From NCBI GenBank assembly GCA_045541535.1, contig JAZQJG010000034.1, positions 86,143 through 150,142 on the forward strand: DNA of 64,000 bases, given 5' to 3'. Within the stretch, counting starts at the first letter, position 1. Every line of letters begins with the position of its first letter. Made by a program: the position numbers and the translations under genes. Below are positions 1 through 64,000 of the stretch, piece by piece. The DNA is from Eubacteriales bacterium (lineage in GTDB: Bacteria > Bacillota > Clostridia > Oscillospirales > QAKW01). Under the pieces are notes generated by a model. The model was given only the letters and a program-made list of their open reading frames with translations. It made no database searches and had not been told where the DNA came from.

Positions 1-1276
1 CTACGGTAGCACGGGACTGAAATTGGAAAAAACCTGTGCAGCCGCTCTTACCAAAATGATTGACGCTTGTTATGCCGCTGTCGGCGGAGAAAAGTTGTGG
101 ATGTATTCCGGCTATCGCACCTACCAGACGCAGTATAATAAGTATTACGGAAAAATCAATCAGTACGTATCGCAAGGTTATTCACAAAACAAGGCCAAAG
201 AACTAACCGACCGTTATTATGCCCCTCCCGGCGGCAGTGAACACCACACCGGTCTTGCGGCAGATATCTGTACGCCCTCCGTGGTGAACCGATACGGCCA
301 GCTCCATGAATCCTTTGGTACCACAGCACAAGGAAAATGGTTACGACAGAATGCACATAAATACGGCTTTATCCTGCGGTACGATCAAGGGAAAGAAAGT
401 ATTACCGGATATAATTACGAGCCTTGGCATTTTCGCTATCTCGGTAAGGAGCACGCTCAAAAAGTATACGCTTCGGGACTGACCTATGAAGAGTATTACA
501 ACAAACTACACACCACCGTCTCAAAACTGAAAAAAGCGCCAAATATCGCAATTAACGGGCAGAAAATTTCTTTTTCCGCGCCCTCCGGTACTGAAATTCG
601 ATATACAAACAACGCGCAACCCCCAACACTCACTTCTGCTAAATACAATAGCACTCTAAGCGGCAAAAATGTCACATATAAGGCCATCGCCTGTTACAAC
701 GGTTACACCTCCCCCATTGCTACTGTAACTGTTACTGCATACGGAGATGTATTTAAAGATATTTCCGTTAAAGATTGGTTTTATAGATCAGTCAGCAACG
801 CCGTGCACCAAAAACTGTTTTCCGGAATGGGTGACCACACCTTTGCCCCTAACGGTACGATGACCAGAGCCATGCTCGTACAGGTATTGGCCAACGTCAG
901 CGGTGTAGACCTTTCAAAATACAATGGCAAAACCAATTACAAAGACGTAAAAAAGAGCCGGTGGTATGCGCCTGCGATCCAATGGGCCAGCGAGCAAGGC
1001 TACGTCAGCGGTATGGGAAACAACCTGTTTGCACCGGAAGCGGCCGTTACCCGCGAGCAGGTATGTACTATGATCTATAACCATTCCGGCGACAATGATA
1101 ACAACCCACGTCCCAATTTTAAAGACTCCGGAATTATCTCCAAATGGGCATACAAAGGAGTAGCATATTGTGCCGCACACCAAATCATCTCAGGATATCC
1201 TGACGGTACTTTTCAACCGCAAAAGAAAGCCACCCGTGCGGAAGTCGCAAGAATCGCCCTCAGTTACGTAGCATAA
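1..1276 (+). CDS. VanY / peptidase M15B-type D-alanyl-D-alanine carboxypeptidase with three C-terminal SLH domains (5' end probably outside window)
   Basis: The frame is open back to nt 2, and the listed 'M' at 23 is a TTG. VanY-type zinc motifs SEHHTGLAADI and EPWHFRY are present. The C-terminal third has three SLH-like repeats (FKDISVKDWFY..., YKDVKKSRWYAPAIQWA..., FKDSGIISKWAYKGVAYCA...). Confidence 0.85.
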   Translation, partial: YGSTGLKLEKTCAAALTKMIDACYAAVGGEKLWMYSGYRTYQTQYNKYYGKINQYVSQGYSQNKAKELTDRYYAPPGGSEHHTGLAADICTPSVVNRYGQLHESFGTTAQGKWLRQNAHKYGFILRYDQGKESITGYNYEPWHFRYLGKEHAQKVYASGLTYEEYYNKLHTTVSKLKKAPNIAINGQKISFSAPSGTEIRYTNNAQPPTLTSAKYNSTLSGKNVTYKAIACYNGYTSPIATVTVTAYGDVFKDISVKDWFYRSVSNAVHQKLFSGMGDHTFAPNGTMTRAMLVQVLANVSGVDLSKYNGKTNYKDVKKSRWYAPAIQWASEQGYVSGMGNNLFAPEAAVTREQVCTMIYNHSGDNDNNPRPNFKDSGIISKWAYKGVAYCAAHQIISGYPDGTFQPQKKATRAEVARIALSYVA

Positions 1277-1306
1277 ATTAAAGCGTGCCAATGGCACGCT
1301 TTAATT
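1276..1306. terminator. Bidirectional intrinsic terminator between convergent genes
   Basis: Perfect 15-bp inverted repeat AATTAAAGCGTGCCA/TGGCACGCTTTAATT. It is AT-flanked and overlaps both stop codons. Confidence 0.7.
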
Positions 1307-1973
1307 ATTTTATTGTCCAATCAATGGGCGAAAGACCGTTTTTAATTAATATCTCGTTGGTTTTGGAAAAATGCTTACAGCCGAAAAAACCGTTATGCGC
1401 CGATAATGGACTGGGATGAGGCGCTTGCAACAAGATATGCTTCGGATTGGTTATAAGGGACGCTTTAGCCCTGGCATTGGCTCCCCAAAGCAAAAAGACC
1501 ACCGGCGTATCTTTTTCATTCACCGCACGAATCACACGGTCTGTAAAAATCTCCCAACCCTTCCCTTTGTGGCTGTTGGGCTGTCCTTCACGCACGGTCA
1601 GAACGGTGTTTAATAACAACACGCCTTGCTCAGCCCAAGAAGTGAGTTCCCCATGCTGTGGCGCCGGAATCCCGACGTCATCCATCAATTCTTTAAAAAT
1701 ATTCTTTAAGGACGGCGGAGCAGGGACTCCCTTTTTTACCGAAAAGCACATCCCGTGCGCTTGTCCGGGGCCGTGATATGGATCCTGCCCCAGCATTACC
1801 ACCTTAACGTCCCTGCAAGCAGTGGTACGCAAAGCATTAAAAATATCATACATGCCGGGATAAATCCGGTGCTTTTTATATTCTTCTTTTAAAAAAGCAC
1901 GAAGTTGTTTGTAATACGGCTGATCAAATTCTGCTCCGAGAATCTGATCCCAATCGTTTTGAAAAGAAACCAT
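1305..1973 (-). CDS. ung: Uracil-DNA glycosylase, family 1
   Basis: Motifs GQDPYHGPGQAHG and HPSPLSA; 222 aa. Confidence 0.95.
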   Translation of the reverse strand: MVSFQNDWDQILGAEFDQPYYKQLRAFLKEEYKKHRIYPGMYDIFNALRTTACRDVKVVMLGQDPYHGPGQAHGMCFSVKKGVPAPPSLKNIFKELMDDVGIPAPQHGELTSWAEQGVLLLNTVLTVREGQPNSHKGKGWEIFTDRVIRAVNEKDTPVVFLLWGANARAKASLITNPKHILLQAPHPSPLSAHNGFFGCKHFSKTNEILIKNGLSPIDWTIK

Positions 1974-1976
1974 ATA

Positions 1977-3179
1977 TCAAAAATATCCTTTAAAATTAAC
2001 CCTAAGATCACTTTTCGGAAAGAGATAAGCATACAGTTCCAAAAAGAAATCGTCCGTCATACCTGCAATAAAATCCACTACAATTTGATCAGGATCCTCC
2101 AAGCGATACGGCTCGGTGCGGTAAAAAGATCGCTCAATCCCATCAATGTGATGCGTAAAGATCACCGAACTCTCATCGCCATCTAAAAGTTCTTTGCGCA
2201 AACGCTGATAAATTTGTTCCATCATCGGCTCAATGGCGGTATCATAACTATCGTTTCCCACTTGATAAATCAACTGATAATTTGCTTTTTTAGCCGCGGA
2301 AAGAGCCTCAAAATATTCTTTATCCAGTCGAATGTATGGGTGGCCATAGCTGTTTTGTATGATATTGACCGTCAAATTATTGATGATCTCGGCATTTGTG
2401 GCACCGATAGGACCATTCGGAAAAGAACACCCTTCCGGGAGTTGCTTCATTTTCACAGCATCCTGACGATCTTTGCCAAGATACGCAATAATGTCACAAA
2501 TCCGTACCACACACCCCTCCAACGTAGAGGGTACCATCTTAAGATTGTTGGCTTTATCAAGATAACAGCTTTCCACTGCCGCATCCAGTTGAACAAAAGA
2601 CGTCATTTCCTTGGGGCTGTATTCCGACAATTCCATCTCCCCGTTATGCCCCAAGATGCCGCTGAGGGTTTGCAAAGTAAGATTATAAGGAATCAACCGA
2701 TCAAGCACCCGCACGCTGTGAACGTTATGTTGAAAACTCCGTCCGGTATATCCGTTGTACAAACGGTCCAGCATTCTTTCACCTGCGTGACCGAAAGGCG
2801 TGTGTCCGATATCGTGACCCAGAGCAATGGCCTCAATCAAATCCAGATTGAGATTCAGCACCTTGCCGATATTGCGGGCAATGCGGGATACCAACTGTAC
2901 GTGCTGAGCCCTACGGGTGATATCATCATTTTTGGAAAAAGAAAAAACCTGAGTTTTGTCGGCATAACGGTCAAAATATTCGCTATGCAAAATTTTTTCG
3001 CAATCACGTACAAAGGTTGGTCGCCACAGATTGGCCACATCTTTTTTCTCATTCCGACGCACAGCCAGCTCATCTTTAAAGCCAAACCTCGGTAAAGTCC
3101 CTTGTATGCGATCCTCCTCAATGCGCTGAATCAAGGCGGCATCCAATTGATCAAATTTCAACTTTCTATTATTTAACAT
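1977..3179 (-). CDS. HD-domain dGTP triphosphohydrolase-like protein
   Basis: HD motif LGHDIGHTPFGHAGE. The likely start is the ATG at 3179 (MLNNRKLKF), overlapping the radC stop. The longer ORF to 3251 lies inside radC. Confidence 0.85.
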   Translation of the reverse strand: MLNNRKLKFDQLDAALIQRIEEDRIQGTLPRFGFKDELAVRRNEKKDVANLWRPTFVRDCEKILHSEYFDRYADKTQVFSFSKNDDITRRAQHVQLVSRIARNIGKVLNLNLDLIEAIALGHDIGHTPFGHAGERMLDRLYNGYTGRSFQHNVHSVRVLDRLIPYNLTLQTLSGILGHNGEMELSEYSPKEMTSFVQLDAAVESCYLDKANNLKMVPSTLEGCVVRICDIIAYLGKDRQDAVKMKQLPEGCSFPNGPIGATNAEIINNLTVNIIQNSYGHPYIRLDKEYFEALSAAKKANYQLIYQVGNDSYDTAIEPMMEQIYQRLRKELLDGDESSVIFTHHIDGIERSFYRTEPYRLEDPDQIVVDFIAGMTDDFFLELYAYLFPKSDLRVNFKGYF

Positions 3180-3861
3180 GACGCAAAAGCCCCGTTGCCG
3201 CCATAGAAGTAGCCTGATCACCGCATACGACGATATGATCCACCAGCACAATGCCGCAAGCCATCAGTTTTTCACCCACAAATTGCGTTGTCATAATATC
3301 TTCCGAAGAAGGTTCGGGATGAGCGAAATGATTATGGGCCAACACAACCATAGCGGCTCTGAAACGCAAGGCCGCATCCATCAAGGAGCGAGTTTCAATC
3401 TTGAGAGCATCAATAGAGCCTTTACAAATCATTTCACAACTGATCAAACACCAATTCTTATCCAAAAATGCGGCATATAACTGCTCTTCCTTGGCACCAA
3501 CAAATTTTGGTATAAAAAACTCTTCTCTCGCAAAGGCGCGGGAAAGAGAAATCCGACTATGCCGTGCAGGATCATCCAGATAACGCTTGGCCAGCTGTGG
3601 CACAAGAGTCAATAACGATGCAGCGTGTTGGCCGATTCCGGGCACACGCATAAGTTCTCGACTGGTGGCATTGAAAACGCCGTTCAAAGAGCCAAATTCA
3701 CGAATCAATTGGTGTGCCAATGGATTTACATCTTTTTGAGGAATAGCAAAGGTAAGCAAATACTCCAAAACCTCATGGTCTTCAAAGCCATCCAGGCCCA
3801 CTCTTTCAAATTTGGATTTTAAACGGGAACGATGCCCTTGATGCATATGCGGTTCACTCAT
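3169..3861 (-). CDS. radC: RadC-family JAB/MPN-domain protein
   Basis: N-terminal HhH region (MRVPGIGQHAASLL) and the JAMM-like motif HNHFAHPEPSSEDI. Confidence 0.9.
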   Translation of the reverse strand: MSEPHMHQGHRSRLKSKFERVGLDGFEDHEVLEYLLTFAIPQKDVNPLAHQLIREFGSLNGVFNATSRELMRVPGIGQHAASLLTLVPQLAKRYLDDPARHSRISLSRAFAREEFFIPKFVGAKEEQLYAAFLDKNWCLISCEMICKGSIDALKIETRSLMDAALRFRAAMVVLAHNHFAHPEPSSEDIMTTQFVGEKLMACGIVLVDHIVVCGDQATSMAATGLLRHVK

Positions 3862-3988
3862 TTTTCAACGCCTCCTATTAGAAATATTATATATAAGTTG
3901 ATGAAGATTGTCAAATTTTCAAAAACCAATTGACGAGAAGCCCTATATTTGGGTATACTTATAGTCAGAAATCTCAAAGGGGCTCGTT

Positions 3989-4939
3989 ATGAAAGAATTT
4001 GTGATCACCAAAAACGACAGCGATCAGCGTTTGGATAAATTTATCAGCAAAATCACCACCAACCTCTCCGGACCGTTGTTATATAAATACTTACGAAAAA
4101 AAGCCATCAAGGTCAACGGAAAGAAAAAAGAAATTTCATATCGCCTGCAAGAAAACGACGTGGTCACTCTCTATATCAATGACGAGTTTTTTCCCGATAG
4201 TTCCCCACTATTTTTGAAACTCAAGGGCAACTATAATCTTGATATCTTATACGAAGATGAAAACGTCTTACTTGTAAACAAAGCGCCCGGCCTGTTAGTG
4301 CACGAGGACGACAAGGAGCAACTGCATACGCTAATCAATTACATCCTTGCGTATCTATACAATAAAAAGGAATATGATCCTGAAAGCGAAAATTCCTTCG
4401 TGCCCGCCCTTTGCAACCGCATCGACAAGAATACCGGCGGTATTGTGATCGCTGCTAAAAATGCAGAATCCGGTAGAGAAATGTACGACATTATCAAAAA
4501 TCGTCAAATTCAAAAGCTTTATCTGGCCTTGGCTCACGGAAGAATGCCAAAAAACAGCGACATCCTGACCGCATACCACGCGAAAGATGCAAAGAATAAC
4601 CAGGTCTACGTTTACAACACTCCCGCTCCCGAACGCAAAACCATCAAAACGGGATACCGAGTACTGAAAAGTAACGCCAATGTAAGCTTACTGGAAGTAG
4701 AACTATTCACAGGTCGCACCCATCAGATCCGTGCCCACCTTGCTCATATCGGTCATCCTCTGCTGGGAGATACCAAATATGGCACAAAAGCAAACAATGA
4801 TCGCCTTCCCTTCCGTTATCAAGCGCTATACGCTTACAAGCTTCGCTTTTTAATTCAAAACGAAAATTCTCCTTTATATTATTTAAATCAAAAATCTTTT
4901 GAAGTAAAAAACGTTTATTTCAAAGACTTTATAAAATAA
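3989..4939 (+). CDS. RluA-family 23S rRNA pseudouridine synthase (RluC/D-like) with N-terminal S4 domain
   Basis: Motifs NRIDKNTGGIV (catalytic Asp) and HQIRAHLAHIGHPLLGDTKYG. Confidence 0.9.
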   Translation: MKEFVITKNDSDQRLDKFISKITTNLSGPLLYKYLRKKAIKVNGKKKEISYRLQENDVVTLYINDEFFPDSSPLFLKLKGNYNLDILYEDENVLLVNKAPGLLVHEDDKEQLHTLINYILAYLYNKKEYDPESENSFVPALCNRIDKNTGGIVIAAKNAESGREMYDIIKNRQIQKLYLALAHGRMPKNSDILTAYHAKDAKNNQVYVYNTPAPERKTIKTGYRVLKSNANVSLLEVELFTGRTHQIRAHLAHIGHPLLGDTKYGTKANNDRLPFRYQALYAYKLRFLIQNENSPLYYLNQKSFEVKNVYFKDFIK

Positions 4940-4966
4940 AAAACAGAGCAAATGCTCTGTTTTTTA
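4938..4966. terminator. Bidirectional intrinsic terminator
   Basis: AAAAACAGAGC-AAAT-GCTCTGTTTTT lies between the convergent rlu and nfnB genes. Confidence 0.75.
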
Positions 4967-6352
4967 TTATTTTCGGATATATTCATCAATAGCATTCGCC
5001 GCATTTTTGCCGGCGCCCATGGCAAGAATTACCGTAGCCGCTCCGGTTACGGCATCACCACCGGCAAACACGCCTTTTCTACTGGTCTGACCGGTAACCT
5101 CATCTGCAATAATGCCGCCCCAGCGCTGGGTTTCAAGGCCTTCGGTGGTAGATTTGATCAACGGATTGGGCGAAGTTCCGATAGAAACAATCACGCAATC
5201 ACAATCAATCACAAACTCGGAACCGGGCACCTCCACAGGACGCCGTCTGCCGGAAGCATCCGGTTGTCCCAGCTCCATCCGAACGCATTCAATGCCGCAA
5301 ACATTCCCCTGTTCATCACCCAAAACACGTACAGGATTGTTGAGGAGCTTGAAAAAGATTTCCTCTTCTTTTGCGTGCTCCACTTCTTCTTTACGGGCAG
5401 GAAGCTCTACCTCAGAGCGACGGTATACGACGGAAACCTCCTGTGCCCCAAGACGTTTGGCACAACGTGCCGCATCCATCGCAACGTTTCCGCCGCCAAT
5501 CACAACTACTTTTTGGGCTTTTTGGATCGGCGTTGCGCTGTCACTGCGATATGCCTTCATCAGATTAACGCGAGTCAGAAATTCATTGGCAGAATATACG
5601 CCCTTCAGATTTTCACCGGGGATGCCGAGAAACTTGGGAAGGCCCGCACCGGAGCCAATGAAAACAGCCTCAAATCCCATATCCAGTAATTCATCAACGG
5701 AAAACAGACGACCGATCACCATATTGGTTTCAATCTTCACACCAAGTTCCTTCAATCGGTCAATTTCCTGTTGAACGATCTTTTTCGGCAAGCGAAATTC
5801 AGGAATGCCATAAACCAATACACCGCCGGCACAATGAAGCGCCTCAAACACCGTCACTTCATATCCTTTTTTAGCCAGATCACCGGCACAGGTCAAACCT
5901 GCGGGGCCCGAACCGACAACCGCCACTTTGTGTCCGTTACTCTTTGGCTTGACCACTTCACGTGCCGCAAGAGCATTATGTCGGTCAGCTACAAAGCGTT
6001 CCAATCTTCCAATGGCAACAGGCTCACCTTTGATACCACGAACACAGCGTTGTTCACACTGTGTTTCCTGAGGACATACCCGTCCACAGACCGCAGGCAA
6101 AGACGAGGACTGCTGAATAACTTGATACGCTTGCTCAAAATTTCCATCACAGATTTCTTTGATAAACGACGGAATATCAATAGAAACGGGACATCCCGCC
6201 ATACAAGGCTTATTTTTACACTGTAAGCAGCGGTGCGCTTCGTCAATTGCTTGTTCTTCCGTATAGCCCAACGCTACCTCATCAAAGTTTTTGTTTCGGA
6301 TCAGCGGATCCTGGGAGGGCATCGGTTGTTTGGTCAAAGACATATTTGCCAT
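4967..6352 (-). CDS. nfnB: GltD-like NADPH-dependent oxidoreductase, NfnB/SudA-type large subunit (Fe-S + FAD/NAD(P))
   Basis: Cys clusters CLQCKNKPCMAGCP and CGRVCPQETQCEQRC; dinucleotide fold VAVVGSGPAGLTCAGDL. It sits immediately downstream of a PyrK-like subunit. Confidence 0.8.
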   Translation of the reverse strand: MANMSLTKQPMPSQDPLIRNKNFDEVALGYTEEQAIDEAHRCLQCKNKPCMAGCPVSIDIPSFIKEICDGNFEQAYQVIQQSSSLPAVCGRVCPQETQCEQRCVRGIKGEPVAIGRLERFVADRHNALAAREVVKPKSNGHKVAVVGSGPAGLTCAGDLAKKGYEVTVFEALHCAGGVLVYGIPEFRLPKKIVQQEIDRLKELGVKIETNMVIGRLFSVDELLDMGFEAVFIGSGAGLPKFLGIPGENLKGVYSANEFLTRVNLMKAYRSDSATPIQKAQKVVVIGGGNVAMDAARCAKRLGAQEVSVVYRRSEVELPARKEEVEHAKEEEIFFKLLNNPVRVLGDEQGNVCGIECVRMELGQPDASGRRRPVEVPGSEFVIDCDCVIVSIGTSPNPLIKSTTEGLETQRWGGIIADEVTGQTSRKGVFAGGDAVTGAATVILAMGAGKNAANAIDEYIRK

Positions 6353-6353
6353 C

Positions 6354-7193
6354 TCACTCTACCCCCTTAAACAAATTGCAGGTATTTTCGTGGGCTTTTC
6401 TTTCAAAATCGTGATACATAGAAGACCGCGCCATCGCTTCGTCGAAATCTACCTGATGACCATCAAATTCAGGGCCGTCAACACAGGCAAATTTCGTCTC
6501 ACCACCGACACTCAAACGACAACCTCCACACATACCCGTGCCATCAATCATAATAGGATTCATAGAAACAACAGTCTTAACACCGTATTCCTTAGTCAGT
6601 GCAGATACAAATTTCATCATAGGCAAAGGTCCGATGGCGATCACTTCATCAAACTGTTCACCGTCATCAAGTTGTTTACGCAAAGCATCGGTAACAAAGC
6701 CACGCTCACCGGCACTACCGTCATCCGTCATTAAAGTAAAATGATCACAAGAAGCCGTAAATTCATCCTGTAATATCACAAGGTTTTTGTTGCGGAAACC
6801 GACAATGCCGTGCACGCAAATGCCGCATTCGTGCATTTTTTTGGCCACAGGATATGCAATGGCGCAACCAACACCGCCGCCGATGACGGCAACCTTTTTG
6901 AGATTATCCATTTCCGTTGGCTTGCCGAGCGGCCCGACAAAATCACACAGACGATCGCCCTGACGCATATGATTCAATTTTTCCGTTGTCCCGCCAACCA
7001 CCTGAAATATGATCGTAACCGTACCACGTTCAGCATCATAATCGGCGATGGTGAGCGGAATCCGTTCACCGTCAGCATCTGTGCGCAGAATCACAAACTG
7101 ACCGGGACGGGCCTTTTTGGCAATCAACGGCGCATCAATTTCCATCAGAGTGACGGTGGGATTCAGTTCTTTTTTCAACAAAATTTCAAACAC
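6354..7193 (-). CDS. nfnA: PyrK-like FAD/[2Fe-2S] electron-transfer subunit, NfnA/SudB-type
   Basis: C-terminal motif MCGGCRLSVGGETKFACVDGPEF. The likely start is the GTG at 7193, preceded by GAGGAA. It ends 1 nt upstream of nfnB. Confidence 0.8.
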   Translation of the reverse strand: MFEILLKKELNPTVTLMEIDAPLIAKKARPGQFVILRTDADGERIPLTIADYDAERGTVTIIFQVVGGTTEKLNHMRQGDRLCDFVGPLGKPTEMDNLKKVAVIGGGVGCAIAYPVAKKMHECGICVHGIVGFRNKNLVILQDEFTASCDHFTLMTDDGSAGERGFVTDALRKQLDDGEQFDEVIAIGPLPMMKFVSALTKEYGVKTVVSMNPIMIDGTGMCGGCRLSVGGETKFACVDGPEFDGHQVDFDEAMARSSMYHDFERKAHENTCNLFKGVE

Positions 7194-7331
7194 AAATATT
7201 CCTCGTTTCTTTTGCAAAACTATGTTTGACAAACGTAAACTACATATTACATATTGTAACACTATTTTATAAAAAAGCAAGAAAAAAGACTATCACAAAA
7301 CGCACTTACTTTTGTGCTATTTTAACAAATG

Positions 7332-7360
7332 AAAAAAGACATCCCGAAGGATGTCTTTTT
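7332..7360 (-). terminator. Intrinsic terminator after the tRNA-Leu pair
   Basis: AAAAAAGACATCC-CGAA-GGATGTCTTTTTT lies directly after the tRNA 3' end. Confidence 0.8.
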
Positions 7361-7448
7361 TGGTGCGGGTAAGAGGACTTGAACCTCCACCGGTGCAATA
7401 CCGACTAGAACCTGAATCTAGCGCGTCTGCCAATTCCGCCATACCCGC
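7361..7448 (-). tRNA. tRNA-Leu (anticodon CAG), CCA encoded
   Basis: The reverse complement reads GCGGGTATGGCGGAATTGGCAGACGCGCTAGATTCAGGTTCTAG...GGTTCAAGTCCTCTTACCCGCACCA. It has anticodon loop TTCAGGT and a long variable arm. Confidence 0.9.
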
Positions 7449-7453
7449 ATGTA

Positions 7454-7540
7454 TGGTGCAGACGGCGGGACTTGAACCCGCATCCCATCGCTGGGACTAC
7501 CACCTCAAAGTAGCGTGTATGCCAATTTCACCACGTCTGC
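7454..7540 (-). tRNA. tRNA-Leu (anticodon GAG), CCA encoded
   Basis: The reverse complement reads GCAGACGTGGTGAAATTGGCATACACGCTACTTTGAGGTGGTAG...GGTTCAAGTCCCGCCGTCTGCACCA. It has anticodon loop TTGAGGT and a long variable arm. Confidence 0.9.
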
Positions 7541-7572
7541 ATATCCACACGCTGCTCATCAGCGCAGGATTT

Positions 7573-7601
7573 ATTATAACAAGCAAACTCTTAAAAGTCA
7601 A
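7573..7601 (-). promoter_or_regulatory. Sigma-A-type promoter for the tRNA-Leu pair
   Basis: TTGACT-17 nt-TATAAT on the minus strand, about 30 nt upstream of the first tRNA. Confidence 0.6.
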
Positions 7602-7635
7602 GTGTTTTTTTAAATAAATATCAACTTTTTCAAAG

Positions 7636-7668
7636 ATTTAAAAGGAAAGACGGTGAGAACACCGTCTT
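7636..7668 (-). terminator. Probable terminator after the SLH surface protein gene
   Basis: AAGACGGTG-AGAA-CACCGTCTT hairpin followed by a T-rich tract on the minus strand. Confidence 0.55.
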
Positions 7669-7688
7669 GCCTTTTGGATTTGTTAATC

Positions 7689-10220
7689 TTATGCGGCGTG
7701 ATTATAAATAATCACAGCAACGTCTGCGCGGATGATGCTATCCTTGGGGTTGAAGTTTTTGCCATCACCCTGAATCAAGCGATAGTAGTTAGCAAGCTTG
7801 ATGGACTTGAGGGCCCAGGAGCTGATCTCCTTAGCATCGGCATATTTACCTTTAAATGCACTCTCAATCGCATCGGCTTCTGCTTTATACATCTTGTTTA
7901 CGGTAGTTTTATCAGCCGCAGCAATACTACGCAGGAAAACAGCGGTAAATTGCTCTCTGGTAGTGGTGGAGGAGCCTGCAAAATACAGATTTCCATTGTC
8001 AGAAATACCGGAAATCAAGCCGGCAGCAGTGGCCGTGCGGATGTAAGGCAATGCCCAGGGAGCTTCGCTCTGCATCTCAAAGAAATCATCATAGATTTCA
8101 TGCAGCTTAACGCCGTCAGCCATATCAACGTTCAAACCGCTCAAAGTAACCATTACCTTGGCCAATTCGTATCTGGTGATGTTGGCAGTGGCATTAACTC
8201 TCTTATTCTGGTCACCCACAAAAATGCCATAACCTTCATTATTTAAATAGTTTACGGCTTTGCGAGCATAAGCAGGGACACCGGCGAGATCGGAATAAAT
8301 CACAGCGTCACGATCGGAAACAACCGTTACGGGAATAGCCGCAGACTTCTCACCGTTTTCAGCAGTAACCTGAATGTAGAAGTAGTTGTACTTGGATTCC
8401 AGATCCACCTTGGTGGTGCTGGGTGCTTCGTACTTGCAAGCGGGATCCAAATAGAATTTGTAAGTAGCCTTGGTGTCAACGTTAACACTGGGCTTGATGG
8501 ACTTAACGCCGGCAGGCATCTCAACGTAATAACCGCCGTCTGCTTCAGTCAGAAACTCGGCGCCGGGCACGCCAAACAGGTGCAGCTTACAGTCGTTGGA
8601 GCCGCCAGACTCCTCAACGCCGTCTACAGGGAATGCAAAGATGCTGACATCATAATACTCAGTGGTGCTACCGTTGGTGGCAACCAGATATGCAGTAGTA
8701 ATATTCTCCTCTTTATTCAGAGAAATCTTGGAAATGAGCTTGCTCTGGGTATTGTCGGTATAAATCTTAACGGTAGTGCCACTCTTGGCAGTCATATTGG
8801 TCTCGGGTGAGAAGGTGTAAGTGCCGGATTCTTTGTCGGCAGGATAGATGTACAGACGTCTGGTATTATTATATTTCAATACCTCTCCGTCGTTCCATGC
8901 GGTAATCAAGTTGGGCGTGCTGTCCTGCAAGATCGCAGAAGTGGAAGAGAAGCTCATTGCAGCACCCTTACCATCGTAGAATTTATTTGTAGAATCAAAA
9001 TAGTACGGATAGGAAGAACTACTGGAAAGCGGAGTTTTATAACCCTCGAAACGGTTTCCGCTAATCTCCATATGCGTGTAAGAAGGCGTTCCGCCGACAC
9101 CGTCATAGTAAGTACCAAAGGCAGGAGAGCCGTCACCCGTAGACATAACGAAGAGATTGTCTTTACAAGTAAACTCTTGATTATGATAGGAGATCTGGTC
9201 CTGAATAGTTCTGTTACCAACAGCGGTAGCAACATTTATAAAATCATTACCAATCATTTCAAGGATAACGCGGGAACGCATCTGAATGCCAGCAACACCG
9301 CTCTCACGAGCAGCAAAGTTGATGGAGTTGATGCCGCCGAAATCCTCAAAGTGATTATAGAGGTATCTACGAGCAAGCGCCTTATCGGGAGCCAAAGAAT
9401 TAGAGGGAGAAATACCACCAAGATATTCAATAAGACTGTTGGTATTTTTGTCGGCGCCGGATTTCATATGAGCAACATAACTGTTTTGGATCGTAACGCT
9501 CTCGGCCTTTGTATTATGGAATCTGGAAACAGCGTCGTTTTTGTCTGCACGGATGCTATCAATCGTGACGTAACGATTGATAGTGTCAGTGTTCATCAGA
9601 AAATATGAATCGCAAGAACTGTCTTTAAAAAACAGATTCTTGAAAGTATAGTTAACGATGATTTTTTCCGCAGCACGGGTGGTGTCCTTGATTCTACCGG
9701 AGCCGGTGAAGGCAATACCGTCAATGACAACGTTATTACAGCCGGTACCGATCAAGATGTCCGTGGTGAAGACGGCTTCCTTAGTGGGATCCAGGCTTCT
9801 GTTGTTCTTAAGCGCCCATTTTTCCATAGAAGGATCATAATCGTCCAAATAGGGACTGTTATTGGGGTTTTTGCCGAAATACGGTCCGCAAAGGTTGATA
9901 TCACTGCTCAAAGTGATGGGATCGCTGTAAGTACCGGGAGCCAAAACCACCGTTCTTTCAACGCCTTCGGGCAACCAAGCGGCAGAAGCAGCCTCTACAG
10001 TCGCAAAAGCATTTAAACCAAACTCAAGCTGATACAGTTCGCCGCCCAACTCATAGTCAAACTGCTCCTGCAACGTAAGACCGGTCCAATCGTCGTTTAC
10101 AACCAGATAACCCTCAGGCAACGCAGAGTATACCGGGGCTGCAAAAACGAAGCAGGACATTGTGGACAGCACCAACAAAACTGCAATTGTCAGCGCCAAG
10201 ATCTTTCTACCTCTTTGCAT
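7689..10220 (-). CDS. Large secreted cell-surface protein: signal peptide, beta-helix-like repeat region, Ig/cadherin-like modules, three C-terminal SLH domains
   Basis: N-terminal signal peptide (ILALTIAVLLVLSTMSCFVFAAP). Parallel beta-helix-type segments are present (NNVVIDGIAFTGSGRI...). The SLH repeats are at the C-terminus (PAYARKAVNYLNNEGY, EAPWALPYIRTATAAGLISG, ISSWALKSIKLANYYRLIQG). Confidence 0.8.
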   Translation of the reverse strand: MQRGRKILALTIAVLLVLSTMSCFVFAAPVYSALPEGYLVVNDDWTGLTLQEQFDYELGGELYQLEFGLNAFATVEAASAAWLPEGVERTVVLAPGTYSDPITLSSDINLCGPYFGKNPNNSPYLDDYDPSMEKWALKNNRSLDPTKEAVFTTDILIGTGCNNVVIDGIAFTGSGRIKDTTRAAEKIIVNYTFKNLFFKDSSCDSYFLMNTDTINRYVTIDSIRADKNDAVSRFHNTKAESVTIQNSYVAHMKSGADKNTNSLIEYLGGISPSNSLAPDKALARRYLYNHFEDFGGINSINFAARESGVAGIQMRSRVILEMIGNDFINVATAVGNRTIQDQISYHNQEFTCKDNLFVMSTGDGSPAFGTYYDGVGGTPSYTHMEISGNRFEGYKTPLSSSSSYPYYFDSTNKFYDGKGAAMSFSSTSAILQDSTPNLITAWNDGEVLKYNNTRRLYIYPADKESGTYTFSPETNMTAKSGTTVKIYTDNTQSKLISKISLNKEENITTAYLVATNGSTTEYYDVSIFAFPVDGVEESGGSNDCKLHLFGVPGAEFLTEADGGYYVEMPAGVKSIKPSVNVDTKATYKFYLDPACKYEAPSTTKVDLESKYNYFYIQVTAENGEKSAAIPVTVVSDRDAVIYSDLAGVPAYARKAVNYLNNEGYGIFVGDQNKRVNATANITRYELAKVMVTLSGLNVDMADGVKLHEIYDDFFEMQSEAPWALPYIRTATAAGLISGISDNGNLYFAGSSTTTREQFTAVFLRSIAAADKTTVNKMYKAEADAIESAFKGKYADAKEISSWALKSIKLANYYRLIQGDGKNFNPKDSIIRADVAVIIYNHAA

Positions 10221-10349
10221 TACATTTCCTCCTCATTGGGGCAATTGAACAAAAGAAACAATAGAATTTTGTTCACTTTGCACAATGCCCAGTTATATAC
10301 ATTAATCATAGCATATTTATATATATATTTCAAGCAGATTTTTGCTTTT

Positions 10350-10395
10350 TTTAAATAAATATTAAGGAGACGATACAAAACCGTATTGTCTCCTT
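10350..10395 (-). terminator. Probable terminator after the PqqD-like gene
   Basis: AAGGAGACGATAC-AAAACC-GTATTGTCTCCTT hairpin with one mismatch and an AT-rich tail. Confidence 0.5.
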
Positions 10396-10428
10396 TCTAA
10401 GCACAATGGAGTGCGCCGATATAACACA

Positions 10429-10689
10429 TTACTCCTCCAGCAAGTCGGCCTCTCTGAGTTTTTGCAAAAAACACTCCACGTCTTTGAGAAGTACGTCAGA
10501 ATCCACTTCATACAGTTCCAGCATTCCCCGCACCAACTCCTCCGAAGTGCAATCCGTTTGCAACATTTCCCAAAGATCAACACCGCTTTGATTTAAGGTC
10601 ATCAAATAATTGTTATCCAGCTCTTCTACAGAAACGATCACTGCGCTGTCTGCAACTTTTCTCAAAGCGTAACCGTCTTTAATTCTCAT
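10429..10689 (-). CDS. PqqD-family small protein (RiPP recognition element-like), stand-alone
   Basis: The 86-aa product matches the PqqD pattern: beta-strand start (GYALRKVADSAVIVSV), then LNQSGVDLWEMLQTDCTSEELVRGMLELYEVDSDVLLKDVECFLQKLREADLL. A strong RBS (GAGGGAGGAG) precedes it. Confidence 0.8.
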   Translation of the reverse strand: MRIKDGYALRKVADSAVIVSVEELDNNYLMTLNQSGVDLWEMLQTDCTSEELVRGMLELYEVDSDVLLKDVECFLQKLREADLLEE

Positions 10690-10737
10690 ATTCTATCTCC
10701 TCCCTCGCCCACCAAGCCTGCGATTTGCAACAAAAAC

Positions 10738-10766
10738 ATTATATCACTCATCAAAGAGGATGTAAA
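10738..10766 (-). promoter_or_regulatory. Sigma-A-type promoter dedicated to the PqqD-like gene
   Basis: TTTACA-17 nt-TATAAT on the minus strand, between the pstB stop and the PqqD-like start. Confidence 0.55.
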
Positions 10767-10768
10767 GT

Positions 10769-11563
10769 TTATTGTCTGAGATATGCCGCCGTTCGATTAT
10801 CTCTCGGACAATCAAAAAGTTGCGACGTTACACCCGTTTCCACCAATCTGCCTTGCTCAAAATAGGCCGTATGATCACAAACAGTTTTAACTTGACGCAG
10901 ATTGTGAGAAACCAACAGCATTGTAAGTTTCCCCTTCAACGAAATCAGCAATTGTTCAATGTGTTCCGTGGAAATCGGATCCAAAGCCGAGGTGGGTTCG
11001 TCTAACAACAACACTTCCGGTTTTACAGCAAGCGCCCTAGCAATGCAAAGACGTTGTTGTTGTCCGCCGGACAGACCACGCGCAGAAGAGTGCAACCGAT
11101 CCTTGACCTCGTCCCATAGAAAGGCGTTGCGCAGGCTTTCCTCCACCACACAATCCAGCCTTGATTTATCTTTTACGCCGAGGCCTTTTGGCCCAAAGGC
11201 AATATTTTTATATATTGACATCGCGAAAGGCGTGGGCCGCTGAAATACCATCCCGATTTTTCTACGAAGCGCTAACGCCGGCAAGTCCGAAATGCTACAT
11301 CCGTCCAGTGAAATCTCACCTTTCATCCGATAACCGTCATTTAGTTCATTAATGCGGTTAAAGCACTTTAAAAACGTGGTCTTACCACATCCGGAGGGGC
11401 CGATCAACGCCATGATCTCCCCATTATTTACAGAAAGTGAAACGTCAAAAAGCACCTGGTCTTTTTTAAAAAATACCGACAAATTGTCACAACGCAACTC
11501 GCTCAACGCACATCCCCCGCCGCAATAAATTTTGAAACAAGAAACAACATCACTGCGAAGCAC
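10769..11563 (-). CDS. pstB: Phosphate ABC transporter ATP-binding protein
   Basis: Walker A GPSGCGKTT and signature LSGGQQQRLCIARAL; PstB-typical FNRINEL. The true start may be the TTG at 11506, which forms a TTGA overlap with the pstA stop and is preceded by GGGGGA. Confidence 0.9.
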   Translation of the reverse strand: MLRSDVVSCFKIYCGGGCALSELRCDNLSVFFKKDQVLFDVSLSVNNGEIMALIGPSGCGKTTFLKCFNRINELNDGYRMKGEISLDGCSISDLPALALRRKIGMVFQRPTPFAMSIYKNIAFGPKGLGVKDKSRLDCVVEESLRNAFLWDEVKDRLHSSARGLSGGQQQRLCIARALAVKPEVLLLDEPTSALDPISTEHIEQLLISLKGKLTMLLVSHNLRQVKTVCDHTAYFEQGRLVETGVTSQLFDCPRDNRTAAYLRQ

Positions 11564-12315
11564 AACAGCACCGCAGAGGTGGCATATGCCTCCGAAAGAA
11601 ATAAACCTTCACCGGCCAACGTATATACTTGCACCGCAAGAGTTCTACCGGAGGATAGAAGTGAAGAAATCACGCCCCCCGCCGTCCCGAGAGTGAAAAT
11701 CAGTGCCGCCGATTCCCCCACCACTCTGCCTGCCGATAACAGTATTCCGGAACAAACGCCACGCCAACATTGGGGTAGCAGAGCAAAGAGCATCACGTAC
11801 ATTTTGCTCTGCCCCAAGGATAGACCGGACAGATACACCTCTGTCGGTACACCCTGCAACGCCTGCTCACAGCAACGAATCAAAATCGGCAAAATTATAA
11901 TTGCCATTGTCAGCGTACCCGCCAACAACGAAAAGCCCATTGCGCCCATCTCCACAAAAACCAACATACCGAATAATGCATATACAATAGATGGCACGGC
12001 GCCCAAAGAATCAATCAATGCCTGCAAAGGGCCCGTCAAACGAGGCCAGCGACGCTGGTAAAACCACAAAAACATCGCCGCAAACAATGCAATCGGAAAT
12101 GCAAAAAGCAACGTAAGCAGCACAAGGAGCGCCGTGTTATATACCGAAGGCATCACGGAATAAATCTCCCCGTCCGACAAAAATATTCCGCCGCCACGTG
12201 CGGCAACGCTTTTGGAAACGATCACGATCGGAACTATCAGTAAGAGGAATACAATTCCCGTAAAGCAAAGAAACATCACCATCTCAAACAGTTTTTCCGC
12301 CAATTTACTTTTCAT
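11503..12315 (-). CDS. pstA: Phosphate ABC transporter permease
   Basis: Polytopic permease with an EAA-type loop (GLSLGQSKMYVMLFALLP), positioned between pstC and pstB. Confidence 0.85.
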   Translation of the reverse strand: MKSKLAEKLFEMVMFLCFTGIVFLLLIVPIVIVSKSVAARGGGIFLSDGEIYSVMPSVYNTALLVLLTLLFAFPIALFAAMFLWFYQRRWPRLTGPLQALIDSLGAVPSIVYALFGMLVFVEMGAMGFSLLAGTLTMAIIILPILIRCCEQALQGVPTEVYLSGLSLGQSKMYVMLFALLPQCWRGVCSGILLSAGRVVGESAALIFTLGTAGGVISSLLSSGRTLAVQVYTLAGEGLFLSEAYATSAVLLCFAVMLFLVSKFIAAGDVR

Positions 12316-13162
12316 GTATCCATTTCCGTTTCATTTGAAAAATCAATAATTCCAATACCAATATCATTATAAGCAGCACCATTCCGCAAGCAATCAAAGC
12401 CTGTCTGTGCAACCCCGTAGCATACCCCATCTCCAAGGAAATATTGGTAGTTAAAGTTCTCACACCTCCGGCAAGGCTGTCCGGAAAAACTGCCGTGTTT
12501 CCGACGATCAGCAGTACCGCCATTGTTTCTCCCACTGCTCGCCCCAGTGCTGAAATACCCGCAGAAAAGATACCGTAAGAAGACAATGGCAATATACATT
12601 TCAAAACACTGCGGGTTTTTGTTTCTCCGAGCGCCACTGCACACATATAGTATTCTTCCGGAATGGAATCAAGTTCGCTGCTATACAACGTCATCACCGT
12701 AGGAAGCACCATTAGCGCCAGAAGCAAACCGGCAGTAAACAACGAAAAGCCCGTACCTCCAATAATTTGTTTTACCACTTTTGTCAGCAACGAAAGCGCA
12801 AATAACCCATACACGATAGAAGGAATTGACGCCATGATCCCAACCAACGTTTCAAACACTAAGCGAATGCGTCTCGACGCGTAGTATTTCCCATATATAA
12901 CTGCCATCAAGCCTGCAGGCAAAGCGAGAACGAGCGCCAGCATCGTAGTTAGAAAAGTCCCCAGTATCATTGGCAGTATTCCGAATTTTTCATCACTTGG
13001 TTTCCACACAGAGCCAAACAAAAAATCAGTCAAAGAATAGGATTCAAAAAAATTCTTTGCATCCCCATACAAGAATAGCAAGATCAACAGTACCATTACC
13101 GCAGTCAACACAGCGCTGATCCACATAAATACAAAGCCACATTTATTCCAATCAATTTTCAT
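12305..13162 (-). CDS. pstC: Phosphate ABC transporter permease
   Basis: Polytopic permease with an EAA-type loop (AVALGETKTRSVLKCILP), directly after pstS. Confidence 0.85.
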   Translation of the reverse strand: MKIDWNKCGFVFMWISAVLTAVMVLLILLFLYGDAKNFFESYSLTDFLFGSVWKPSDEKFGILPMILGTFLTTMLALVLALPAGLMAVIYGKYYASRRIRLVFETLVGIMASIPSIVYGLFALSLLTKVVKQIIGGTGFSLFTAGLLLALMVLPTVMTLYSSELDSIPEEYYMCAVALGETKTRSVLKCILPLSSYGIFSAGISALGRAVGETMAVLLIVGNTAVFPDSLAGGVRTLTTNISLEMGYATGLHRQALIACGMVLLIMILVLELLIFQMKRKWIHEK

Positions 13163-13985
13163 TCAATTCGTCCCATTTTTTCACACTCCCGGAAAAGATT
13201 TCCGAAAGTTCGCTCATCGTAAAAGAATCTTGCATATTATCAGGATGAACTATTATGGCAATGGCATCTCCGGCAATTTCTTTTACAACAACCTCCTGCG
13301 AAAGTTCATCGTCCGTCAATTCTCTGGAAGACATTGCCAAGTCAATCACTTGTCTCCCAAGCAAAGCCAGGCCCGTAGAAGAATCGTTTTGCTGCACTTC
13401 AATTGTAACCCCCGGATGCTCTTTCATATACAACGAAGAGAGCCGATTCATCAGCGGGTAAACCGAAGCAGACCCCGCAACCGTCAACTTGCCTTCAAGC
13501 TCTCTTGCCGCATCGTAATGCGTTCTCTTTACCGCCGGAAAATATCCCATCTCAACAGTTTCTTCAGCCGCCAGATCCGATGTTAGAAAAACGACAAAAT
13601 CCGACAAAACAGGGTTGGTATTTTCTTGGTTATATGCCACCAGAAAATATCGAAAAAAAGGATACTGTTTTCCATCTGTTGGATATAGCCCGTTTACGGC
13701 AACGGTTTTTACGTTGCTGCTTTCCGAAACCGAAGCCGCCGAAAGAAATCCGATGGCATCCACGTTCTGCTCCACCGCCGAGAGCATAACGGCCCCGAGG
13801 TTTGTAACGTTTGCATAGGGGGAAATCAGGTCAACGCCATCTTGCACAAGGCCAAGGACACGTGCAAAATTCTCCCGTGTGCCGGAGCCCTCTTCCCTAC
13901 AAAATAGTTGAATCTCTCCTTGGGTATATGAACAACCATTTAATAAGCAAATCGTTGCCAGTAACAAACACGTCGCCCTTTTCAA
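13152..13985 (-). CDS. pstS: Phosphate-binding lipoprotein (PBP_like_2 / PstS family), apparently circularly permuted
   Basis: Lipobox LLNGC. PstS hallmark segments REEGSGTRENF, VAGSASVYPL and IFSGSVKKWDEL are present but in swapped order. The likely start is the TTG at 13985 after GAGGTG; the ORF track lists a GTG at 13994. Confidence 0.8.
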   Translation of the reverse strand: MKRATCLLLATICLLNGCSYTQGEIQLFCREEGSGTRENFARVLGLVQDGVDLISPYANVTNLGAVMLSAVEQNVDAIGFLSAASVSESSNVKTVAVNGLYPTDGKQYPFFRYFLVAYNQENTNPVLSDFVVFLTSDLAAEETVEMGYFPAVKRTHYDAARELEGKLTVAGSASVYPLMNRLSSLYMKEHPGVTIEVQQNDSSTGLALLGRQVIDLAMSSRELTDDELSQEVVVKEIAGDAIAIIVHPDNMQDSFTMSELSEIFSGSVKKWDELNEN

Positions 13986-14046
13986 GTCACTCACCTCAAA
14001 ACTATTTTATCAACATTTTCAAAAATAATACGATGTCAAAACGGAC

Positions 14047-14075
14047 AAAAACCGCAACTCCATTCCGAGTTGCGG
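14047..14075 (-). terminator. Intrinsic terminator (minus strand) upstream of pstS
   Basis: CCGCAACTC-GGAATG-GAGTTGCGG followed by TTTTT on the minus strand. Confidence 0.65.
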
Positions 14076-14098
14076 CCAATTAATGTTATATTTCAATG

Positions 14099-14137
14099 AA
14101 AAAGACCTATGCTTTGAATCAAAGCATAGGTCTTTTA
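14099..14137. terminator. Long perfect hairpin, bidirectional terminator-like
   Basis: Perfect 18-bp inverted repeat AAAAGACCTATGCTTTGA/TCAAAGCATAGGTCTTTT with T-runs on both strands. Confidence 0.7.
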
Positions 14138-14204
14138 TGGAAAGGGTGTACAAATTCGATGCCCTTTTATTTTTTGAGCTATGTGTTCGAACTCCTACAT
14201 CTTT

Positions 14205-14388
14205 TAGAATGAAATATTTTCCTTGCGGAAAATATGAAATAATTCACTACAGTGAATTGTGAAATTTTGTGCTTACGCAGAAAGTGAAATAAAATTCGCC
14301 TATTTACATTTGCGAAGCAAATATTTCATAACGATGTTATTTCATATGCGACAGCATATTTCACTCGCCGAAAGGCGAATTTCATTGA
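14205..14388. repeat. Non-coding array of short perfect hairpins punctuated by TGAAAT (left half) / ATTTCA (right half)
   Basis: GAAAT starts at 14211, 14236, 14261 and 14286, an exact 25-nt period. ATTTC starts at 14323, 14339, 14358 and 14379. The palindromes between them are 14214-14235, 14241-14258, 14266-14283 (imperfect), 14308-14322, 14344-14359 and 14365-14378. Confidence 0.7.
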
Positions 14389-14420
14389 AAAAGCGACTTG
14401 TGTGACACAAGTCGCTTTTT
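14388..14420 (-). terminator. Intrinsic terminator after tRNA-Ser
   Basis: Perfect 16-bp inverted repeat AAAAAGCGACTTGTGT/ACACAAGTCGCTTTTT, immediately 3' of the tRNA. Confidence 0.8.
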
Positions 14421-14421
14421 C

Positions 14422-14513
14422 TGGCGGAGAGAGAGGGATTCGAACCCTCGAGACGCTATCAACGCCTACACGATTTCCAATCGTGCGCCTTCGGCCATCT
14501 CAGCCATCTCTCC
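14422..14513 (-). tRNA. tRNA-Ser (anticodon GGA), CCA encoded
   Basis: The reverse complement reads GGAGAGATGGCTGAGATGGCCGAAGGCGCACGATTGGAAATCGTG...GGTTCGAATCCCTCTCTCTCCGCCA. It has anticodon loop TTGGAAA and a long variable arm. Confidence 0.9.
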
Positions 14514-14530
14514 TCATTTGACGCTAAATT

Positions 14531-14559
14531 AGTATATATGATTTTTTAGCAAAAGTCAA
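14531..14559 (-). promoter_or_regulatory. Sigma-A-type promoter for tRNA-Ser
   Basis: TTGACT-17 nt-TATACT on the minus strand, about 18 nt upstream of the tRNA 5' end. Confidence 0.6.
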
Positions 14560-14617
14560 GACAAATTCAAAAATTCTCATTGCTTTTTTCAAAAAAACAT
14601 TTTCTCTTCTAAATTTG

Positions 14618-14645
14618 TTTACTTTAACACAAAATATGTTATAAT
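14618..14645 (+). promoter_or_regulatory. Candidate extended -10 promoter for the GH94-like gene
   Basis: TTTACT-16 nt-(TGT)TATAAT on the plus strand, about 30 nt upstream of the AGGAGG RBS. Confidence 0.5.
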
Positions 14646-14674
14646 TGTTCTATAAAAACATCAGGAGGTCCAAC

Positions 14675-16900
14675 GTGAAACAATTCGGACAATTTTGTGA
14701 AAACGGATATAAAATCACCGAGCGCAATCTCCCCCGCCCCCAGAACAACTATCTGTGCAACGACGAATACGTTGCCGCCTACTCTCAAGTGGGCGACGGA
14801 TACGGTTTTGCAAAAGACGAAGCAGGAAGAAAATTGAATATCGTAATGGACCGCGCTGTTTATATCTCTGACGGAGAGCGCTGCTGGCAGGCAGGCGGTT
14901 TGCCGGTACAGCGAAATCTGCAACATTACGAATGTGTTCACGGCATAGGATTTACCGAGGTCACCGTCAGCCACCGTGGAATTCGCACGAAATGCAGATA
15001 TTTTGTGCCCAAACAAGGAAAACGGGAATTTTTATGCGTAAGCCTTAAAAACGAAGCAAAACAAGCTAAAAGTCTGAAGGTTGTCCCCTATTATGCTACC
15101 GGTATCGATCAAAACAATCAAGGCGGTCACGGCGACTTTTGCGAAGAAAGCAACTGTGTAATCGTCTCTGCCTACGCCACCTTTGACTCCCAGCAGGCAA
15201 CAAAACATTACGCCTATCTGAGTGCTGTAGATACAGCAACCGGTTATGATGCCCGTCACAACGCCTTTATTGGTCCGTATGGTCATAAATTACAGCCCGC
15301 AGCAATTGCCGAACAAATGGGATGCACCAATTCAAACTGTATCAACGACAAAATCTGTCTCGCCCTTGAAAACAGTATCACCCTTGCTCCCGGCGAACGT
15401 AAAGTATTTTATTATGCCATTGGCGCAGAAAATTCTGCCGACCAAATTCCAACCTTCAGCGCCGAAGAAATAGATCAAGCATTTGAAGCAGTTTGCGACG
15501 CTATGGTAGACGACGGCTCTTTGCGTTTCCACACACCATGGGATGACCTGGATGCACTGAGCAACGTATGGCTTAAACAACAAGTGCGCCTCGGCTCACG
15601 TTGGGGTGCTGTTGCCTACTGCACCTTGCGTGATCTGGCTATTCATATTGAGGCGCTGAGTTGCTTTGCACCCCGGCTTGCGGCTGAAAGAATGTGCCAG
15701 CTGCTTACTCATCAATTTGAAAGCGGCCAATTGCCCCACAGCATTGAAGAAAAGCCCACCGAACTTCTCCCCTGTGCTGAAAGCACCCTGCGCCCCATCA
15801 TCACAGCATACGCCATCACAAAAGAATTGGGTGACGTGGACTTTTTGCTTCGCAAAATCCCGTTTAATAACGGCACGAATGCCACAGTATACGACCACTT
15901 GAAGCAAGCACTCTCTTATCTTTGGAAAACCACGGGACATATGGGGCTGATCAAAACTCGTTTTGATTGTAACGCAGAGCAAAACGATAAATACGTCAGC
16001 ATTCATCTATCTGCCGCCTATGTGCAGTCCGCCGAAATGTTTTCGGAGATGGCCAACTGGATCGGCAGTGCCGCCGATTCCAGAACGGGTGCCCATTATG
16101 CACAGGAGATGAAAAAGCGTGTTAACGCCTATGCCTGGAGCGAAAGCAGATACATATACGCAATCGCCGATAACAAGCATCTCATTGGCGCAAAAAGTTG
16201 TCCGGAGGGCTCACTGTTCGCTCTGCCCCAGATTTACAGCGTATTATCCGATTTCGACGTTGAGCGCAGTGCCGCCGCCATGGATTCGCTTGAAATAGAG
16301 CTAAACACCGATGCCGGTCTCCTTTACTGCGCGCCGCCTTTTTCAGAAACCAAAACTTACATTGACGGCATTGATAAGGTGCAAGCCGGCTCCAAAGAAA
16401 ACGGCGGCATTGATTTGCTGACTTCCGTGCTCAAATTGGCGGCAGACAGCAAACTGCAACGAAATGACAAAATTGATGAAGGCTTGCGGAAACTGCTTCC
16501 GGAGCATCACGAATTCGCCCCCACCTATGGTGAGCCTTACAAGCTGGCCTCCTTCTACTATGCAGAGCAAGCCGGATACCGTGCCGGTCAGGCGGACGAC
16601 CTTCCTTGTTCCGCTGCCGGTGGTGCCTTGCTATATGTAATGACACGCTATCTGTATGGAATTCGGCCGGAGTTTGGCGGTTTGCTGATCCGCCCCTGTC
16701 TGCCCGTTAGCTGGAAAGATTGTTCTCTGACAAAATGGTTCAGGGGTTGCCGTTACAACATCCACTACATCCAAAAGGACAAAGGAATCTGCAATACCAT
16801 CGACGGCATTTTTGTAAACGGAAAAGAAGTCAATCCCCAACTGCCCATTCGTCCCCAGCCCGGCAAAACGCTGAATATTGAAGTAATTCTTCGTACATAA
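14675..16900 (+). CDS. GH94/GT36-like (alpha/alpha)6-barrel glycoside phosphorylase/hydrolase family protein
   Basis: The N-terminus resembles cellobiose/chitobiose phosphorylases (FGQFCENGYKITERNLPRPQNNYL...GDGYGF...YISDGERCW). No signal peptide is evident. The start is a GTG at 14675, 7 nt after AGGAGG. Family assignment is by recollection only. Confidence 0.5.
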   Translation: MKQFGQFCENGYKITERNLPRPQNNYLCNDEYVAAYSQVGDGYGFAKDEAGRKLNIVMDRAVYISDGERCWQAGGLPVQRNLQHYECVHGIGFTEVTVSHRGIRTKCRYFVPKQGKREFLCVSLKNEAKQAKSLKVVPYYATGIDQNNQGGHGDFCEESNCVIVSAYATFDSQQATKHYAYLSAVDTATGYDARHNAFIGPYGHKLQPAAIAEQMGCTNSNCINDKICLALENSITLAPGERKVFYYAIGAENSADQIPTFSAEEIDQAFEAVCDAMVDDGSLRFHTPWDDLDALSNVWLKQQVRLGSRWGAVAYCTLRDLAIHIEALSCFAPRLAAERMCQLLTHQFESGQLPHSIEEKPTELLPCAESTLRPIITAYAITKELGDVDFLLRKIPFNNGTNATVYDHLKQALSYLWKTTGHMGLIKTRFDCNAEQNDKYVSIHLSAAYVQSAEMFSEMANWIGSAADSRTGAHYAQEMKKRVNAYAWSESRYIYAIADNKHLIGAKSCPEGSLFALPQIYSVLSDFDVERSAAAMDSLEIELNTDAGLLYCAPPFSETKTYIDGIDKVQAGSKENGGIDLLTSVLKLAADSKLQRNDKIDEGLRKLLPEHHEFAPTYGEPYKLASFYYAEQAGYRAGQADDLPCSAAGGALLYVMTRYLYGIRPEFGGLLIRPCLPVSWKDCSLTKWFRGCRYNIHYIQKDKGICNTIDGIFVNGKEVNPQLPIRPQPGKTLNIEVILRT

Positions 16901-16930
16901 AAAGTTCCACCCAACAGGGTGGAACTTTTA
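16899..16930. terminator. Bidirectional intrinsic terminator
   Basis: AAAAGTTCCACCC-AACA-GGGTGGAACTTTT lies between the convergent GH94-like and thrS genes. Confidence 0.8.
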
Positions 16931-18694
16931 TTATACTCGGTCTTTGATTTCGGTGGTGATTTTTTCCAGGAAGGCCTCTAAAGACATAGTCTCCGTTTTA
17001 GCGGTGTCACGGTTACGGACGGCAACCGTTCCTTCCTCCACTTCCTTCTGGCCGATGACCAGCATATACGGTACACGGTCAACCATCTGCGCCTCTCGGA
17101 TCAGATAACCGATCTTCTCATTACGATCATCAAGCTCGCAACGGATACCGGCAGCACGAAGGGCTTCGTACACCTTTTTGCCGTATTCGGCGCTCTTTTC
17201 AGAAACCAACAATACTTTAACCTGAGTTGGAGCAAGCCATGCGGGGAACTTACCGGCAAAGTGTTCGGTGAGAACACCGATAAATCTCTCAATGGAGCCA
17301 AAGCATACTCTGTGGATCATAATAGGACGTTGCTTTTCGCCCTTTTCATCAATATACTCAAGTTCAAAATTGATGGGCATCTGGAAGTCAAGCTGAATGG
17401 TACCGCACTGCCAGGTTCTGCCGATGGAGTCCTCCAGATGGAAGTCAATCTTAGGACCGTAAAATGCACCGTCGCCCTCGTTGACGATATAATTGAGGCC
17501 CAATTTATCCAGCGCATCCTTCAGACCGTTGGTTGCGGCCTCCCAATCCTCGTCACTGCCCATACTGTCCTCCGGACGGGTGGAAAGCTCAACAAAATAT
17601 TTAAATCCGAACTTTTCATACACTTCGTTGATCATATGAACAACGTTCATAATCTCGTCGGTAATCTGCTCTTTACGCATAAAGATATGAGCATCGTCTT
17701 GGGTAAAGCAACGCACACGGAACAGACCGTGCAGAGCGCCCTTCAGTTCGTGACGATGAACCAGACCCAACTCGCCCACACGCATCGGAAGATCACGGTA
17801 GCTGTGCGGCTGATTGCGATATACAAGAACACCACCGGGGCAGTTCATAGGCTTTACGCAGAAAATGTCTTCGTCGATACTGGTGGAATACATGTTGTCT
17901 TTATAATGATCCCAATGTCCACTGGTTTCCCACAGATGACGATTCATAATCAAAGGAGTAGAAACCTCCAGATAATTCTCTCTGGTATGGATCTCTCTCC
18001 AATAATCAATCAAGGCATTCTTCAGCGCCATACCCTTGGGCAGGAAGAAAGGAAAACCGGGGGCTTCTTCATTCATCATAAACAAGCCCATTTCTTTGCC
18101 AATACGACGGTGATCACGCTTTTCTGCCTCTTCCAGCAGTTTCAGATATGCTTCCAGTTCCTCGTTGTTGCGGAAAGCAATACCCTTCACGCGGGTCAGC
18201 ATCTTATTATCCTTGTCATTTTTCCAGTAAGCGCCGCTTTGCGCCATGATTTTAAATGCCTTGAGCGCCTTGGTATAGCACAGATGAGGGCCGACACACA
18301 TATCAATATAGTCCCCCTGCTGGTAGAAGCTGATGGGGGCATCCTCCGCCAGATCACCAATATGCTCCACCTTATAGATCTCGCCACGGTCAGCCATCAA
18401 TTTGATGGCTTCGTCTCTGGGCAAAATATAGGGTTTGATGGGTAAGTTTTCTTTAACGATCTTACGCATCTCCTGTTCAATCGCCTGCAGATCCTCATCC
18501 GTAAGCTTATCATCTCCCAGGTCCACGTCATAATAAAAACCATTGTCCGTGGCAGGACCATAGGCGAAATGAGCGTGGGGATACAGACGCTGAATCGCCT
18601 GTGCCATAATATGAGCCGCCGAATGGCGAATCACGTGCAGTTCTTCTGCTTCAGGACACTGAACGACGCTGCCGTCATTGTGAATAACTTTCAT
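16931..18694 (-). CDS. thrS: Threonyl-tRNA synthetase (short form, N-terminal TGS domain essentially absent)
   Basis: Editing-domain motif IRHSAAHIMAQAI appears by residue 22. Class II core motifs are present (FRVRCFTQDDAHIF, GAFYGPKIDF), as is an anticodon-binding domain. A Thr T-box lies upstream. Confidence 0.95.
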   Translation of the reverse strand: MKVIHNDGSVVQCPEAEELHVIRHSAAHIMAQAIQRLYPHAHFAYGPATDNGFYYDVDLGDDKLTDEDLQAIEQEMRKIVKENLPIKPYILPRDEAIKLMADRGEIYKVEHIGDLAEDAPISFYQQGDYIDMCVGPHLCYTKALKAFKIMAQSGAYWKNDKDNKMLTRVKGIAFRNNEELEAYLKLLEEAEKRDHRRIGKEMGLFMMNEEAPGFPFFLPKGMALKNALIDYWREIHTRENYLEVSTPLIMNRHLWETSGHWDHYKDNMYSTSIDEDIFCVKPMNCPGGVLVYRNQPHSYRDLPMRVGELGLVHRHELKGALHGLFRVRCFTQDDAHIFMRKEQITDEIMNVVHMINEVYEKFGFKYFVELSTRPEDSMGSDEDWEAATNGLKDALDKLGLNYIVNEGDGAFYGPKIDFHLEDSIGRTWQCGTIQLDFQMPINFELEYIDEKGEKQRPIMIHRVCFGSIERFIGVLTEHFAGKFPAWLAPTQVKVLLVSEKSAEYGKKVYEALRAAGIRCELDDRNEKIGYLIREAQMVDRVPYMLVIGQKEVEEGTVAVRNRDTAKTETMSLEAFLEKITTEIKDRV

Positions 18695-18725
18695 TTTGTA
18701 TATCTCCTTTAAATATTTTCAAATT

Positions 18726-18945
18726 AAAAACACCCCTGGCAACTCACGTTGCCAAGGGTGCGATTGCACGGTTCCACCTTGGGTTTCACTCTTACTTCTT
18801 TAACGCAGAAATACGTTATCGCTTACTGCAGTTTCGGCGATACAGCTCAGGAATGGTCTTCATCGGTTTGCTTTCGGAAGGCTTACAGCCAACGACCTCC
18901 CTCTCTGTAGAAAACGCACTCGATTACTCTTTCCGTCTTTGCTTT
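18726..18945 (-). promoter_or_regulatory. T-box leader, specifier ACC (Thr), with terminator
   Basis: On the minus strand the leader reads AGACGGAAAGAGTA...CAGAGAGG...GAAG-ACC-A-TTCCTGAGCT. The T-box core is AACCCAAGGTGGAACCGTG. The terminator is CACCCTTGGCAAC...GTTGCCAGGGGTG followed by TTTTT. The ACC specifier is at 18855-18857. Confidence 0.85.
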
Positions 18946-18951
18946 TATTTG

Positions 18952-18980
18952 ATTATAACACCAAGCGTTTCACTTGTCAA
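18952..18980 (-). promoter_or_regulatory. Sigma-A promoter (extended -10) for the thrS leader
   Basis: TTGACA-17 nt-(TGT)TATAAT on the minus strand. Confidence 0.65.
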
Positions 18981-18989
18981 TCAGTGTTT

Positions 18990-19754
18990 TTAGTCAAGAC
19001 TGCGCAGGAATTTGATGCAACGGCCAACCTCTTCGGCGCCGGTGGGATCTAAGCCCTCGGATTCAACTACCATACGGACGTTGTTCTTAATTGCCCACTC
19101 GCGGAAAACAGTGACGGGCGCCTGACCCTCACCCAAGGCCTTCCCTTTGACACCGGTGTGAACGTCATCATAATTCTTATTTTCGGGGGCAGAGGGGAAA
19201 CCGTCCTTAAGGTGGATCACGGAAATACGGCCTTTGTTTGCTTCCAAAAATGCCAACGCATCAATGCCGGAATTGAAAGCCCAGAAGGTATCCACCTCAA
19301 TTTCAACGTTGGTACGATTCAAAATCTCGGTTTCAACAATCTGACCGTCACGGTTGGGCACCAGTTCTCTGGAATGATTGTGATAACCCAGACGAAGGCC
19401 ATTATCCTTCAACATTTTTTCAGCATAGTTCAAACGAGCGATCTGAAGATCCAAAGTAAAGGCATCGCCAAAACGCATACCGGGTACGATAATGGTATCG
19501 CAACCGATGGTTTTGTGATAAGCAATGGTCTTTTCAATTTTTTCAGGAGCAAGTTCGACAAGGTGAGTATGAGTACCGGAGCAAATCAAACCATACTCGT
19601 CCAGCCAAGACTTAACATCCTCAGCAGTGTTGCCGAAAAAACCAGCAAACTCAATGTATTTATAGCCAAGTTCTGCAACCTTTTTCAGTGCGCCACGCAG
19701 ATCCTCAGCAGCCATATCGCGAATGCTGAACATTTGTAATCCGTATTCAACCAT
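18990..19754 (-). CDS. Xylose-isomerase-like TIM-barrel protein (sugar phosphate isomerase/epimerase family)
   Basis: AP_endonuc_2-type pattern: YKYIEFAGFF..., GYHNHSRE, HLKD. The start is the ATG at 19754 after GGAGG; the listed start at 19769 is a TTG inside the RBS. Confidence 0.8.
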   Translation of the reverse strand: MVEYGLQMFSIRDMAAEDLRGALKKVAELGYKYIEFAGFFGNTAEDVKSWLDEYGLICSGTHTHLVELAPEKIEKTIAYHKTIGCDTIIVPGMRFGDAFTLDLQIARLNYAEKMLKDNGLRLGYHNHSRELVPNRDGQIVETEILNRTNVEIEVDTFWAFNSGIDALAFLEANKGRISVIHLKDGFPSAPENKNYDDVHTGVKGKALGEGQAPVTVFREWAIKNNVRMVVESEGLDPTGAEEVGRCIKFLRSLD

Positions 19755-19814
19755 AGTAGTTTCCTCCAAATTTTAGTATATTTTCATTATGCCACCAAAT
19801 TTCATTAAAGTCAA

Positions 19815-19845
19815 TAAAAAAGAGCGCAGAAAAGCGCTCTTTTTA
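19815..19845 (-). terminator. Intrinsic terminator after pcrA
   Basis: AAAAAGAGCGC-loop-GCGCTCTTTTT directly after the pcrA stop. Confidence 0.7.
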
Positions 19846-22080
19846 TCACAGTTTTTCAAGCTTTGCAAAATTAGCCATCACCTTTTTGGGCAGATCAAAT
19901 TTATCAAATTTAATCTCCAACAAAGTGTCATTTCCCATATCGCGGGTAGAAAGCACCACTCCGTCGCCAAATGCTTTGTGCCGCACTCTCGCGCCCACGG
20001 CGTAATGATCTGTGCATTTTGTTCCCGTAGCGCGCCCCACCGTAGAGGTGACAGCCGCAGACGGACGCTTCGGGGTATAAGCCGGCACCCGTTGCGTAGC
20101 CGTGGCAAAGGCGGAAACCGTCGCCTTGCGCTCCTCATACAGCCGCTCTACGTTTTCTTCCGGCAACTCACGTACAAAGCGAGAGGGTTGATAATACGAG
20201 GTTTTACCGTAGAGCATTCGCTGCGCTGCGAACAAAATGTATAGCCGTTTTTTGGCGCGGGTTATGCCAACGTACATTAAGCGACGCTCTTCTTCAATAT
20301 CCTCGGGATTCCCCATACTTTGCAAACCGGGAAAAATACCGTCTTCAACGCCCACCATAAATACGTTGTCAAATTCAAGACCCTTGGCGCTGTGTAACGT
20401 CATCAGCACCACACGGTCATCTGCATCATCCAGTTGATCCACGTCTGTCATCAAAGAAATCTCTTCCAAAAACATTGCAAGAGAAGCCTGTTCATTTTGC
20501 TCCTCATACAGAGTAACGGTGGACAAAAACTCCTGCAAGTTAGCAAGTCGATCCTTGGCCTCTTCAGTATTTTCGGCCAGCAACATCTGGGTATATCCCG
20601 TAGCGGTAAACAATTCACTGACAAGTTGAGAAAGCGTCCCCGTTTCCTTAATATTCGTCAAATGGTGGATGAGGTTTGCAAACTGTTTAAGGCCGGAAAC
20701 CGCTCGGCCCAGTTCGGGGAAATATTCCGCCCGCTCCAGCACATCGAACATACTCATACCCTTTACTTGCGCAATTTCTTCCACTCTGCCTACCGTCGTA
20801 GGACCAATGGCGCGCTTGGGCTCGTTGATAATTCTTTTCAATCTCAAGTTATCGTTGTGGTTTTGAATCAAAAAGAGATAGGACAAAATATCCCGAATTT
20901 CTTTTCTGTCATAAAATCGTACGCCACCGATCACTTTATAAGCAATGCCGGATTTGACCAGAGAACGCTCAATGGCATTAGATTGGGCGTTGGTGCGGTA
21001 CAGAATGGCAAAATCCCTATACTGCGCCTCCCCCTTGGCTACCACATCCAGAATGGTATCGGTAACAAACAAGCTCTCCTCGTATTCATTGGCCAGCTTG
21101 TTCAGATATACCTTCTCTCCGCCCTTTGCCGCCGTCCACAGATTTTTTCCTTTTCTGCCTTCGTTGTGCTTGATGACGTGATTGGCCGCCTCCAAAATGT
21201 GATGGGTGGAACGATAGTTTTGCTCCAGGCGAATTACCTTTGCTCCGGGAAACGTTGTTTCAAAGGATAAAATATTTTCAATGGTTGCGCCACGGAATTT
21301 GTAGATACTCTGATCGTCATCGCCGACAACGCAGATGTTTTTATGATATTCGGAGATCAGACTTACCAGTTGATACTGTAACGGGTTGGTATCCTGATAC
21401 TCGTCCACCATTACGTAACGGAACTGTCTGCCGTAACGCTCCTTGATCTCCGGGAACTGCTCCAAAAGTTCCACAGTCTTTAAGATCATATCATCAAAGT
21501 CCAGGGCGTTGGCATCCTTAAGCTGAGCGCAATATCCCTCATACACCCGTTGAATGCACTGGTTGAGATAATTATTGCCGTATGCCTGCAAAAATTGATC
21601 CGGTAGCACACGGGCGTCCTTGGCTCTGGAAATGAGATTGAGCACCATTTTCGGAGCAATGGACTTTTCATCCATTTCAAACCGTTTGAGCAGGTCTTTG
21701 ATCACCCTGAGAGAGTCATCGGTGGCGTAAATAGAAAAATCTCGGCTATACCCCAAGTTCTCAATTTCACGACGCAACACTCTGGCGCAAAAAGAATGGA
21801 AGGTAGATGCCCAAACATCCGCGCCCGTCTCACCGATCATTGCGGCAATACGCTCCTTGAGTTCCCCGGCCGCCTTGTTGGTAAAGGTGATGGCAAGAAT
21901 CTGATAAGGCTGACACAGCCCTTGCTCCAAAATGTGAGCGATGCGCTGAATCAACACCGTAGTTTTACCACTACCGGCGCCCGCCAAAATCAGCAAAGGG
22001 CCTTCTGTGGTCAGCACCGCCTGCCGTTGCATTTCGTTCATTCGATTAAATTGCTGTTTGATTTTTTCTGTGTCCATCAC
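19846..22080 (-). CDS. pcrA: ATP-dependent DNA helicase PcrA/UvrD
   Basis: Walker A AGAGSGKTTVL, motif II VMVDEYQDTN, and the full set of SF1 motifs; 744 aa. Confidence 0.95.
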   Translation of the reverse strand: MMDTEKIKQQFNRMNEMQRQAVLTTEGPLLILAGAGSGKTTVLIQRIAHILEQGLCQPYQILAITFTNKAAGELKERIAAMIGETGADVWASTFHSFCARVLRREIENLGYSRDFSIYATDDSLRVIKDLLKRFEMDEKSIAPKMVLNLISRAKDARVLPDQFLQAYGNNYLNQCIQRVYEGYCAQLKDANALDFDDMILKTVELLEQFPEIKERYGRQFRYVMVDEYQDTNPLQYQLVSLISEYHKNICVVGDDDQSIYKFRGATIENILSFETTFPGAKVIRLEQNYRSTHHILEAANHVIKHNEGRKGKNLWTAAKGGEKVYLNKLANEYEESLFVTDTILDVVAKGEAQYRDFAILYRTNAQSNAIERSLVKSGIAYKVIGGVRFYDRKEIRDILSYLFLIQNHNDNLRLKRIINEPKRAIGPTTVGRVEEIAQVKGMSMFDVLERAEYFPELGRAVSGLKQFANLIHHLTNIKETGTLSQLVSELFTATGYTQMLLAENTEEAKDRLANLQEFLSTVTLYEEQNEQASLAMFLEEISLMTDVDQLDDADDRVVLMTLHSAKGLEFDNVFMVGVEDGIFPGLQSMGNPEDIEEERRLMYVGITRAKKRLYILFAAQRMLYGKTSYYQPSRFVRELPEENVERLYEERKATVSAFATATQRVPAYTPKRPSAAVTSTVGRATGTKCTDHYAVGARVRHKAFGDGVVLSTRDMGNDTLLEIKFDKFDLPKKVMANFAKLEKL

Positions 22081-22137
22081 GGTTACCGGTATCCTCCAAA
22101 AGTTTAATACCAGTCAAGTATAACACATTTTTATCAA

Positions 22138-22797
22138 TTATGAAATCATTTTCCCAAGTTTTTTTAATATATTTTTTTCAAGTCTTGAAACCGACACCTG
22201 TGAGATCCCCAGTGAAACAGCAGTTTCACTCTGCGTACGGTCTAAAAAGTAGCGTAGCACGATCAATTGCCGCTCCCGTCCCTCCAGTCTTTCCAGTGCT
22301 TGATGAAGAATGATATGATCCAAATCCTTTTCTTGTGTATCCTCTCCCACCAGATCAGCAAGACTCCCTCCCGCTTCGCATTCCCGGTCCAAGGATATCA
22401 CCTGATCCTTAAGTTCCAAGCACTCAACCACGTCTTCCGGGCGAAGCTGCATACTGTCGGCAATTTCCCGTACCGTTGCCTCACGTCCCAAGGTATGAAA
22501 TAAACGTTCCTCCGTTTGCCGAACTTTTGTCGCCCTTTCTTTTAGAGTTCTGGAAACCTTGATGGACCCGTTATCTCTAAAATATGTCTTCAACTCTCCA
22601 ACGATTTTAGCCACCGCATAGGTGGAAAACTTCAAATTCCGAGTGGCGTCAAAGTTTTTAGCAGCTTTAATGAGCCCGAGGGACCCAATCTGCAACAAAT
22701 CCTCAAAATCCGTTCCCCGTCCGACAAAGCGCCGCGCCACCATGGCCACCAAGCCCATATTTTCCGTCACCAATCTGTCGGTTGCCGATACGGTCAT
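22138..22797 (-). CDS. sigF: Sporulation sigma factor F
   Basis: Sigma-70 regions 2-4 are present (region 4.2 HTH SQSETAVSLGISQVSVSRLEKNILKKL). It is third in a spoIIAA-spoIIAB-sigF arrangement, with an ATGA overlap with the spoIIAB stop. Confidence 0.9.
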   Translation of the reverse strand: MTVSATDRLVTENMGLVAMVARRFVGRGTDFEDLLQIGSLGLIKAAKNFDATRNLKFSTYAVAKIVGELKTYFRDNGSIKVSRTLKERATKVRQTEERLFHTLGREATVREIADSMQLRPEDVVECLELKDQVISLDRECEAGGSLADLVGEDTQEKDLDHIILHQALERLEGRERQLIVLRYFLDRTQSETAVSLGISQVSVSRLEKNILKKLGKMIS

Positions 22798-23237
22798 ATA
22801 CCGATATCCTTGCCGCAAATCTGCTTTTCCATAAAAATTCTGGTACCTCGTCCAAGGCGAGAGGTTACCCGCACTTTATCGCAAAAGGTTTCCATAATGG
22901 TAAAGCCCATGCCGCTTCGCTCACCGTTATCACAGGTAGTATATAACGGCTCACGGGCAAGTTCAATATCGTCGATTCCACAGCCTTTATCACGGATAAT
23001 CACCTGCAGGCGGTGATCCTCAAACAGCTTGGCGGTTATGTAAATGATCCCGATCATCTCTTTATAGCCATGAACGATTGAATTGGTGACCGCTTCGGAA
23101 ACGGCCGTTTTCAACTCGCTGATTTCTTCCAGCGTCGGATCCAACTGCGCCGCGAAGGCCGCAACCGCCACTCGAGCGTAGTTCTCATTACAGGACCGGG
23201 ATTCAATCTGCAATTGCATCGTATTAATAGGTTTCAT
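22794..23237 (-). CDS. spoIIAB: Anti-sigma F factor (serine protein kinase)
   Basis: HATPase motifs EAVTNSIVHGY, DKGCGI and SGMGFTIM. The start is the ATG at 23237 after GAGGAG. Confidence 0.9.
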   Translation of the reverse strand: MKPINTMQLQIESRSCNENYARVAVAAFAAQLDPTLEEISELKTAVSEAVTNSIVHGYKEMIGIIYITAKLFEDHRLQVIIRDKGCGIDDIELAREPLYTTCDNGERSGMGFTIMETFCDKVRVTSRLGRGTRIFMEKQICGKDIGI

Positions 23238-23550
23238 AGCAACTCTCCTCAATTTTTACGTATTTTTGCAGTCCGCTCATCATAAGTACCTTGCGAATTG
23301 CACCTTTTAGGTTCACGACGATCAACTCGCCTCCCAAATTACTGCAGGTCTTGCGCCGTCCCATAATCACCGCAAGCCCTGAACTGTCCATAAATCCCAA
23401 ATTCTCAAAATCAAGATATACACGCCTTGGCCGTCGCAAAGAGATTTCAAGATCTATTTTTTCTCCAATTCCTTTGGCCGAATGATGATCCAGTTCACCC
23501 CGCAAGCCAACCCACAGCTCGTCCCCTCTTTTTTCATAGGATATTTCCAT
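23224..23550 (-). CDS. spoIIAA: Anti-sigma F factor antagonist (STAS domain)
   Basis: STAS fold with the phospho-acceptor context FMDSSGLAVIMG. The start is the ATG at 23550 after AGGAGG. Confidence 0.9.
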   Translation of the reverse strand: MEISYEKRGDELWVGLRGELDHHSAKGIGEKIDLEISLRRPRRVYLDFENLGFMDSSGLAVIMGRRKTCSNLGGELIVVNLKGAIRKVLMMSGLQKYVKIEESCYETY

Positions 23551-23565
23551 AATTCCCTCCTGAAA

Positions 23566-23603
23566 CAAAAAATAACCTTTCTGCTTAGTAACAGAAAGGT
23601 TAT
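23566..23603 (-). terminator. Intrinsic terminator after folC, abutting the spoIIAA RBS
   Basis: ATAACCTTTCTG-8 nt-CAGAAAGGTTAT followed by TTTTTTG on the minus strand. Confidence 0.7.
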
Positions 23604-23617
23604 CATAAAGAGTTTGA

Positions 23618-24916
23618 TTATTTTGTCAAAAAGGATTGGATGCCTTGTTTTTTCAACGCAAGAGCCGCTGATTCCATAATATAAAAAGAACCGCAAATCA
23701 GCAGACAGTCCTCCCCGATATCATTCAGCGCCGCTTGCACCGCTTGCTCCACCGAATCAAAAGCCATACAATTTTCGCAATAGCTTTTCGCAACGGCAGA
23801 AATCTCACGAGGTGATAAAGCGCGGGGCATATCCGGCGCTACTGCATAAAAAGCATCTGCTCTGGCAGCAAGGGATCGGATAGCAAATTCGTACTCCTTA
23901 TCCTTCATCACTGCAAAAACAATGCGTTTGCGCCGATCTTTCATACGATCCAGCAAGGCCGTCAACGCATCAATGCCTTGCGGATTATGACCGGCATCCA
24001 TAATAATCAATGGGTGCTGACTTACCCGTTCAAAACGGGCGGGCATATGGCATCGTGCAATCCCAAAGGCCACCGCATCATCCGACAAATCACAGCCGGT
24101 CTTGCGCAAGGCCTCTACAGTCTCCAACACGGTGATTGCATTATACACCTGATACTCGCCCATCAATTGCTGTGTATACGCTTTGCCGCAATAGGTAAAT
24201 TCGTTGCCGTCCAAATCCTGCCGCAAAACTTTGACGGCCGCAAGAGCGGGCAACGTCATCTCACAGCCACGCTCACTGCAGATTTCCCGTAACCTTTCAA
24301 GGGCTTCGGGAGGTTGCAAGGGATAAATCACCGCCTTACACCCGGGCTTAATTATACCGGCCTTTTCAAAGGCGATTTGCGAAAGCGTATTGCCGAGAAT
24401 ATCAGTGTGATCCAACGATAGTGCGGTGATCACGGCAACAAGTGGCGCATCAATAACGTTGGTTGCATCGAAACGTCCGCCGAGGCCCACTTCCAGTACG
24501 ACGTAGTCGCACGCACACTCCGCAAAGTAGCAAAACGCAATGGCAGTGACCACCTCAAACTCCGTCACGGCATCCCAGCCGTCCGCTTCCATTTGAGCGC
24601 AAATAGCAGAAATGCGCTCCGTATGTCTACAGAGCGCATTCTCGGAAATCTTTTCACCGTTTACTGCAATGCGCTCTCTGAACTCATAAACGTACGGAGA
24701 GGTATATTTGCCCACCCGATAACCGCCCGCCTGCAAAATTTCTGCCAGCATCGTCACCGTCGAGCCCTTGCCATTGGTGCCTGCAACGTGTACAAACTTG
24801 GTTTGTTTTTGCGGATCGCCCAATCGGCGCATCAACTCCCGCATACGCTCCAGCCCCAACTTGGAGCCGAAGCGCATAATGGAGTGAATATATTGCATTG
24901 CCTGTTCGTAATTCAA
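23618..24916 (-). CDS. folC: Folylpolyglutamate synthase / dihydrofolate synthase
   Basis: Mur-ligase P-loop VAGTNGKGST; 432 aa. It starts 2 nt after the valS stop. Confidence 0.9.
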   Translation of the reverse strand: MNYEQAMQYIHSIMRFGSKLGLERMRELMRRLGDPQKQTKFVHVAGTNGKGSTVTMLAEILQAGGYRVGKYTSPYVYEFRERIAVNGEKISENALCRHTERISAICAQMEADGWDAVTEFEVVTAIAFCYFAECACDYVVLEVGLGGRFDATNVIDAPLVAVITALSLDHTDILGNTLSQIAFEKAGIIKPGCKAVIYPLQPPEALERLREICSERGCEMTLPALAAVKVLRQDLDGNEFTYCGKAYTQQLMGEYQVYNAITVLETVEALRKTGCDLSDDAVAFGIARCHMPARFERVSQHPLIIMDAGHNPQGIDALTALLDRMKDRRKRIVFAVMKDKEYEFAIRSLAARADAFYAVAPDMPRALSPREISAVAKSYCENCMAFDSVEQAVQAALNDIGEDCLLICGSFYIMESAALALKKQGIQSFLTK

Positions 24917-24918
24917 GA

Positions 24919-27552
24919 TTAGTCCTTCTTTTCTAGTCCCGCAATAGTCGCTTCAATGGAAGCAATCAACTGCTCGAACTTTACTTTTTTCTCTTTCTCC
25001 TGTTCCACCAACTGCGCAGGTGCCTTGGCCATAAAGCCGGCATTACCGAGCTTACCGTTAACACGACCAAGTTCTGCCTTTGCATTTTCAAGTTCCTTAT
25101 TCAACCGTTTGATCTCGGCGGCGATATCCACCAATTGATCAAAAGGAATATAAACCTTACCCAAGGTGCAAACAATGTTTACCGCATTGTCGGCAGGGCA
25201 CTTCTCAACGCTGACTTCACTGGCGCCGGCCAACTTGCCAAAGAAGGGAGCGGCATCCAAAACCACCTCGGGATACTCGGTTTCAAAATACAAAGCCGCC
25301 TTTTTGGACATAGGAACGTTCATTTCACTACGACGGAACCGAATGGCCTTAATGGCATCCATCACCCGCTCCATATCCTCGGCATCCTTCGAAAAGACAA
25401 GATTTTCATCATATTTGGGGAAAGCGGCAATCATAATGGACTCGTCTTCCATAGGCATAGATTGCCAGATCGCTTCGGTCAGGAACGGCATAAAGGGATG
25501 CAGCATCTTCAGTGCGCCGGTAAATACATACAGAAGCACTCTTTGGGTTTGCTCATTCTCTTCGGTGTTATCCTTATCGTTCAGTCTGGGCTTTACAAGC
25601 TCAATATACCAATCACAGAACAGATCCCAAATGAAATCATAAACCTTCTGCAGAGCCAGACCGATTTCAAATTTATCCAGATTATCGGTAACGTCCTTAA
25701 CAACGGCATTATAGCGATCCAAAATCCATTTATCCTCTGCACGAAGTTTGGCAAAGTCGGGATGCGCATCCTCCACCGTCAGATTCATCAGAATAAATCT
25801 GGCAGCATTCCAAACCTTGTTGGCAAAGTTGCGGGAGGATTCAACGCGCTCGTCATAATAACGCATATCGTTACCGGGCGAGTTGCCGGTGGCAAGACTG
25901 AAGCGCAAAGCATCGGCACCGTATTTTTCAATAACTTCCAGCGGATCAATGCCGTTGCCCAGGGATTTGGACATTTTTCTACCCTGAGAATCACGGACCA
26001 GGCCGTGAATGAGAACGTGAGAGAAGGGTTTTTCCTTCATATGTTCCATACCGGAAAAGATCATTCTGGCAACCCAGAAGAAGATAATATCATAGCCGGT
26101 AACCAGGACGCTGGTGGGATAAAAATACTTCAGATCCTCAGTATTATCGGGCCAACCCAACGTGGAGAAGGGCCAGAGTGCGGAAGAAAACCAGGTATCC
26201 AGCACGTCGCTGTCCTGATGAATATGGGTGCTACCGCACTTGGGGCATACACTCACCTCTTCAGCGGCGACCACCATTTCACCGCAATCCTCACAGTAGT
26301 ATGCAGGAATACGGTGACCCCACCACAACTGACGGGAAATGCACCAATCACGCACGTTTTCCATCCAGTTAAGATAGGTCTTGGTAAAGCGGCCGGGAAC
26401 AAACTTGATTTCTTCGTCCTTTACCACACGGATCGCCTCTTTAGCCAACGGCTCCATTTTTACAAACCATTGTTTGGAAGAAATAGGCTCAACCGTAGTG
26501 CCGCAACGATAGCAGGTACCAACGTTGTGCATATGGGGCTTGATCTTTACAAGATATCCGCCCTCTTCCAAATCGGCGACAATCGCCTTTCTGGCCTCAT
26601 AGCGGTCCATGCCCTGATACTTGCCACCGTTCTCATTTACGCAAGCCTTGTCATCCAGCACCAAAATTTCTTCCAAGCCGTGGCGCTTGCCAACCTCAAA
26701 GTCGTTGGGGTCATGGCTGGGAGTAATCTTTACGCAACCGGTACCAAAGTCCTTTTCAACGTATTCATCGGCAACCACGGGAATCTCTCTACCAACCAAA
26801 GGCAGGATCAACATTTTACCAACCAAATGAGTATATCTTTCATCATCGGGATGCACGGCAACAGCGGTATCGCCCAGCATGGTTTCGGGGCGGGTAGTAG
26901 CGATCTCTACAAACTCATCACTATCCTTAACGGGATAACGAATGTGCCAGAAATTACCCTGCTGCTCGTCATACTCAACCTCTGCATCGGACAGAGCGGT
27001 AATACAATTGGGACACCAGTTGATAATACGGTTGCCTTTATAAATCAGACCCTTGTTGTACAGGTTGATAAATACCTCTTTAACCGCCTTGGAACAGCCA
27101 TCGTCCATAGTAAAGCGTTCTCTGTCCCAATCACAGCTGGAGCCCAATTTTTTGAGCTGATTGATAATACGGTTTCCGTATTGCTCTTTCCAAGCCCAAA
27201 CGCGCTTTAAAAACTCTTCTCTGCCCAGATCGTGACGGGTCAGACCCTCCGATTTACGCAGTTCTTCCTCAACTTTAATCTGGGTCGCAATGCCGGCGTG
27301 GTCGGTACCGGGAACCCACAGCGCATTAAAGCCCTGCATTCTCTTATAACGGATCAGAATATCCTGCAAGGTCTCGTCCAAAGCGTGACCCATATGCAGC
27401 TGACCGGTAACGTTAGGCGGCGGGATCACGACGGTAAAGGGAACCTTGTCGGAATCGGGCTCTGCATGAAAATATTTACCCTTCAACCAAAAATCGTATA
27501 TGTCCTGTTCTACTTCTTGCGGGGCATACTGTTTGGCAAGTTCTTTAGCCAT
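24919..27552 (-). CDS. valS: Valyl-tRNA synthetase
   Basis: HIGH motif ([13 protein letters not shown]), KMSKS motif (KMSKSLGN) and a C-terminal coiled coil; 877 aa. A Val T-box lies upstream. Confidence 0.97.
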
Positions 27553-27597
27553 TTTTGCATATCTCCTTTTAAATCATTTACATTTTTGTCGGGACAA

Positions 27598-27875
27598 ATA
27601 AAATGCACTCATCCCAAAGATAACTTTGAGACGAGTGCCGAAATATCGTTTCACCCGCGGTACCACTCAAATTGCAGTATTAAACCGCCACTCAGGATCC
27701 AACAATCCTTTAGCATTTACGCAGCCATCACGAGAAGATTCTACTCACGCCAAGAGCGCTTTCTTTCTTCCGGCTCGGAAGCTACAAATACAAAAGTCTT
27801 TTAATGGCTTGCACCTGCCGCCATCTCTCTGAAAAAAGAGTTCTTGTACCCTCTTCGTCATAGCCTTTATAATTT
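27598..27875 (-). promoter_or_regulatory. T-box leader, specifier GUA (Val), with terminator
   Basis: On the minus strand the leader reads GGCTATGACGAAGAGGGTA...CAGAGAGATGGCGGCAGGTGCAAGCC...TTT-GTA-G-CTTCCGAGCC. The T-box core is AATTTGAGTGGTACCGCGGGTG. The terminator is GCACTCGTC...GATGAGTGC followed by ATTTTATTT. The GTA specifier is at 27783-27785. Confidence 0.85.
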
Positions 27876-27882
27876 AATTATT

Positions 27883-27911
27883 ATATTAACACACCAAAAA
27901 ATAAAAGTCAA
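27883..27911 (-). promoter_or_regulatory. Sigma-A-type promoter for the valS leader
   Basis: TTGACT-17 nt-TAATAT on the minus strand. Confidence 0.55.
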
Positions 27912-27939
27912 TACGTCAATTCTTCTGTAGACCATAACC

Positions 27940-28425
27940 TCAGCGGATAATCTTATATGCTTCAATCAAATCATCCAACGACATACGGGCATTCGCCGGT
28001 GACGGACTGGGAAGCAAAACCGCTTCCTTTTTAATTGAGGGTTTGATCAGTTTATTATAAAGATTAAAGGCCGTCGTGCCTGTGGTGTAAATTTTGTGAA
28101 TATAGGTGTAGCGGATAATAGATGCAATGTCGTTGGGAACAGGATTACGAATGGACGCATCCGACGCTCCAACGATATCACAGCTTTCCAGCACGTCCCA
28201 CAAAGCAATTTTATGTTCTTTCAGTAGCAAAATACATTCCCGTTCATTTTGCGGCACGGGCTCATCAAACACACCGGCAAGCGTCTTCCAAAATCGGTTT
28301 TGCGGATGGGCATAGTAAAACATTTTTTCTCTGGATTTGGGAGAAGGCATTGTGCCGAGAATCAATATTTCGCTATCAGAAAAAAATATAGGGTCCAACG
28401 TATGTTGCACGTGTTGTTCATCCAT
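27940..28425 (-). CDS. DNA-deoxyinosine (hypoxanthine) glycosylase, UDG family 6-like
   Basis: LILGTMPSPKSREKMFYYAHPQNRFW matches the G(S/T)xPSxxS...FYYxHPxNxFW signature; 161 aa. Confidence 0.8.
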   Translation of the reverse strand: MDEQHVQHTLDPIFFSDSEILILGTMPSPKSREKMFYYAHPQNRFWKTLAGVFDEPVPQNERECILLLKEHKIALWDVLESCDIVGASDASIRNPVPNDIASIIRYTYIHKIYTTGTTAFNLYNKLIKPSIKKEAVLLPSPSPANARMSLDDLIEAYKIIR

Positions 28426-29267
28426 TACTTACCCTCCTCATACTCATCCAAAAATGAGTATTCCTTCCCTTTTCGCTTCCAGCCAACAAAGGTATCCAAG
28501 CACACCGAATGAATGGCGGAAAAAATACTGTTTTCAATATTTGGATTGGTTTTGCGCAGGGAGCGGATCAAAGCTTTGATCTCTTTACGCTTTGATGCGC
28601 TTTCATATTCGTCCCCAGCCGTGCGTTCCGTCAGCTTACAGGCACAGCGAATAAACTTCAAACCATTATATCGTTGCCAGGCGATAATATCCTCCTCCCT
28701 GCAGCAATACAAAGGACGAATCAGTTCCATACCTTCAAAATTCTTAGAGCGAAGTTTGGGGGGCATCGCTTGCAGCTGAGATCCGTAAAAGAGAGCCATA
28801 ACGGTAGTTTCAATCACGTCATCACGATGATGGCCCAACGCTATTTTATTACAGCCCAGCTCCTTGGCTTTAGCATACAGATGGCCCCTGCGCATACGAG
28901 CGCATAGATAACAGGGATTTTGTTCCGTCTTGTCGGCAACAGTGAAAACGTCCGTTTCAAACACAGTGATAGGAATTCCCAACAAAGCGGCGTTTTCTTC
29001 AATCTGTCTTCTATTGACGACGTTATATCCCGGATCCATTACCAAAAACACAAGTTCAAAGGGGAATTCAGAGTGCTTTTGCAGTTCCTGCATCAATTTA
29101 GCAAGCACCACGGAATCTTTACCGCCGGAAATACAAACTGCAACCTTGTCACCGGGCGACAATAGCTCATACCGTTTTACGGCGGCCACAAAAGGATTCC
29201 ATAGCTTTTTTCTATACTTTTTAATTAGACTGCGTTCCGCAATTTGTCTAGGCTCCAGTTCTCTCAC
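28425..29267 (-). CDS. PP-loop ATP pyrophosphatase, TtcA-like tRNA thiolation protein
   Basis: PP-loop CISGGKDS plus Cys motifs (CYLCARMRRG, CAC). The start is the GTG at 29267, 6 nt after AGGAGG, consistent with the upstream promoter. Confidence 0.8.
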   Translation of the reverse strand: MRELEPRQIAERSLIKKYRKKLWNPFVAAVKRYELLSPGDKVAVCISGGKDSVVLAKLMQELQKHSEFPFELVFLVMDPGYNVVNRRQIEENAALLGIPITVFETDVFTVADKTEQNPCYLCARMRRGHLYAKAKELGCNKIALGHHRDDVIETTVMALFYGSQLQAMPPKLRSKNFEGMELIRPLYCCREEDIIAWQRYNGLKFIRCACKLTERTAGDEYESASKRKEIKALIRSLRKTNPNIENSIFSAIHSVCLDTFVGWKRKGKEYSFLDEYEEGK

Positions 29268-29298
29268 CGTTTCCCCTCCTTCTTTGCAGGATGCTTTT

Positions 29299-29327
29299 AT
29301 TATATATCCAAATCGGTTTTTATGCAA
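29299..29327 (-). promoter_or_regulatory. Sigma-A-type promoter for the TtcA-like gene
   Basis: TTGCAT-17 nt-TATAAT on the minus strand, directly after the mscL terminator. Confidence 0.55.
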
Positions 29328-29331
29328 CATT

Positions 29332-29359
29332 AAAAAGCCTCCCTATGGGAGGCTTTTTT
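29332..29359 (-). terminator. Intrinsic terminator after mscL
   Basis: AAAAAGCCTCCC-TAT-GGGAGGCTTTTTT. Confidence 0.8.
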
Positions 29360-29833
29360 CTATTCAGCCGTTTCCTTAGAATCCTTTTTCAGCAGATCTC
29401 GGATTTCCTGCAACAGAGAAAGTTCGGTTTCAGCCGCAACTGCTTCTTCCTCTTCCTTCACTTCCTCTTCTTTTTTGCGCAAAGAATCAAGTTTTTTCTG
29501 AGCATTCATCATCAAACGCAAAATGCAAAAGATAGAAAAAGCAATGATCAGAAAATCAATGATGGATTGCAAAAAGTTACCGTACATCAAGGCAACCTCG
29601 GGGGTCAGCACCGTACCTGCCGCATCCTTAACCTCAGGAGTAAATACGTATTTAAGATTGTTGAGCGACACGTTACCGGTCAGCACTGCGATCAAAGGGG
29701 TGATAATATCGTTTACAAGAGAGGTAACGATCTTACCGAAAGCACCACCGATAACAACGCCGACGGCCATATCCAAAATGTTGCCTTTCATCGCAAAGGC
29801 CTTAAAATCTGCAAAAAACTGTTTCATAATCAT
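29360..29833 (-). CDS. mscL: Large-conductance mechanosensitive channel
   Basis: FKAFAMKGNILDMAVGVVIGGAFGKIVTSLVNDIITPLI is the canonical MscL N-terminus/TM1. Confidence 0.95.
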   Translation of the reverse strand: MIMKQFFADFKAFAMKGNILDMAVGVVIGGAFGKIVTSLVNDIITPLIAVLTGNVSLNNLKYVFTPEVKDAAGTVLTPEVALMYGNFLQSIIDFLIIAFSIFCILRLMMNAQKKLDSLRKKEEEVKEEEEAVAAETELSLLQEIRDLLKKDSKETAE

Positions 29834-29839
29834 ATCTCC

Positions 29840-30526
29840 TTATCCAAATTTTTTACTGTCGGCATACTCGTTGATGCCGTCATCTGTTTGTTCACTTCTT
29901 TTTTTGCTGAATAACCAATCATAGATTTCCTTGTCGGCAAAAGCAATATCCCAGCAAGCATGCGGTACGCCTTCCAACAACTTTATGTGTGCCTCACCAC
30001 CATGAGAGGCAAGATTTTCCACAAACTGGATGCTGTCCTTAGGTGAAACTGTACGATCAGCCAAACCATGAACTGTCCAGACCGGAATATGAAGCAAGGT
30101 TTTGTAATTCCACGTCATTCCGCCACCACACACCGGAAACAGGGCGGCCACGTATTCCGCCATCGACATCGCCAGTTGCCAAACTCCATAACCGCCCATA
30201 CTCACTCCAATGAGATACAAACGATCCGGATCGGCATTGGGATGGGAGAGAGCAAATTTCACAAAATCCTGTAGTTGCTCAAATACATCAAACCACGAAT
30301 CGTGCATACACATCGGCGCAAAAATGAGCGCAGGACAATCCGGTTTCCCATACAAGCTTTCCTCTTTAAAAAACGAGTTTCCGGACAACGTTTCCAGATT
30401 GGTGCCCCGCGTTCCCGCCCCATGTAAAAAAAGGATCACCGGCATCTTATCCTCAATTTTTTCAGGAGTTTTGAATAAATAATCAAAATTTTTATACTTT
30501 AAAAACTCAATCATTGCACCATTCAA
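29840..30526 (-). CDS. Alpha/beta hydrolase (carboxylesterase / dienelactone-hydrolase-like)
   Basis: Nucleophile elbow GVSMGG and HG oxyanion context (LFLHGAG); a late His (GVPHACWD). Confidence 0.75.
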
Positions 30527-32988
30527 CCGATCACGTTGTAACCTGCGGACTCAACCGTGCTTTTCAGCAGGTCATCCGGAACAGCGGAAGACATCGTAAC
30601 CGTCACCGTTCCGTCCTTATGGCTGGCGATGGCAGATGTTACACCGTCCAATGCTTCCAAGGCATTCTTGACGTGGGCTTCACAATGGGGACACATCATA
30701 CCTTCAACTTTTAATACCTTTTCCATTTTCGATTGCTCCTTTCTCTTAAAATTCGACTGCGGCTTGAAAAAATTAAGACGCAGTGCATTGCTGACAACAC
30801 AAAAACTTGACAAACTCATCGCGGCTGCACCGAACATTGGGTTCAGTTGCCAACCCAATAAATGGATAAAGACGCCGGCCGCCAGTGGAATGCCGATTAC
30901 ATTATATACAAATGCCCAGAAAAGATTTTGCTTAATGTTCCGTAAGGTGGCGCGACTCAAACGAATGGCGTTGACCACATCGGTAAGACGGCTGTTCATC
31001 AACACTACGTCTGCCGCATCCATTGCAATGTCTGCACCGGCTCCGATGGCAATGCCGATATCCGCTCGTGTCAAGGCCGGGGCATCATTGATTCCATCGC
31101 CTACCATAGCGGTGGGCTGTTTTTTACAGAGCAAAGCGATCTGTTCTTCTTTGCCTTCCGGCAAAACACCGGCTACAACGTGCTGAATACCGGCCTTGTC
31201 CGCAATGGCACGGGCTGTTTGCTCATTGTCACCTGTCAGCATAATAACACGGATTCCCATTTTTTGCAACCGTTCTACGGCAATTGAACTATCCGATTTT
31301 ATCACGTCAGCTACTGCAATCAGGCCAACAAGTTTGCCATCATAAGCAAAATACAACGGAGTTTTACCGGATTGAGAAAAAACGGTGGCTCGTTGCAAGA
31401 CGTCAGCTTCAATTTTTGCAAAGCGCCCCACGAATTCCGAATTACCCGCCACTAATATTTTCTCATCCAACAGTGCAGACAAGCCATTACCCGGATAAAC
31501 CTCAAAATCTTTCACCTCAACCAACGGAACGTCGTGCTCCTCTGCATACTGTACAACAGCAGTTGCCAGCGGATGCTCACTTTTGTATTCCAAAGCGTAA
31601 GCATATCGGAGCAATTGAGATTCGGTGATCGCAAAGGGAAGCAGATCCGTTACACGGGGTTTACCTTCTGTAATAGTGCCCGTTTTATCCAGCGCAATGG
31701 CACGAATTTTGCCGGTCTGTTCCAAAGAGGTGGCGGTTTTAAACAGGATACCGTGTTTGGCGCCAACACCACTGCCGACCATTATGGCCACCGGGGTAGC
31801 AAGACCCAAAGCGCACGGACAGCTAATCACCAAAACGGAGATACCTCTTGCCAGCGCAAAGCCAACGCTTTCTCCTAATATCAGCCAGATGGCAATGGTA
31901 ACAACTGCAATGCCAATAACTACCGGCACAAAAACGCCCGAGACACGATCGGCAATTTTGGCAATCGGAGCCTTGGAAGCCGACGCATCACTGACCATTT
32001 TGATGATTTTTGACAAGGTGGTATCCTCTCCCACCGCCGTTGCTTCACAGCGGATAAAACCGCTACGATTCACCGTTGCGGCAGAAACCATATCCCCTGT
32101 CGTTTTATCCACAGGTACGCTCTCGCCGGTCAAGGCTGATTCGTCCACTGCACTGTGACCGTCAATGATCACACCATCCACAGGCACCGCTTCACCGGGA
32201 CGAACAACAAACAGGTCTCCACGTCGTACCTGCTCCACCGGCACTACCGATTCCTTACCGTCTTTAACGATCACCGCCGTTTTGGGAGACAGATCCATCA
32301 GCCCTTTCAAAGCGTCTGTGGTCTTACCTTTTGAACGGGATTCCAGCATCTTACCGACGGTGATTAAGGCAAGAATCATTGCCGCCGATTCAAAATAGAA
32401 TTCATGCATATAGTGAGCGGCCGCCATTTGATCTCCGGCATTTACCGCAGCACTCATCGCAAACAGAGCGTAGGTACTGTAGCAAAATGCGGCGCCGGAG
32501 CCGAGCGCCACCAGGCTGTCCATATTCGGAGAACGACGAAACAAAGCGCCAAAACCGCTGACAAAAAAGCGCTGATTGATCACCATTACGGCGATTGTGA
32601 GCAACAATTGGAGCAAGCCCTGTGCCAAAAAATTCTCTTCGAGAACCCTCGGGACCGGCCAATCCCACATCATATGGCCCATAGATAAATACATCAAAAG
32701 GCACAGCAAAATCACCGAAGAAAGCAGCCGATACCGCAACCCTTTGGTTTGCTTTTCAAACGGTTGTGCCTTATCCTCTTCTTTTCCTTTTGCTCCCGAG
32801 ACGGAAGCATCATATCCCGCCGCCCTGACAGCTCCGATAATCGTTTCAGGGTCACTACCCTCCACGTTCATCGTGTTTGTGAGCAAATTTACAGAACAAG
32901 CGGTCACTTCCGGTATGGCAGACACTGCTTTTTCAACTCGCGACGAACACGCCGCACAACTCATTCCGGTTACATTGTATTTCGTCAT
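30523..32988 (-). CDS. copA: Copper-translocating P1B-type ATPase with N- and C-terminal heavy-metal-associated domains
   Basis: N-terminal [17 protein letters not shown]6 CPC ([11 protein letters not shown]), [15 protein letters not shown], and a C-terminal [16 protein letters not shown]. Confidence 0.93.
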
Positions 32989-33010
32989 TTTTCCTCCATT
33001 TCAAAATGAA

Positions 33011-33325
33011 TCAAAAGAATTTCATCACAAGTTCCGTTATCAACACACCGCCGCTGGCCAACAACGCTACAATGGTGAGACTTTTGTCAAGGTACGCCAC
33101 CAACATAGCTACCGCAAAGCCCACAACGCCGGACAGCAAATGATCCGTTGAAGAAAAAATTGCCGGGATGGTCATTACCGCCAGTACGGCATAAGGCATA
33201 TAGTGCAAAAACGATAGAATAAAGCGGTTTTTGATCTCATTTTTAATCAAAATCAAGGGAAGCATACGAATCAAATAAGTAACCCCTGCCATCACCGCCA
33301 GATAAATCCAAAAACTAATTTGCAT
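33011..33325 (-). CDS. azlD: Branched-chain amino acid transport protein AzlD
   Basis: Small four-TM protein immediately after azlC. The likely start is the ATG at 33325 (MQISFWIYLAVMAG). Confidence 0.8.
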   Translation of the reverse strand: MQISFWIYLAVMAGVTYLIRMLPLILIKNEIKNRFILSFLHYMPYAVLAVMTIPAIFSSTDHLLSGVVGFAVAMLVAYLDKSLTIVALLASGGVLITELVMKFF

Positions 33326-34034
33326 TCTCCGTCGCCTCCTTGGGTAACTCAATGGGTGCGATCAATGCCACCAAAACACTGGCAGCTACCGAACAGATGA
33401 TAATTCTGAATCCCTCGGGAATTTGATCGAGTCCGGGTAAAAAGGCAAATCCGCAACTCAACACAACAGCCGCCAAAACACAGCATAAGGTCGGCTTGCT
33501 CTGCTTGATTTCCGGAACAATAATTGCCACAAACATTGCATAAATAGCAATCCCCAACGCACTCAAAACGATTTCGGGAAACACGTTACCGGCAACTGCG
33601 CCCATAAGTGTTCCAACACTCCACCCAAGATAAGGAGTTAAAATCAATCCATACATATATGAGCGACGCACTCTCCCCTTTTGCGAGGAAGCAACGGCAA
33701 AAACTTCATCGGTATTTACAAAGGCCACCAACAGTTTATCAATCAACGTAAACCGATTATCCAGTTTCTGAGAAAGCGAAACTGACATCAGGGCATATCG
33801 CAGATTAATTACAAACTGAGCGCCGGCCAATTCCAATAGCGATCCACCTGCCGCAATGATCGGAACCGCCGCAAGCTGCCCTGCCGAGGTGACGTTGGTC
33901 ATGGAGATCATCACTGCTTCCAACACAGAAAAACCGTTCTCCAGTGCAAATATACCAAAGGCAAACGATACTGAAAAATAGCCAAAACAAATCGGCAGAC
34001 CGTCTGCTATACCTTTTCTAAATCCTTTGCGCAT
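33315..34034 (-). CDS. azlC: Branched-chain amino acid transporter AzlC
   Basis: AzlC-type polytopic protein (GIADGLPICFGYFSVSFAFG...) paired with azlD. Confidence 0.85.
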   Translation of the reverse strand: MRKGFRKGIADGLPICFGYFSVSFAFGIFALENGFSVLEAVMISMTNVTSAGQLAAVPIIAAGGSLLELAGAQFVINLRYALMSVSLSQKLDNRFTLIDKLLVAFVNTDEVFAVASSQKGRVRRSYMYGLILTPYLGWSVGTLMGAVAGNVFPEIVLSALGIAIYAMFVAIIVPEIKQSKPTLCCVLAAVVLSCGFAFLPGLDQIPEGFRIIICSVAASVLVALIAPIELPKEATENAN

Positions 34035-34103
34035 AAGAAAATTACTCCTTTACATCCAATTATTATAACACATGAAAAAAGAAAAGGAATACTTTTTTAA
34101 AAT

Positions 34104-34129
34104 AAAAAGGTGCCGATCGGCACCTTTTT
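34104..34129 (-). terminator. Intrinsic terminator after ppa
   Basis: AAAAAGGTGCCG-AT-CGGCACCTTTTT. Confidence 0.8.
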
Positions 34130-34130
34130 G

Positions 34131-34664
34131 TTATTTACAAAAGCTTTCAACATAATGATCAATGGCCCATTCAATGACCTTGATCGCTTCGTCTTTGGAG
34201 CTGACCTCGTCAACCGCCGTGGTTTTGTTCTCAAGATTTTTGTATACCGTGAAAAAGTGGCGCATTTCATCAAAAATATGTTTGGGCAACTGATCAATAT
34301 CGGTATAGTGATTGTACGTAGGATCCTCATACGGAATAGCGATGATTTTCTCATCGTTTCTGCCGTTGTCAATCATAGAAATCATTCCGATGGGATAAGC
34401 GCGCACCAAAGTTAACGGTTCCAAAGGTTCGGAGCACAACAACAAAACGTCCAGCGGGTCACCATCATCACCATAGGTGCGAGGAATAAAGCCATAGTTG
34501 GCGGGATAATGGGTGGAGGTATGCAAGATGCGGTCCAGCATAAGAAAACCGGTTTCCTTATCAAGCTCGTATTTATTTTTACTGCCCTTTGCGATTTCAA
34601 CAACACACATAAAATCATTGGGGGTAATCCGCTTGGGCGAAATATCGTGCCAAATATTAGACAT
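34131..34664 (-). CDS. ppa: Inorganic pyrophosphatase, family I
   Basis: Motifs VVEIAKGSKNKYELDKETG and DGDPLDVLLL. The start is the ATG at 34664 (MSNIWHD) after GAGGAG. Confidence 0.92.
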   Translation of the reverse strand: MSNIWHDISPKRITPNDFMCVVEIAKGSKNKYELDKETGFLMLDRILHTSTHYPANYGFIPRTYGDDGDPLDVLLLCSEPLEPLTLVRAYPIGMISMIDNGRNDEKIIAIPYEDPTYNHYTDIDQLPKHIFDEMRHFFTVYKNLENKTTAVDEVSSKDEAIKVIEWAIDHYVESFCK

Positions 34665-34731
34665 TGGAAATTCTCCTCTCAAAATAGTATTTGTATTTTA
34701 ACACACTTTTGCCCGAGTTGCAACCCAAACC

Positions 34732-36030
34732 CTACAGAATTATTTCATACACCAGCGGTCCGAGCTTCGGTTGCTCCGTTCCGATTACAAAAGCATTCTC
34801 CACAACGTCTTTACATTTTTGTGATACGCTGAGGTTTGTATGCAATGTGCAAAGAAGATCGCCTTGTTGCACATACGCTCCCGGTTTGACGTTCAAAACA
34901 ATGCCTGCGCTGTGGTCAATCACGTCGTTCTTGGTTGCGCGCCCAGCGCCCAATTCTACAGAGCACAGACCAATTTTTTCGGCATTTACCGATTGGACGT
35001 ATCCGGCCTTCTTTGCACAAACATTAACTGTATTGCGTGCCATGCTGAATTGTTCCGGATGATCAACGTAGGAGGCATCCCCCCCTTGTTCAGCAATCCA
35101 TTCTTTCATTTTTGCCAGTGCCGCGCCGGAGCAAAGCGCTTCCATCACACGACGTTCGGCCTCTTCCTGCGACAAAGCAAAAGTAATTGCAACCATTTGA
35201 CAACTCAAAGCCTTACAAATTTCAAACAAATCATCCTTGCTTTCACCCTTAAGTACAGAAATGGCTTCCTTTACCTCCAAGGCATTGCCTACGGCGTTAC
35301 CCAACGGCATATCCATGTTGGTAATCAGCGCCGCCATATTACGTCCGCATTTCTTGCCGATTTCCACCATCGACTCCGCCAGTTTTTTCGCCTCTTCGGG
35401 GGTTTTCATAAAAGCGCCACTGCCAACCTTGACATCCAATACAATATTGTGCGAGCCGGCCGCCAGTTTTTTGGACATTATGCTTGCCGTAATCAGCGGA
35501 ATACTGTCCACCGTTGCTGTGACGTCACGCAAAGCATATAATTTTTTATCAGCAGGCGTTAAGTTACCGCTTTGTCCAATAACAGCAATCCCAATCCGGC
35601 CCACTTGATGCAAAAACGCTTCGCCACTCATTGTCGTTTGATACCCCGGAAAGGATTCCAATTTGTCAACCGTCCCACCGGTATGACCCAATCCTCTGCC
35701 GGACATTTTGCTGACCTTTGCGCCGCAAGCTGCAACGATCGGCCCCACGATAAGCGACGTTTTGTCTCCAACGCCACCGGTGCTGTGTTTGTCTACAGAA
35801 AGCGTACCGAAAACAGATAGATCCAACTGATCTCCCGAAGCGGCCATCGCCGCCGTCAGCCAAGAAATTTCATCATCATTCATCCCTTGAAAATAAATCG
35901 CCATCATCAACGCAGAAGCCTGATAATCGGGAATGTTCTCAGCCGTATACTCTCTTACAAAATAGTCAATCTCTTCTTTGGACAAGTTCAGACCGTCGCG
36001 TTTCTTTTGTATAATATCATACATTCTCAT
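34732..36030 (-). CDS. pdp: Pyrimidine-nucleoside (thymidine) phosphorylase
   Basis: Motif VDKHSTGGVGDKTSL; 432 aa. Confidence 0.93.
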   Translation of the reverse strand: MRMYDIIQKKRDGLNLSKEEIDYFVREYTAENIPDYQASALMMAIYFQGMNDDEISWLTAAMAASGDQLDLSVFGTLSVDKHSTGGVGDKTSLIVGPIVAACGAKVSKMSGRGLGHTGGTVDKLESFPGYQTTMSGEAFLHQVGRIGIAVIGQSGNLTPADKKLYALRDVTATVDSIPLITASIMSKKLAAGSHNIVLDVKVGSGAFMKTPEEAKKLAESMVEIGKKCGRNMAALITNMDMPLGNAVGNALEVKEAISVLKGESKDDLFEICKALSCQMVAITFALSQEEAERRVMEALCSGAALAKMKEWIAEQGGDASYVDHPEQFSMARNTVNVCAKKAGYVQSVNAEKIGLCSVELGAGRATKNDVIDHSAGIVLNVKPGAYVQQGDLLCTLHTNLSVSQKCKDVVENAFVIGTEQPKLGPLVYEIIL

Positions 36031-36042
36031 AGCAGATCTCTC

Positions 36043-36447
36043 CTAAAGACAATCACCGGAAAACGATTGGGGCAACAGTTCCCCTAGCGTGCTTCGGGTA
36101 AAGGCATCAGTTCCTGTAATCAACAAAATGGGAAAGTCAGGACCGCAAAACTCCGCAAGTGCCTGTCTGCAGACACCGCAAGGCGTGATACCATTTTGAA
36201 TCACACCATTTTTCCCGCCGACCAGCGCCAGCATTTGAAAATTGCGCTTTCCCTCACTGACCGCCTTAAACAGTGCAGTTCGCTCTGCACAAACCGTCAC
36301 GGAATATGAAGAATTTTCAATATTACACCCACTATATATTTTCCCCTCCGTTGTCAGCAACGCTGCGCCAACCATAAAACCGGAATAGGGTGCGTATGCC
36401 GCTTTCATTGCAGAAATTGCCGCTTCGCAAAGTTTCCGTTCGATCAT
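36043..36447 (-). CDS. cdd: Cytidine deaminase
   Basis: Zinc motifs CAERTALFKAV and PCGVCRQ. The likely start is the ATG at 36447 (MIERKL). Confidence 0.9.
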   Translation of the reverse strand: MIERKLCEAAISAMKAAYAPYSGFMVGAALLTTEGKIYSGCNIENSSYSVTVCAERTALFKAVSEGKRNFQMLALVGGKNGVIQNGITPCGVCRQALAEFCGPDFPILLITGTDAFTRSTLGELLPQSFSGDCL

Positions 36448-36458
36448 TTTCTTGCCTC

Positions 36459-37607
36459 CTAAATCATAGAAGTACCGATGCAATCAAACGGAACTTCAAG
36501 ATATTTTGTCACCGTAGCCGCTATATCGGCAAACGTTTCTCTGGTACCAAGATTGGTGGGATCAACGTTTTGACCGAAACAAAGGAACGGCGTATATTCT
36601 CTGGTATGATCAGTACTGTCGTCACCGGGATCACAGCCGTGATCCGCAGTAATCATCAAAAGGTCGTTTTGTTTCATCCCTTCTAATAATGAAGGAATCC
36701 ATGCATCAAATGCCGAAAGCGCCGCCGCATAACCGTCAATATCCTGCCTGTGACCATACAGCATATCAAAGTCCACCAAATTGATAAAGCAAAGTCCCTC
36801 AAATTCTTCTTTTTGAAGCTCCAAGGCCATTTTCATACCTTCAGTGTTGGAATGTGTCGGATAGGAATGACTAATTCCTTGTCCGGCAAATATATCCGAG
36901 ATTTTGCCAACTGAATATACCTTTTTGTTTGCCGCCACAACTGCATCCAGCATCGTTGAAGTAAAAGGAGGAAGTGAAAAATCTTTTCGGTTGGCCGTGC
37001 GAGTAAAAGAAGGTGCCTCCCCCGTGAATGGTCGTGCGATCACTCTTCCAACACCGTGCTCACCCTGTAAAAGTTTGCGGGCCATACGGCAGTAATCATA
37101 CAGCTGATCCAGCGGCACAATGCTTTCGTGTGCGGCAATTTGGAAGACGCTGTCAGCAGAAGTATAAACGATCAAATCACCGGTTTTCAAATGTTCTTCG
37201 CCGAAATCAGCAATGACCTGGGTACCGGAATAGGGTTGATTACACAAAATGCCTCTCCCCACCTCTTTGGAAAATTGCTCAAGTATCGTGGCGGGAAAGC
37301 CATCCGGATATGTCGGCATAGGATTCTGGGAGATTAGGCCTGCAATTTCCCAATGACCGATGGTCGTATCCTTCCCCATTGATTTTTCACTCAAACGCGC
37401 ATACAAAGCGGTCGGACATTTCGTTTGCTCCAAGCAAGACACGCCATCAATATTACCGAGACCCATCTTGATCAAATTCGGAATATGACATTTTTTTGAC
37501 GAAGAAACTCTGGCAAGCGTATTACAGTTTTTATCTCCAAATAATTCCGCATCGGCCATTTGCCCGATCCCAAAAGAATCCAACACAATTAAAAACACGC
37601 GTTTCAT
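36459..37607 (-). CDS. deoB: Phosphopentomutase
   Basis: Motifs LIVLDSFGIG and ITADHGCDP. The likely start is the ATG at 37607 (MKRVFLIV). Confidence 0.93.
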   Translation of the reverse strand: MKRVFLIVLDSFGIGQMADAELFGDKNCNTLARVSSSKKCHIPNLIKMGLGNIDGVSCLEQTKCPTALYARLSEKSMGKDTTIGHWEIAGLISQNPMPTYPDGFPATILEQFSKEVGRGILCNQPYSGTQVIADFGEEHLKTGDLIVYTSADSVFQIAAHESIVPLDQLYDYCRMARKLLQGEHGVGRVIARPFTGEAPSFTRTANRKDFSLPPFTSTMLDAVVAANKKVYSVGKISDIFAGQGISHSYPTHSNTEGMKMALELQKEEFEGLCFINLVDFDMLYGHRQDIDGYAAALSAFDAWIPSLLEGMKQNDLLMITADHGCDPGDDSTDHTREYTPFLCFGQNVDPTNLGTRETFADIAATVTKYLEVPFDCIGTSMI

Positions 37608-37649
37608 TACATTCACCTCATCAAAAGCCACGAATCAAAATTACCATCA

Positions 37650-38333
37650 TCAATAGGAGCTTTCATTTCCTTCTTCATTATTATGATTCTTTACAATCTT
37701 TACAATACGGCTGGTGCCCAGGCGTGAAGCCCCTAAAGCAATAAAATATTCAGCATCGTCAAGGGATGCTATGCCGCCGGCGGCCTTGATTTGCACGTGT
37801 GGCGCCACGTGTTGGGCAAACAACGCAATATCTTCTTTTGTAGCGCCGCCCTTTGAAAAGCCCGTGGAAGTTTTGATAAAATCAGCGCCGGAGGCCGATA
37901 CGATTTGACACATCTGGATTTTTTCGCATTCGCTGAGCAAGCAGGTTTCAATAATCACCTTCAAGACCCGATCTCTGCAAGCAGCTCTGAGCGCCTGGAT
38001 CTCTTTTAATACGGCGTCGTAGTTCTTTTCCTTCAGCCAACCGATATTGATAACCATATCAATCTCATCGGCGCCGTTATTCACCGCATCCTCTGCCTCA
38101 AAATACTTTGCAGCCGTAGTCATATATCCGTTAGGAAATCCGATTACCGTGCAAATTTTAAGTTTGTCGCCGACGTACTCCTTGGCTGCCTTGACATAAC
38201 ATGGCGGAATACAAACGGATGCTACGCCATATTTTATACCGTCATCACAAATTTTCCGAATATCAGACCAAGTAGCATCAGGCGCAAGAAGCGTGTGATC
38301 TACCTTATTTAAAATCTCATTCATTTTCATCAA
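37650..38333 (-). CDS. deoC: Deoxyribose-phosphate aldolase
   Basis: VDHTLL, ASVCIPP, and the Schiff-base lysine context FIKTSTGF. Confidence 0.93.
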
Positions 38334-38365
38334 CCGCCACTCCTTTTATTATTTCTTCTTATTTT

Positions 38366-38394
38366 ATTATATCAAACATTTTATAATGATTCAA
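38366..38394 (-). promoter_or_regulatory. Sigma-A-type promoter for the deoC-deoB-cdd-pdp operon
   Basis: TTGAAT-17 nt-TATAAT on the minus strand. Confidence 0.6.
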
Positions 38395-38397
38395 CAT

Positions 38398-38431
38398 AAA
38401 AAAGACCTTTGCCGTTGCAAAGGTCTTTTTT
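38398..38431 (-). terminator. Intrinsic terminator closing the polysaccharide locus
   Basis: AAAAAAGACCTTTGC-CGTT-GCAAAGGTCTTTTTT directly after the stop at 38432. Confidence 0.85.
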
Positions 38432-39559
38432 CTATAACCCGACTCTGGTTAAAAAGTCAAAAAGTTTTTCTCCCTCTTCCCGTTGAGAAGAACGTCCGAT
38501 AGAAAGATGCTCACTTGCCGTTTTAAATTTTTTCGGATTCAATAGGCGAAGCCAGCGACGGAATTGATACCATAGAAGCAAATGTTTTTTACCTTCCAAA
38601 GAGGGGTACAGTTCTTTTAAATCCTCGTAAGACCAAAACAGCCTGGAAAACAAATAACCCAATTGGCCACCATTTCGTTTTTGTTCAATGGCAACACGAT
38701 TCTTTGTGGTTCCAAACACCGTGCCGTCCATTAAATATGCCTCCATCTGCAATAACAGATCATCCGGTGCTTCATCGGCAAACCAATAGTTCATCAGCTT
38801 GCAAATCTGTAAATAAAATTTATAAATGCCGCTTTGTTGGCATAACCGCTGCAGTTCCTCTTCATCTACTTTCAGATTCTTTTTTAGCAACCACAAATCA
38901 ACAACAAAGCGAACGCCACATCCCCCGTTGGCAAAATGATACGCCGTATGGGTCAATTGATGGAATAAGAAGAAAGTATCGCTCATCACGTACTCACACA
39001 AGCCCTCTTTTTTGGGAGCGGTATGGTCCCATACCGTTGATAATACCTGATCCATTTGTGAGTTCTTTTCAAAAAGGCTGAAATGCAGTTCCAAAAACAG
39101 CCCGTTTTTAGAACGCATAGAAACGTCGTGATAATTTCTGCTCTCAACTGCAAAGCCCAAATGCCGCACTAACGCATTGACAGCCGACTCCAATTGTTCT
39201 CTTTTTACCAAAATATCAACGTCAGATCGGGTGCGCATCCAGGGCTTTGGATAGTAACGATTGGTCACCGAACCCTTCAAAACAACAAAAACGATCTGTT
39301 CTTTTGAAAAGCACGACGACACCGCCTTCAAAATACTTTCATACTGTTCAAAACGATATGCCAGTAGCAATAACTGTTCTTTGGTTTTTGGCGAGATCGC
39401 CAGACAGTCTGATAACAAGGGTAAAATTGCTTGTTTGCGAACGTATTGTAAAATAACGTCAAGGTCTTCCGCTGGAATCATCGGGCTTTGACGATCAATC
39501 CCAAGGGAATAACGAAGGGATTTTACCAAAAGATCATAAAACCTTTTATGTTCCGACAT
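38432..39559 (-). CDS. Uncharacterised nucleotidyltransferase-family protein (NTP_transf_5-like)
   Basis: About 375 aa, soluble, with the pattern ...RSDVDILV...ELHFSLF... typical of the 'uncharacterised nucleotidyltransferase' family. Family assignment is by recollection. The start is the ATG at 39559, giving a TGATG overlap with fnlC. Confidence 0.55.
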   Translation of the reverse strand: MSEHKRFYDLLVKSLRYSLGIDRQSPMIPAEDLDVILQYVRKQAILPLLSDCLAISPKTKEQLLLLAYRFEQYESILKAVSSCFSKEQIVFVVLKGSVTNRYYPKPWMRTRSDVDILVKREQLESAVNALVRHLGFAVESRNYHDVSMRSKNGLFLELHFSLFEKNSQMDQVLSTVWDHTAPKKEGLCEYVMSDTFFLFHQLTHTAYHFANGGCGVRFVVDLWLLKKNLKVDEEELQRLCQQSGIYKFYLQICKLMNYWFADEAPDDLLLQMEAYLMDGTVFGTTKNRVAIEQKRNGGQLGYLFSRLFWSYEDLKELYPSLEGKKHLLLWYQFRRWLRLLNPKKFKTASEHLSIGRSSQREEGEKLFDFLTRVGL

Positions 39560-40743
39560 CAGAATTTTCTCCAAACCATTTTATTAACAACACCGGTGTA
39601 GGATTGAATGATTTTGACCACCTTAGTAGACACGTTTTCTTCCACATAGGTAGGAACGGGAATACCAAAATCGCCGTTTTTATTCATTTCCAGCGCCGTA
39701 TCAACGGCTTGGAGCAATGAATTCTCATCAATGCCGGCCAAAATAAAGCACGCCTTATCCAGAGCCTCGGGACGCTCGGTAGAGGTGCGGATACACACCG
39801 CCGGAAAAGGCTTGCCAACAGAGGTGAAGAAAGAACTTTCCTCCGGCAAGGTACCGCTATCAGAAATCACAGCAAAGGCATTGGATTGCAAGCAGTTATA
39901 ATCGTGAAAGCCCAGAGGCTCGTGCTGAATCACCAAGGGATGCAGTTTAAAGCCGGTCTCCTGTAAACGCTTTTTGGAACGAGGATGGCAGGAATACAAA
40001 ATCGGAAGTCCATACTTTTCAGCCATAGCATTAATCGCATTAAACAGAGAAAGAAAATTCTTCTCGGTATCAATATTCTCCTCACGATGGGCAGACAAAA
40101 GGATATATTTCCCCTTCTCCAGCCCCAGGTGATTATGAATGTCACTGGCCTCAATTTCTGCAAGATTAGCGTGCAACACTTCCGCCATAGGAGAACCCGT
40201 AACATAGGTACGCTCCTTGGGCAAACCGCATTCATGGAGATAACGACGAGCATGCTCGGAATAGGCCAGATTTACGTCGGAGATAATATCAACGATTCTG
40301 CGATTGGTTTCTTCCGGAAGACACTCGTCCTTACAGCGATTACCGGCCTCCATATGAAAAATCGGGATATGCAGACGCTTTGCCGCAATGGCAGACAGAC
40401 AAGAATTGGTATCCCCCAAAATCAGCAAAGCATCCGGCTTGATCTGATTCATCAATTTATAGGAACAATTGATAATGTTACCCACTGTAGCGCCCAGATC
40501 GTCGCCCACCGCATCCATATAAACTTCAGGCTGTTCCAATTTGAGATCTCTAAAAAACACGCCGTTTAAATTGTAATCATAATTTTGACCGGTGTGGGCC
40601 AGAATACAATCAAAATATTTACGGCATTTGTTGATCACAGCCGCCAGACGAATAATTTCAGGACGGGTACCGACAATGATCAACAGTTTCAGCTTCCCGT
40701 TATTTTGAAACTTAATGTCGGAATAATCCAATTTAATATCCAT
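39559..40743 (-). CDS. fnlC: UDP-N-acetylglucosamine 2-epimerase family (FnlC/CapG-like, UDP-L-FucNAc pathway)
   Basis: Non-hydrolysing 2-epimerase fold (LLIIVGTRPEIIRLA, HMEAGNR), third in a capE-capF-capG-type gene order. Confidence 0.8.
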   Translation of the reverse strand: MDIKLDYSDIKFQNNGKLKLLIIVGTRPEIIRLAAVINKCRKYFDCILAHTGQNYDYNLNGVFFRDLKLEQPEVYMDAVGDDLGATVGNIINCSYKLMNQIKPDALLILGDTNSCLSAIAAKRLHIPIFHMEAGNRCKDECLPEETNRRIVDIISDVNLAYSEHARRYLHECGLPKERTYVTGSPMAEVLHANLAEIEASDIHNHLGLEKGKYILLSAHREENIDTEKNFLSLFNAINAMAEKYGLPILYSCHPRSKKRLQETGFKLHPLVIQHEPLGFHDYNCLQSNAFAVISDSGTLPEESSFFTSVGKPFPAVCIRTSTERPEALDKACFILAGIDENSLLQAVDTALEMNKNGDFGIPVPTYVEENVSTKVVKIIQSYTGVVNKMVWRKF

Positions 40744-41945
40744 TATTTTACCACCTCAAAAAAAGTATCGGGACGATTGGGATCAAAGCATTCATTGGCC
40801 CACATAACCGTCACCAGGTCTTGTGTATCCGAAAGGTTAATAATGTTATGAGTATAGCCCGGCAGCATATGCACTGCTTGAATCTTTTCGCCGCTCACCT
40901 CAAACTCCAAGACCTCATCGCTTCCGATTTTGCGCTGTTGAATCAATCCGTGACCGGCAACCACAATAAAGAATTCCCATTTGGAGTGATGCCAATGCTG
41001 ACCTTTGGTAATACCGGGTTTAGAAATATTCACAGAGAATTGACCGCAGTTTTTGGTTCGAAGCAATTCCGTAAAACTACCACGATCGTCGCAGTTCATT
41101 TTCAAATCAAAGCTCACCTTTTCCGCCGGCAGATAAGAAAGATAAGTAGAATACAACTTTTTAGCAAAGGAGTTTTCGGAAATTTCCGGCATCAATAAGG
41201 TTTGTGGCTGTTCTTTGAATACGTCAAGCAGGTCGGAAATTTCACCCAAAGTCACGTGATGGGTACAGGGGACGTAGCAAAACTCACCGTTTTCATCCGA
41301 GACTGCTTGCAAGCCCTCATAGTGGCAACGATGTACTTTTCCTTTCAGAGCATTGATCATTGCCAAAACCAGATCGTCAATATACAACAACTCCAGTTCA
41401 ATTGCCGGGTCATTGACAGTGATCGGCAAGCCATTTGCAATATTATAGCAAAACGTGGCCACAGCACTGTTATAATTCGGGTGACACCATTTGCCAAACA
41501 AATTGGGAAAACGGTAAACGTATACCGACGCTCCGCTTTCTTTGCCGTAGGCGAAGAATAACTCCTCCCCTGCCTTTTTGCTCTTTCCGTACTCTCCATC
41601 AGCATATCGGCCAATCAGGGTTGCTTGTAAAGAACTGGAGAGCATAACCGGGCAATTGTTTCCGGCCTTTTTCAGTTCCTCCAAAAGCAAGGAACTAAAG
41701 CCAAAATTACCTTTCATAAACTCTGCCGGATCCTCAGGGCGGTTAACACCCGCCAAATGAAATACAAAATCGGCTTTTTTGCAATATTGGGGCAACAGCG
41801 CGGGATCGGTATCCAAATCATACAGATACAATTCATCAATCTGTAACCCCGGGTGGGTGGGATCTTTATTATCTCTAATATTCTGCAGTGCGGCAGATAA
41901 GTTTTTTCCAACAAAGCCTGCGGCACCTGTGATTAGTACGTTCAT
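40743..41945 (-). CDS. fnlB: CapF/FnlB-like bifunctional reductase (N-terminal SDR + C-terminal cupin)
   Basis: Rossmann motif ITGAAGFVGKNL and a C-terminal cupin (QHWHHSKWEFFIVVAGHG). Confidence 0.8.
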   Translation of the reverse strand: MNVLITGAAGFVGKNLSAALQNIRDNKDPTHPGLQIDELYLYDLDTDPALLPQYCKKADFVFHLAGVNRPEDPAEFMKGNFGFSSLLLEELKKAGNNCPVMLSSSLQATLIGRYADGEYGKSKKAGEELFFAYGKESGASVYVYRFPNLFGKWCHPNYNSAVATFCYNIANGLPITVNDPAIELELLYIDDLVLAMINALKGKVHRCHYEGLQAVSDENGEFCYVPCTHHVTLGEISDLLDVFKEQPQTLLMPEISENSFAKKLYSTYLSYLPAEKVSFDLKMNCDDRGSFTELLRTKNCGQFSVNISKPGITKGQHWHHSKWEFFIVVAGHGLIQQRKIGSDEVLEFEVSGEKIQAVHMLPGYTHNIINLSDTQDLVTVMWANECFDPNRPDTFFEVVK

Positions 41946-41950
41946 ATTGG

Positions 41951-43003
41951 TTACTCCACAGTTTCCAAATTGGCAAGTTCATCACGAATGTATTGCAATT
42001 CCAACAATTTTTCCTTCACCTGTTCAACGTTTAAAAGATCAGTATTGTTGGAATTGAATTCGGTCAAAGGATTTCGGCTCACGTCACCGTCGGTAAAATA
42101 CTTGTCGTAGTTCAAACCGCGTTTGTCGCTGGGCACTCTGTAAAAATCGCCCAGATCAATAGCACCGGCACATTCCTCGTTGGTAAGCAAAGTTTCGTAC
42201 ATCTTCTCGCCGTGGCGAATACCAATTACTTTAATATTTTCTTCTTTGCCGCCAAAAAGCTCGCAAACGGCTTTCGCCAATACGCCAATGGTACACGCAG
42301 GCGCTTTCTGAACCAAAATATCGCCGCTGGTGCCGTATTCAAAAGCAAACAGCACCAGGTCAACCGCTTCCTCCAAAGACATAATAAACCGCGTCATTTC
42401 GGGTTCGGTCAGCGTAATTGGTTGTCCATTTTTGATTTGTTCAATCCACAACGGAATAACCGAACCTCTGGAACACATTACGTTACCGTAGCGAGTACAG
42501 CAAATCTTTGTCTTATCGGGAGAAACAGTGCGGGATTTGGCCACCGCTACTTTTTCCATCATCGCTTTGCTGGTGCCCATTGCGTTTACGGGATAAGCAG
42601 CTTTGTCAGTGGACAAACAAATTACGCTTCTTACACCCGCATCAATGGCCGCCGTCAATACGTTATCCGTTCCTAAAACGTTGGTCTTCACCGCCTCTAC
42701 CGGAAAGAACTCGCAGCTAGGCACTTGTTTCAACGCCGCCGCATGAAAGATATAATCCACGCCGTGCATCGCATTACGAACGCTCTGCAAATCCCGCACG
42801 TCGCCGATGTAAAAAGAAATTTTATCCGCATACTGAGGATATTTCACCTGAAAATCGTGGCGCATATCGTCCTGCTTTTTCTCATCGCGAGAAAAAATAC
42901 GAATTTCGCCGATATCCGTTGCCAGAAAACGATTTAAAACTGCGTTACCAAAACTGCCGGTACCGCCGGTTATAAGTAGTGTTTTATTATTAAACTGAGA
43001 CAT
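41951..43003 (-). CDS. fnlA: CapE/FnlA-like UDP-GlcNAc 4,6-dehydratase/5-epimerase
   Basis: LLITGGTGSFGNAVLNRFL and FSRDEKKQ are typical of the FnlA/CapE/PseB-like extended SDR family. Confidence 0.85.
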   Translation of the reverse strand: MSQFNNKTLLITGGTGSFGNAVLNRFLATDIGEIRIFSRDEKKQDDMRHDFQVKYPQYADKISFYIGDVRDLQSVRNAMHGVDYIFHAAALKQVPSCEFFPVEAVKTNVLGTDNVLTAAIDAGVRSVICLSTDKAAYPVNAMGTSKAMMEKVAVAKSRTVSPDKTKICCTRYGNVMCSRGSVIPLWIEQIKNGQPITLTEPEMTRFIMSLEEAVDLVLFAFEYGTSGDILVQKAPACTIGVLAKAVCELFGGKEENIKVIGIRHGEKMYETLLTNEECAGAIDLGDFYRVPSDKRGLNYDKYFTDGDVSRNPLTEFNSNNTDLLNVEQVKEKLLELQYIRDELANLETVE

Positions 43004-43129
43004 AGTTACACACCTCTCTATTAAAATCTTCTAAAAATCATAATTTCCAACGACGCCAGCAGGCGATCGGTCTTGGAAATTATATAACCATGTATTATAC
43101 TTGCAATTATTTGTAAAAATTCATTAGAA

Positions 43130-44662
43130 TTATCTTCTAATCAGTTTTCGTTTCAAGAGGTTTTTAAAATAAATAAACTCTTTTCTTTTGAAGTTTATAA
43201 TCACAAAAACAATATTGTAAACCAATACACAAATGATGCCGTTAATCAAAAAAGCAATTATACCGGTAACGACTCCAAAAATCGGTTTGGTGATGACCAA
43301 ACAAAGAAGGGTTATTGCACTCACAATGAATGCATTTTTAAAATAATTCAGATAATAACGACAAATCCCATCACCAAAAATATTTTTATATAAATAATAT
43401 GGGAACAAAATCACATCCGCTACCAATTGACTGATCAGGGTGCCGACAAATACACCGGTTATCCCCATGAATTGCACCAAAAAAATAGAAAACACTAAAT
43501 TAATAATTGGCTTTATGACAGCAACAATGCGATCCTGTGTATAAAGTCCCCCGGCATTTCGGGTAATCATAATCGCTTGACGAACACCCAAAATATAAAA
43601 GTTAATAATCAATACAATGACGGTAATACGATTTAACAAGTGCCCCTCTCCGGTCCAGATATTCACGAACGGATCAATCAGGCAAATCAAACTGGCAGAC
43701 AGCATACCATAGATCCAAACGCAAACAAAATCGATCTTTTGATATACCTCGTAAATCTTTTCTTTATTGGCAGAAACCATCAGGTTGCCCATGCTGGCAA
43801 CAATGCCATTCAACATTTGACTCACCAGTGCATTGATAGTGGTGATAATCATGCTGTAATTGGAATAAAAGCCGGTTTCCAAAATACCAACAAACTTAGA
43901 AATAATAATGTTGTCGGTACCAAAATTTATAGCAGAACTGACGCTATGAACCAGCAACGCTTTCACTCTGGCAACAATATCCGAATAGGTTTCCTCGGTA
44001 AGTTTGTTGGAAAATCGGATCTTTACGTTTGGATACAGTTTTTTTGCCAAAATGAACTGCGCACCGTTATTGGCAATCGTAATACCAATTTGTATAATCA
44101 AATACACAAAATAGTTATGTACAACAAATAGAGTGATAATTTGGGCAATGCAACCCAGAGAGGAAACGATCATCGAAGAGACTTTGCATATCCAGTCCTT
44201 TTGGTTGGCAAAAAGAATACAGCTTCGGTAGGAAATGAAATAGGAAACCGCATTGTTAAATACCTGCAACAAAAATGCTGTTCGCAAAAAGCTCAGGTCA
44301 AAGATATTATCCTTGATCAAATACTGGATAAAAAAGGAGCAACCAACGCCCGACAGCATAATGATAGAGCCGATAATTGCATATACCTTGGCATAAAAAC
44401 TCATCAAGCGATTGATCTGTTCTTCGTCTCGCTGTTCAACCGCTTTATACATATTGTAAACAATTGCTGTACCTATACCCATCTCGCTTAAAGACAGCAT
44501 AGATAAGATATTGGTGAATAGACCATTTACTCCCAGATATTCATTGCCGAGTTTATAGATAAATACCGTGCGACAAACGAAATTCAAAACCGTTACCAAC
44601 AGTTGACTGGCAACTGATACCGTGCCGTTTCTTATTGAATTTGATAATCTTGATTCTGACAT
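43130..44662 (-). CDS. wzx: Wzx-type oligosaccharide flippase (MOP superfamily)
   Basis: 510 aa with about 14 predicted TM segments in an AT-rich stretch, located inside the glycosyltransferase cluster. Confidence 0.8.
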   Translation of the reverse strand: MSESRLSNSIRNGTVSVASQLLVTVLNFVCRTVFIYKLGNEYLGVNGLFTNILSMLSLSEMGIGTAIVYNMYKAVEQRDEEQINRLMSFYAKVYAIIGSIIMLSGVGCSFFIQYLIKDNIFDLSFLRTAFLLQVFNNAVSYFISYRSCILFANQKDWICKVSSMIVSSLGCIAQIITLFVVHNYFVYLIIQIGITIANNGAQFILAKKLYPNVKIRFSNKLTEETYSDIVARVKALLVHSVSSAINFGTDNIIISKFVGILETGFYSNYSMIITTINALVSQMLNGIVASMGNLMVSANKEKIYEVYQKIDFVCVWIYGMLSASLICLIDPFVNIWTGEGHLLNRITVIVLIINFYILGVRQAIMITRNAGGLYTQDRIVAVIKPIINLVFSIFLVQFMGITGVFVGTLISQLVADVILFPYYLYKNIFGDGICRYYLNYFKNAFIVSAITLLCLVITKPIFGVVTGIIAFLINGIICVLVYNIVFVIINFKRKEFIYFKNLLKRKLIRR

Positions 44663-44663
44663 C

Positions 44664-45701
44664 TTATACCTTCAACGTTTTTGGATGTTTTGTATCTATA
44701 CGATTCTCAATAATTGCTTTAACGCTTCTAAAAATGTTATAAATAGATAATGATCGAAAGAAGTGTGAACGAAACACCTTGTTCCTGTGCATAATATATT
44801 CTTTATAGCACATTTTAAAGAATCTGTAATTGATCTCTCTGCGAAACACGCTGTGTTTGCAATACCCCAATTTTTTGTTGGCAGACAGAAGTTTTTCTTT
44901 CCAAACAAACGTATCGGTCACCGTGTAGGCGCATTCCGAATCCCGAAGAGCGAGGTGCGTTTGCGTTTCTTGTTCGCTTGGTTCTAAATTCAAATACTCC
45001 AATTGATCCAAGCAAATCCTGTCGGCATAATACATCTGTGAATCTCTGGACTTTTGAGAAATCTGCCCGGCATGCACCCGATAAAAATACATATATTCAT
45101 CCAGAATATGAAATTTTCCGCCGAATCTGGCACAATCCACCCACAGCCGATAATCCAGCGCCTTCTTATAACGCATATCATACGTGATATTGTTTTTGCG
45201 CAAAAATTCTGTTCTGATAAGGGCGGCCCCATGGGGAAATGGCTTGCTGTTATCCCAAAACAGCCGCGCCAACAGTTCCGGCGTGGTTCTTGGAATTTTA
45301 AGCCACGGATCTTTTCTGCCGTCGGTAGCCATAAATGCCATTTGACAACTGACCAAATCGCATTCCGGATGCTTTCTCAAATAAGAAACCTGTTTTTCAA
45401 ACCGTTGGACGTCGCACACGTCGTCCGCATCCATAACCGCCATAAACTCTCCGCGCATTTGTTGCATAGCACGATTACGCGAAAATGTAACGCCAAGGTT
45501 TGTTTCATTTTCCAGTATTACAATACGTTCATCCCGTATGCCGGCAAGAGCTTTTTTGACCGGAAATTCCGATCCATCATCAACAATGATGATTTCGAAA
45601 TCATCATACGTCTGCTGTAGCATACTGTTCACTGCTTCAACGAGATATTCAGGTTCGGTATTATAACTTGCAATAATGCAAGAAATCAAATTTTTCTGCA
45701 T
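44664..45701 (-). CDS. GT2-family glycosyltransferase
   Basis: CIIASYNTEPEYLVEAVNSMLQQTYDDFEIIIVDDGS and a DAD motif (VMDADD). Confidence 0.85.
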   Translation of the reverse strand: MQKNLISCIIASYNTEPEYLVEAVNSMLQQTYDDFEIIIVDDGSEFPVKKALAGIRDERIVILENETNLGVTFSRNRAMQQMRGEFMAVMDADDVCDVQRFEKQVSYLRKHPECDLVSCQMAFMATDGRKDPWLKIPRTTPELLARLFWDNSKPFPHGAALIRTEFLRKNNITYDMRYKKALDYRLWVDCARFGGKFHILDEYMYFYRVHAGQISQKSRDSQMYYADRICLDQLEYLNLEPSEQETQTHLALRDSECAYTVTDTFVWKEKLLSANKKLGYCKHSVFRREINYRFFKMCYKEYIMHRNKVFRSHFFRSLSIYNIFRSVKAIIENRIDTKHPKTLKV

Positions 45702-45721
45702 TACAATGCTCCCTCACTCTG

Positions 45722-46843
45722 CTATAGTAGCGCTTCAAACTGCGCAATCATTTTATCAAGCACAAAAATTTCTTTAGAACGAATATCGGAAAGATTTTGG
45801 TATTTTAAAATAAGATCTCTGTTGCTCAATATTTGCTCCAATCCGTCATGAACACCTTGCTCGCTGTTCTCAGTCAAAATACCATACGCACCATTATCCA
45901 ATATTTGATCAGATCCGCCGCAATCCGTGCTGATGATAGCCCGTCCTAAAATCATAGCCTCTGAAACAGAAGTACTATATCCCTCCATTCTTGAGGAACA
46001 AATAAAAACATCACAGGCTTTCACGTATTTATGAGGATTATTCGTATAGCCGAGAAGTTCAACACAATCCGTCAAATCGTTGGATTCAATCATTTGACAC
46101 AGTTCATCTTCCTGCTCACCTGCACCTAAAATCAAAACCTTAAAATCGTTGTATTTCGAGCGCAAATCCGGAAGTGCACAAATCAAACGGTCATAGCCCT
46201 TTATAGGATGCAGACGCCCCACGGATACAAAATAAAGAATGTTTTTATCAAATTGATACTCCGGTGTCTGTTCGCTTTGCTTAATAATTGATGTTGGATC
46301 AATCGGATTGGGCAAGAAAACGATATTGCTTAATATGTGATCGCTCCACTCCCACAGCATTTCTTTTAAATTATTTGACACGCAAACAATTCTATCAAAT
46401 TTGTTAAAATATGAAATTGTTAATTTTTTACGTATCCTACCAAACAAATGTTTTTGCATTTTAAAGGGAAACCAATCGTCGTGAATCCAACATATCTTTT
46501 TCTCACGAAACCCTTTTAGGTAGTATAGCATATTCCCACTATAAGCAATAACGACGTCGTATTTTTCTTTGATAAACAATATATTAGAAAGAACAGAAGG
46601 CATAAACAGCAGGAAGTAGTGAAATATGTTAGATAAAACCCGTGGTAACTTCATTGGATCGAACGGAAGAAGATACCGCACCTTCACATTAGCCGGAATC
46701 TCATTCTCCATCGCACCACCGGCAGAGCACAATCCCAATGTGACGTCAAATTTAGAATAATCAATGTTGTTTAATATCCGCAATAAGCAAGTTTCTACTC
46801 CACCGCAAACAAATTTGTTAGTGGCAATAAATACCCTTTTCAT
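45722..46843 (-). CDS. GT4-family glycosyltransferase
   Basis: C-terminal motif SRMEGYSTSVSEAMILGRAIISTD. The start is the ATG at 46843, giving an ATGA overlap with the upstream GT2. Confidence 0.85.
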   Translation of the reverse strand: MKRVFIATNKFVCGGVETCLLRILNNIDYSKFDVTLGLCSAGGAMENEIPANVKVRYLLPFDPMKLPRVLSNIFHYFLLFMPSVLSNILFIKEKYDVVIAYSGNMLYYLKGFREKKICWIHDDWFPFKMQKHLFGRIRKKLTISYFNKFDRIVCVSNNLKEMLWEWSDHILSNIVFLPNPIDPTSIIKQSEQTPEYQFDKNILYFVSVGRLHPIKGYDRLICALPDLRSKYNDFKVLILGAGEQEDELCQMIESNDLTDCVELLGYTNNPHKYVKACDVFICSSRMEGYSTSVSEAMILGRAIISTDCGGSDQILDNGAYGILTENSEQGVHDGLEQILSNRDLILKYQNLSDIRSKEIFVLDKMIAQFEALL

Positions 46844-47865
46844 TTCATACCTCTGTGCCCAAAATATTTCACTCTCATTTTGACTCGCTCCCAAAAATAA
46901 ATACGTTTATTCCGGCGATAGATTTTTTTGTACTTTTGGTTGGATAAATCCAAAAGCTGCTGTGTTTTTTTAATCGGCAGTTGCAGTACGGGAAGCGCAG
47001 TGTAAAGTTTTGAAAACTGTTCAGATTGACGAATTTGTTCAAACCTTTGTATCTGCACTGAAAAAGAATTGTTTTTTTCTTGGTTGATACAGCCGATCAC
47101 CATATCAGCAAACTGCGCAAAAACCGCATTTTTGTAACGTTGCCGGTCATAAGCGGCATCAAGTTGCAAATCATATTCAAAATTTTTAACCACAATTTCA
47201 TAACGCTGACCGCAATATCGTCGCACGGCGCTGCCTTCTACTACCCGATAAAAATACAGATCTTCCGCAATATACAACATTTTACAGCCGTATATATACA
47301 ATTGCTGTAAAAACAAACGGTCTTCAAACAAAGGATATTTTTGAAAAGAAACGCCCGCGTTCTCGATGAGAGATCTACTAAACAATTTGTTGGTAACAAA
47401 GGTTTCAATATCTCCCTGATAATACAGCCGTTTCCAATTCTGCTCCCGCTCCGAAAAATCAAATGCACGTCCTACCGGATAATCGTGCCCATAATTCTGT
47501 CTTTTTCCGGGTATGATTCTTTTGCATATGCAGAGATCCGCCTTGTGGTTTACTGCTGCCCGGTGTAGTTTTTCCAGCATCGTTTTATCTATGTAGTCAT
47601 CCCCATCTATGAAAGATAAAAACTCACCATTTGCCACAGCCATTCCGGCATTACGTGCACTACTTACACCGCCGTTCGGCTTGTCAATCACAACAACACG
47701 AGGATCTTTGTTTTTATAATCTTCACAAATTTCCAAACTACGGTCGGTGGAACCGTCATTTACCAAAATCAATTCAAGATCGGTAAAACTTTGCCCCAAT
47801 ATACTATTAACACATTCTGCAAGGTATTGCTGACAATTGTAGACCGGTACGATAACACTGATCAT
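46840..47865 (-). CDS. GT2-family glycosyltransferase
   Basis: ISVIVPVYNCQQYLAECVNSILGQSFTDLELILVNDGSTD and an FIDGDD motif. Confidence 0.85.
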   Translation of the reverse strand: MISVIVPVYNCQQYLAECVNSILGQSFTDLELILVNDGSTDRSLEICEDYKNKDPRVVVIDKPNGGVSSARNAGMAVANGEFLSFIDGDDYIDKTMLEKLHRAAVNHKADLCICKRIIPGKRQNYGHDYPVGRAFDFSEREQNWKRLYYQGDIETFVTNKLFSRSLIENAGVSFQKYPLFEDRLFLQQLYIYGCKMLYIAEDLYFYRVVEGSAVRRYCGQRYEIVVKNFEYDLQLDAAYDRQRYKNAVFAQFADMVIGCINQEKNNSFSVQIQRFEQIRQSEQFSKLYTALPVLQLPIKKTQQLLDLSNQKYKKIYRRNKRIYFWERVKMRVKYFGHRGMK

Positions 47866-48947
47866 TGTGTTTTCTCCATTGAATTTCTTCTGAATTTAAA
47901 ATAAGCCGACGGTAAATGATATCGACACCAAAATAACAGGTTATAAAATACCACTAGCATACCGGCATTACAAATCCGACTGAGCGCAACCAAAACTTTT
48001 TGGTCAAACGGCAAAGGGCGTTCAGAGATCACTTTGACAGCTGCCCAAAACCTATCGTTGTTAAAAATGTATTTCTGGACTTCCTTCTTTTTTTGCTTGC
48101 AGGTTTTCTTTGCGCCCTTTCGATACATATTGCTAATGCAATCCGATTTGCCACCGACATACTCCTGTTGCAACCACCCCTTGTGTATTGCAAAATCGAT
48201 GTTCCAAAAAGAAAATAAATCCGTTATGGCATTGCTTCGCTTTTCACTCTGGCTCCATAAATTTTCACGATATTGAGTAACTGCCGACTCCTTATTTTCT
48301 TTGATATAGTGATAAAAAGATTCTTGCATTACGCCGATTCTTTGCACAAATTGCATACACAGGCAATTAAACAAAATATCTTCAATGGGTTCTTCTTTTA
48401 ACAAAAATTGCAATTTATGGTCACGAATAACCGAAGCGGAATACAGTTTATTACACGGTGAATATAATAAACCGTTATGACAGGATTCCAATATTAAATG
48501 CTGTATCTCTTCCGGTTTGGTAGCAATTTTGGCTTCCGAAAAACTTTTTTCTACCGAAAAACCTTCATCCACATAATCCATTTTTATGCCAAACATCAGC
48601 ATATCAAGTTGGCTCTGATTCGACACATTGACCAAATGCTCCACAGCATTGTTTTCCAAAAAATCATCCGCATCAACAAACAGAAAATACTCGCCACTCC
48701 CTACCTGAAGGCCGGCGTTCCTTGCAGAACTGCTACCCCCGTTCGGTTGATCCACCACCCGAATTCTGGGATCCGTTTTTTCATATTGTTGAGCCAATAG
48801 CAACGTATCGTCCGTAGAACCATCATTAACCAAAATAATTTCAATATTATTGTACGTTTGTGCTTGAAGTGTATCAACACAACGGCCGATATAAGGGGCG
48901 GAGTTATACATTGGTACTACGATGCTAACTAAGGGAGCGTCACTCAT
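47862..48947 (-). CDS. GT2-family glycosyltransferase
   Basis: VSIVVPMYNSAPYIGRCVDTLQAQTYNNIEIILVNDGSTD and an FVDADD motif. Confidence 0.85.
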   Translation of the reverse strand: MSDAPLVSIVVPMYNSAPYIGRCVDTLQAQTYNNIEIILVNDGSTDDTLLLAQQYEKTDPRIRVVDQPNGGSSSARNAGLQVGSGEYFLFVDADDFLENNAVEHLVNVSNQSQLDMLMFGIKMDYVDEGFSVEKSFSEAKIATKPEEIQHLILESCHNGLLYSPCNKLYSASVIRDHKLQFLLKEEPIEDILFNCLCMQFVQRIGVMQESFYHYIKENKESAVTQYRENLWSQSEKRSNAITDLFSFWNIDFAIHKGWLQQEYVGGKSDCISNMYRKGAKKTCKQKKKEVQKYIFNNDRFWAAVKVISERPLPFDQKVLVALSRICNAGMLVVFYNLLFWCRYHLPSAYFKFRRNSMEKTQ

Positions 48948-48949
48948 TT

Positions 48950-50056
48950 TTAATTCTCCTCAAAAATATCGCGATGTCTTTGTGCCATTTCTTCAAACGT
49001 ATATCCTTGAATCTTTTGCAAGTTATTCTTTGCCATTTTCTTCAAGAGATGATCATCGGAAAGCAGCTTTACCGTTGCTTCTAATAACTGATGAGCGTCC
49101 TCTGTTTTCACAATATAACCATTGCAGCCATCTTCAATCAGCTCCATACCGGCAACGCATCGGTCTGTCGTTATGACCGGCAAGCCGTGGGCCATAGCTT
49201 CGTTAATGACCAATCCCCAAATATCCTCACGAGTCGGCAATACAAACAGATCTGCCGCACGATAATACTCTTTTAACGCTGCTTTATCAATGTGGGAAAC
49301 GAAATATACGTTTTTCATACGTTGCGCGGCCACAATATCCAAGTATTCCTGCGTGGCTTCCCCGCCAATAATGCAAATTGCCACGTCATTTCCCAAAGCG
49401 CCGTATGCCTTAAGCATCACGTCGTATCCTTTGCGATGAATAAATTGCCCTACCGATAAAACCATTTGATTTTGAGTAATTCCCAGCTTTTCTCTCAAAA
49501 GCGCTTTCTCATCATCGCTGGTCGGGGAATCCAAAATATCTTTTTTATACAGAGACGAAAACTGATACGTACGAATGCGATCGAGTCTGGCACCATAAAA
49601 AGTCAAGTACTCCGTTGATTGGGCGCCGGTGCTGAAATACAAGTTTGCTCCACCTATAAAAAAGCGTTTGATCAGACGCAACAGCAAGTTCTCGTTTTTA
49701 ACCAAACCGCCGTCGACTTCCAAAGCATATTTTCTTCTTATAAGCTTCAGTTTAAGAAGAGCGAGCATTTCCGTGGGCGAGCTATACGAAGAGATCACGA
49801 TTTGATCGTACTCCCCGTATGGAAAAAAGAGCAATTGGGAAGAAAAAGACCCCTCGCGGCCGACGTCTTTGGTTTTTAAAAAGATGGGGTTAAAATTCAC
49901 CGCCAGGGAATCGTCCCAATAATCAGGCACGCCCGTAGCGTGATATCTTTCAAACACAACGGTCAAATCGCAAAGCTTACCGAGTTCGTTAAAAAAATGA
50001 ACTCTATAAATGGTGGGCATATTGGTGATCCAAAGCACCTTTTTCATCTTTATCAC
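48950..50056 (-). CDS. GT4-family glycosyltransferase
   Basis: Motif TREDIWGLVINEAMAHGLPVITTD. Confidence 0.85.
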   Translation of the reverse strand: MIKMKKVLWITNMPTIYRVHFFNELGKLCDLTVVFERYHATGVPDYWDDSLAVNFNPIFLKTKDVGREGSFSSQLLFFPYGEYDQIVISSYSSPTEMLALLKLKLIRRKYALEVDGGLVKNENLLLRLIKRFFIGGANLYFSTGAQSTEYLTFYGARLDRIRTYQFSSLYKKDILDSPTSDDEKALLREKLGITQNQMVLSVGQFIHRKGYDVMLKAYGALGNDVAICIIGGEATQEYLDIVAAQRMKNVYFVSHIDKAALKEYYRAADLFVLPTREDIWGLVINEAMAHGLPVITTDRCVAGMELIEDGCNGYIVKTEDAHQLLEATVKLLSDDHLLKKMAKNNLQKIQGYTFEEMAQRHRDIFEEN

Positions 50057-51224
50057 TTTCTTTCTTGTTCCAGGCCAATGCCATTCCGAAAAGTGCCCAG
50101 AGAAAATAACACTTCACCCCCGGTCCAAAGGGAGCGACTTGTTCAAAAAACGAATTCAGATAATAAAACAAAGCAATAATTAATAGGGCAAAATTATAAT
50201 CCGTACCGTTTTTTCTGAAACTGCTCCAAGCATAAAAGATGGGAATCAACGCCAAAACGTTAATCAAAACTCCGCCCAGCAAGCCAAGTTCCAGCAAAGC
50301 ATCCAATTGCATAATCTCAATATACGCCTGCCCTTGACCAAAAAATGGTTTTTCAAAGAACAAATCGGGAAATTCACTGATCATCGTAATTCTGCCGGAG
50401 GAAATCCCATCCAAACCAAACTCCTCACGACCGGCAAACATAACGTCATAGATCAAAAAGTCACGAAATTCTGCGCTAAAAACAAAGATCAAAAAGAAGA
50501 TCGCCACAATCAGCTTACACAGCATTCTCGTACGATGATGATAATGCTTTGAAAACAAAACGGATAAGAACACCAAAGCCAAGCCAAGCAAAGTAGCTCT
50601 GCTCTTAAGCATTAATAATGTCACTGTCAAAAAAACGGTGCCGATGTCCATCAGAACGGTCATGCCGGGAATTTGAACCCTCTTTCTGAAAATCAACAGC
50701 AACACGACAACCGTCAGCAAAATCTGAGAAACAGAGTTTTTCGACTCATAAGCATATAACCTGGACGACCAATCAAATTCGGTAGCAAAAATCGCTATAT
50801 AAACAAAAGATGCAACCACCAGGCCGGAAATGATATATGCATAGGTGATCAGTTTGAATTGATCCGGTGTCCAAAAATGGGCCAGATTATAGCAGATTTG
50901 AAAAACAAACAAACTGAGCAAGAGCGGTCTGAGCAAATATACGCCCAAGGCGTTATATCCGAAGATCTCCATCACCAAGCACTGCAAAATAATGATCACA
51001 GCCATGGTCATAATCTTATACACATCACTGATGCGCATCGCAACGTCTTTGCCCGAAGCAACAATAACGACTAAGGCCATCAAAATCCATATTCCATACG
51101 TAAGCAATCTCATACCGGAATTGCCAATCAGATCCGGTACCTGCGAAATATTTGTGACAAACACAGTGATCAGAAACAGGACCGTAATATATATATTTTT
51201 ATTGCTTTTTTGTTCTTTTTGCAC
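50004..51224 (-). CDS. wzy: Wzy-type polysaccharide polymerase / O-antigen-ligase-like membrane protein
   Basis: 406 aa with about 10-12 TM segments and a large loop, AT-rich, located inside the cluster. Confidence 0.65.
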   Translation of the reverse strand: MQKEQKSNKNIYITVLFLITVFVTNISQVPDLIGNSGMRLLTYGIWILMALVVIVASGKDVAMRISDVYKIMTMAVIIILQCLVMEIFGYNALGVYLLRPLLLSLFVFQICYNLAHFWTPDQFKLITYAYIISGLVVASFVYIAIFATEFDWSSRLYAYESKNSVSQILLTVVVLLLIFRKRVQIPGMTVLMDIGTVFLTVTLLMLKSRATLLGLALVFLSVLFSKHYHHRTRMLCKLIVAIFFLIFVFSAEFRDFLIYDVMFAGREEFGLDGISSGRITMISEFPDLFFEKPFFGQGQAYIEIMQLDALLELGLLGGVLINVLALIPIFYAWSSFRKNGTDYNFALLIIALFYYLNSFFEQVAPFGPGVKCYFLWALFGMALAWNKKESDKDEKGALDHQYAHHL

Positions 51225-52323
51225 GTTTCTCCACCAAGCTTAGATATAATTCACACAGTTTTTTTGATTCTTCAAAAATATCATACCCGGCATCCTTAAT
51301 TTGCTCAAATACGTTCCTTCGCTGTTTCGAAAACGTATTAATCACATCACACCAAAGATCAACGCCGTCCTCATCTATGGGTAAAAATTGAATTTTCCCG
51401 GGTATAATAGCCGCCTCTGTTGAAACTTTGTCGGACACAAGACAGGGCACATCAGCGGCTTGTGCCTCAATCAAGGTCACCGGCAATCCTTCAAACAAGG
51501 ACGGAAGCAACAGGACATCACACGCTTGTAGAATATCAGAAATATCGTGGCGCTGTCCCAAAAAACAAATCTTGTCTTGAACGTTTAATTGCGAAGCTAA
51601 AGCGTTAAGTTTCTTTTGATCTCCATCCCCGATCAATATCAGCTTGATGTTGCTATCAGGATGACTTGATTGCAACCTGTGCACCACACGAATGGAGAAA
51701 GTTTGATTTTTTAGAGTATTCAGATGCCCGATCTGACATAATGCCAGCGAATCTCCCAGCATCAATTGTTCTCGCATAACCGCGCGCTTGTTTGCATCAA
51801 ACGAAAAGACTTTGGCATCAATTGCATTTGGGATCACAACACTATTAACTGCCTTTCCGTACAGCCAAGCGCAGGCCGCTTTTGAACATCCAAAATAATG
51901 GGTAGCATATCGTTTTACCATCTTGCGCTGTAGTTCGCCGAGAATTTTCCTCAACATCCCCGTGCTTTGAGAAGAAGTGCTGTGAGAGTGAGAAATGCGA
52001 ATGGAAATGCCGCAAGATTTGGCAATTTTTAAAATATGGGCATTACCGACGTCAGCGTGTGCATGGATAATGTCGTAGCGGTTTTCTGTAAAAATTTCTT
52101 TGAGTTGCCGTGTGTTTTTTTTGAAATCAATTGATTTGGGAACCACGTGATAAATTTTGGAACCTCTGCTGATGATTTCTTCATCGTGCACGCCTTCCTC
52201 AAACCCATGCACCAAAAAGTCAATCTGTATTTTTTCGGGTTCTATATGACGGTAATAGTTCATCATCATAGCAGATATGCCACCACGATCCATCAGACCA
52301 CCGTTTACATACAAAACTTTCAT
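51199..52323 (-). CDS. GT4-family glycosyltransferase
   Basis: Motif SLFEGLPVTLIEAQAADVPCLVSD. The start is the ATG at 52323 (MKVLYVNGG), giving a TGATG overlap. Confidence 0.85.
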   Translation of the reverse strand: MKVLYVNGGLMDRGGISAMMMNYYRHIEPEKIQIDFLVHGFEEGVHDEEIISRGSKIYHVVPKSIDFKKNTRQLKEIFTENRYDIIHAHADVGNAHILKIAKSCGISIRISHSHSTSSQSTGMLRKILGELQRKMVKRYATHYFGCSKAACAWLYGKAVNSVVIPNAIDAKVFSFDANKRAVMREQLMLGDSLALCQIGHLNTLKNQTFSIRVVHRLQSSHPDSNIKLILIGDGDQKKLNALASQLNVQDKICFLGQRHDISDILQACDVLLLPSLFEGLPVTLIEAQAADVPCLVSDKVSTEAAIIPGKIQFLPIDEDGVDLWCDVINTFSKQRRNVFEQIKDAGYDIFEESKKLCELYLSLVEKRAKRTKKQ

Positions 52324-53513
52324 CACAATACCTCTTCGTAAAGTTTCATATACTCCAAATACTTTTCTTGGGCCGAAAAGCAAGCGGGATCATGTGAACA
52401 ACGCCCTTCTTTACAAACCCGTTCAATAGCTCGTACAACCGCTTTCAAGTCGCCCTGCGGAACTACGTTTTCCTTTTGCATAATACTTTCGGGGCTTCCG
52501 CCGGTATCATACGTGATGACCGGCGTGCCGCAAGCGAGCGCCTCTAAATTTGTTGTGGGATAATTATCCTCATAAGTCAAATTTAGAAACACGTCGGCGC
52601 TACGATATAGTTCAGCCAGTTCCAAAGTACTATTGGTTCGGCAAATACCATTTACATTATCGGGAAGGGTCCGCTTCTGCTTCTCGGAAAGACCAACCAG
52701 AATTACCGAATAATCATTACCCAGCAAATCTGCCAATTTAACAAAATCATCCAATCCCTTCCTGGGGCTCCAGTTGCTTGCAACCCCCAACACCACCCGT
52801 TTGTCAGAAACATTTTCATAGCATTTGCTCACTGTATCGGACGGCCGAAAAACTGTAAGATCAATTCCGTTATGAATTGTAATCGCAGGATATTTACTTA
52901 AAAACGACTGTTTGACAAGATCGGTAAGCCAATTTGACGGAGCCACGAATGTCATACTCTTAACCGACGTGAACAGTGATTTCTTTTTTTGAAAATTTCT
53001 GGCAGAGCGATCCATCAGCCATGAGGTCGGATATTCCTTTTTCCGGGCACATTTTTGGCACGCCGATCTCCATTGATCACATTTGATATAATCAAAGTGT
53101 GCACAATGACCGGTAAACGGCCAACAATCATGAAGCGTCCAAACAACAGGTTTATTAAACCGTGCTAAAAATAGAAATAGCACCTCAACGTTGATATAAT
53201 AGCCGTGAATGTTATGAAGATGAATAACGTCAGGATCAAACTCTTTTACCCATTTAATGAATCGTTTGGTGGCAATTCTGCTTCCGAATCCGGAAGCATC
53301 AAACAGCCGCGCCTTGAGCGCGTGAAGATTGACGTCGAACTTCGTGCCGATCTTCACAGCATATTTTTGAAATTGAGAAGGTACGTCTTCCCTTCCATAT
53401 GCAATTTTAACCTGATGTCCTTTTGATTCAAGGACTGTAGCAAGATCGGTACAAATTCTGCCTGTACTGCGGATACCGCAGACAGAGTTGATCATCAGTA
53501 TTTTCAACGCCAT
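52323..53513 (-). CDS. GT4-family glycosyltransferase
   Basis: MALKILMINSVCGIRSTGRI... and the C-terminal motif TYEDNYPTTNLEALACGTPVITYD. Confidence 0.85.
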   Translation of the reverse strand: MALKILMINSVCGIRSTGRICTDLATVLESKGHQVKIAYGREDVPSQFQKYAVKIGTKFDVNLHALKARLFDASGFGSRIATKRFIKWVKEFDPDVIHLHNIHGYYINVEVLFLFLARFNKPVVWTLHDCWPFTGHCAHFDYIKCDQWRSACQKCARKKEYPTSWLMDRSARNFQKKKSLFTSVKSMTFVAPSNWLTDLVKQSFLSKYPAITIHNGIDLTVFRPSDTVSKCYENVSDKRVVLGVASNWSPRKGLDDFVKLADLLGNDYSVILVGLSEKQKRTLPDNVNGICRTNSTLELAELYRSADVFLNLTYEDNYPTTNLEALACGTPVITYDTGGSPESIMQKENVVPQGDLKAVVRAIERVCKEGRCSHDPACFSAQEKYLEYMKLYEEVL

Positions 53514-53528
53514 TCTCCTGTTAAACGA

Positions 53529-54734
53529 TTATTTGGTCACGTCGTTCAAAATTCGTTCCAAGGTTGTAAAAAATTTATCTTGATGAAAATGTTCTTTGTA
53601 ATATGCATAAGCATTATCGCCAAGCCGTTTTTTATCCGGTTCCGCTAAAAACGCATCTACGTTTGCGGCCAGCGCGTGTGCGTCCTCGGCTTTGGAACAG
53701 TAACCGCATTTTGCAGCATTGATCACGTCAGCGGTTTCACCGTCAATGGCCGCAATGATCGGGCGACCTGCCGCCATATAGGATTGCACCTTTCCCGGTA
53801 AAGTAAGACTCAAAACCGGATCCGCCTGCATCGTCACAAGTAAAGCGTCTGCCATTTGATAAAACTGCGGCATTTCCTCAAGGGGTCTTCTACCGTAAAA
53901 AATCACCGTTTCAGTCAATTGTTTATCTTTTGTCATTTGCCGCAACCGTTCAAGATCACTGCCACTACCGACGATATGCCAGCGCAGTTGCGGGTGCTTT
54001 GACTGCAAAAGTTCAGCCGAACGCAAAATCGTTTCAACGTTTTGCGCCGTCCCCACGTTTCCTGCAAACAATAAATCGGTCGTAGTTTTCGTGTCGGCAG
54101 CGACTGCAGGCGCAAAAATGCTTTCCGCATACTGGGGCAGATGTTCAATATTTTCCTTTGAAATCTCAAACTCACTCTGCAAATACCCAGAAAACTTACC
54201 GGATGTGATCAAAATCCGATCCACCCCACGATAAATTTTTTCGGAAATTTTGTGAAAAATACGGTAGATCAGTGAGCCGTGCCGAATGCCACCGGCAATC
54301 AAACTTTCCGGCCAAAGATCCAAGCAATACAGCAGTACCGGCACTTTATGCTTTTTCTTATATGCGAGCGCCGCGCTACCCATCATAACGGGAGAAAGTT
54401 GATTCACAAAAACGACATCAAAAGCAGTGCCGTCAGAGGCTTTGATTTTTTTAACAAAAGCGGTGGAAGAAAAAGCGAAACTGAAATAATTAAGTAGACG
54501 GTATATCGCACCACTTTTGCGAGGAATCGTAAAACAACGGTGAATTTTAACGCCATTCATTGTTTCTGTCCGACGTTGTTTCTTCTCATATCCGGGATAG
54601 ATCTCTCCTTCCGGATAATTAGGAACACCGGTCACAACTGTTACCTCATGACCGCGTCGCACCAATTCTTCGCATATATCCGAAATGCGAAAAGGCTCGG
54701 GTTTATAATATTGGCAAATCACCAAGAGTTTCAT
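53529..54734 (-). CDS. GT4 glycosyltransferase, WbuB-like (candidate L-FucNAc transferase)
   Basis: The N-terminus MKLLVICQYYKPEPFRISDICEELVRRGHEVTVVTGVPNYPEG is characteristic of WbuB-type enzymes, which co-occur with fnlABC. Confidence 0.75.
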   Translation of the reverse strand: MKLLVICQYYKPEPFRISDICEELVRRGHEVTVVTGVPNYPEGEIYPGYEKKQRRTETMNGVKIHRCFTIPRKSGAIYRLLNYFSFAFSSTAFVKKIKASDGTAFDVVFVNQLSPVMMGSAALAYKKKHKVPVLLYCLDLWPESLIAGGIRHGSLIYRIFHKISEKIYRGVDRILITSGKFSGYLQSEFEISKENIEHLPQYAESIFAPAVAADTKTTTDLLFAGNVGTAQNVETILRSAELLQSKHPQLRWHIVGSGSDLERLRQMTKDKQLTETVIFYGRRPLEEMPQFYQMADALLVTMQADPVLSLTLPGKVQSYMAAGRPIIAAIDGETADVINAAKCGYCSKAEDAHALAANVDAFLAEPDKKRLGDNAYAYYKEHFHQDKFFTTLERILNDVTK

Positions 54735-55396
54735 AATTCTTTTTTGTTCGCTTCCTCATTTTCTCCTGCGGCTACTGCAACAGGCTCTTTTTTCATCTCT
54801 CCGGTACCACCCTCCGCAACACCTTTGTGCCTAAGCACACAGGTTATGGTACCGAAAAAGCATTTGCAATCAAAAGCAAAGTTGATACCATTCACGTATT
54901 CTCCGTCCAGACGAGCTTTGATCTCCAACTCAAGTTCGTCTCTACCGTTGATCTGGGCCCAACCGGTAAGACCCGGACGAACGTCGTTTGCTCCATATTC
55001 ATCACGCAAAGCAATCAGATCATCCTGATTCCAAAGAGCGGGACGTGGACCGATAATGCTCATCTCGCCCTTCAAAATATTCCAGATCTGCGGCAACTCA
55101 TCCAAACTGGATTTGCGCAAAAACTTACCAACACGGGTTATGTATCTCTCCGGAGATTTCAGCAGATGCGTGGGCATATCGTGAGGAGTGGAAACCTTCA
55201 TCGTTCGAAACTTGTACATTTTAAAACGCATCTTATGAATCCCAATACGCTCCTGTGTAAAAAATGCAGGACCGGGATCATCAATCTTGATAGCAACAAT
55301 CAAGATTAAAAACAGCCACCACAACAGGAGCAAACCCAAGATTGAAAAAAATATATCAAAAAATCGCTTAAAAAAAGATTTGTACATTTCCGTCAC
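54731..55396 (-). CDS. Initiating polyprenyl-phosphate sugar-phosphate transferase (small monotopic 'bacterial sugar transferase')
   Basis: One N-terminal membrane helix plus KFRTM and DELPQIWNILKGEMSIIGPRP motifs. It is the first gene of the locus. Confidence 0.9.
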   Translation of the reverse strand: MTEMYKSFFKRFFDIFFSILGLLLLWWLFLILIVAIKIDDPGPAFFTQERIGIHKMRFKMYKFRTMKVSTPHDMPTHLLKSPERYITRVGKFLRKSSLDELPQIWNILKGEMSIIGPRPALWNQDDLIALRDEYGANDVRPGLTGWAQINGRDELELEIKARLDGEYVNGINFAFDCKCFFGTITCVLRHKGVAEGGTGEMKKEPVAVAAGENEEANKKEL

Positions 55397-55521
55397 ACCC
55401 TTTGTTATTGCAAAAGCAAAAGGAGGATCAACACGAATTTCATAAGCAAATCAATAAACTTGCACTTTAATGCACGTAGAGACTGCTGCGATTCGGGTTA
55501 CCTCCCATATCTTGTTTATAT

Positions 55522-55550
55522 ATTTTACTATATATTATTATAACTGTCAA
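55522..55550 (-). promoter_or_regulatory. Candidate sigma-A promoter of the polysaccharide locus (about 120-nt leader)
   Basis: TTGACA-17 nt-TAAAAT on the minus strand. Confidence 0.5.
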
Positions 55551-55561
55551 GTTAACAAGTA

Positions 55562-55605
55562 AAAATAGTATAACCCCGCCGAGACTGTGCTCGGCGGGGT
55601 TATAC
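55562..55605 (-). terminator. Intrinsic terminator after the C_GCAxxG_C_C gene
   Basis: Perfect 16-bp inverted repeat GTATAACCCCGCCGAG/CTCGGCGGGGTTATAC plus a T-run on the minus strand. Confidence 0.8.
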
Positions 55606-56051
55606 TAATTTTCAGCTATCATTTGATCCAACAAAACTGCAGCATATTCAACGAATACGGCGCACGGACGTTCTTTGTAAAACTTTTCATCTCTGGGGGT
55701 TGGTTTTGCGCCCGGGGTGGTTTTGAGTCCCGAAAGCAATTCCCTGCAACAAATAGTACCAAACTTTTCTTTAAAATCAGCGGCAAGTTTTTGAATGCGG
55801 GCATAATGCTCGGTGATTACACCTTTATCGCCGATATCGCTATATCCCCACAGGTAACCGGCTACCAGAAACATACCGGTTACGGCACCGCAGGTTTCCC
55901 GCATTCTACCCATACCACCACCAAAAGAGGAGGACAATTTAAGGCAGGTTTCCTTGTCCAATCCCATCTCATCCCGAAAGGCAGTGAATACTGCTTGAGC
56001 ACAGTTATAACCGGAGCAAAATAACTCCCTTGCTTCTTTGATATGATCCAT
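55605..56051 (-). CDS. C_GCAxxG_C_C-family putative redox protein
   Basis: Motifs GYNCAQAV, CGAVTG and TICCRELL. Confidence 0.85.
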   Translation of the reverse strand: MDHIKEARELFCSGYNCAQAVFTAFRDEMGLDKETCLKLSSSFGGGMGRMRETCGAVTGMFLVAGYLWGYSDIGDKGVITEHYARIQKLAADFKEKFGTICCRELLSGLKTTPGAKPTPRDEKFYKERPCAVFVEYAAVLLDQMIAEN

Positions 56052-56065
56052 ACTTTTCTCCTTTA

Positions 56066-56863
56066 TCAGTCCACATTTAAACCTTTTTTAAGCAGTACTC
56101 CACCCACGATCAAGCCGATGATCAGCAGTGCGCTGTACGCAACATTTCCGCCAATCATCAAGGCAGGAAACACGTCAAAATTCTGGGGTGCATTCTGTCC
56201 GAAAAGTTCCAAAACTTCCCTTGAAAACGGAAAGGCGACAACGATCGTCAAAACGAACGCAATCCCTTGGGACACAAAGTATACAAGGATTCCAAACAAA
56301 AACGAAAGTCCCACTTTGCCACGGTTAAAACAATGACCGATAATCGTGCCGATATATCCGCATTGCACCATACTCATCAGCTCCACAAACACCAGAAAAA
56401 TTAGTAAAAAAACCATTACAGGTATGCTCACTTTCATTGCCTGGGAAACAGGGATGAGCATGTTTTTGAGCAACGCATAATTCTCCTTGGAATAAAATGC
56501 AATTACAATTGAAAGACACACCACGGCAAAGCTGGTGATCAGTGAGAGCATACCTGCCACAAACTTAGATACGTAATGGCTATGGCGCTTTACGGGCAAA
56601 GTATGAGTGAGATAGCTTTCATCGCCAAACAGATTGTGCCGAAAGCGGATCCAGCAATGAATTACGTTATTGATCAACGTGGAAAACAACGCAGAAATCG
56701 TGGCGCCACTGCAAATTTTCCCAATGATATTCAGTATAAAAATCTCGTCAAAACAACCGAATAATCGGGTCAACATCGCCAATCCAAGAGTGATAATATA
56801 GTACACGATCAGTGATTTGCTGAGCAAAAACCGCAGATCGTAATGAATCAATTTTTTCAGCAT
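56066..56863 (-). CDS. ABC-2-type transporter permease (six TM, uncharacterised)
   Basis: Hydrophobic 265-aa protein, translationally coupled to the upstream ABC ATPase by a 7-nt overlap. Confidence 0.7.
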   Translation of the reverse strand: MLKKLIHYDLRFLLSKSLIVYYIITLGLAMLTRLFGCFDEIFILNIIGKICSGATISALFSTLINNVIHCWIRFRHNLFGDESYLTHTLPVKRHSHYVSKFVAGMLSLITSFAVVCLSIVIAFYSKENYALLKNMLIPVSQAMKVSIPVMVFLLIFLVFVELMSMVQCGYIGTIIGHCFNRGKVGLSFLFGILVYFVSQGIAFVLTIVVAFPFSREVLELFGQNAPQNFDVFPALMIGGNVAYSALLIIGLIVGGVLLKKGLNVD

Positions 56864-57552
56864 CGAAACATCCTCCTGAAAATCTCGTCAATTGAAGCAT
56901 TCTCTCTAGTGCGCAGTTCGTCGGTTGACGAAGCCAGCACCACCTGTCCCTGATCAATAAAAATCACGTCATCCAAAATTTGCTCCACATCAGAGATCAG
57001 ATGAGTAGAAATCAGAACCGAAGCTCCCTCGTCAAAATTGGACAAAATCGTATCCAAGATATAATCCCTGGTAGCAGGATCCACACCACCCAGCGGTTCG
57101 TCCAAAATATAGAGTTTTGCCTTTCGGCTCATCACCAAAACAAGTTGTAGCTTTTCCTGCATACCCTTACTCATTTTGGATATTTTTTGTTCTTCCGACA
57201 ATCCGAGATCCTGTAGCAAACGCTTGGCACGCTCAATCTCAAAATCCTCATAGAACTGTTCAAAATATTTCAGCACAGCCGAAACTTGCATATTCTTATC
57301 CAGATACGTACGCTCCGGCAGGTAGGAAATCAACCGTTTACTCTCCACACCAATGCTCTGTCCATTCACTGAAATCATACCGCTATCAGGGGTCAGCAGA
57401 TCGTTTATCAGCTTGATCAACGTGGATTTTCCTGCACCGTTTTTACCGAGAAGTCCCACAATGCGACCGGCGCCGATCTGAAACGAAACATCCCTTAAAA
57501 TATATTGTCCGTCAAACTTTTTACTGACGTTTTTGCATTCCAGCAAACTCAT
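56857..57552 (-). CDS. ABC transporter ATP-binding protein
   Basis: Walker A GKNGAGKST, signature MSKGMQEKL and Walker B LYILDEPLGGVD. Confidence 0.9.
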   Translation of the reverse strand: MSLLECKNVSKKFDGQYILRDVSFQIGAGRIVGLLGKNGAGKSTLIKLINDLLTPDSGMISVNGQSIGVESKRLISYLPERTYLDKNMQVSAVLKYFEQFYEDFEIERAKRLLQDLGLSEEQKISKMSKGMQEKLQLVLVMSRKAKLYILDEPLGGVDPATRDYILDTILSNFDEGASVLISTHLISDVEQILDDVIFIDQGQVVLASSTDELRTRENASIDEIFRRMFRC

Positions 57553-57917
57553 TTATACTCTCCTCCCATTCCTTGAATCAAAGCAATTGTTTTTTCGGTA
57601 TCATAGCCAATGTTCTTCATATCCGACAAAAAACGCTGACCAATACGCTGGGCATATTCCGCACGAAAATCGGCAATCTTTTGGGTATCCTCACTGACGA
57701 ATTTTCCGTTGGTGCGCTCCGTATAGATCAAACCGACACGTTCAAGTTCCAGCATTGCTTTTTGTACGGTATTCGGATTGACCTTGGTTTGTAACGCCAA
57801 TTCCCGCACCGATGGCAAGCGTTCCCCCGGAGTAAGTACGCCGGAAATAATATATACCCTCAGTTGATCAACAAGCTGAATATAAATCGGCGTATTATTA
57901 TCAAACGAAAACCTCAC
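57549..57917 (-). CDS. GntR-family (YtrA-subfamily) transcriptional regulator
   Basis: The wHTH is LPSVRELALQTKVNPNTVQKAMLELE, followed by a short C-terminal domain. The start is the GTG at 57917, 5 nt after GGAGGT. Confidence 0.88.
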   Translation of the reverse strand: MRFSFDNNTPIYIQLVDQLRVYIISGVLTPGERLPSVRELALQTKVNPNTVQKAMLELERVGLIYTERTNGKFVSEDTQKIADFRAEYAQRIGQRFLSDMKNIGYDTEKTIALIQGMGGEYK

Positions 57918-57929
57918 TACGCACCTCCA

Positions 57930-57951
57930 TTGTATTACTTGGCTAATACAA
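57930..57951. promoter_or_regulatory. Candidate YtrA-type operator
   Basis: Perfect inverted repeat TTGTATTA-N6-TAATACAA lies between the -10 element and the RBS of the GntR gene. Confidence 0.6.
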
Positions 57952-57979
57952 TAATACACCATACCAATCATTTTGTCAA
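57951..57979 (-). promoter_or_regulatory. Sigma-A-type promoter of the GntR-ABC operon
   Basis: TTGACA-17 nt-TATTAT on the minus strand. Confidence 0.55.
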
Positions 57980-57982
57980 TAG

Positions 57983-58015
57983 AAAAAAGAGGTTGTACAA
58001 AACAACCTCTTTTTT
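57983..58015 (-). terminator. Intrinsic terminator after the amidohydrolase gene
   Basis: AAAAAAGAGGTTGT-ACAAA-ACAACCTCTTTTTT. Confidence 0.8.
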
Positions 58016-58021
58016 GATCCG

Positions 58022-58840
58022 TTAAAATTGCCGTTTGATGCCGTAAACTTTACAAACGTTTTCACACAAAATCATTCGTTTTTCATCTGCCGTTAACGGT
58101 AGAGCGGCAAAACGATCCAATTCTGCGGCAGAGGACCACAACGGATAATCGGTACCGAACAGAACTCTGTCGGCCCCAAAAGCGTGAATCATTTGCACCA
58201 CGGAAGCTGCATCCCGATACATCATCGTAGACGAACAATCCACACATAAATTGGGGCAATCGACCAACTTTTCCGTTGCTTCCTCCCATACCGACCAACC
58301 GGCAAAGTGGGCACCCACCATTGTAAGGCCCGGAAATTCCCGCAAGACGCGCAAAACACGGTCGGGATTGGAATTATCATAACGATAGTCCCCCGTATGC
58401 ACCAGAAGGGGTAATTTTTCCTTCTGGCAAAGTTCATAGATCCGCATACAACGCTCGTCATCCATTTTAAAGTTCTGGATATCAGGGTGCAATTTCACCC
58501 CGTGAAGCCCCAACTCCACCAGATGATGCACATCTCCCCGCTGATCTTCGCCATCCGGATGCAGGGTACCCAAACCAATCAAACGGTCGGGGTGCGCGGA
58601 AACGGAAGCAGCAATAAATTCATTGATGCTTTTAACCTGATGCGGGGTGGTTGCAACCGACTGTACCACAAAACGGTCAATACCGGCGGCAATTCCTTCG
58701 GAAAGCATTGCCTCCACCGTACCGTCGGCGTAGGGCTCTTCTCCATAAAAATCGCCGGTGCTTTTGGCCGCACGGGCGGCAATCTTTTCGGGATAGATAT
58801 GGCAATGGGCATCAATTACCAAATACTGATTTTCAAGCAT
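58022..58840 (-). CDS. Amidohydrolase-2-family TIM-barrel metal-dependent hydrolase
   Basis: Motifs IDAHCHI, HGVKLHP and FGTDYP; 272 aa. It is the last gene of the Leu T-box operon. Confidence 0.8.
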   Translation of the reverse strand: MLENQYLVIDAHCHIYPEKIAARAAKSTGDFYGEEPYADGTVEAMLSEGIAAGIDRFVVQSVATTPHQVKSINEFIAASVSAHPDRLIGLGTLHPDGEDQRGDVHHLVELGLHGVKLHPDIQNFKMDDERCMRIYELCQKEKLPLLVHTGDYRYDNSNPDRVLRVLREFPGLTMVGAHFAGWSVWEEATEKLVDCPNLCVDCSSTMMYRDAASVVQMIHAFGADRVLFGTDYPLWSSAAELDRFAALPLTADEKRMILCENVCKVYGIKRQF

Positions 58841-58849
58841 TTGACTCCC

Positions 58850-61354
58850 CTATCCTTCCAGACCCAGCTTGCGGGCGGCATCCTCACGCATTTTATATTT
58901 CAAAATCTTGCCGGCCGCATTCATCGGGAAGGCGTCCACGAAATCAATATAACGGGGCACTTTATGACGAGCCATATTTTCATTGATGTATTGCTTCATC
59001 TCGTCCTCGGTCATGCTCTCCCCTTCTTTGAGAATAATACAAGCCATAATCTCCTCGCCGTACCGTTTGTCTGGCACACCGATAACTTGTACGTCACGTA
59101 CCTTGGGATGAGTATAAATAAACTCTTCGATTTCTTTAGGATAGATGTTTTCGCCGCCGCGGATGATCATATCCTTCAGACGGCCGGTAATGAGATAATT
59201 TCCCTCGGGCGTGCGGCAGGCAAGGTCGCCGGTGTGTAACCAACCGTCCTTATCAATGGCGGCCGCAGTAGCCTTGGGCATTTTGTAATAACCCTTCATA
59301 ATGTTATAGCCGCGCGCAACGAATTCACCGTTCACGCCGTCAGGGCAATCCTCGCCCGTCTCAGGATCAACGATCTTACATTCAACGTTAGCAAAGGCAC
59401 TGCCTACCGTTTCGGTGCGCACCTCCAGAGAATCATAATAACTACTCATAGTACAACCCGGAGAGGCCTCGGTCTGACCGTAAACTGACACGATTTCCCG
59501 CATATTCATAACGTCCGGCTGAGCGGCTTTTTTCATCAGATCGGCAGGACAGTTGGCACCCGCCATAATGCCGGTGCGAATATAGGAAAAGTCGGTCTTC
59601 TCAAAATCAGGATGCTGCATCATCGCAATAAACATAGTGGGCACACCGTTAAAACAGGTGATGTGCTCGTTATGAACGCAGGACAGCGCAGGCTTGGGTG
59701 AAAAGTAAGGAATGGGATACATCGTGGTGCCGTGAGTCATAGAAGCGGTCATAGAGAGAACCATACCGAAGCAATGGAACATGGGCACCTGAATCATCAT
59801 ACGGTCAGCCGTAGACAGATCCATATGATCACCGATATATTTACCGTTATTGACAACGTTATAATGCGTCAGCATAACGCCCTTGGGGAAGCCGGTGGTG
59901 CCGGAGGTGTACTGCATATTGCAGACATCATCCTTATCCACGGCAGCCGCCATACGATATACCTCTTCCACAGGCACCTGAGAAGAGCGAGAAACCGCCT
60001 CCTCCCAAGTCATGCATCCCTTTTGCTTGAAACCAACGGTGATAACGTTTCTGAGGAAGGGCAAACGACGGCTGTGCAAAGGTTTGCCGGCTTTGATCTC
60101 CTCCAGTTCGGGGCAGAGCTTGGCAATGATCTCACCATAATGATTGTCCTTACCGCCCTCGGTGAGAATAAGGGTATGAGTGTCGGACTGGCGGAGCAAA
60201 TATTCCACCTCCGCAATTTTATAGGCAGTGTTAACGGTGACCAAAACGGCGCCGATCTTAACCGTTGCCCAGAAGGCAATATACCACTGAGGTACGTTAG
60301 AGGCCCAGACTGCTACGTGATGACCGGCTCTGACGCCCATATCAATCAGCGCTCTGGCAAAGGTATCCACGTCGTCACGGAATTCGCTGTAGGTACGGGT
60401 ATAATCCAGCGTGGTATATTTAAATGCGTACTGATCGGGAAATTCCTCCACCATACGGTCCAGCACCTGGGAGAACGTGAGATCAATTAAAAGATCCTTT
60501 TTCCAGATAAATTTGCCGGTATGGGCACGGTTATAATACAGGGTCTTTTCATTTTTGGAGGTATCGTTGAACTGTTTCATAAAGTTGACGTATTGAGAAA
60601 AAATGATCTCCATATCGTCCAGTTCTTCAGACCACTTAGGATCCCAAACCAAAGAAATAAAGCCATCGTAGTTTACGGAACGCAACGCCAGCATCATTTC
60701 TGCAATAGGCAGTTCTCCCTCGCCGGCCAGGCAAAATTCAACGCCATTCTCCGTTTTGACACCGTCACAGAAAAGAACGTGTTTTAAATATGCGCCCAGA
60801 TTCTGAATAATCTCCTCTGAGGATTCTCCTGCCCCAAAATAAGCGGCAGACATATTCCAAAGTGCCGCCAGATTGTCACAGGCAAAGCGATTGAGCATCT
60901 CCCGCAGATAAGCGGTGTTGCAGAAAATACCGGAAGTTTCAAGCAGAAAGGTGATTCCCTTCTCCTCGGCTTCAGGAAGTACCTCGGCGATACAGGCGGC
61001 AATGCCGTCCAAAGAACTCTCGTCTCCTGACATCGCCTTGATACGGACGTTGGGAATATGAAGATTGGCAGCTACCGCCATACAACGACGGATTTCATCC
61101 AAGGTTGCCTCTTTGGCGCTTTCCTCTGCCAGATCGCACAACGTGTCAATACAAGGAATCTGCAGTTTTTTCTCGTACAGACGACGCAGAGTGGCCGCCG
61201 CGGCGTAATCGTGAAAGGCGCCGCCACGGTCGGTAAACAAGCGGTTGTTGATATTGTGCAGTTCAATACCGGAAAAGCCCAGTTCTACTGCAATATCGCA
61301 AAATTCTTCAAAGGTATTGTGATGCCACCCACGGGTGGAAAAAGAGAGTTTCAT
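58850..61354 (-). CDS. Fusion protein: N-terminal xylose-isomerase-like TIM barrel + C-terminal AMP-forming acyl-CoA synthetase/ligase
   Basis: Residues ~1-270 are AP_endonuc_2-like (GFSGIELHN..., FLLETSG, ISLVWDPKW). Residues ~290-834 are ANL-type (YTSGTTGFPKGVMLTH, TGDLACRTPEGNYLITGRLKDMIIRGGENIYP, PMNAAGKILK). Confidence 0.85.
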   Translation of the reverse strand: MKLSFSTRGWHHNTFEEFCDIAVELGFSGIELHNINNRLFTDRGGAFHDYAAAATLRRLYEKKLQIPCIDTLCDLAEESAKEATLDEIRRCMAVAANLHIPNVRIKAMSGDESSLDGIAACIAEVLPEAEEKGITFLLETSGIFCNTAYLREMLNRFACDNLAALWNMSAAYFGAGESSEEIIQNLGAYLKHVLFCDGVKTENGVEFCLAGEGELPIAEMMLALRSVNYDGFISLVWDPKWSEELDDMEIIFSQYVNFMKQFNDTSKNEKTLYYNRAHTGKFIWKKDLLIDLTFSQVLDRMVEEFPDQYAFKYTTLDYTRTYSEFRDDVDTFARALIDMGVRAGHHVAVWASNVPQWYIAFWATVKIGAVLVTVNTAYKIAEVEYLLRQSDTHTLILTEGGKDNHYGEIIAKLCPELEEIKAGKPLHSRRLPFLRNVITVGFKQKGCMTWEEAVSRSSQVPVEEVYRMAAAVDKDDVCNMQYTSGTTGFPKGVMLTHYNVVNNGKYIGDHMDLSTADRMMIQVPMFHCFGMVLSMTASMTHGTTMYPIPYFSPKPALSCVHNEHITCFNGVPTMFIAMMQHPDFEKTDFSYIRTGIMAGANCPADLMKKAAQPDVMNMREIVSVYGQTEASPGCTMSSYYDSLEVRTETVGSAFANVECKIVDPETGEDCPDGVNGEFVARGYNIMKGYYKMPKATAAAIDKDGWLHTGDLACRTPEGNYLITGRLKDMIIRGGENIYPKEIEEFIYTHPKVRDVQVIGVPDKRYGEEIMACIILKEGESMTEDEMKQYINENMARHKVPRYIDFVDAFPMNAAGKILKYKMREDAARKLGLEG

Positions 61355-61356
61355 GC

Positions 61357-62736
61357 TTATGCCTCCTCGTATACGATCTTGTTGACGGCATTAATATAGG
61401 CGCGGATGCTGGCGCCGATAATATCAGTGGAAATACCGTTACCGGAATACAGCTTGCCGCCGGAACGCAGTTTGACGATGGCCGAGCCCATTGCTTCTTT
61501 ACCCTCGGTAACCGATTGAATCTGGAAATCATCCAGTTCATAGTGATAACCGATGATCTGATCAATGGCCAAAAAAGCGGCGTCAATGGGGCCGTCGCCA
61601 AGGCAAACGCCCTGCATCGGCACGTCGTTTTTACTCAGCGTAATCTGTGCGCTGGAAGAAATAATATTTCCGTTATTGATGATGTAATTTACAAGTTTAT
61701 AGGTAGCGGGCACCTGCAATGCAACGCTGGCGACAATAGCCTCCAGTTCTTTGGCGCCAACATTTTTGTTGGCGGCCACATTGCGAAATTCTTCATATAC
61801 CTTGGCCTGATCTTCCTCGGAAAGATCGTAGCCCAGCTTTGCCACCGCCGTAATGACTGCCGCCTGATCGTCGCCGGCATCCAGCCGTATACCGCTTTCA
61901 TCTGCCATAGCGACCGTGACGGCAGATTTTTCATTTTTAACGTTTTGCGCAATCCAACGGATTTGTTTTACTACACGGTGGAGTTCAGTGACACGGATAC
62001 GAGAAGCAAAACCGTAAGTATTGCCGCAGTTTTTGATCATATCGGTAAAGACCTCCAGATCCACTCCGGTGCCCTCTACACAGGCCTTAACGTCCGCCAC
62101 ACCGGCACGAACCGCCAAAATCACAGATGCACAGGCCAGACCGTTTTTATCTTCACAAGCCACCGCTACGGGTAAGTCGGTATATTCCACGATCTCACGT
62201 GCAAATGCCGCAAAGTCATCGGGCATCATTTCAGCCGCCGTATCACATACCGCTACGCAAGAGGCGCCGGCAGCCACAGCTGTTTCAATGGCCTGACGCA
62301 AAAAATCGCCCTCTGCACGGGTGGCGTCCTGCGCACAGAATTCAACCTTACCGCATTTCTCTTTGGCGGCAGAAACGGCCGTTTTGATCCACTCAAGCAT
62401 TTTATCGGGTTTACGATGGCTGATATATTCCATCCCCACGGGAGACATGGGAAGTTCAATACGAATACAAGCGTTTTCCGCATTACTCAGGGCCAAAGCG
62501 GCATTTTCAATACTCTCCATATTGCTGCCCGCCGCAACGCTGAGCGTCGCTTTTTTCACAAAAGAAGAAACGGTGCGCACAAACAGGATATCGGTTTTTG
62601 CATTGACGATTTCAGGAAGCTCGATCACATCCACGTTTAGCTTTTCCAACTGACGGGCAATCTCGATCTTTTCTTTAAAGCCGAAGACGCCGTCCTTACG
62701 GCAAAGTGTTGTGTCGGCAATTTTGATTTGTTTCAT
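61357..62736 (-). CDS. 2-isopropylmalate-synthase-like protein with degenerate catalytic motifs and an intact LeuA-type C-terminal regulatory domain
   Basis: HMGL-like barrel in which DTTLRDGEQ is replaced by DTTLCRKDG and HxH by AVACEDKNG. The C-terminal GDGPIDAAFLAI...GISTDIIGASIRAYINAVNKI matches the LeuA dimer/regulatory domain. Confidence 0.8.
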   Translation of the reverse strand: MKQIKIADTTLCRKDGVFGFKEKIEIARQLEKLNVDVIELPEIVNAKTDILFVRTVSSFVKKATLSVAAGSNMESIENAALALSNAENACIRIELPMSPVGMEYISHRKPDKMLEWIKTAVSAAKEKCGKVEFCAQDATRAEGDFLRQAIETAVAAGASCVAVCDTAAEMMPDDFAAFAREIVEYTDLPVAVACEDKNGLACASVILAVRAGVADVKACVEGTGVDLEVFTDMIKNCGNTYGFASRIRVTELHRVVKQIRWIAQNVKNEKSAVTVAMADESGIRLDAGDDQAAVITAVAKLGYDLSEEDQAKVYEEFRNVAANKNVGAKELEAIVASVALQVPATYKLVNYIINNGNIISSSAQITLSKNDVPMQGVCLGDGPIDAAFLAIDQIIGYHYELDDFQIQSVTEGKEAMGSAIVKLRSGGKLYSGNGISTDIIGASIRAYINAVNKIVYEEA

Positions 62737-62762
62737 AACAGTTCATCCTTTCATTGTGCCTT

Positions 62763-63052
62763 AAAAAATAAAAATCCCTGAGATCGGAAAAACACCGATC
62801 TCAGGGACGAAAAAACTCCGTGGTACCACCCTGTTTACCGCATAAAGCGATCACTCTTCCAGCTCTATCAAGCCGAATGCCGTGGTAACGGTGGCAAACC
62901 CGTGACCGCCTACAAGTAAAAGATTCAGCAGTCCGGCTCAGGAGTGAGACTTCTTTACTCGTTCACACTGCCTCACACCAACCGACAGCTCTCTGAAATG
63001 AATGGGAATAAAGAATAATTCCGTCATCGCCTTTAAAAGGTAGTTTTAAATT
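62763..63052 (-). promoter_or_regulatory. T-box leader, specifier CUC (Leu), with terminator
   Basis: On the minus strand the leader reads GGCGATGACGG...CAGAGAGCTGTCGGTTGGTGTGAGG...GAAGT-CTC-A-CTCCTGAGCC. The T-box core is AACAGGGTGGTACCACGG. The terminator is TCCCTGAGATCGG-7 nt-CCGATCTCAGGGA followed by TTTTTATTTTTT. The CTC specifier is at 62946-62948. Confidence 0.85.
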
Positions 63053-63059
63053 ATTATGG

Positions 63060-63088
63060 ATTATACCACAGCGTAGTTGCTTTGTCAA
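63060..63088 (-). promoter_or_regulatory. Consensus sigma-A promoter for the Leu T-box operon
   Basis: TTGACA-17 nt-TATAAT on the minus strand. Confidence 0.7.
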
Positions 63089-63098
63089 CAAAAATTTT

Positions 63099-64000
63099 TC
63101 AGTCCAGATGGTAAACCCAACCGAAGGCATCTTCCTTCTTGCCCCACTGGATACCGGTCAAGGTATCGTAGAGATGCTGAGTCACAGCGCCGATTTCACC
63201 ATTGTTGACGGTATACTTCTGATCCTTGTAACAAAGCTCGCCGATGGGAGAAATAACCGCAGCAGTGCCGCAACCCCAGGCTTCCTTCAGAGTGCCGTTT
63301 TCCATAGCCTCGGCCAGTTCGTCAATGCTCAGCAGTCTTTCACTGACTTTATAACCCTCCTTGCGCAGAACTTCCAAGCAGGACATTCTGGTAATACCGG
63401 GCAAAATGGAGCCGGAGAGCATGGGAGTAACGATCTCGTCACCGATGAGGAACATAACGTTCATAGCGCCAACCTCTTCGATGTACTTTCTTTCTACACC
63501 GTCCAGCCACAGAACCTGAGAATAGCCCTTCTGTGCGGCGCGCTCACCAGCACGGGTGGAAGCGGCATAGTTACCGCCACACTTGGCATATCCGGTACCG
63601 CCGCGAACAGCGCGAACGTCCTCGTCCTCAATCATAATCTTTACGGGATTGATACCCTCGGCATAGTAACTGCCAACGGGAGAAGCGATGATCACGAAGG
63701 TGGCGTTGTGCACGGTGTGCACGCCCAAAGATTCGTCGTTACCATACAGGAAGGGACGCAGATACAGCGAGGTACCCTCGGCAGAAGGAGTCCAATCCTG
63801 CTCACATTTTACAAACTCAGTCAGCGCTTCAAAAGCGATTTCCTCGGGAATTTCAGGTAGGCAGAGACGCTCGGCAGAGCGATTCATTCTACGGATGTTT
63901 TCCATAGGACGGAACATCTGTACCTTACCGTCCGCACGACGATAGGCCTTCAGGCCCTCAAAAATCTCAGCACCGTAATGAAGAACGGTGGAGGCAGGAT
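63099..64000 (-). CDS. ilvE: Branched-chain amino acid aminotransferase (5' end beyond window)
   Basis: The frame is open to the window edge (…HYGAEIFEGLKAYRRADGKVQMFRP…). Class IV aminotransferase motifs are present, including GGTGYAKCGGNYAAS. Confidence 0.92.
   Translation of the reverse strand, partial: PASTVLHYGAEIFEGLKAYRRADGKVQMFRPMENIRRMNRSAERLCLPEIPEEIAFEALTEFVKCEQDWTPSAEGTSLYLRPFLYGNDESLGVHTVHNATFVIIASPVGSYYAEGINPVKIMIEDEDVRAVRGGTGYAKCGGNYAASTRAGERAAQKGYSQVLWLDGVERKYIEEVGAMNVMFLIGDEIVTPMLSGSILPGITRMSCLEVLRKEGYKVSERLLSIDELAEAMENGTLKEAWGCGTAAVISPIGELCYKDQKYTVNNGEIGAVTQHLYDTLTGIQWGKKEDAFGWVYHLD

Follow-up and report, generated by a model that had tools for sequence, protein, structure and literature searches.

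A predicted tRNA-Leu T-box precedes a conserved Oscillospirales operon with a likely link to leucine through isovalerate

The leader RNA described here is, by itself, an ordinary T-box of the class I transcriptional type, predicted to respond to tRNA-Leu. It precedes a three-gene operon in the window, by which we mean the whole 64,000-nucleotide stretch of Oscillospirales DNA that was analyzed. Because the acyl-CoA ligase encoded in the operon belongs to a family found in liu and yng operons, and because a VorB-type 2-oxoacid:ferredoxin oxidoreductase (VOR) and the aminotransferase IlvE are encoded as neighbors in related genomes, the operon is likely linked to leucine through isovalerate. A more specific reading has in our judgment about an even chance of being correct: an isovalerate-CoA ligase would be induced by uncharged tRNA-Leu, and its product would enter reductive carboxylation to 2-ketoisocaproate, from which leucine would be made.

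Results

Promoter and Leader RNA

The elements of the locus, in the direction of transcription, are as follows.

63099..64000, minus strand: 3′ portion of ilvE (branched-chain amino-acid aminotransferase), a gene that continues beyond the window
63060..63088, minus strand: sigma-70 promoter, with -35 box TTGACA (63088..63083), 17-nt spacer and TG-extended TATAAT (63065..63060)
62800..63036, minus strand: T-box leader, with Stem I (K-turn, specifier loop, AGAGA bulge, distal loop), Stem II, Stem IIA/B, Stem III and antiterminator
62948..62946, minus strand: specifier CUC, followed by a conserved 3′ purine, A, at 62945 (covariance-model alignment)
62819..62832, minus strand: T-box sequence AGGGUGGUACCACG, with bulge UGGU at 62828..62825
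62763..62808, minus strand: intrinsic terminator, a 14-bp hairpin (62808..62774) and a U-run to 62763
61357..62736, minus strand: LeuA paralog (LeuAp), 459 aa, with HMGL-like (PF00682) and LeuA_dimer (PF08502) domains
58850..61354, minus strand: fusion protein, 834 aa, in which an N-terminal xylose-isomerase-like TIM barrel (residues 1-285) is followed by an acyl-CoA ligase (residues 286-834)
58022..58840, minus strand: Amidohydro_2 (PF04909) metal-dependent hydrolase, 272 aa, the last operon gene in the window

A previous reading of the DNA from its letters and open reading frames (the sequence-only reading) had proposed a TTGACA-17-TATAAT promoter followed by a complete T-box, and both are present. 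The promoter, whose -35 box lies 11 nt past the stop codon of ilvE on its downstream side, is the sole 12/12 match within 8.6 kb (scan of 55400-64000). When searched with the Rfam covariance model RF00230, the leader scored 118.3 bits (gathering score 93, E = 1.4e-25) over model positions 1-219 of 219. The elements of Stem I could be read as the K-turn GAUGA...UGAGC, the specifier loop GAAGU-CUC-A, CAGAGAG and GGUUGGUG; in the S-turn of the specifier loop, the 5′ AGUA half departs from the usual sequence (UUAU), and the alignment there is less confident. The leader has an MFE z-score of -4.0, and an RNAalifold consensus of 14 orthologous leaders contains 68 pairs, with compensatory changes in 42. 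All 13 orthologous leaders tested exceed the RF00230 gathering threshold, with scores of 98-130 bits.

Folding of the alternative structures gave -26.4 kcal/mol for the terminator versus -9.0 for the antiterminator segment. The two folds are mutually exclusive, as the 5′ arm of the terminator and the 3′ arm of the antiterminator have CCCU in common, and the terminator is the stronger. It is kept, with compensatory changes, in 14 orthologs.

Specifier and tRNA Partner

The covariance-model alignment puts GAAGu-CUC-A-CUCC into the specifier loop. The CUC (Leu) specifier had earlier been proposed by alignment with the T-boxes of thrS (18751-18948, 103.9 bits, specifier ACC) and valS (27624-27870, 91 bits, slightly below the gathering score, specifier GUA), both of which exist, and the covariance model and the orthologs arrive at the same triplet. 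In a count that combined a stricter regex parse with inspection by eye, 69 parsed orthologous leaders yielded CUC in 63, CUG in 5 and one odd call, which was a mis-hit that reads CUC by eye. CUC is also present in three more leaders outside the regex parse and CUU in one more distant ortholog; every ortholog specifier, whether CUC, CUG or CUU, is a leucine codon. The 4-bp helix beside the specifier covaries across orthologs (GGAA/UUCC, GAAA/UUUU, GGAG/CUCC), which fixes the register in which the specifier is read.

The other contact expected of a T-box is equally conserved, with the UGGU bulge invariant in 69 of 69 parsed leaders. Two tRNA-Leu genes in the window had been pointed out, both ending in ACCA and one carrying a GAG anticodon, and both were found as described.

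7454..7540, minus strand: tRNA-Leu(GAG), from ARAGORN, Rfam tRNA and the sequence, with discriminator A and encoded CCA
7361..7448, minus strand: tRNA-Leu(CAG), from ARAGORN and the sequence, with 3′ end ACCA

UGGU complements this ACCA, as had been suggested for pairing with a discriminator A, and GAG is the exact Watson-Crick partner of CUC. From its sequence, then, the leader is predicted to be a T-box that responds to tRNA-Leu, with CUC as its specifier and tRNA-Leu(GAG) as its partner.

In its match to RF00230, CUC specifier, UGGU/ACCA pairing and terminator/antiterminator logic, the leader is like the B. subtilis ilv-leu and leuS T-boxes. A passage in PMC2494555 attributes to Marta et al. 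(1996) the finding that the CUC triplet makes regulation depend on leucine. What differs from leuS and ilv-leu are the targets: instead of a synthetase, a transporter or canonical ilv/leu genes, the window has an apparently dead LeuA, a TIM::ligase fusion and an amidohydrolase.

Conservation of the Operon

At least 592 species genomes of Oscillospirales, from gut and rumen, encode LeuAp and keep it together with the T-box and the fusion gene. Of the 78 loci with usable upstream sequence, 73 have the T-box motif no farther than 450 nt upstream, and the LeuAp and TIM::ligase genes are adjacent in essentially all loci that are long enough to show both.

T-box-leuA arrangements are widespread, in Firmicutes and in other groups (PMC2494555), and the first gene of the operon is a degenerate leuA, so one could imagine that the T-box is a relic of a decayed T-box-leuA operon, with downstream genes unrelated to leucine. 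We consider this extremely improbable. A relic would not be expected to score above threshold in 13 of 13 orthologs, to show compensatory changes or to switch its specifier synonymously among CUC, CUG and CUU, and in hundreds of species the reading frames are unbroken and strongly constrained.

The LeuA Paralog

The sequence-only reading had named as the controlled genes a degenerate LeuA paralog, a TIM-barrel::acyl-CoA-ligase fusion and an amidohydrolase, and domain searches agree on all three. LeuAp scores 269 bits against the best LeuA equivalog, NF002086 (cutoff 532), and 232 bits against TIGR00973 (cutoff 599). The catalytic and metal motifs of LeuA, DTTLRDGEQ, HxH and, in subdomain I, HESGIHQD, were sought in the LeuAp sequence and all are lost, with ADTTLC--RKDG, AxE (VACEDKNG) and ADESGIRLD in their places. 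These sites are equally degenerate and variable in LeuAp members that are merely 47% identical and, as the replacing residues vary across the family, no new conserved site has formed there.

The most conserved region of LeuAp is instead the C-terminal regulatory domain. It matches LeuA_dimer at 99.9 bits (profile positions 3-130 of 131), with conservation of both GDGPIDA and the C-terminal STDIIGASIRAYINAVNK. An AlphaFold2 model of full LeuAp has a pLDDT of ~90 in the barrel and below 50 in the regulatory domain, and a PDB sequence search with the regulatory domain alone returned no usable match. Because the model of this domain is of low confidence, we infer leucine binding from sequence alone. 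LeuAp is thus probably catalytically dead as LeuA and appears to retain in conserved form only a putative leucine-binding regulatory domain. Sources that name the LeuA paralog label it "hypothetical protein."

Could LeuAp still be an enzyme, but one with new chemistry? It might, for example, join the acyl-CoA from the ligase to a 2-oxo or aldehyde acid, as in the condensation of isovaleryl-CoA with glyoxylate to form 3-isopropylmalate, bypassing LeuA and LeuCD. Retention of the barrel fold at high pLDDT, the invariance of some barrel residues, including E39 and D137-A-T-R140, and the 2-nt gap that couples the gene tightly to that of the ligase would fit such a role. However, the three motifs of the Claisen-condensing DRE-TIM enzymes are lost, their replacements vary across the family, and leuB is absent from all 80 neighborhoods, making an enzymatic LeuAp very unlikely.

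The Fusion Protein and the Hydrolase

The start codon of the fusion gene is 2 nt beyond the LeuAp stop codon. Its product contains PF01261 (AP_endonuc_2), PF00501 (AMP-binding, 302 bits) and PF13193 (AMP-binding_C, 70 bits). The ANL core motifs sought in the ligase domain (A3 TSGTTGxPKG, A5 YGxTE, A7 TGD, A8 GRxKDxIxxGGxNIxP and the A10 lysine) are found as YTSGTTGFPKG, YGQTE, GWLHTGD, GRLKDMIIRGGENIYP and AGKILK, with little or no variation across 66 species. The best NCBIfam family is NF009233 (PRK12583), at 655 bits. As this is under the cutoff of 832, which the homologs from liu/yng clusters pass with 832-865 bits, the window ligase is a diverged relative of the family and no certified member. 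Across the 66 species, the ligase domain is 79-97% identical with 55% of its columns invariant, compared with 22% invariant columns in the TIM domain.

The TIM domain scores 70.8 bits against PF01261 (cutoff 31.1), and its AlphaFold2 model (pLDDT 89.9) matches SCO6571, AsbF and ketose 3-epimerases in Foldseek with TM ~0.75. We sought a function in these matches, but they are generic xylose-isomerase-like barrels at 12-20% identity and gave no functional assignment. The barrel occurs almost exclusively fused to a ligase of this type. A further candidate link between the two, a sugar-phosphate isomerase gene beside the ligase homolog in Paracoccus, was discarded, since that gene is convergent and in a different operon. 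A complete set of metal ligands would be Glu/Asp/His/Glu; putative metal-ligand motifs read KHVHxxD and SLEWDP in the wider TIM family and KHVLFCD and SLVWDP in the window and its close relatives.

The hydrolase gene begins 9 nt beyond the fusion gene. Its product matches PF04909 at 126.9 bits (cutoff 26.4) over profile positions 1-289 of 289, and its N-terminal HxH metal motif is seen as DAHCH. The hydrolase was detected in ~55 of 80 related loci; contig ends explain the misses except for ~7 loci, in which it was not found despite several kb downstream of the ligase. In one distant locus (L081), it is on the opposite strand.

These accessory domains raise the possibility that the substrate is not isovalerate and that the TIM barrel and amidohydrolase release an acid from some other leucine-related compound (for example, a lactone, amide or keto-acid conjugate), which the ligase then activates. 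One of the top structural matches of the TIM domain is AsbF, a PF01261 barrel whose product in petrobactin synthesis is the acid that AsbC adenylates. The nearly exclusive fusion, the putative metal-ligand motifs retained in the wider TIM family and the co-transcription of the hydrolase in most loci are in keeping with an arrangement of this sort. Nonetheless, the clade of the window has lost two of the putative metal-ligand positions, the hydrolase was not found or is on the other strand in the loci noted above, and the TIM domain is far less constrained than the ligase. On balance, release of a different acid seems unlikely.

A Likely Link to Isovalerate

Among annotated proteins, the nearest homologs of the ligase domain are members of the PRK12583 family, collinear with it over the full length at 43-48% identity. 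Several are encoded inside leucine/isovalerate catabolic operons: in Bacillus (yng-like; 48% identity for the yng-cluster ligase), Paracoccus (liu) and Methylobacterium (liu). Contexts were counted for seven annotated records, leaving out an eighth, from Acinetobacter, that is without annotation. As liu genes are missing from three of the seven (Priestia, Brevibacillus and Rhodococcus), the association is frequent, yet not universal. Fitness data from P. putida point to PP_4063, a ligase encoded next to ivd, or to PP_4549 as involved in isovalerate activation (bioRxiv 10.1101/2020.07.04.188060). A homologous ligase in a liu operon could instead act on another acid of the pathway, such as acetoacetate. 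S. aureus MbcS, which activates isobutyrate and 2-methylbutyrate, is poor on isovalerate (PMC10026030), leaving room for a separate isovalerate ligase.

The second line of evidence comes from gene neighborhoods. The ilvE product scores 370.9 bits against NF009897 (cutoff 307). In ~20-30 of 80 loci, genes for an MbcS-like AMP-forming ligase, a CbiA-like ATPase, VOR subunits and IlvE directly precede the T-box in that order, and the distant L081 has the same arrangement. The VorB of related loci scores 537 bits against NF005507 (cutoff 399). VOR adjoins the operon in well under half of the 80 loci, and in a second clade metY and metA lie downstream instead of the VOR neighborhood. For the genome of the window, whose 64,000 nucleotides contain no VOR genes, VOR is a prediction from synteny, based on a locus (L001) with IlvE 96% and ligase 97% identical to the window proteins. 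Neither T-boxes nor other Rfam elements were found ahead of the ligase-VOR-ilvE genes in 13 loci, although most loci break off within the first gene. A search for canonical leu and ilv genes among the recurring neighbors in the 80 loci found none.

The statement in the sequence-only reading that the operon contains no recognizable leucine-biosynthesis enzyme therefore stands for the canonical pathway. It needs amending in other respects, since the ligase family is at home in liu/yng operons and VOR and IlvE adjoin in related genomes. Compared with the ligases of liu and yngJIHGFE (P. putida PP_4063, B. subtilis YngI-like), with which it is collinear and shares NF009233 as best family, the window ligase differs in its TIM fusion, its score below the family cutoff, its predicted induction by leucine starvation and its lack of ivd, MCC and HMG-CoA lyase neighbors. 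The presence of VOR and IlvE as neighbors implies the opposite, anabolic direction.

A different fate for isovalerate also deserves consideration. When leucine is scarce, external isovalerate might be scavenged to prime synthesis of iso-odd branched-chain fatty acids, thus sparing leucine for translation. The tie of the ligase family to isovalerate and the activating-only direction of AMP-forming ligases would suit this use, and MbcS provides a precedent for scavenging branched acids as lipid primers (PMC10026030). But T-boxes normally restore tRNA charging, the conserved neighbors are VOR and IlvE, which are needed for leucine, rather than FabH or lipid genes, and the putative leucine-binding domain of LeuAp is better suited to feedback on a route that produces leucine. 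For these reasons, we view the fatty-acid explanation as decidedly unlikely.

Discussion

If the operon serves leucine synthesis, how would it work? When leucine is scarce, uncharged tRNA-Leu would bind Stem I by codon-anticodon pairing, and its free ACCA end would pair with the UGGU bulge, stabilizing the antiterminator. RNA polymerase would then pass the terminator at 62808..62763 and transcribe the three-gene operon. The fused ligase would form the CoA thioester of isovalerate or of a closely similar branched C5/C6 acid; a VorB-type 2-oxoacid:ferredoxin oxidoreductase would convert isovaleryl-CoA to 2-ketoisocaproate by reductive carboxylation; and IlvE would transaminate 2-ketoisocaproate to leucine. 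LeuAp, acting non-enzymatically, may be a partner of the ligase that senses leucine and switches that enzyme off once leucine is back.

The analysis establishes the anatomy of the RNA, its specificity for leucine, the layout and conservation of the operon, the missing catalytic motifs of LeuAp, the family of the ligase and the gene neighborhoods, whereas the substrate of the ligase, the anabolic direction and any role of LeuAp, the TIM domain or the hydrolase are inferred. The scheme gives the TIM barrel and the amidohydrolase no role.

Reductive carboxylation of isovalerate to leucine in rumen bacteria was reportedly described by Allison and Bryant in the 1960s. The proposed route follows the same sequence, from acyl-CoA to 2-oxo acid to amino acid, as anabolic 2-oxoisovalerate:ferredoxin oxidoreductases, and VorB-type genes lie beside ilvE in related loci. 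MbcS is a useful comparison, as it is an AMP-forming enzyme that scavenges exogenous branched acids and MbcS-like genes occur in the adjoining VOR-ilvE cluster. However, MbcS is from a different ANL subfamily than the window ligase and feeds lipid rather than amino-acid synthesis.

For LeuAp, the closest concept is HisZ, a HisRS paralog without catalytic activity that serves short-form ATP-PRT as its histidine-sensing regulatory subunit (PMC9734150). Like HisZ, LeuAp would have lost catalysis, kept ligand binding and be encoded with the first enzyme of its pathway. HisZ belongs to another protein family and its role is biochemically proven, whereas the role suggested for LeuAp draws on motif loss, domain conservation and gene adjacency. 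The full picture, an Oscillospirales module under two-layer control in which a leucine T-box turns on transcription, a HisZ-like dead LeuA gates the TIM-fused isovalerate-CoA ligase, and VOR and IlvE carry the product on to leucine, is offered tentatively and may well not hold in all its parts.

Our literature search found no description of the operon, of ruminococcal isovalerate-to-leucine genes or of inactive LeuA paralogs, nor did it find an activation-step gene or a regulatory RNA for the isovalerate-to-leucine route. The leucine specifier serves as a built-in functional label for a widespread, uncharacterized operon. If the proposal is correct, the operon would supply genes for the activation step in a classical anaerobic pathway to branched-chain amino acids that has lacked a genetic basis. 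It would also bring a new class of target into the T-box regulon, offer a new case in which an enzyme paralog has been reused to sense a ligand, and correct automated metabolic reconstructions, which may take LeuAp for isopropylmalate synthase. Finally, it would account for the cross-feeding of gut and rumen bacteria on branched-chain fatty acids and would give a gene-level and regulatory basis to the observation, now 60 years old, that branched-chain volatile fatty acids are required by ruminococci.

A leucine T-box leader and the operon it precedes

The sequence-only reading had proposed that a consensus promoter (TTGACA-17-TATAAT) and a complete leucine (CUC) T-box at 62763-63088 control a degenerate LeuA paralog, a fusion of a TIM barrel to an acyl-CoA ligase and an amidohydrolase. 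The controlled genes are as claimed, and all elements lie on the minus strand:

63088..63083 and 63065..63060, minus strand: TG-extended sigma-70 promoter (TTGACA, 17-nt spacer, TATAAT; 12/12 match)
63036..62800, minus strand: T-box leader (Rfam RF00230, whole model, 118.3 bits against a gathering score of 93, E 1.4e-25)
62948..62946, minus strand: specifier CUC, followed by the conserved purine at 62945 (covariance-model alignment, specifier loop GAAGu-CUC-A-CUCC)
62832..62819, minus strand: T-box sequence AGGGUGGUACCACG, bulge UGGU
62808..62763, minus strand: terminator, a 14-bp hairpin (-26.4 kcal/mol) and U-run
62736, minus strand: ATG of the LeuA paralog (LeuAp), 459 aa, HMGL-like and LeuA_dimer domains
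2 nt beyond the LeuAp stop codon, minus strand: start of the fusion protein (TIM::ligase), 834 aa, xylose-isomerase-like TIM barrel and acyl-CoA ligase
9 nt beyond the fusion gene, minus strand: start of the Amidohydro_2 protein, 272 aa
7361-7448: tRNA-Leu(CAG), A-CCA end (ARAGORN)
7454-7540: tRNA-Leu(GAG), A-CCA end (ARAGORN)

The promoter is the sole 12/12 sigma-70 match within the 8.6 kb scanned. The covariance model places the same CUC triplet in the specifier position, and folding yields a terminator that shares CCCU with the 3′ arm of the antiterminator. The UGGU bulge and both tRNA-Leu genes ending in ACCA, including that for GAG, are also present as described. We regard the observation as confirmed and its interpretation as supported. 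The two leaders used for comparison likewise exist:

18751-18948, minus strand: thrS T-box leader, specifier ACC (Thr), 103.9 bits; upstream of a 587-aa ORF (16931..18694), presumed thrS
27624-27870, minus strand: valS T-box leader, specifier GUA, 91.0 bits against a gathering score of 93; spans model positions 1-219 and looks complete

The score of the valS leader is slightly too low for it to appear in a default Rfam annotation. The window also contains a Gut-1 RNA (RF01706; 14318-14387, minus strand; 54.5 bits, gathering score 50), which directly follows a tRNA-Ser(GGA) gene (14422-14513).

Directly after the amidohydrolase gene, GntR-family regulator and ABC transporter genes are served by a separate promoter, so the T-box operon consists of three genes:

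57979..57951, minus strand: near-consensus promoter (TTGACA, 17-nt spacer, TATTAT)

No terminator was found between the operon and this promoter, and read-through is therefore possible (region 57549-57979, minus strand).

Conservation of the leader and operon

When one genome was scanned for each species, at least 592 genomes proved to encode LeuAp, and the best 80 loci (L001-L080) are all from Oscillospirales MAGs (Acutalibacteraceae, Ruminococcus, Oscillospiraceae) of gut and rumen. Of the 78 loci whose upstream sequence is usable, 73 have the T-box motif GGGUGGUACC(G/A)CG no more than 450 nt upstream, and all 13 orthologous leaders tested score 98-130 bits with Rfam. Parsed by regular expression, the specifier is CUC in 63 of 69 leaders and CUG in 5. 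An apparent UUC in L009 was a mis-hit, the triplet being CUC by eye; three leaders missed by the expression also have CUC, and two more distant orthologs have CUU (L081) and CUC (L082). A leucine codon is thus the specifier in all leaders read. Because the 4-bp helix beside the codon covaries (GGAA/UUCC, GAAA/UUUU, GGAG/CUCC), the reading register is fixed. Across 14 leaders, RNAalifold gives 68 pairs, 42 with compensatory changes, terminator included. Could the T-box nevertheless be a relic? Given the compensatory changes, the synonymous specifier switches and strong protein constraint, this is the least tenable explanation, and we consider it extremely improbable. A separate Rfam match, to STnc490 in the Firmicute MAG locus L038 (10746-10859, plus strand; 68 bits against a gathering score of 56), is probably unrelated or mobile-element sequence; STnc490 is an enterobacterial Hfq-binding sRNA family.

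LeuAp adjoins the TIM::ligase gene in essentially all loci long enough to show the pair. The amidohydrolase gene is common but not universal: about 55 of the 80 loci gave a hit, about 7 gave none despite several kb downstream of the ligase, and the remaining misses are contig ends; in L081 it lies on the opposite strand.

LeuAp and the TIM::ligase fusion

The best LeuA equivalog has a cutoff of 532 bits, and LeuAp scores 269. In alignment with solved LeuA structures, LeuAp has ADTTLC--RKDG in place of DTTLRDGEQ, AxE in place of the HxH metal site and ADESGIRLD in place of HESGIHQD. It is conceivable that LeuAp has acquired new catalytic chemistry, but we think this very unlikely: family members at just 47% identity are equally degenerate at these three sites, where residues differ from member to member and have not settled into a new conserved site. 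The most conserved part is instead the C-terminal regulatory domain (36% invariant columns, against 20% in the barrel). We infer that LeuAp is a pseudoenzyme that retains its leucine-binding domain.

The ligase part of the fusion is complete, with all ANL core motifs, and is the more constrained half (79-97% identity, 55% invariant columns; 22% invariant columns in the TIM domain). The wider family has the consensus KHVHxxD and SLEWDP in the TIM domain, for which the window's clade has KHVLFCD and SLVWDP (residues 192-197 and 234-239; 60500-61354, minus strand). Two putative metal ligands thus appear to be lost, and the barrel may be decaying; its structural matches are generic. That the ligase acts on a different substrate, one supplied by the barrel or by the hydrolase, is rather unlikely.

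The best family for the fusion protein is NF009233 (PRK12583), with a score under the cutoff. By tblastn against annotated records, the closest relatives of the ligase domain are 43-51% identical over full length. Among 8 records inspected, 7 were annotated, and in 3 of these the homolog, scoring above the NF009233 cutoff, lies inside a leucine/isovalerate catabolic operon. In Bacillus amyloliquefaciens (ligase 48% identical) the genes encode acyl-CoA dehydrogenase, AMP-binding protein, biotin carboxylase, BCCP, HMG-CoA lyase, enoyl-CoA hydratase and carboxyltransferase, the yngJIHGFE arrangement; in Paracoccus yeei and Methylobacterium they encode isovaleryl-CoA dehydrogenase, MCC subunits, HMG-CoA lyase, hydratase and AMP-binding protein. 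In P. putida, RB-TnSeq suggests that ivd-adjacent PP_4063, or PP_4549, attaches CoA to isovalerate (bioRxiv 10.1101/2020.07.04.188060). Some records labelled "plasmid" (NZ_CP077849.1, NZ_CP154897.1) are clearly chromosomal: one is a 3.66-Mb A. baumannii "plasmid", another a B. amyloliquefaciens record carrying yng and bio operons, and such labels are unreliable.

Gene neighborhood and a possible leucine pathway

Between the end of ilvE and the -35 box there are 11 nt. The VOR (VorB-type 2-oxoacid:ferredoxin oxidoreductase) genes lie outside the window and were placed from related loci. In approximately 20-30 of the 80, the order is MbcS-like AMP-forming ligase, CbiA-like ATPase, VorB-type alpha/beta/gamma, IlvE, T-box, LeuAp and TIM::ligase; the closest relative, L001 (96% identity to the window in IlvE, 97% in the ligase), has this full order. 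The VOR alpha subunit scores 537 bits against a VorB cutoff of 399. The ATPase-like protein (about 221 aa, CbiA/ParA-type P-loop) is conserved between the MbcS-like ligase and VorB genes, recurs in L081 (2388-3056) and has no NCBIfam match. The MbcS-like synthetases, which head the VOR-ilvE cluster, are fusions of about 755 aa whose N-terminal XRE-type HTH and cupin domains look like a DNA-binding sensor module; in many loci (e.g., L001, L010, L038) the truncated first gene encodes one of them. The distant member L081, whose TIM domain is 44% identical, has divergently adjacent genes for the delta, alpha, beta and gamma subunits of VOR and for two tandem paralogous HTH-cupin-MbcS-like ligases (3105-7789, minus strand).

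AMP-forming ligases run towards acyl-CoA, 2-oxoacid:ferredoxin oxidoreductases are reversible, and the assimilation of branched-chain fatty acids into branched-chain amino acids is known from classical rumen labelling work. Ligase, VOR and IlvE are therefore the set expected for such assimilation. When leucine is low, uncharged tRNA-Leu(GAG) would pair with CUC and UGGU, the antiterminator would form and the operon would be read through, RNA steps that rest on sequence evidence. The ligase would yield isovaleryl-CoA, VOR would carboxylate it reductively to 2-ketoisocaproate, and IlvE would convert this to leucine. Analogy with the pseudoenzyme sensor HisZ (PMC9734150) suggests that LeuAp may sense leucine and restrain the ligase; T-box control of a regulatory-protein gene is already known from B. 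subtilis rtpA (PMC2494555). As S. aureus MbcS takes isobutyrate and 2-methylbutyrate and isovalerate poorly (PMC10026030), a role is left for a separate isovalerate ligase.

VOR adjoins the operon in well under half of loci. In one clade (L041, L050, L066-L068, L070-L079), VOR-ilvE is not upstream, and genes resembling MetY (O-acetylhomoserine sulfhydrylase) and MetA (homoserine O-acyltransferase), by eye only, lie downstream of the amidohydrolase. Scavenging of isovalerate for iso-fatty-acid primers is an alternative to leucine synthesis that we consider improbable.

Our literature search found no paper describing the LeuAp-TIM::ligase-Amidohydro_2 operon. Wels et al. (2008) reported that 8% of T-boxes lie ahead of genes whose function is unknown or seems unrelated, so a non-canonical target is by itself no novelty. 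The leader adds a member to a familiar RNA family; the genes it regulates are a new kind of T-box target. The interest of the operon lies in how broadly it is conserved and in a specific, testable pathway hypothesis; among gut and rumen Clostridia it points strongly to a leucine-related pathway that is widespread and has not been annotated.
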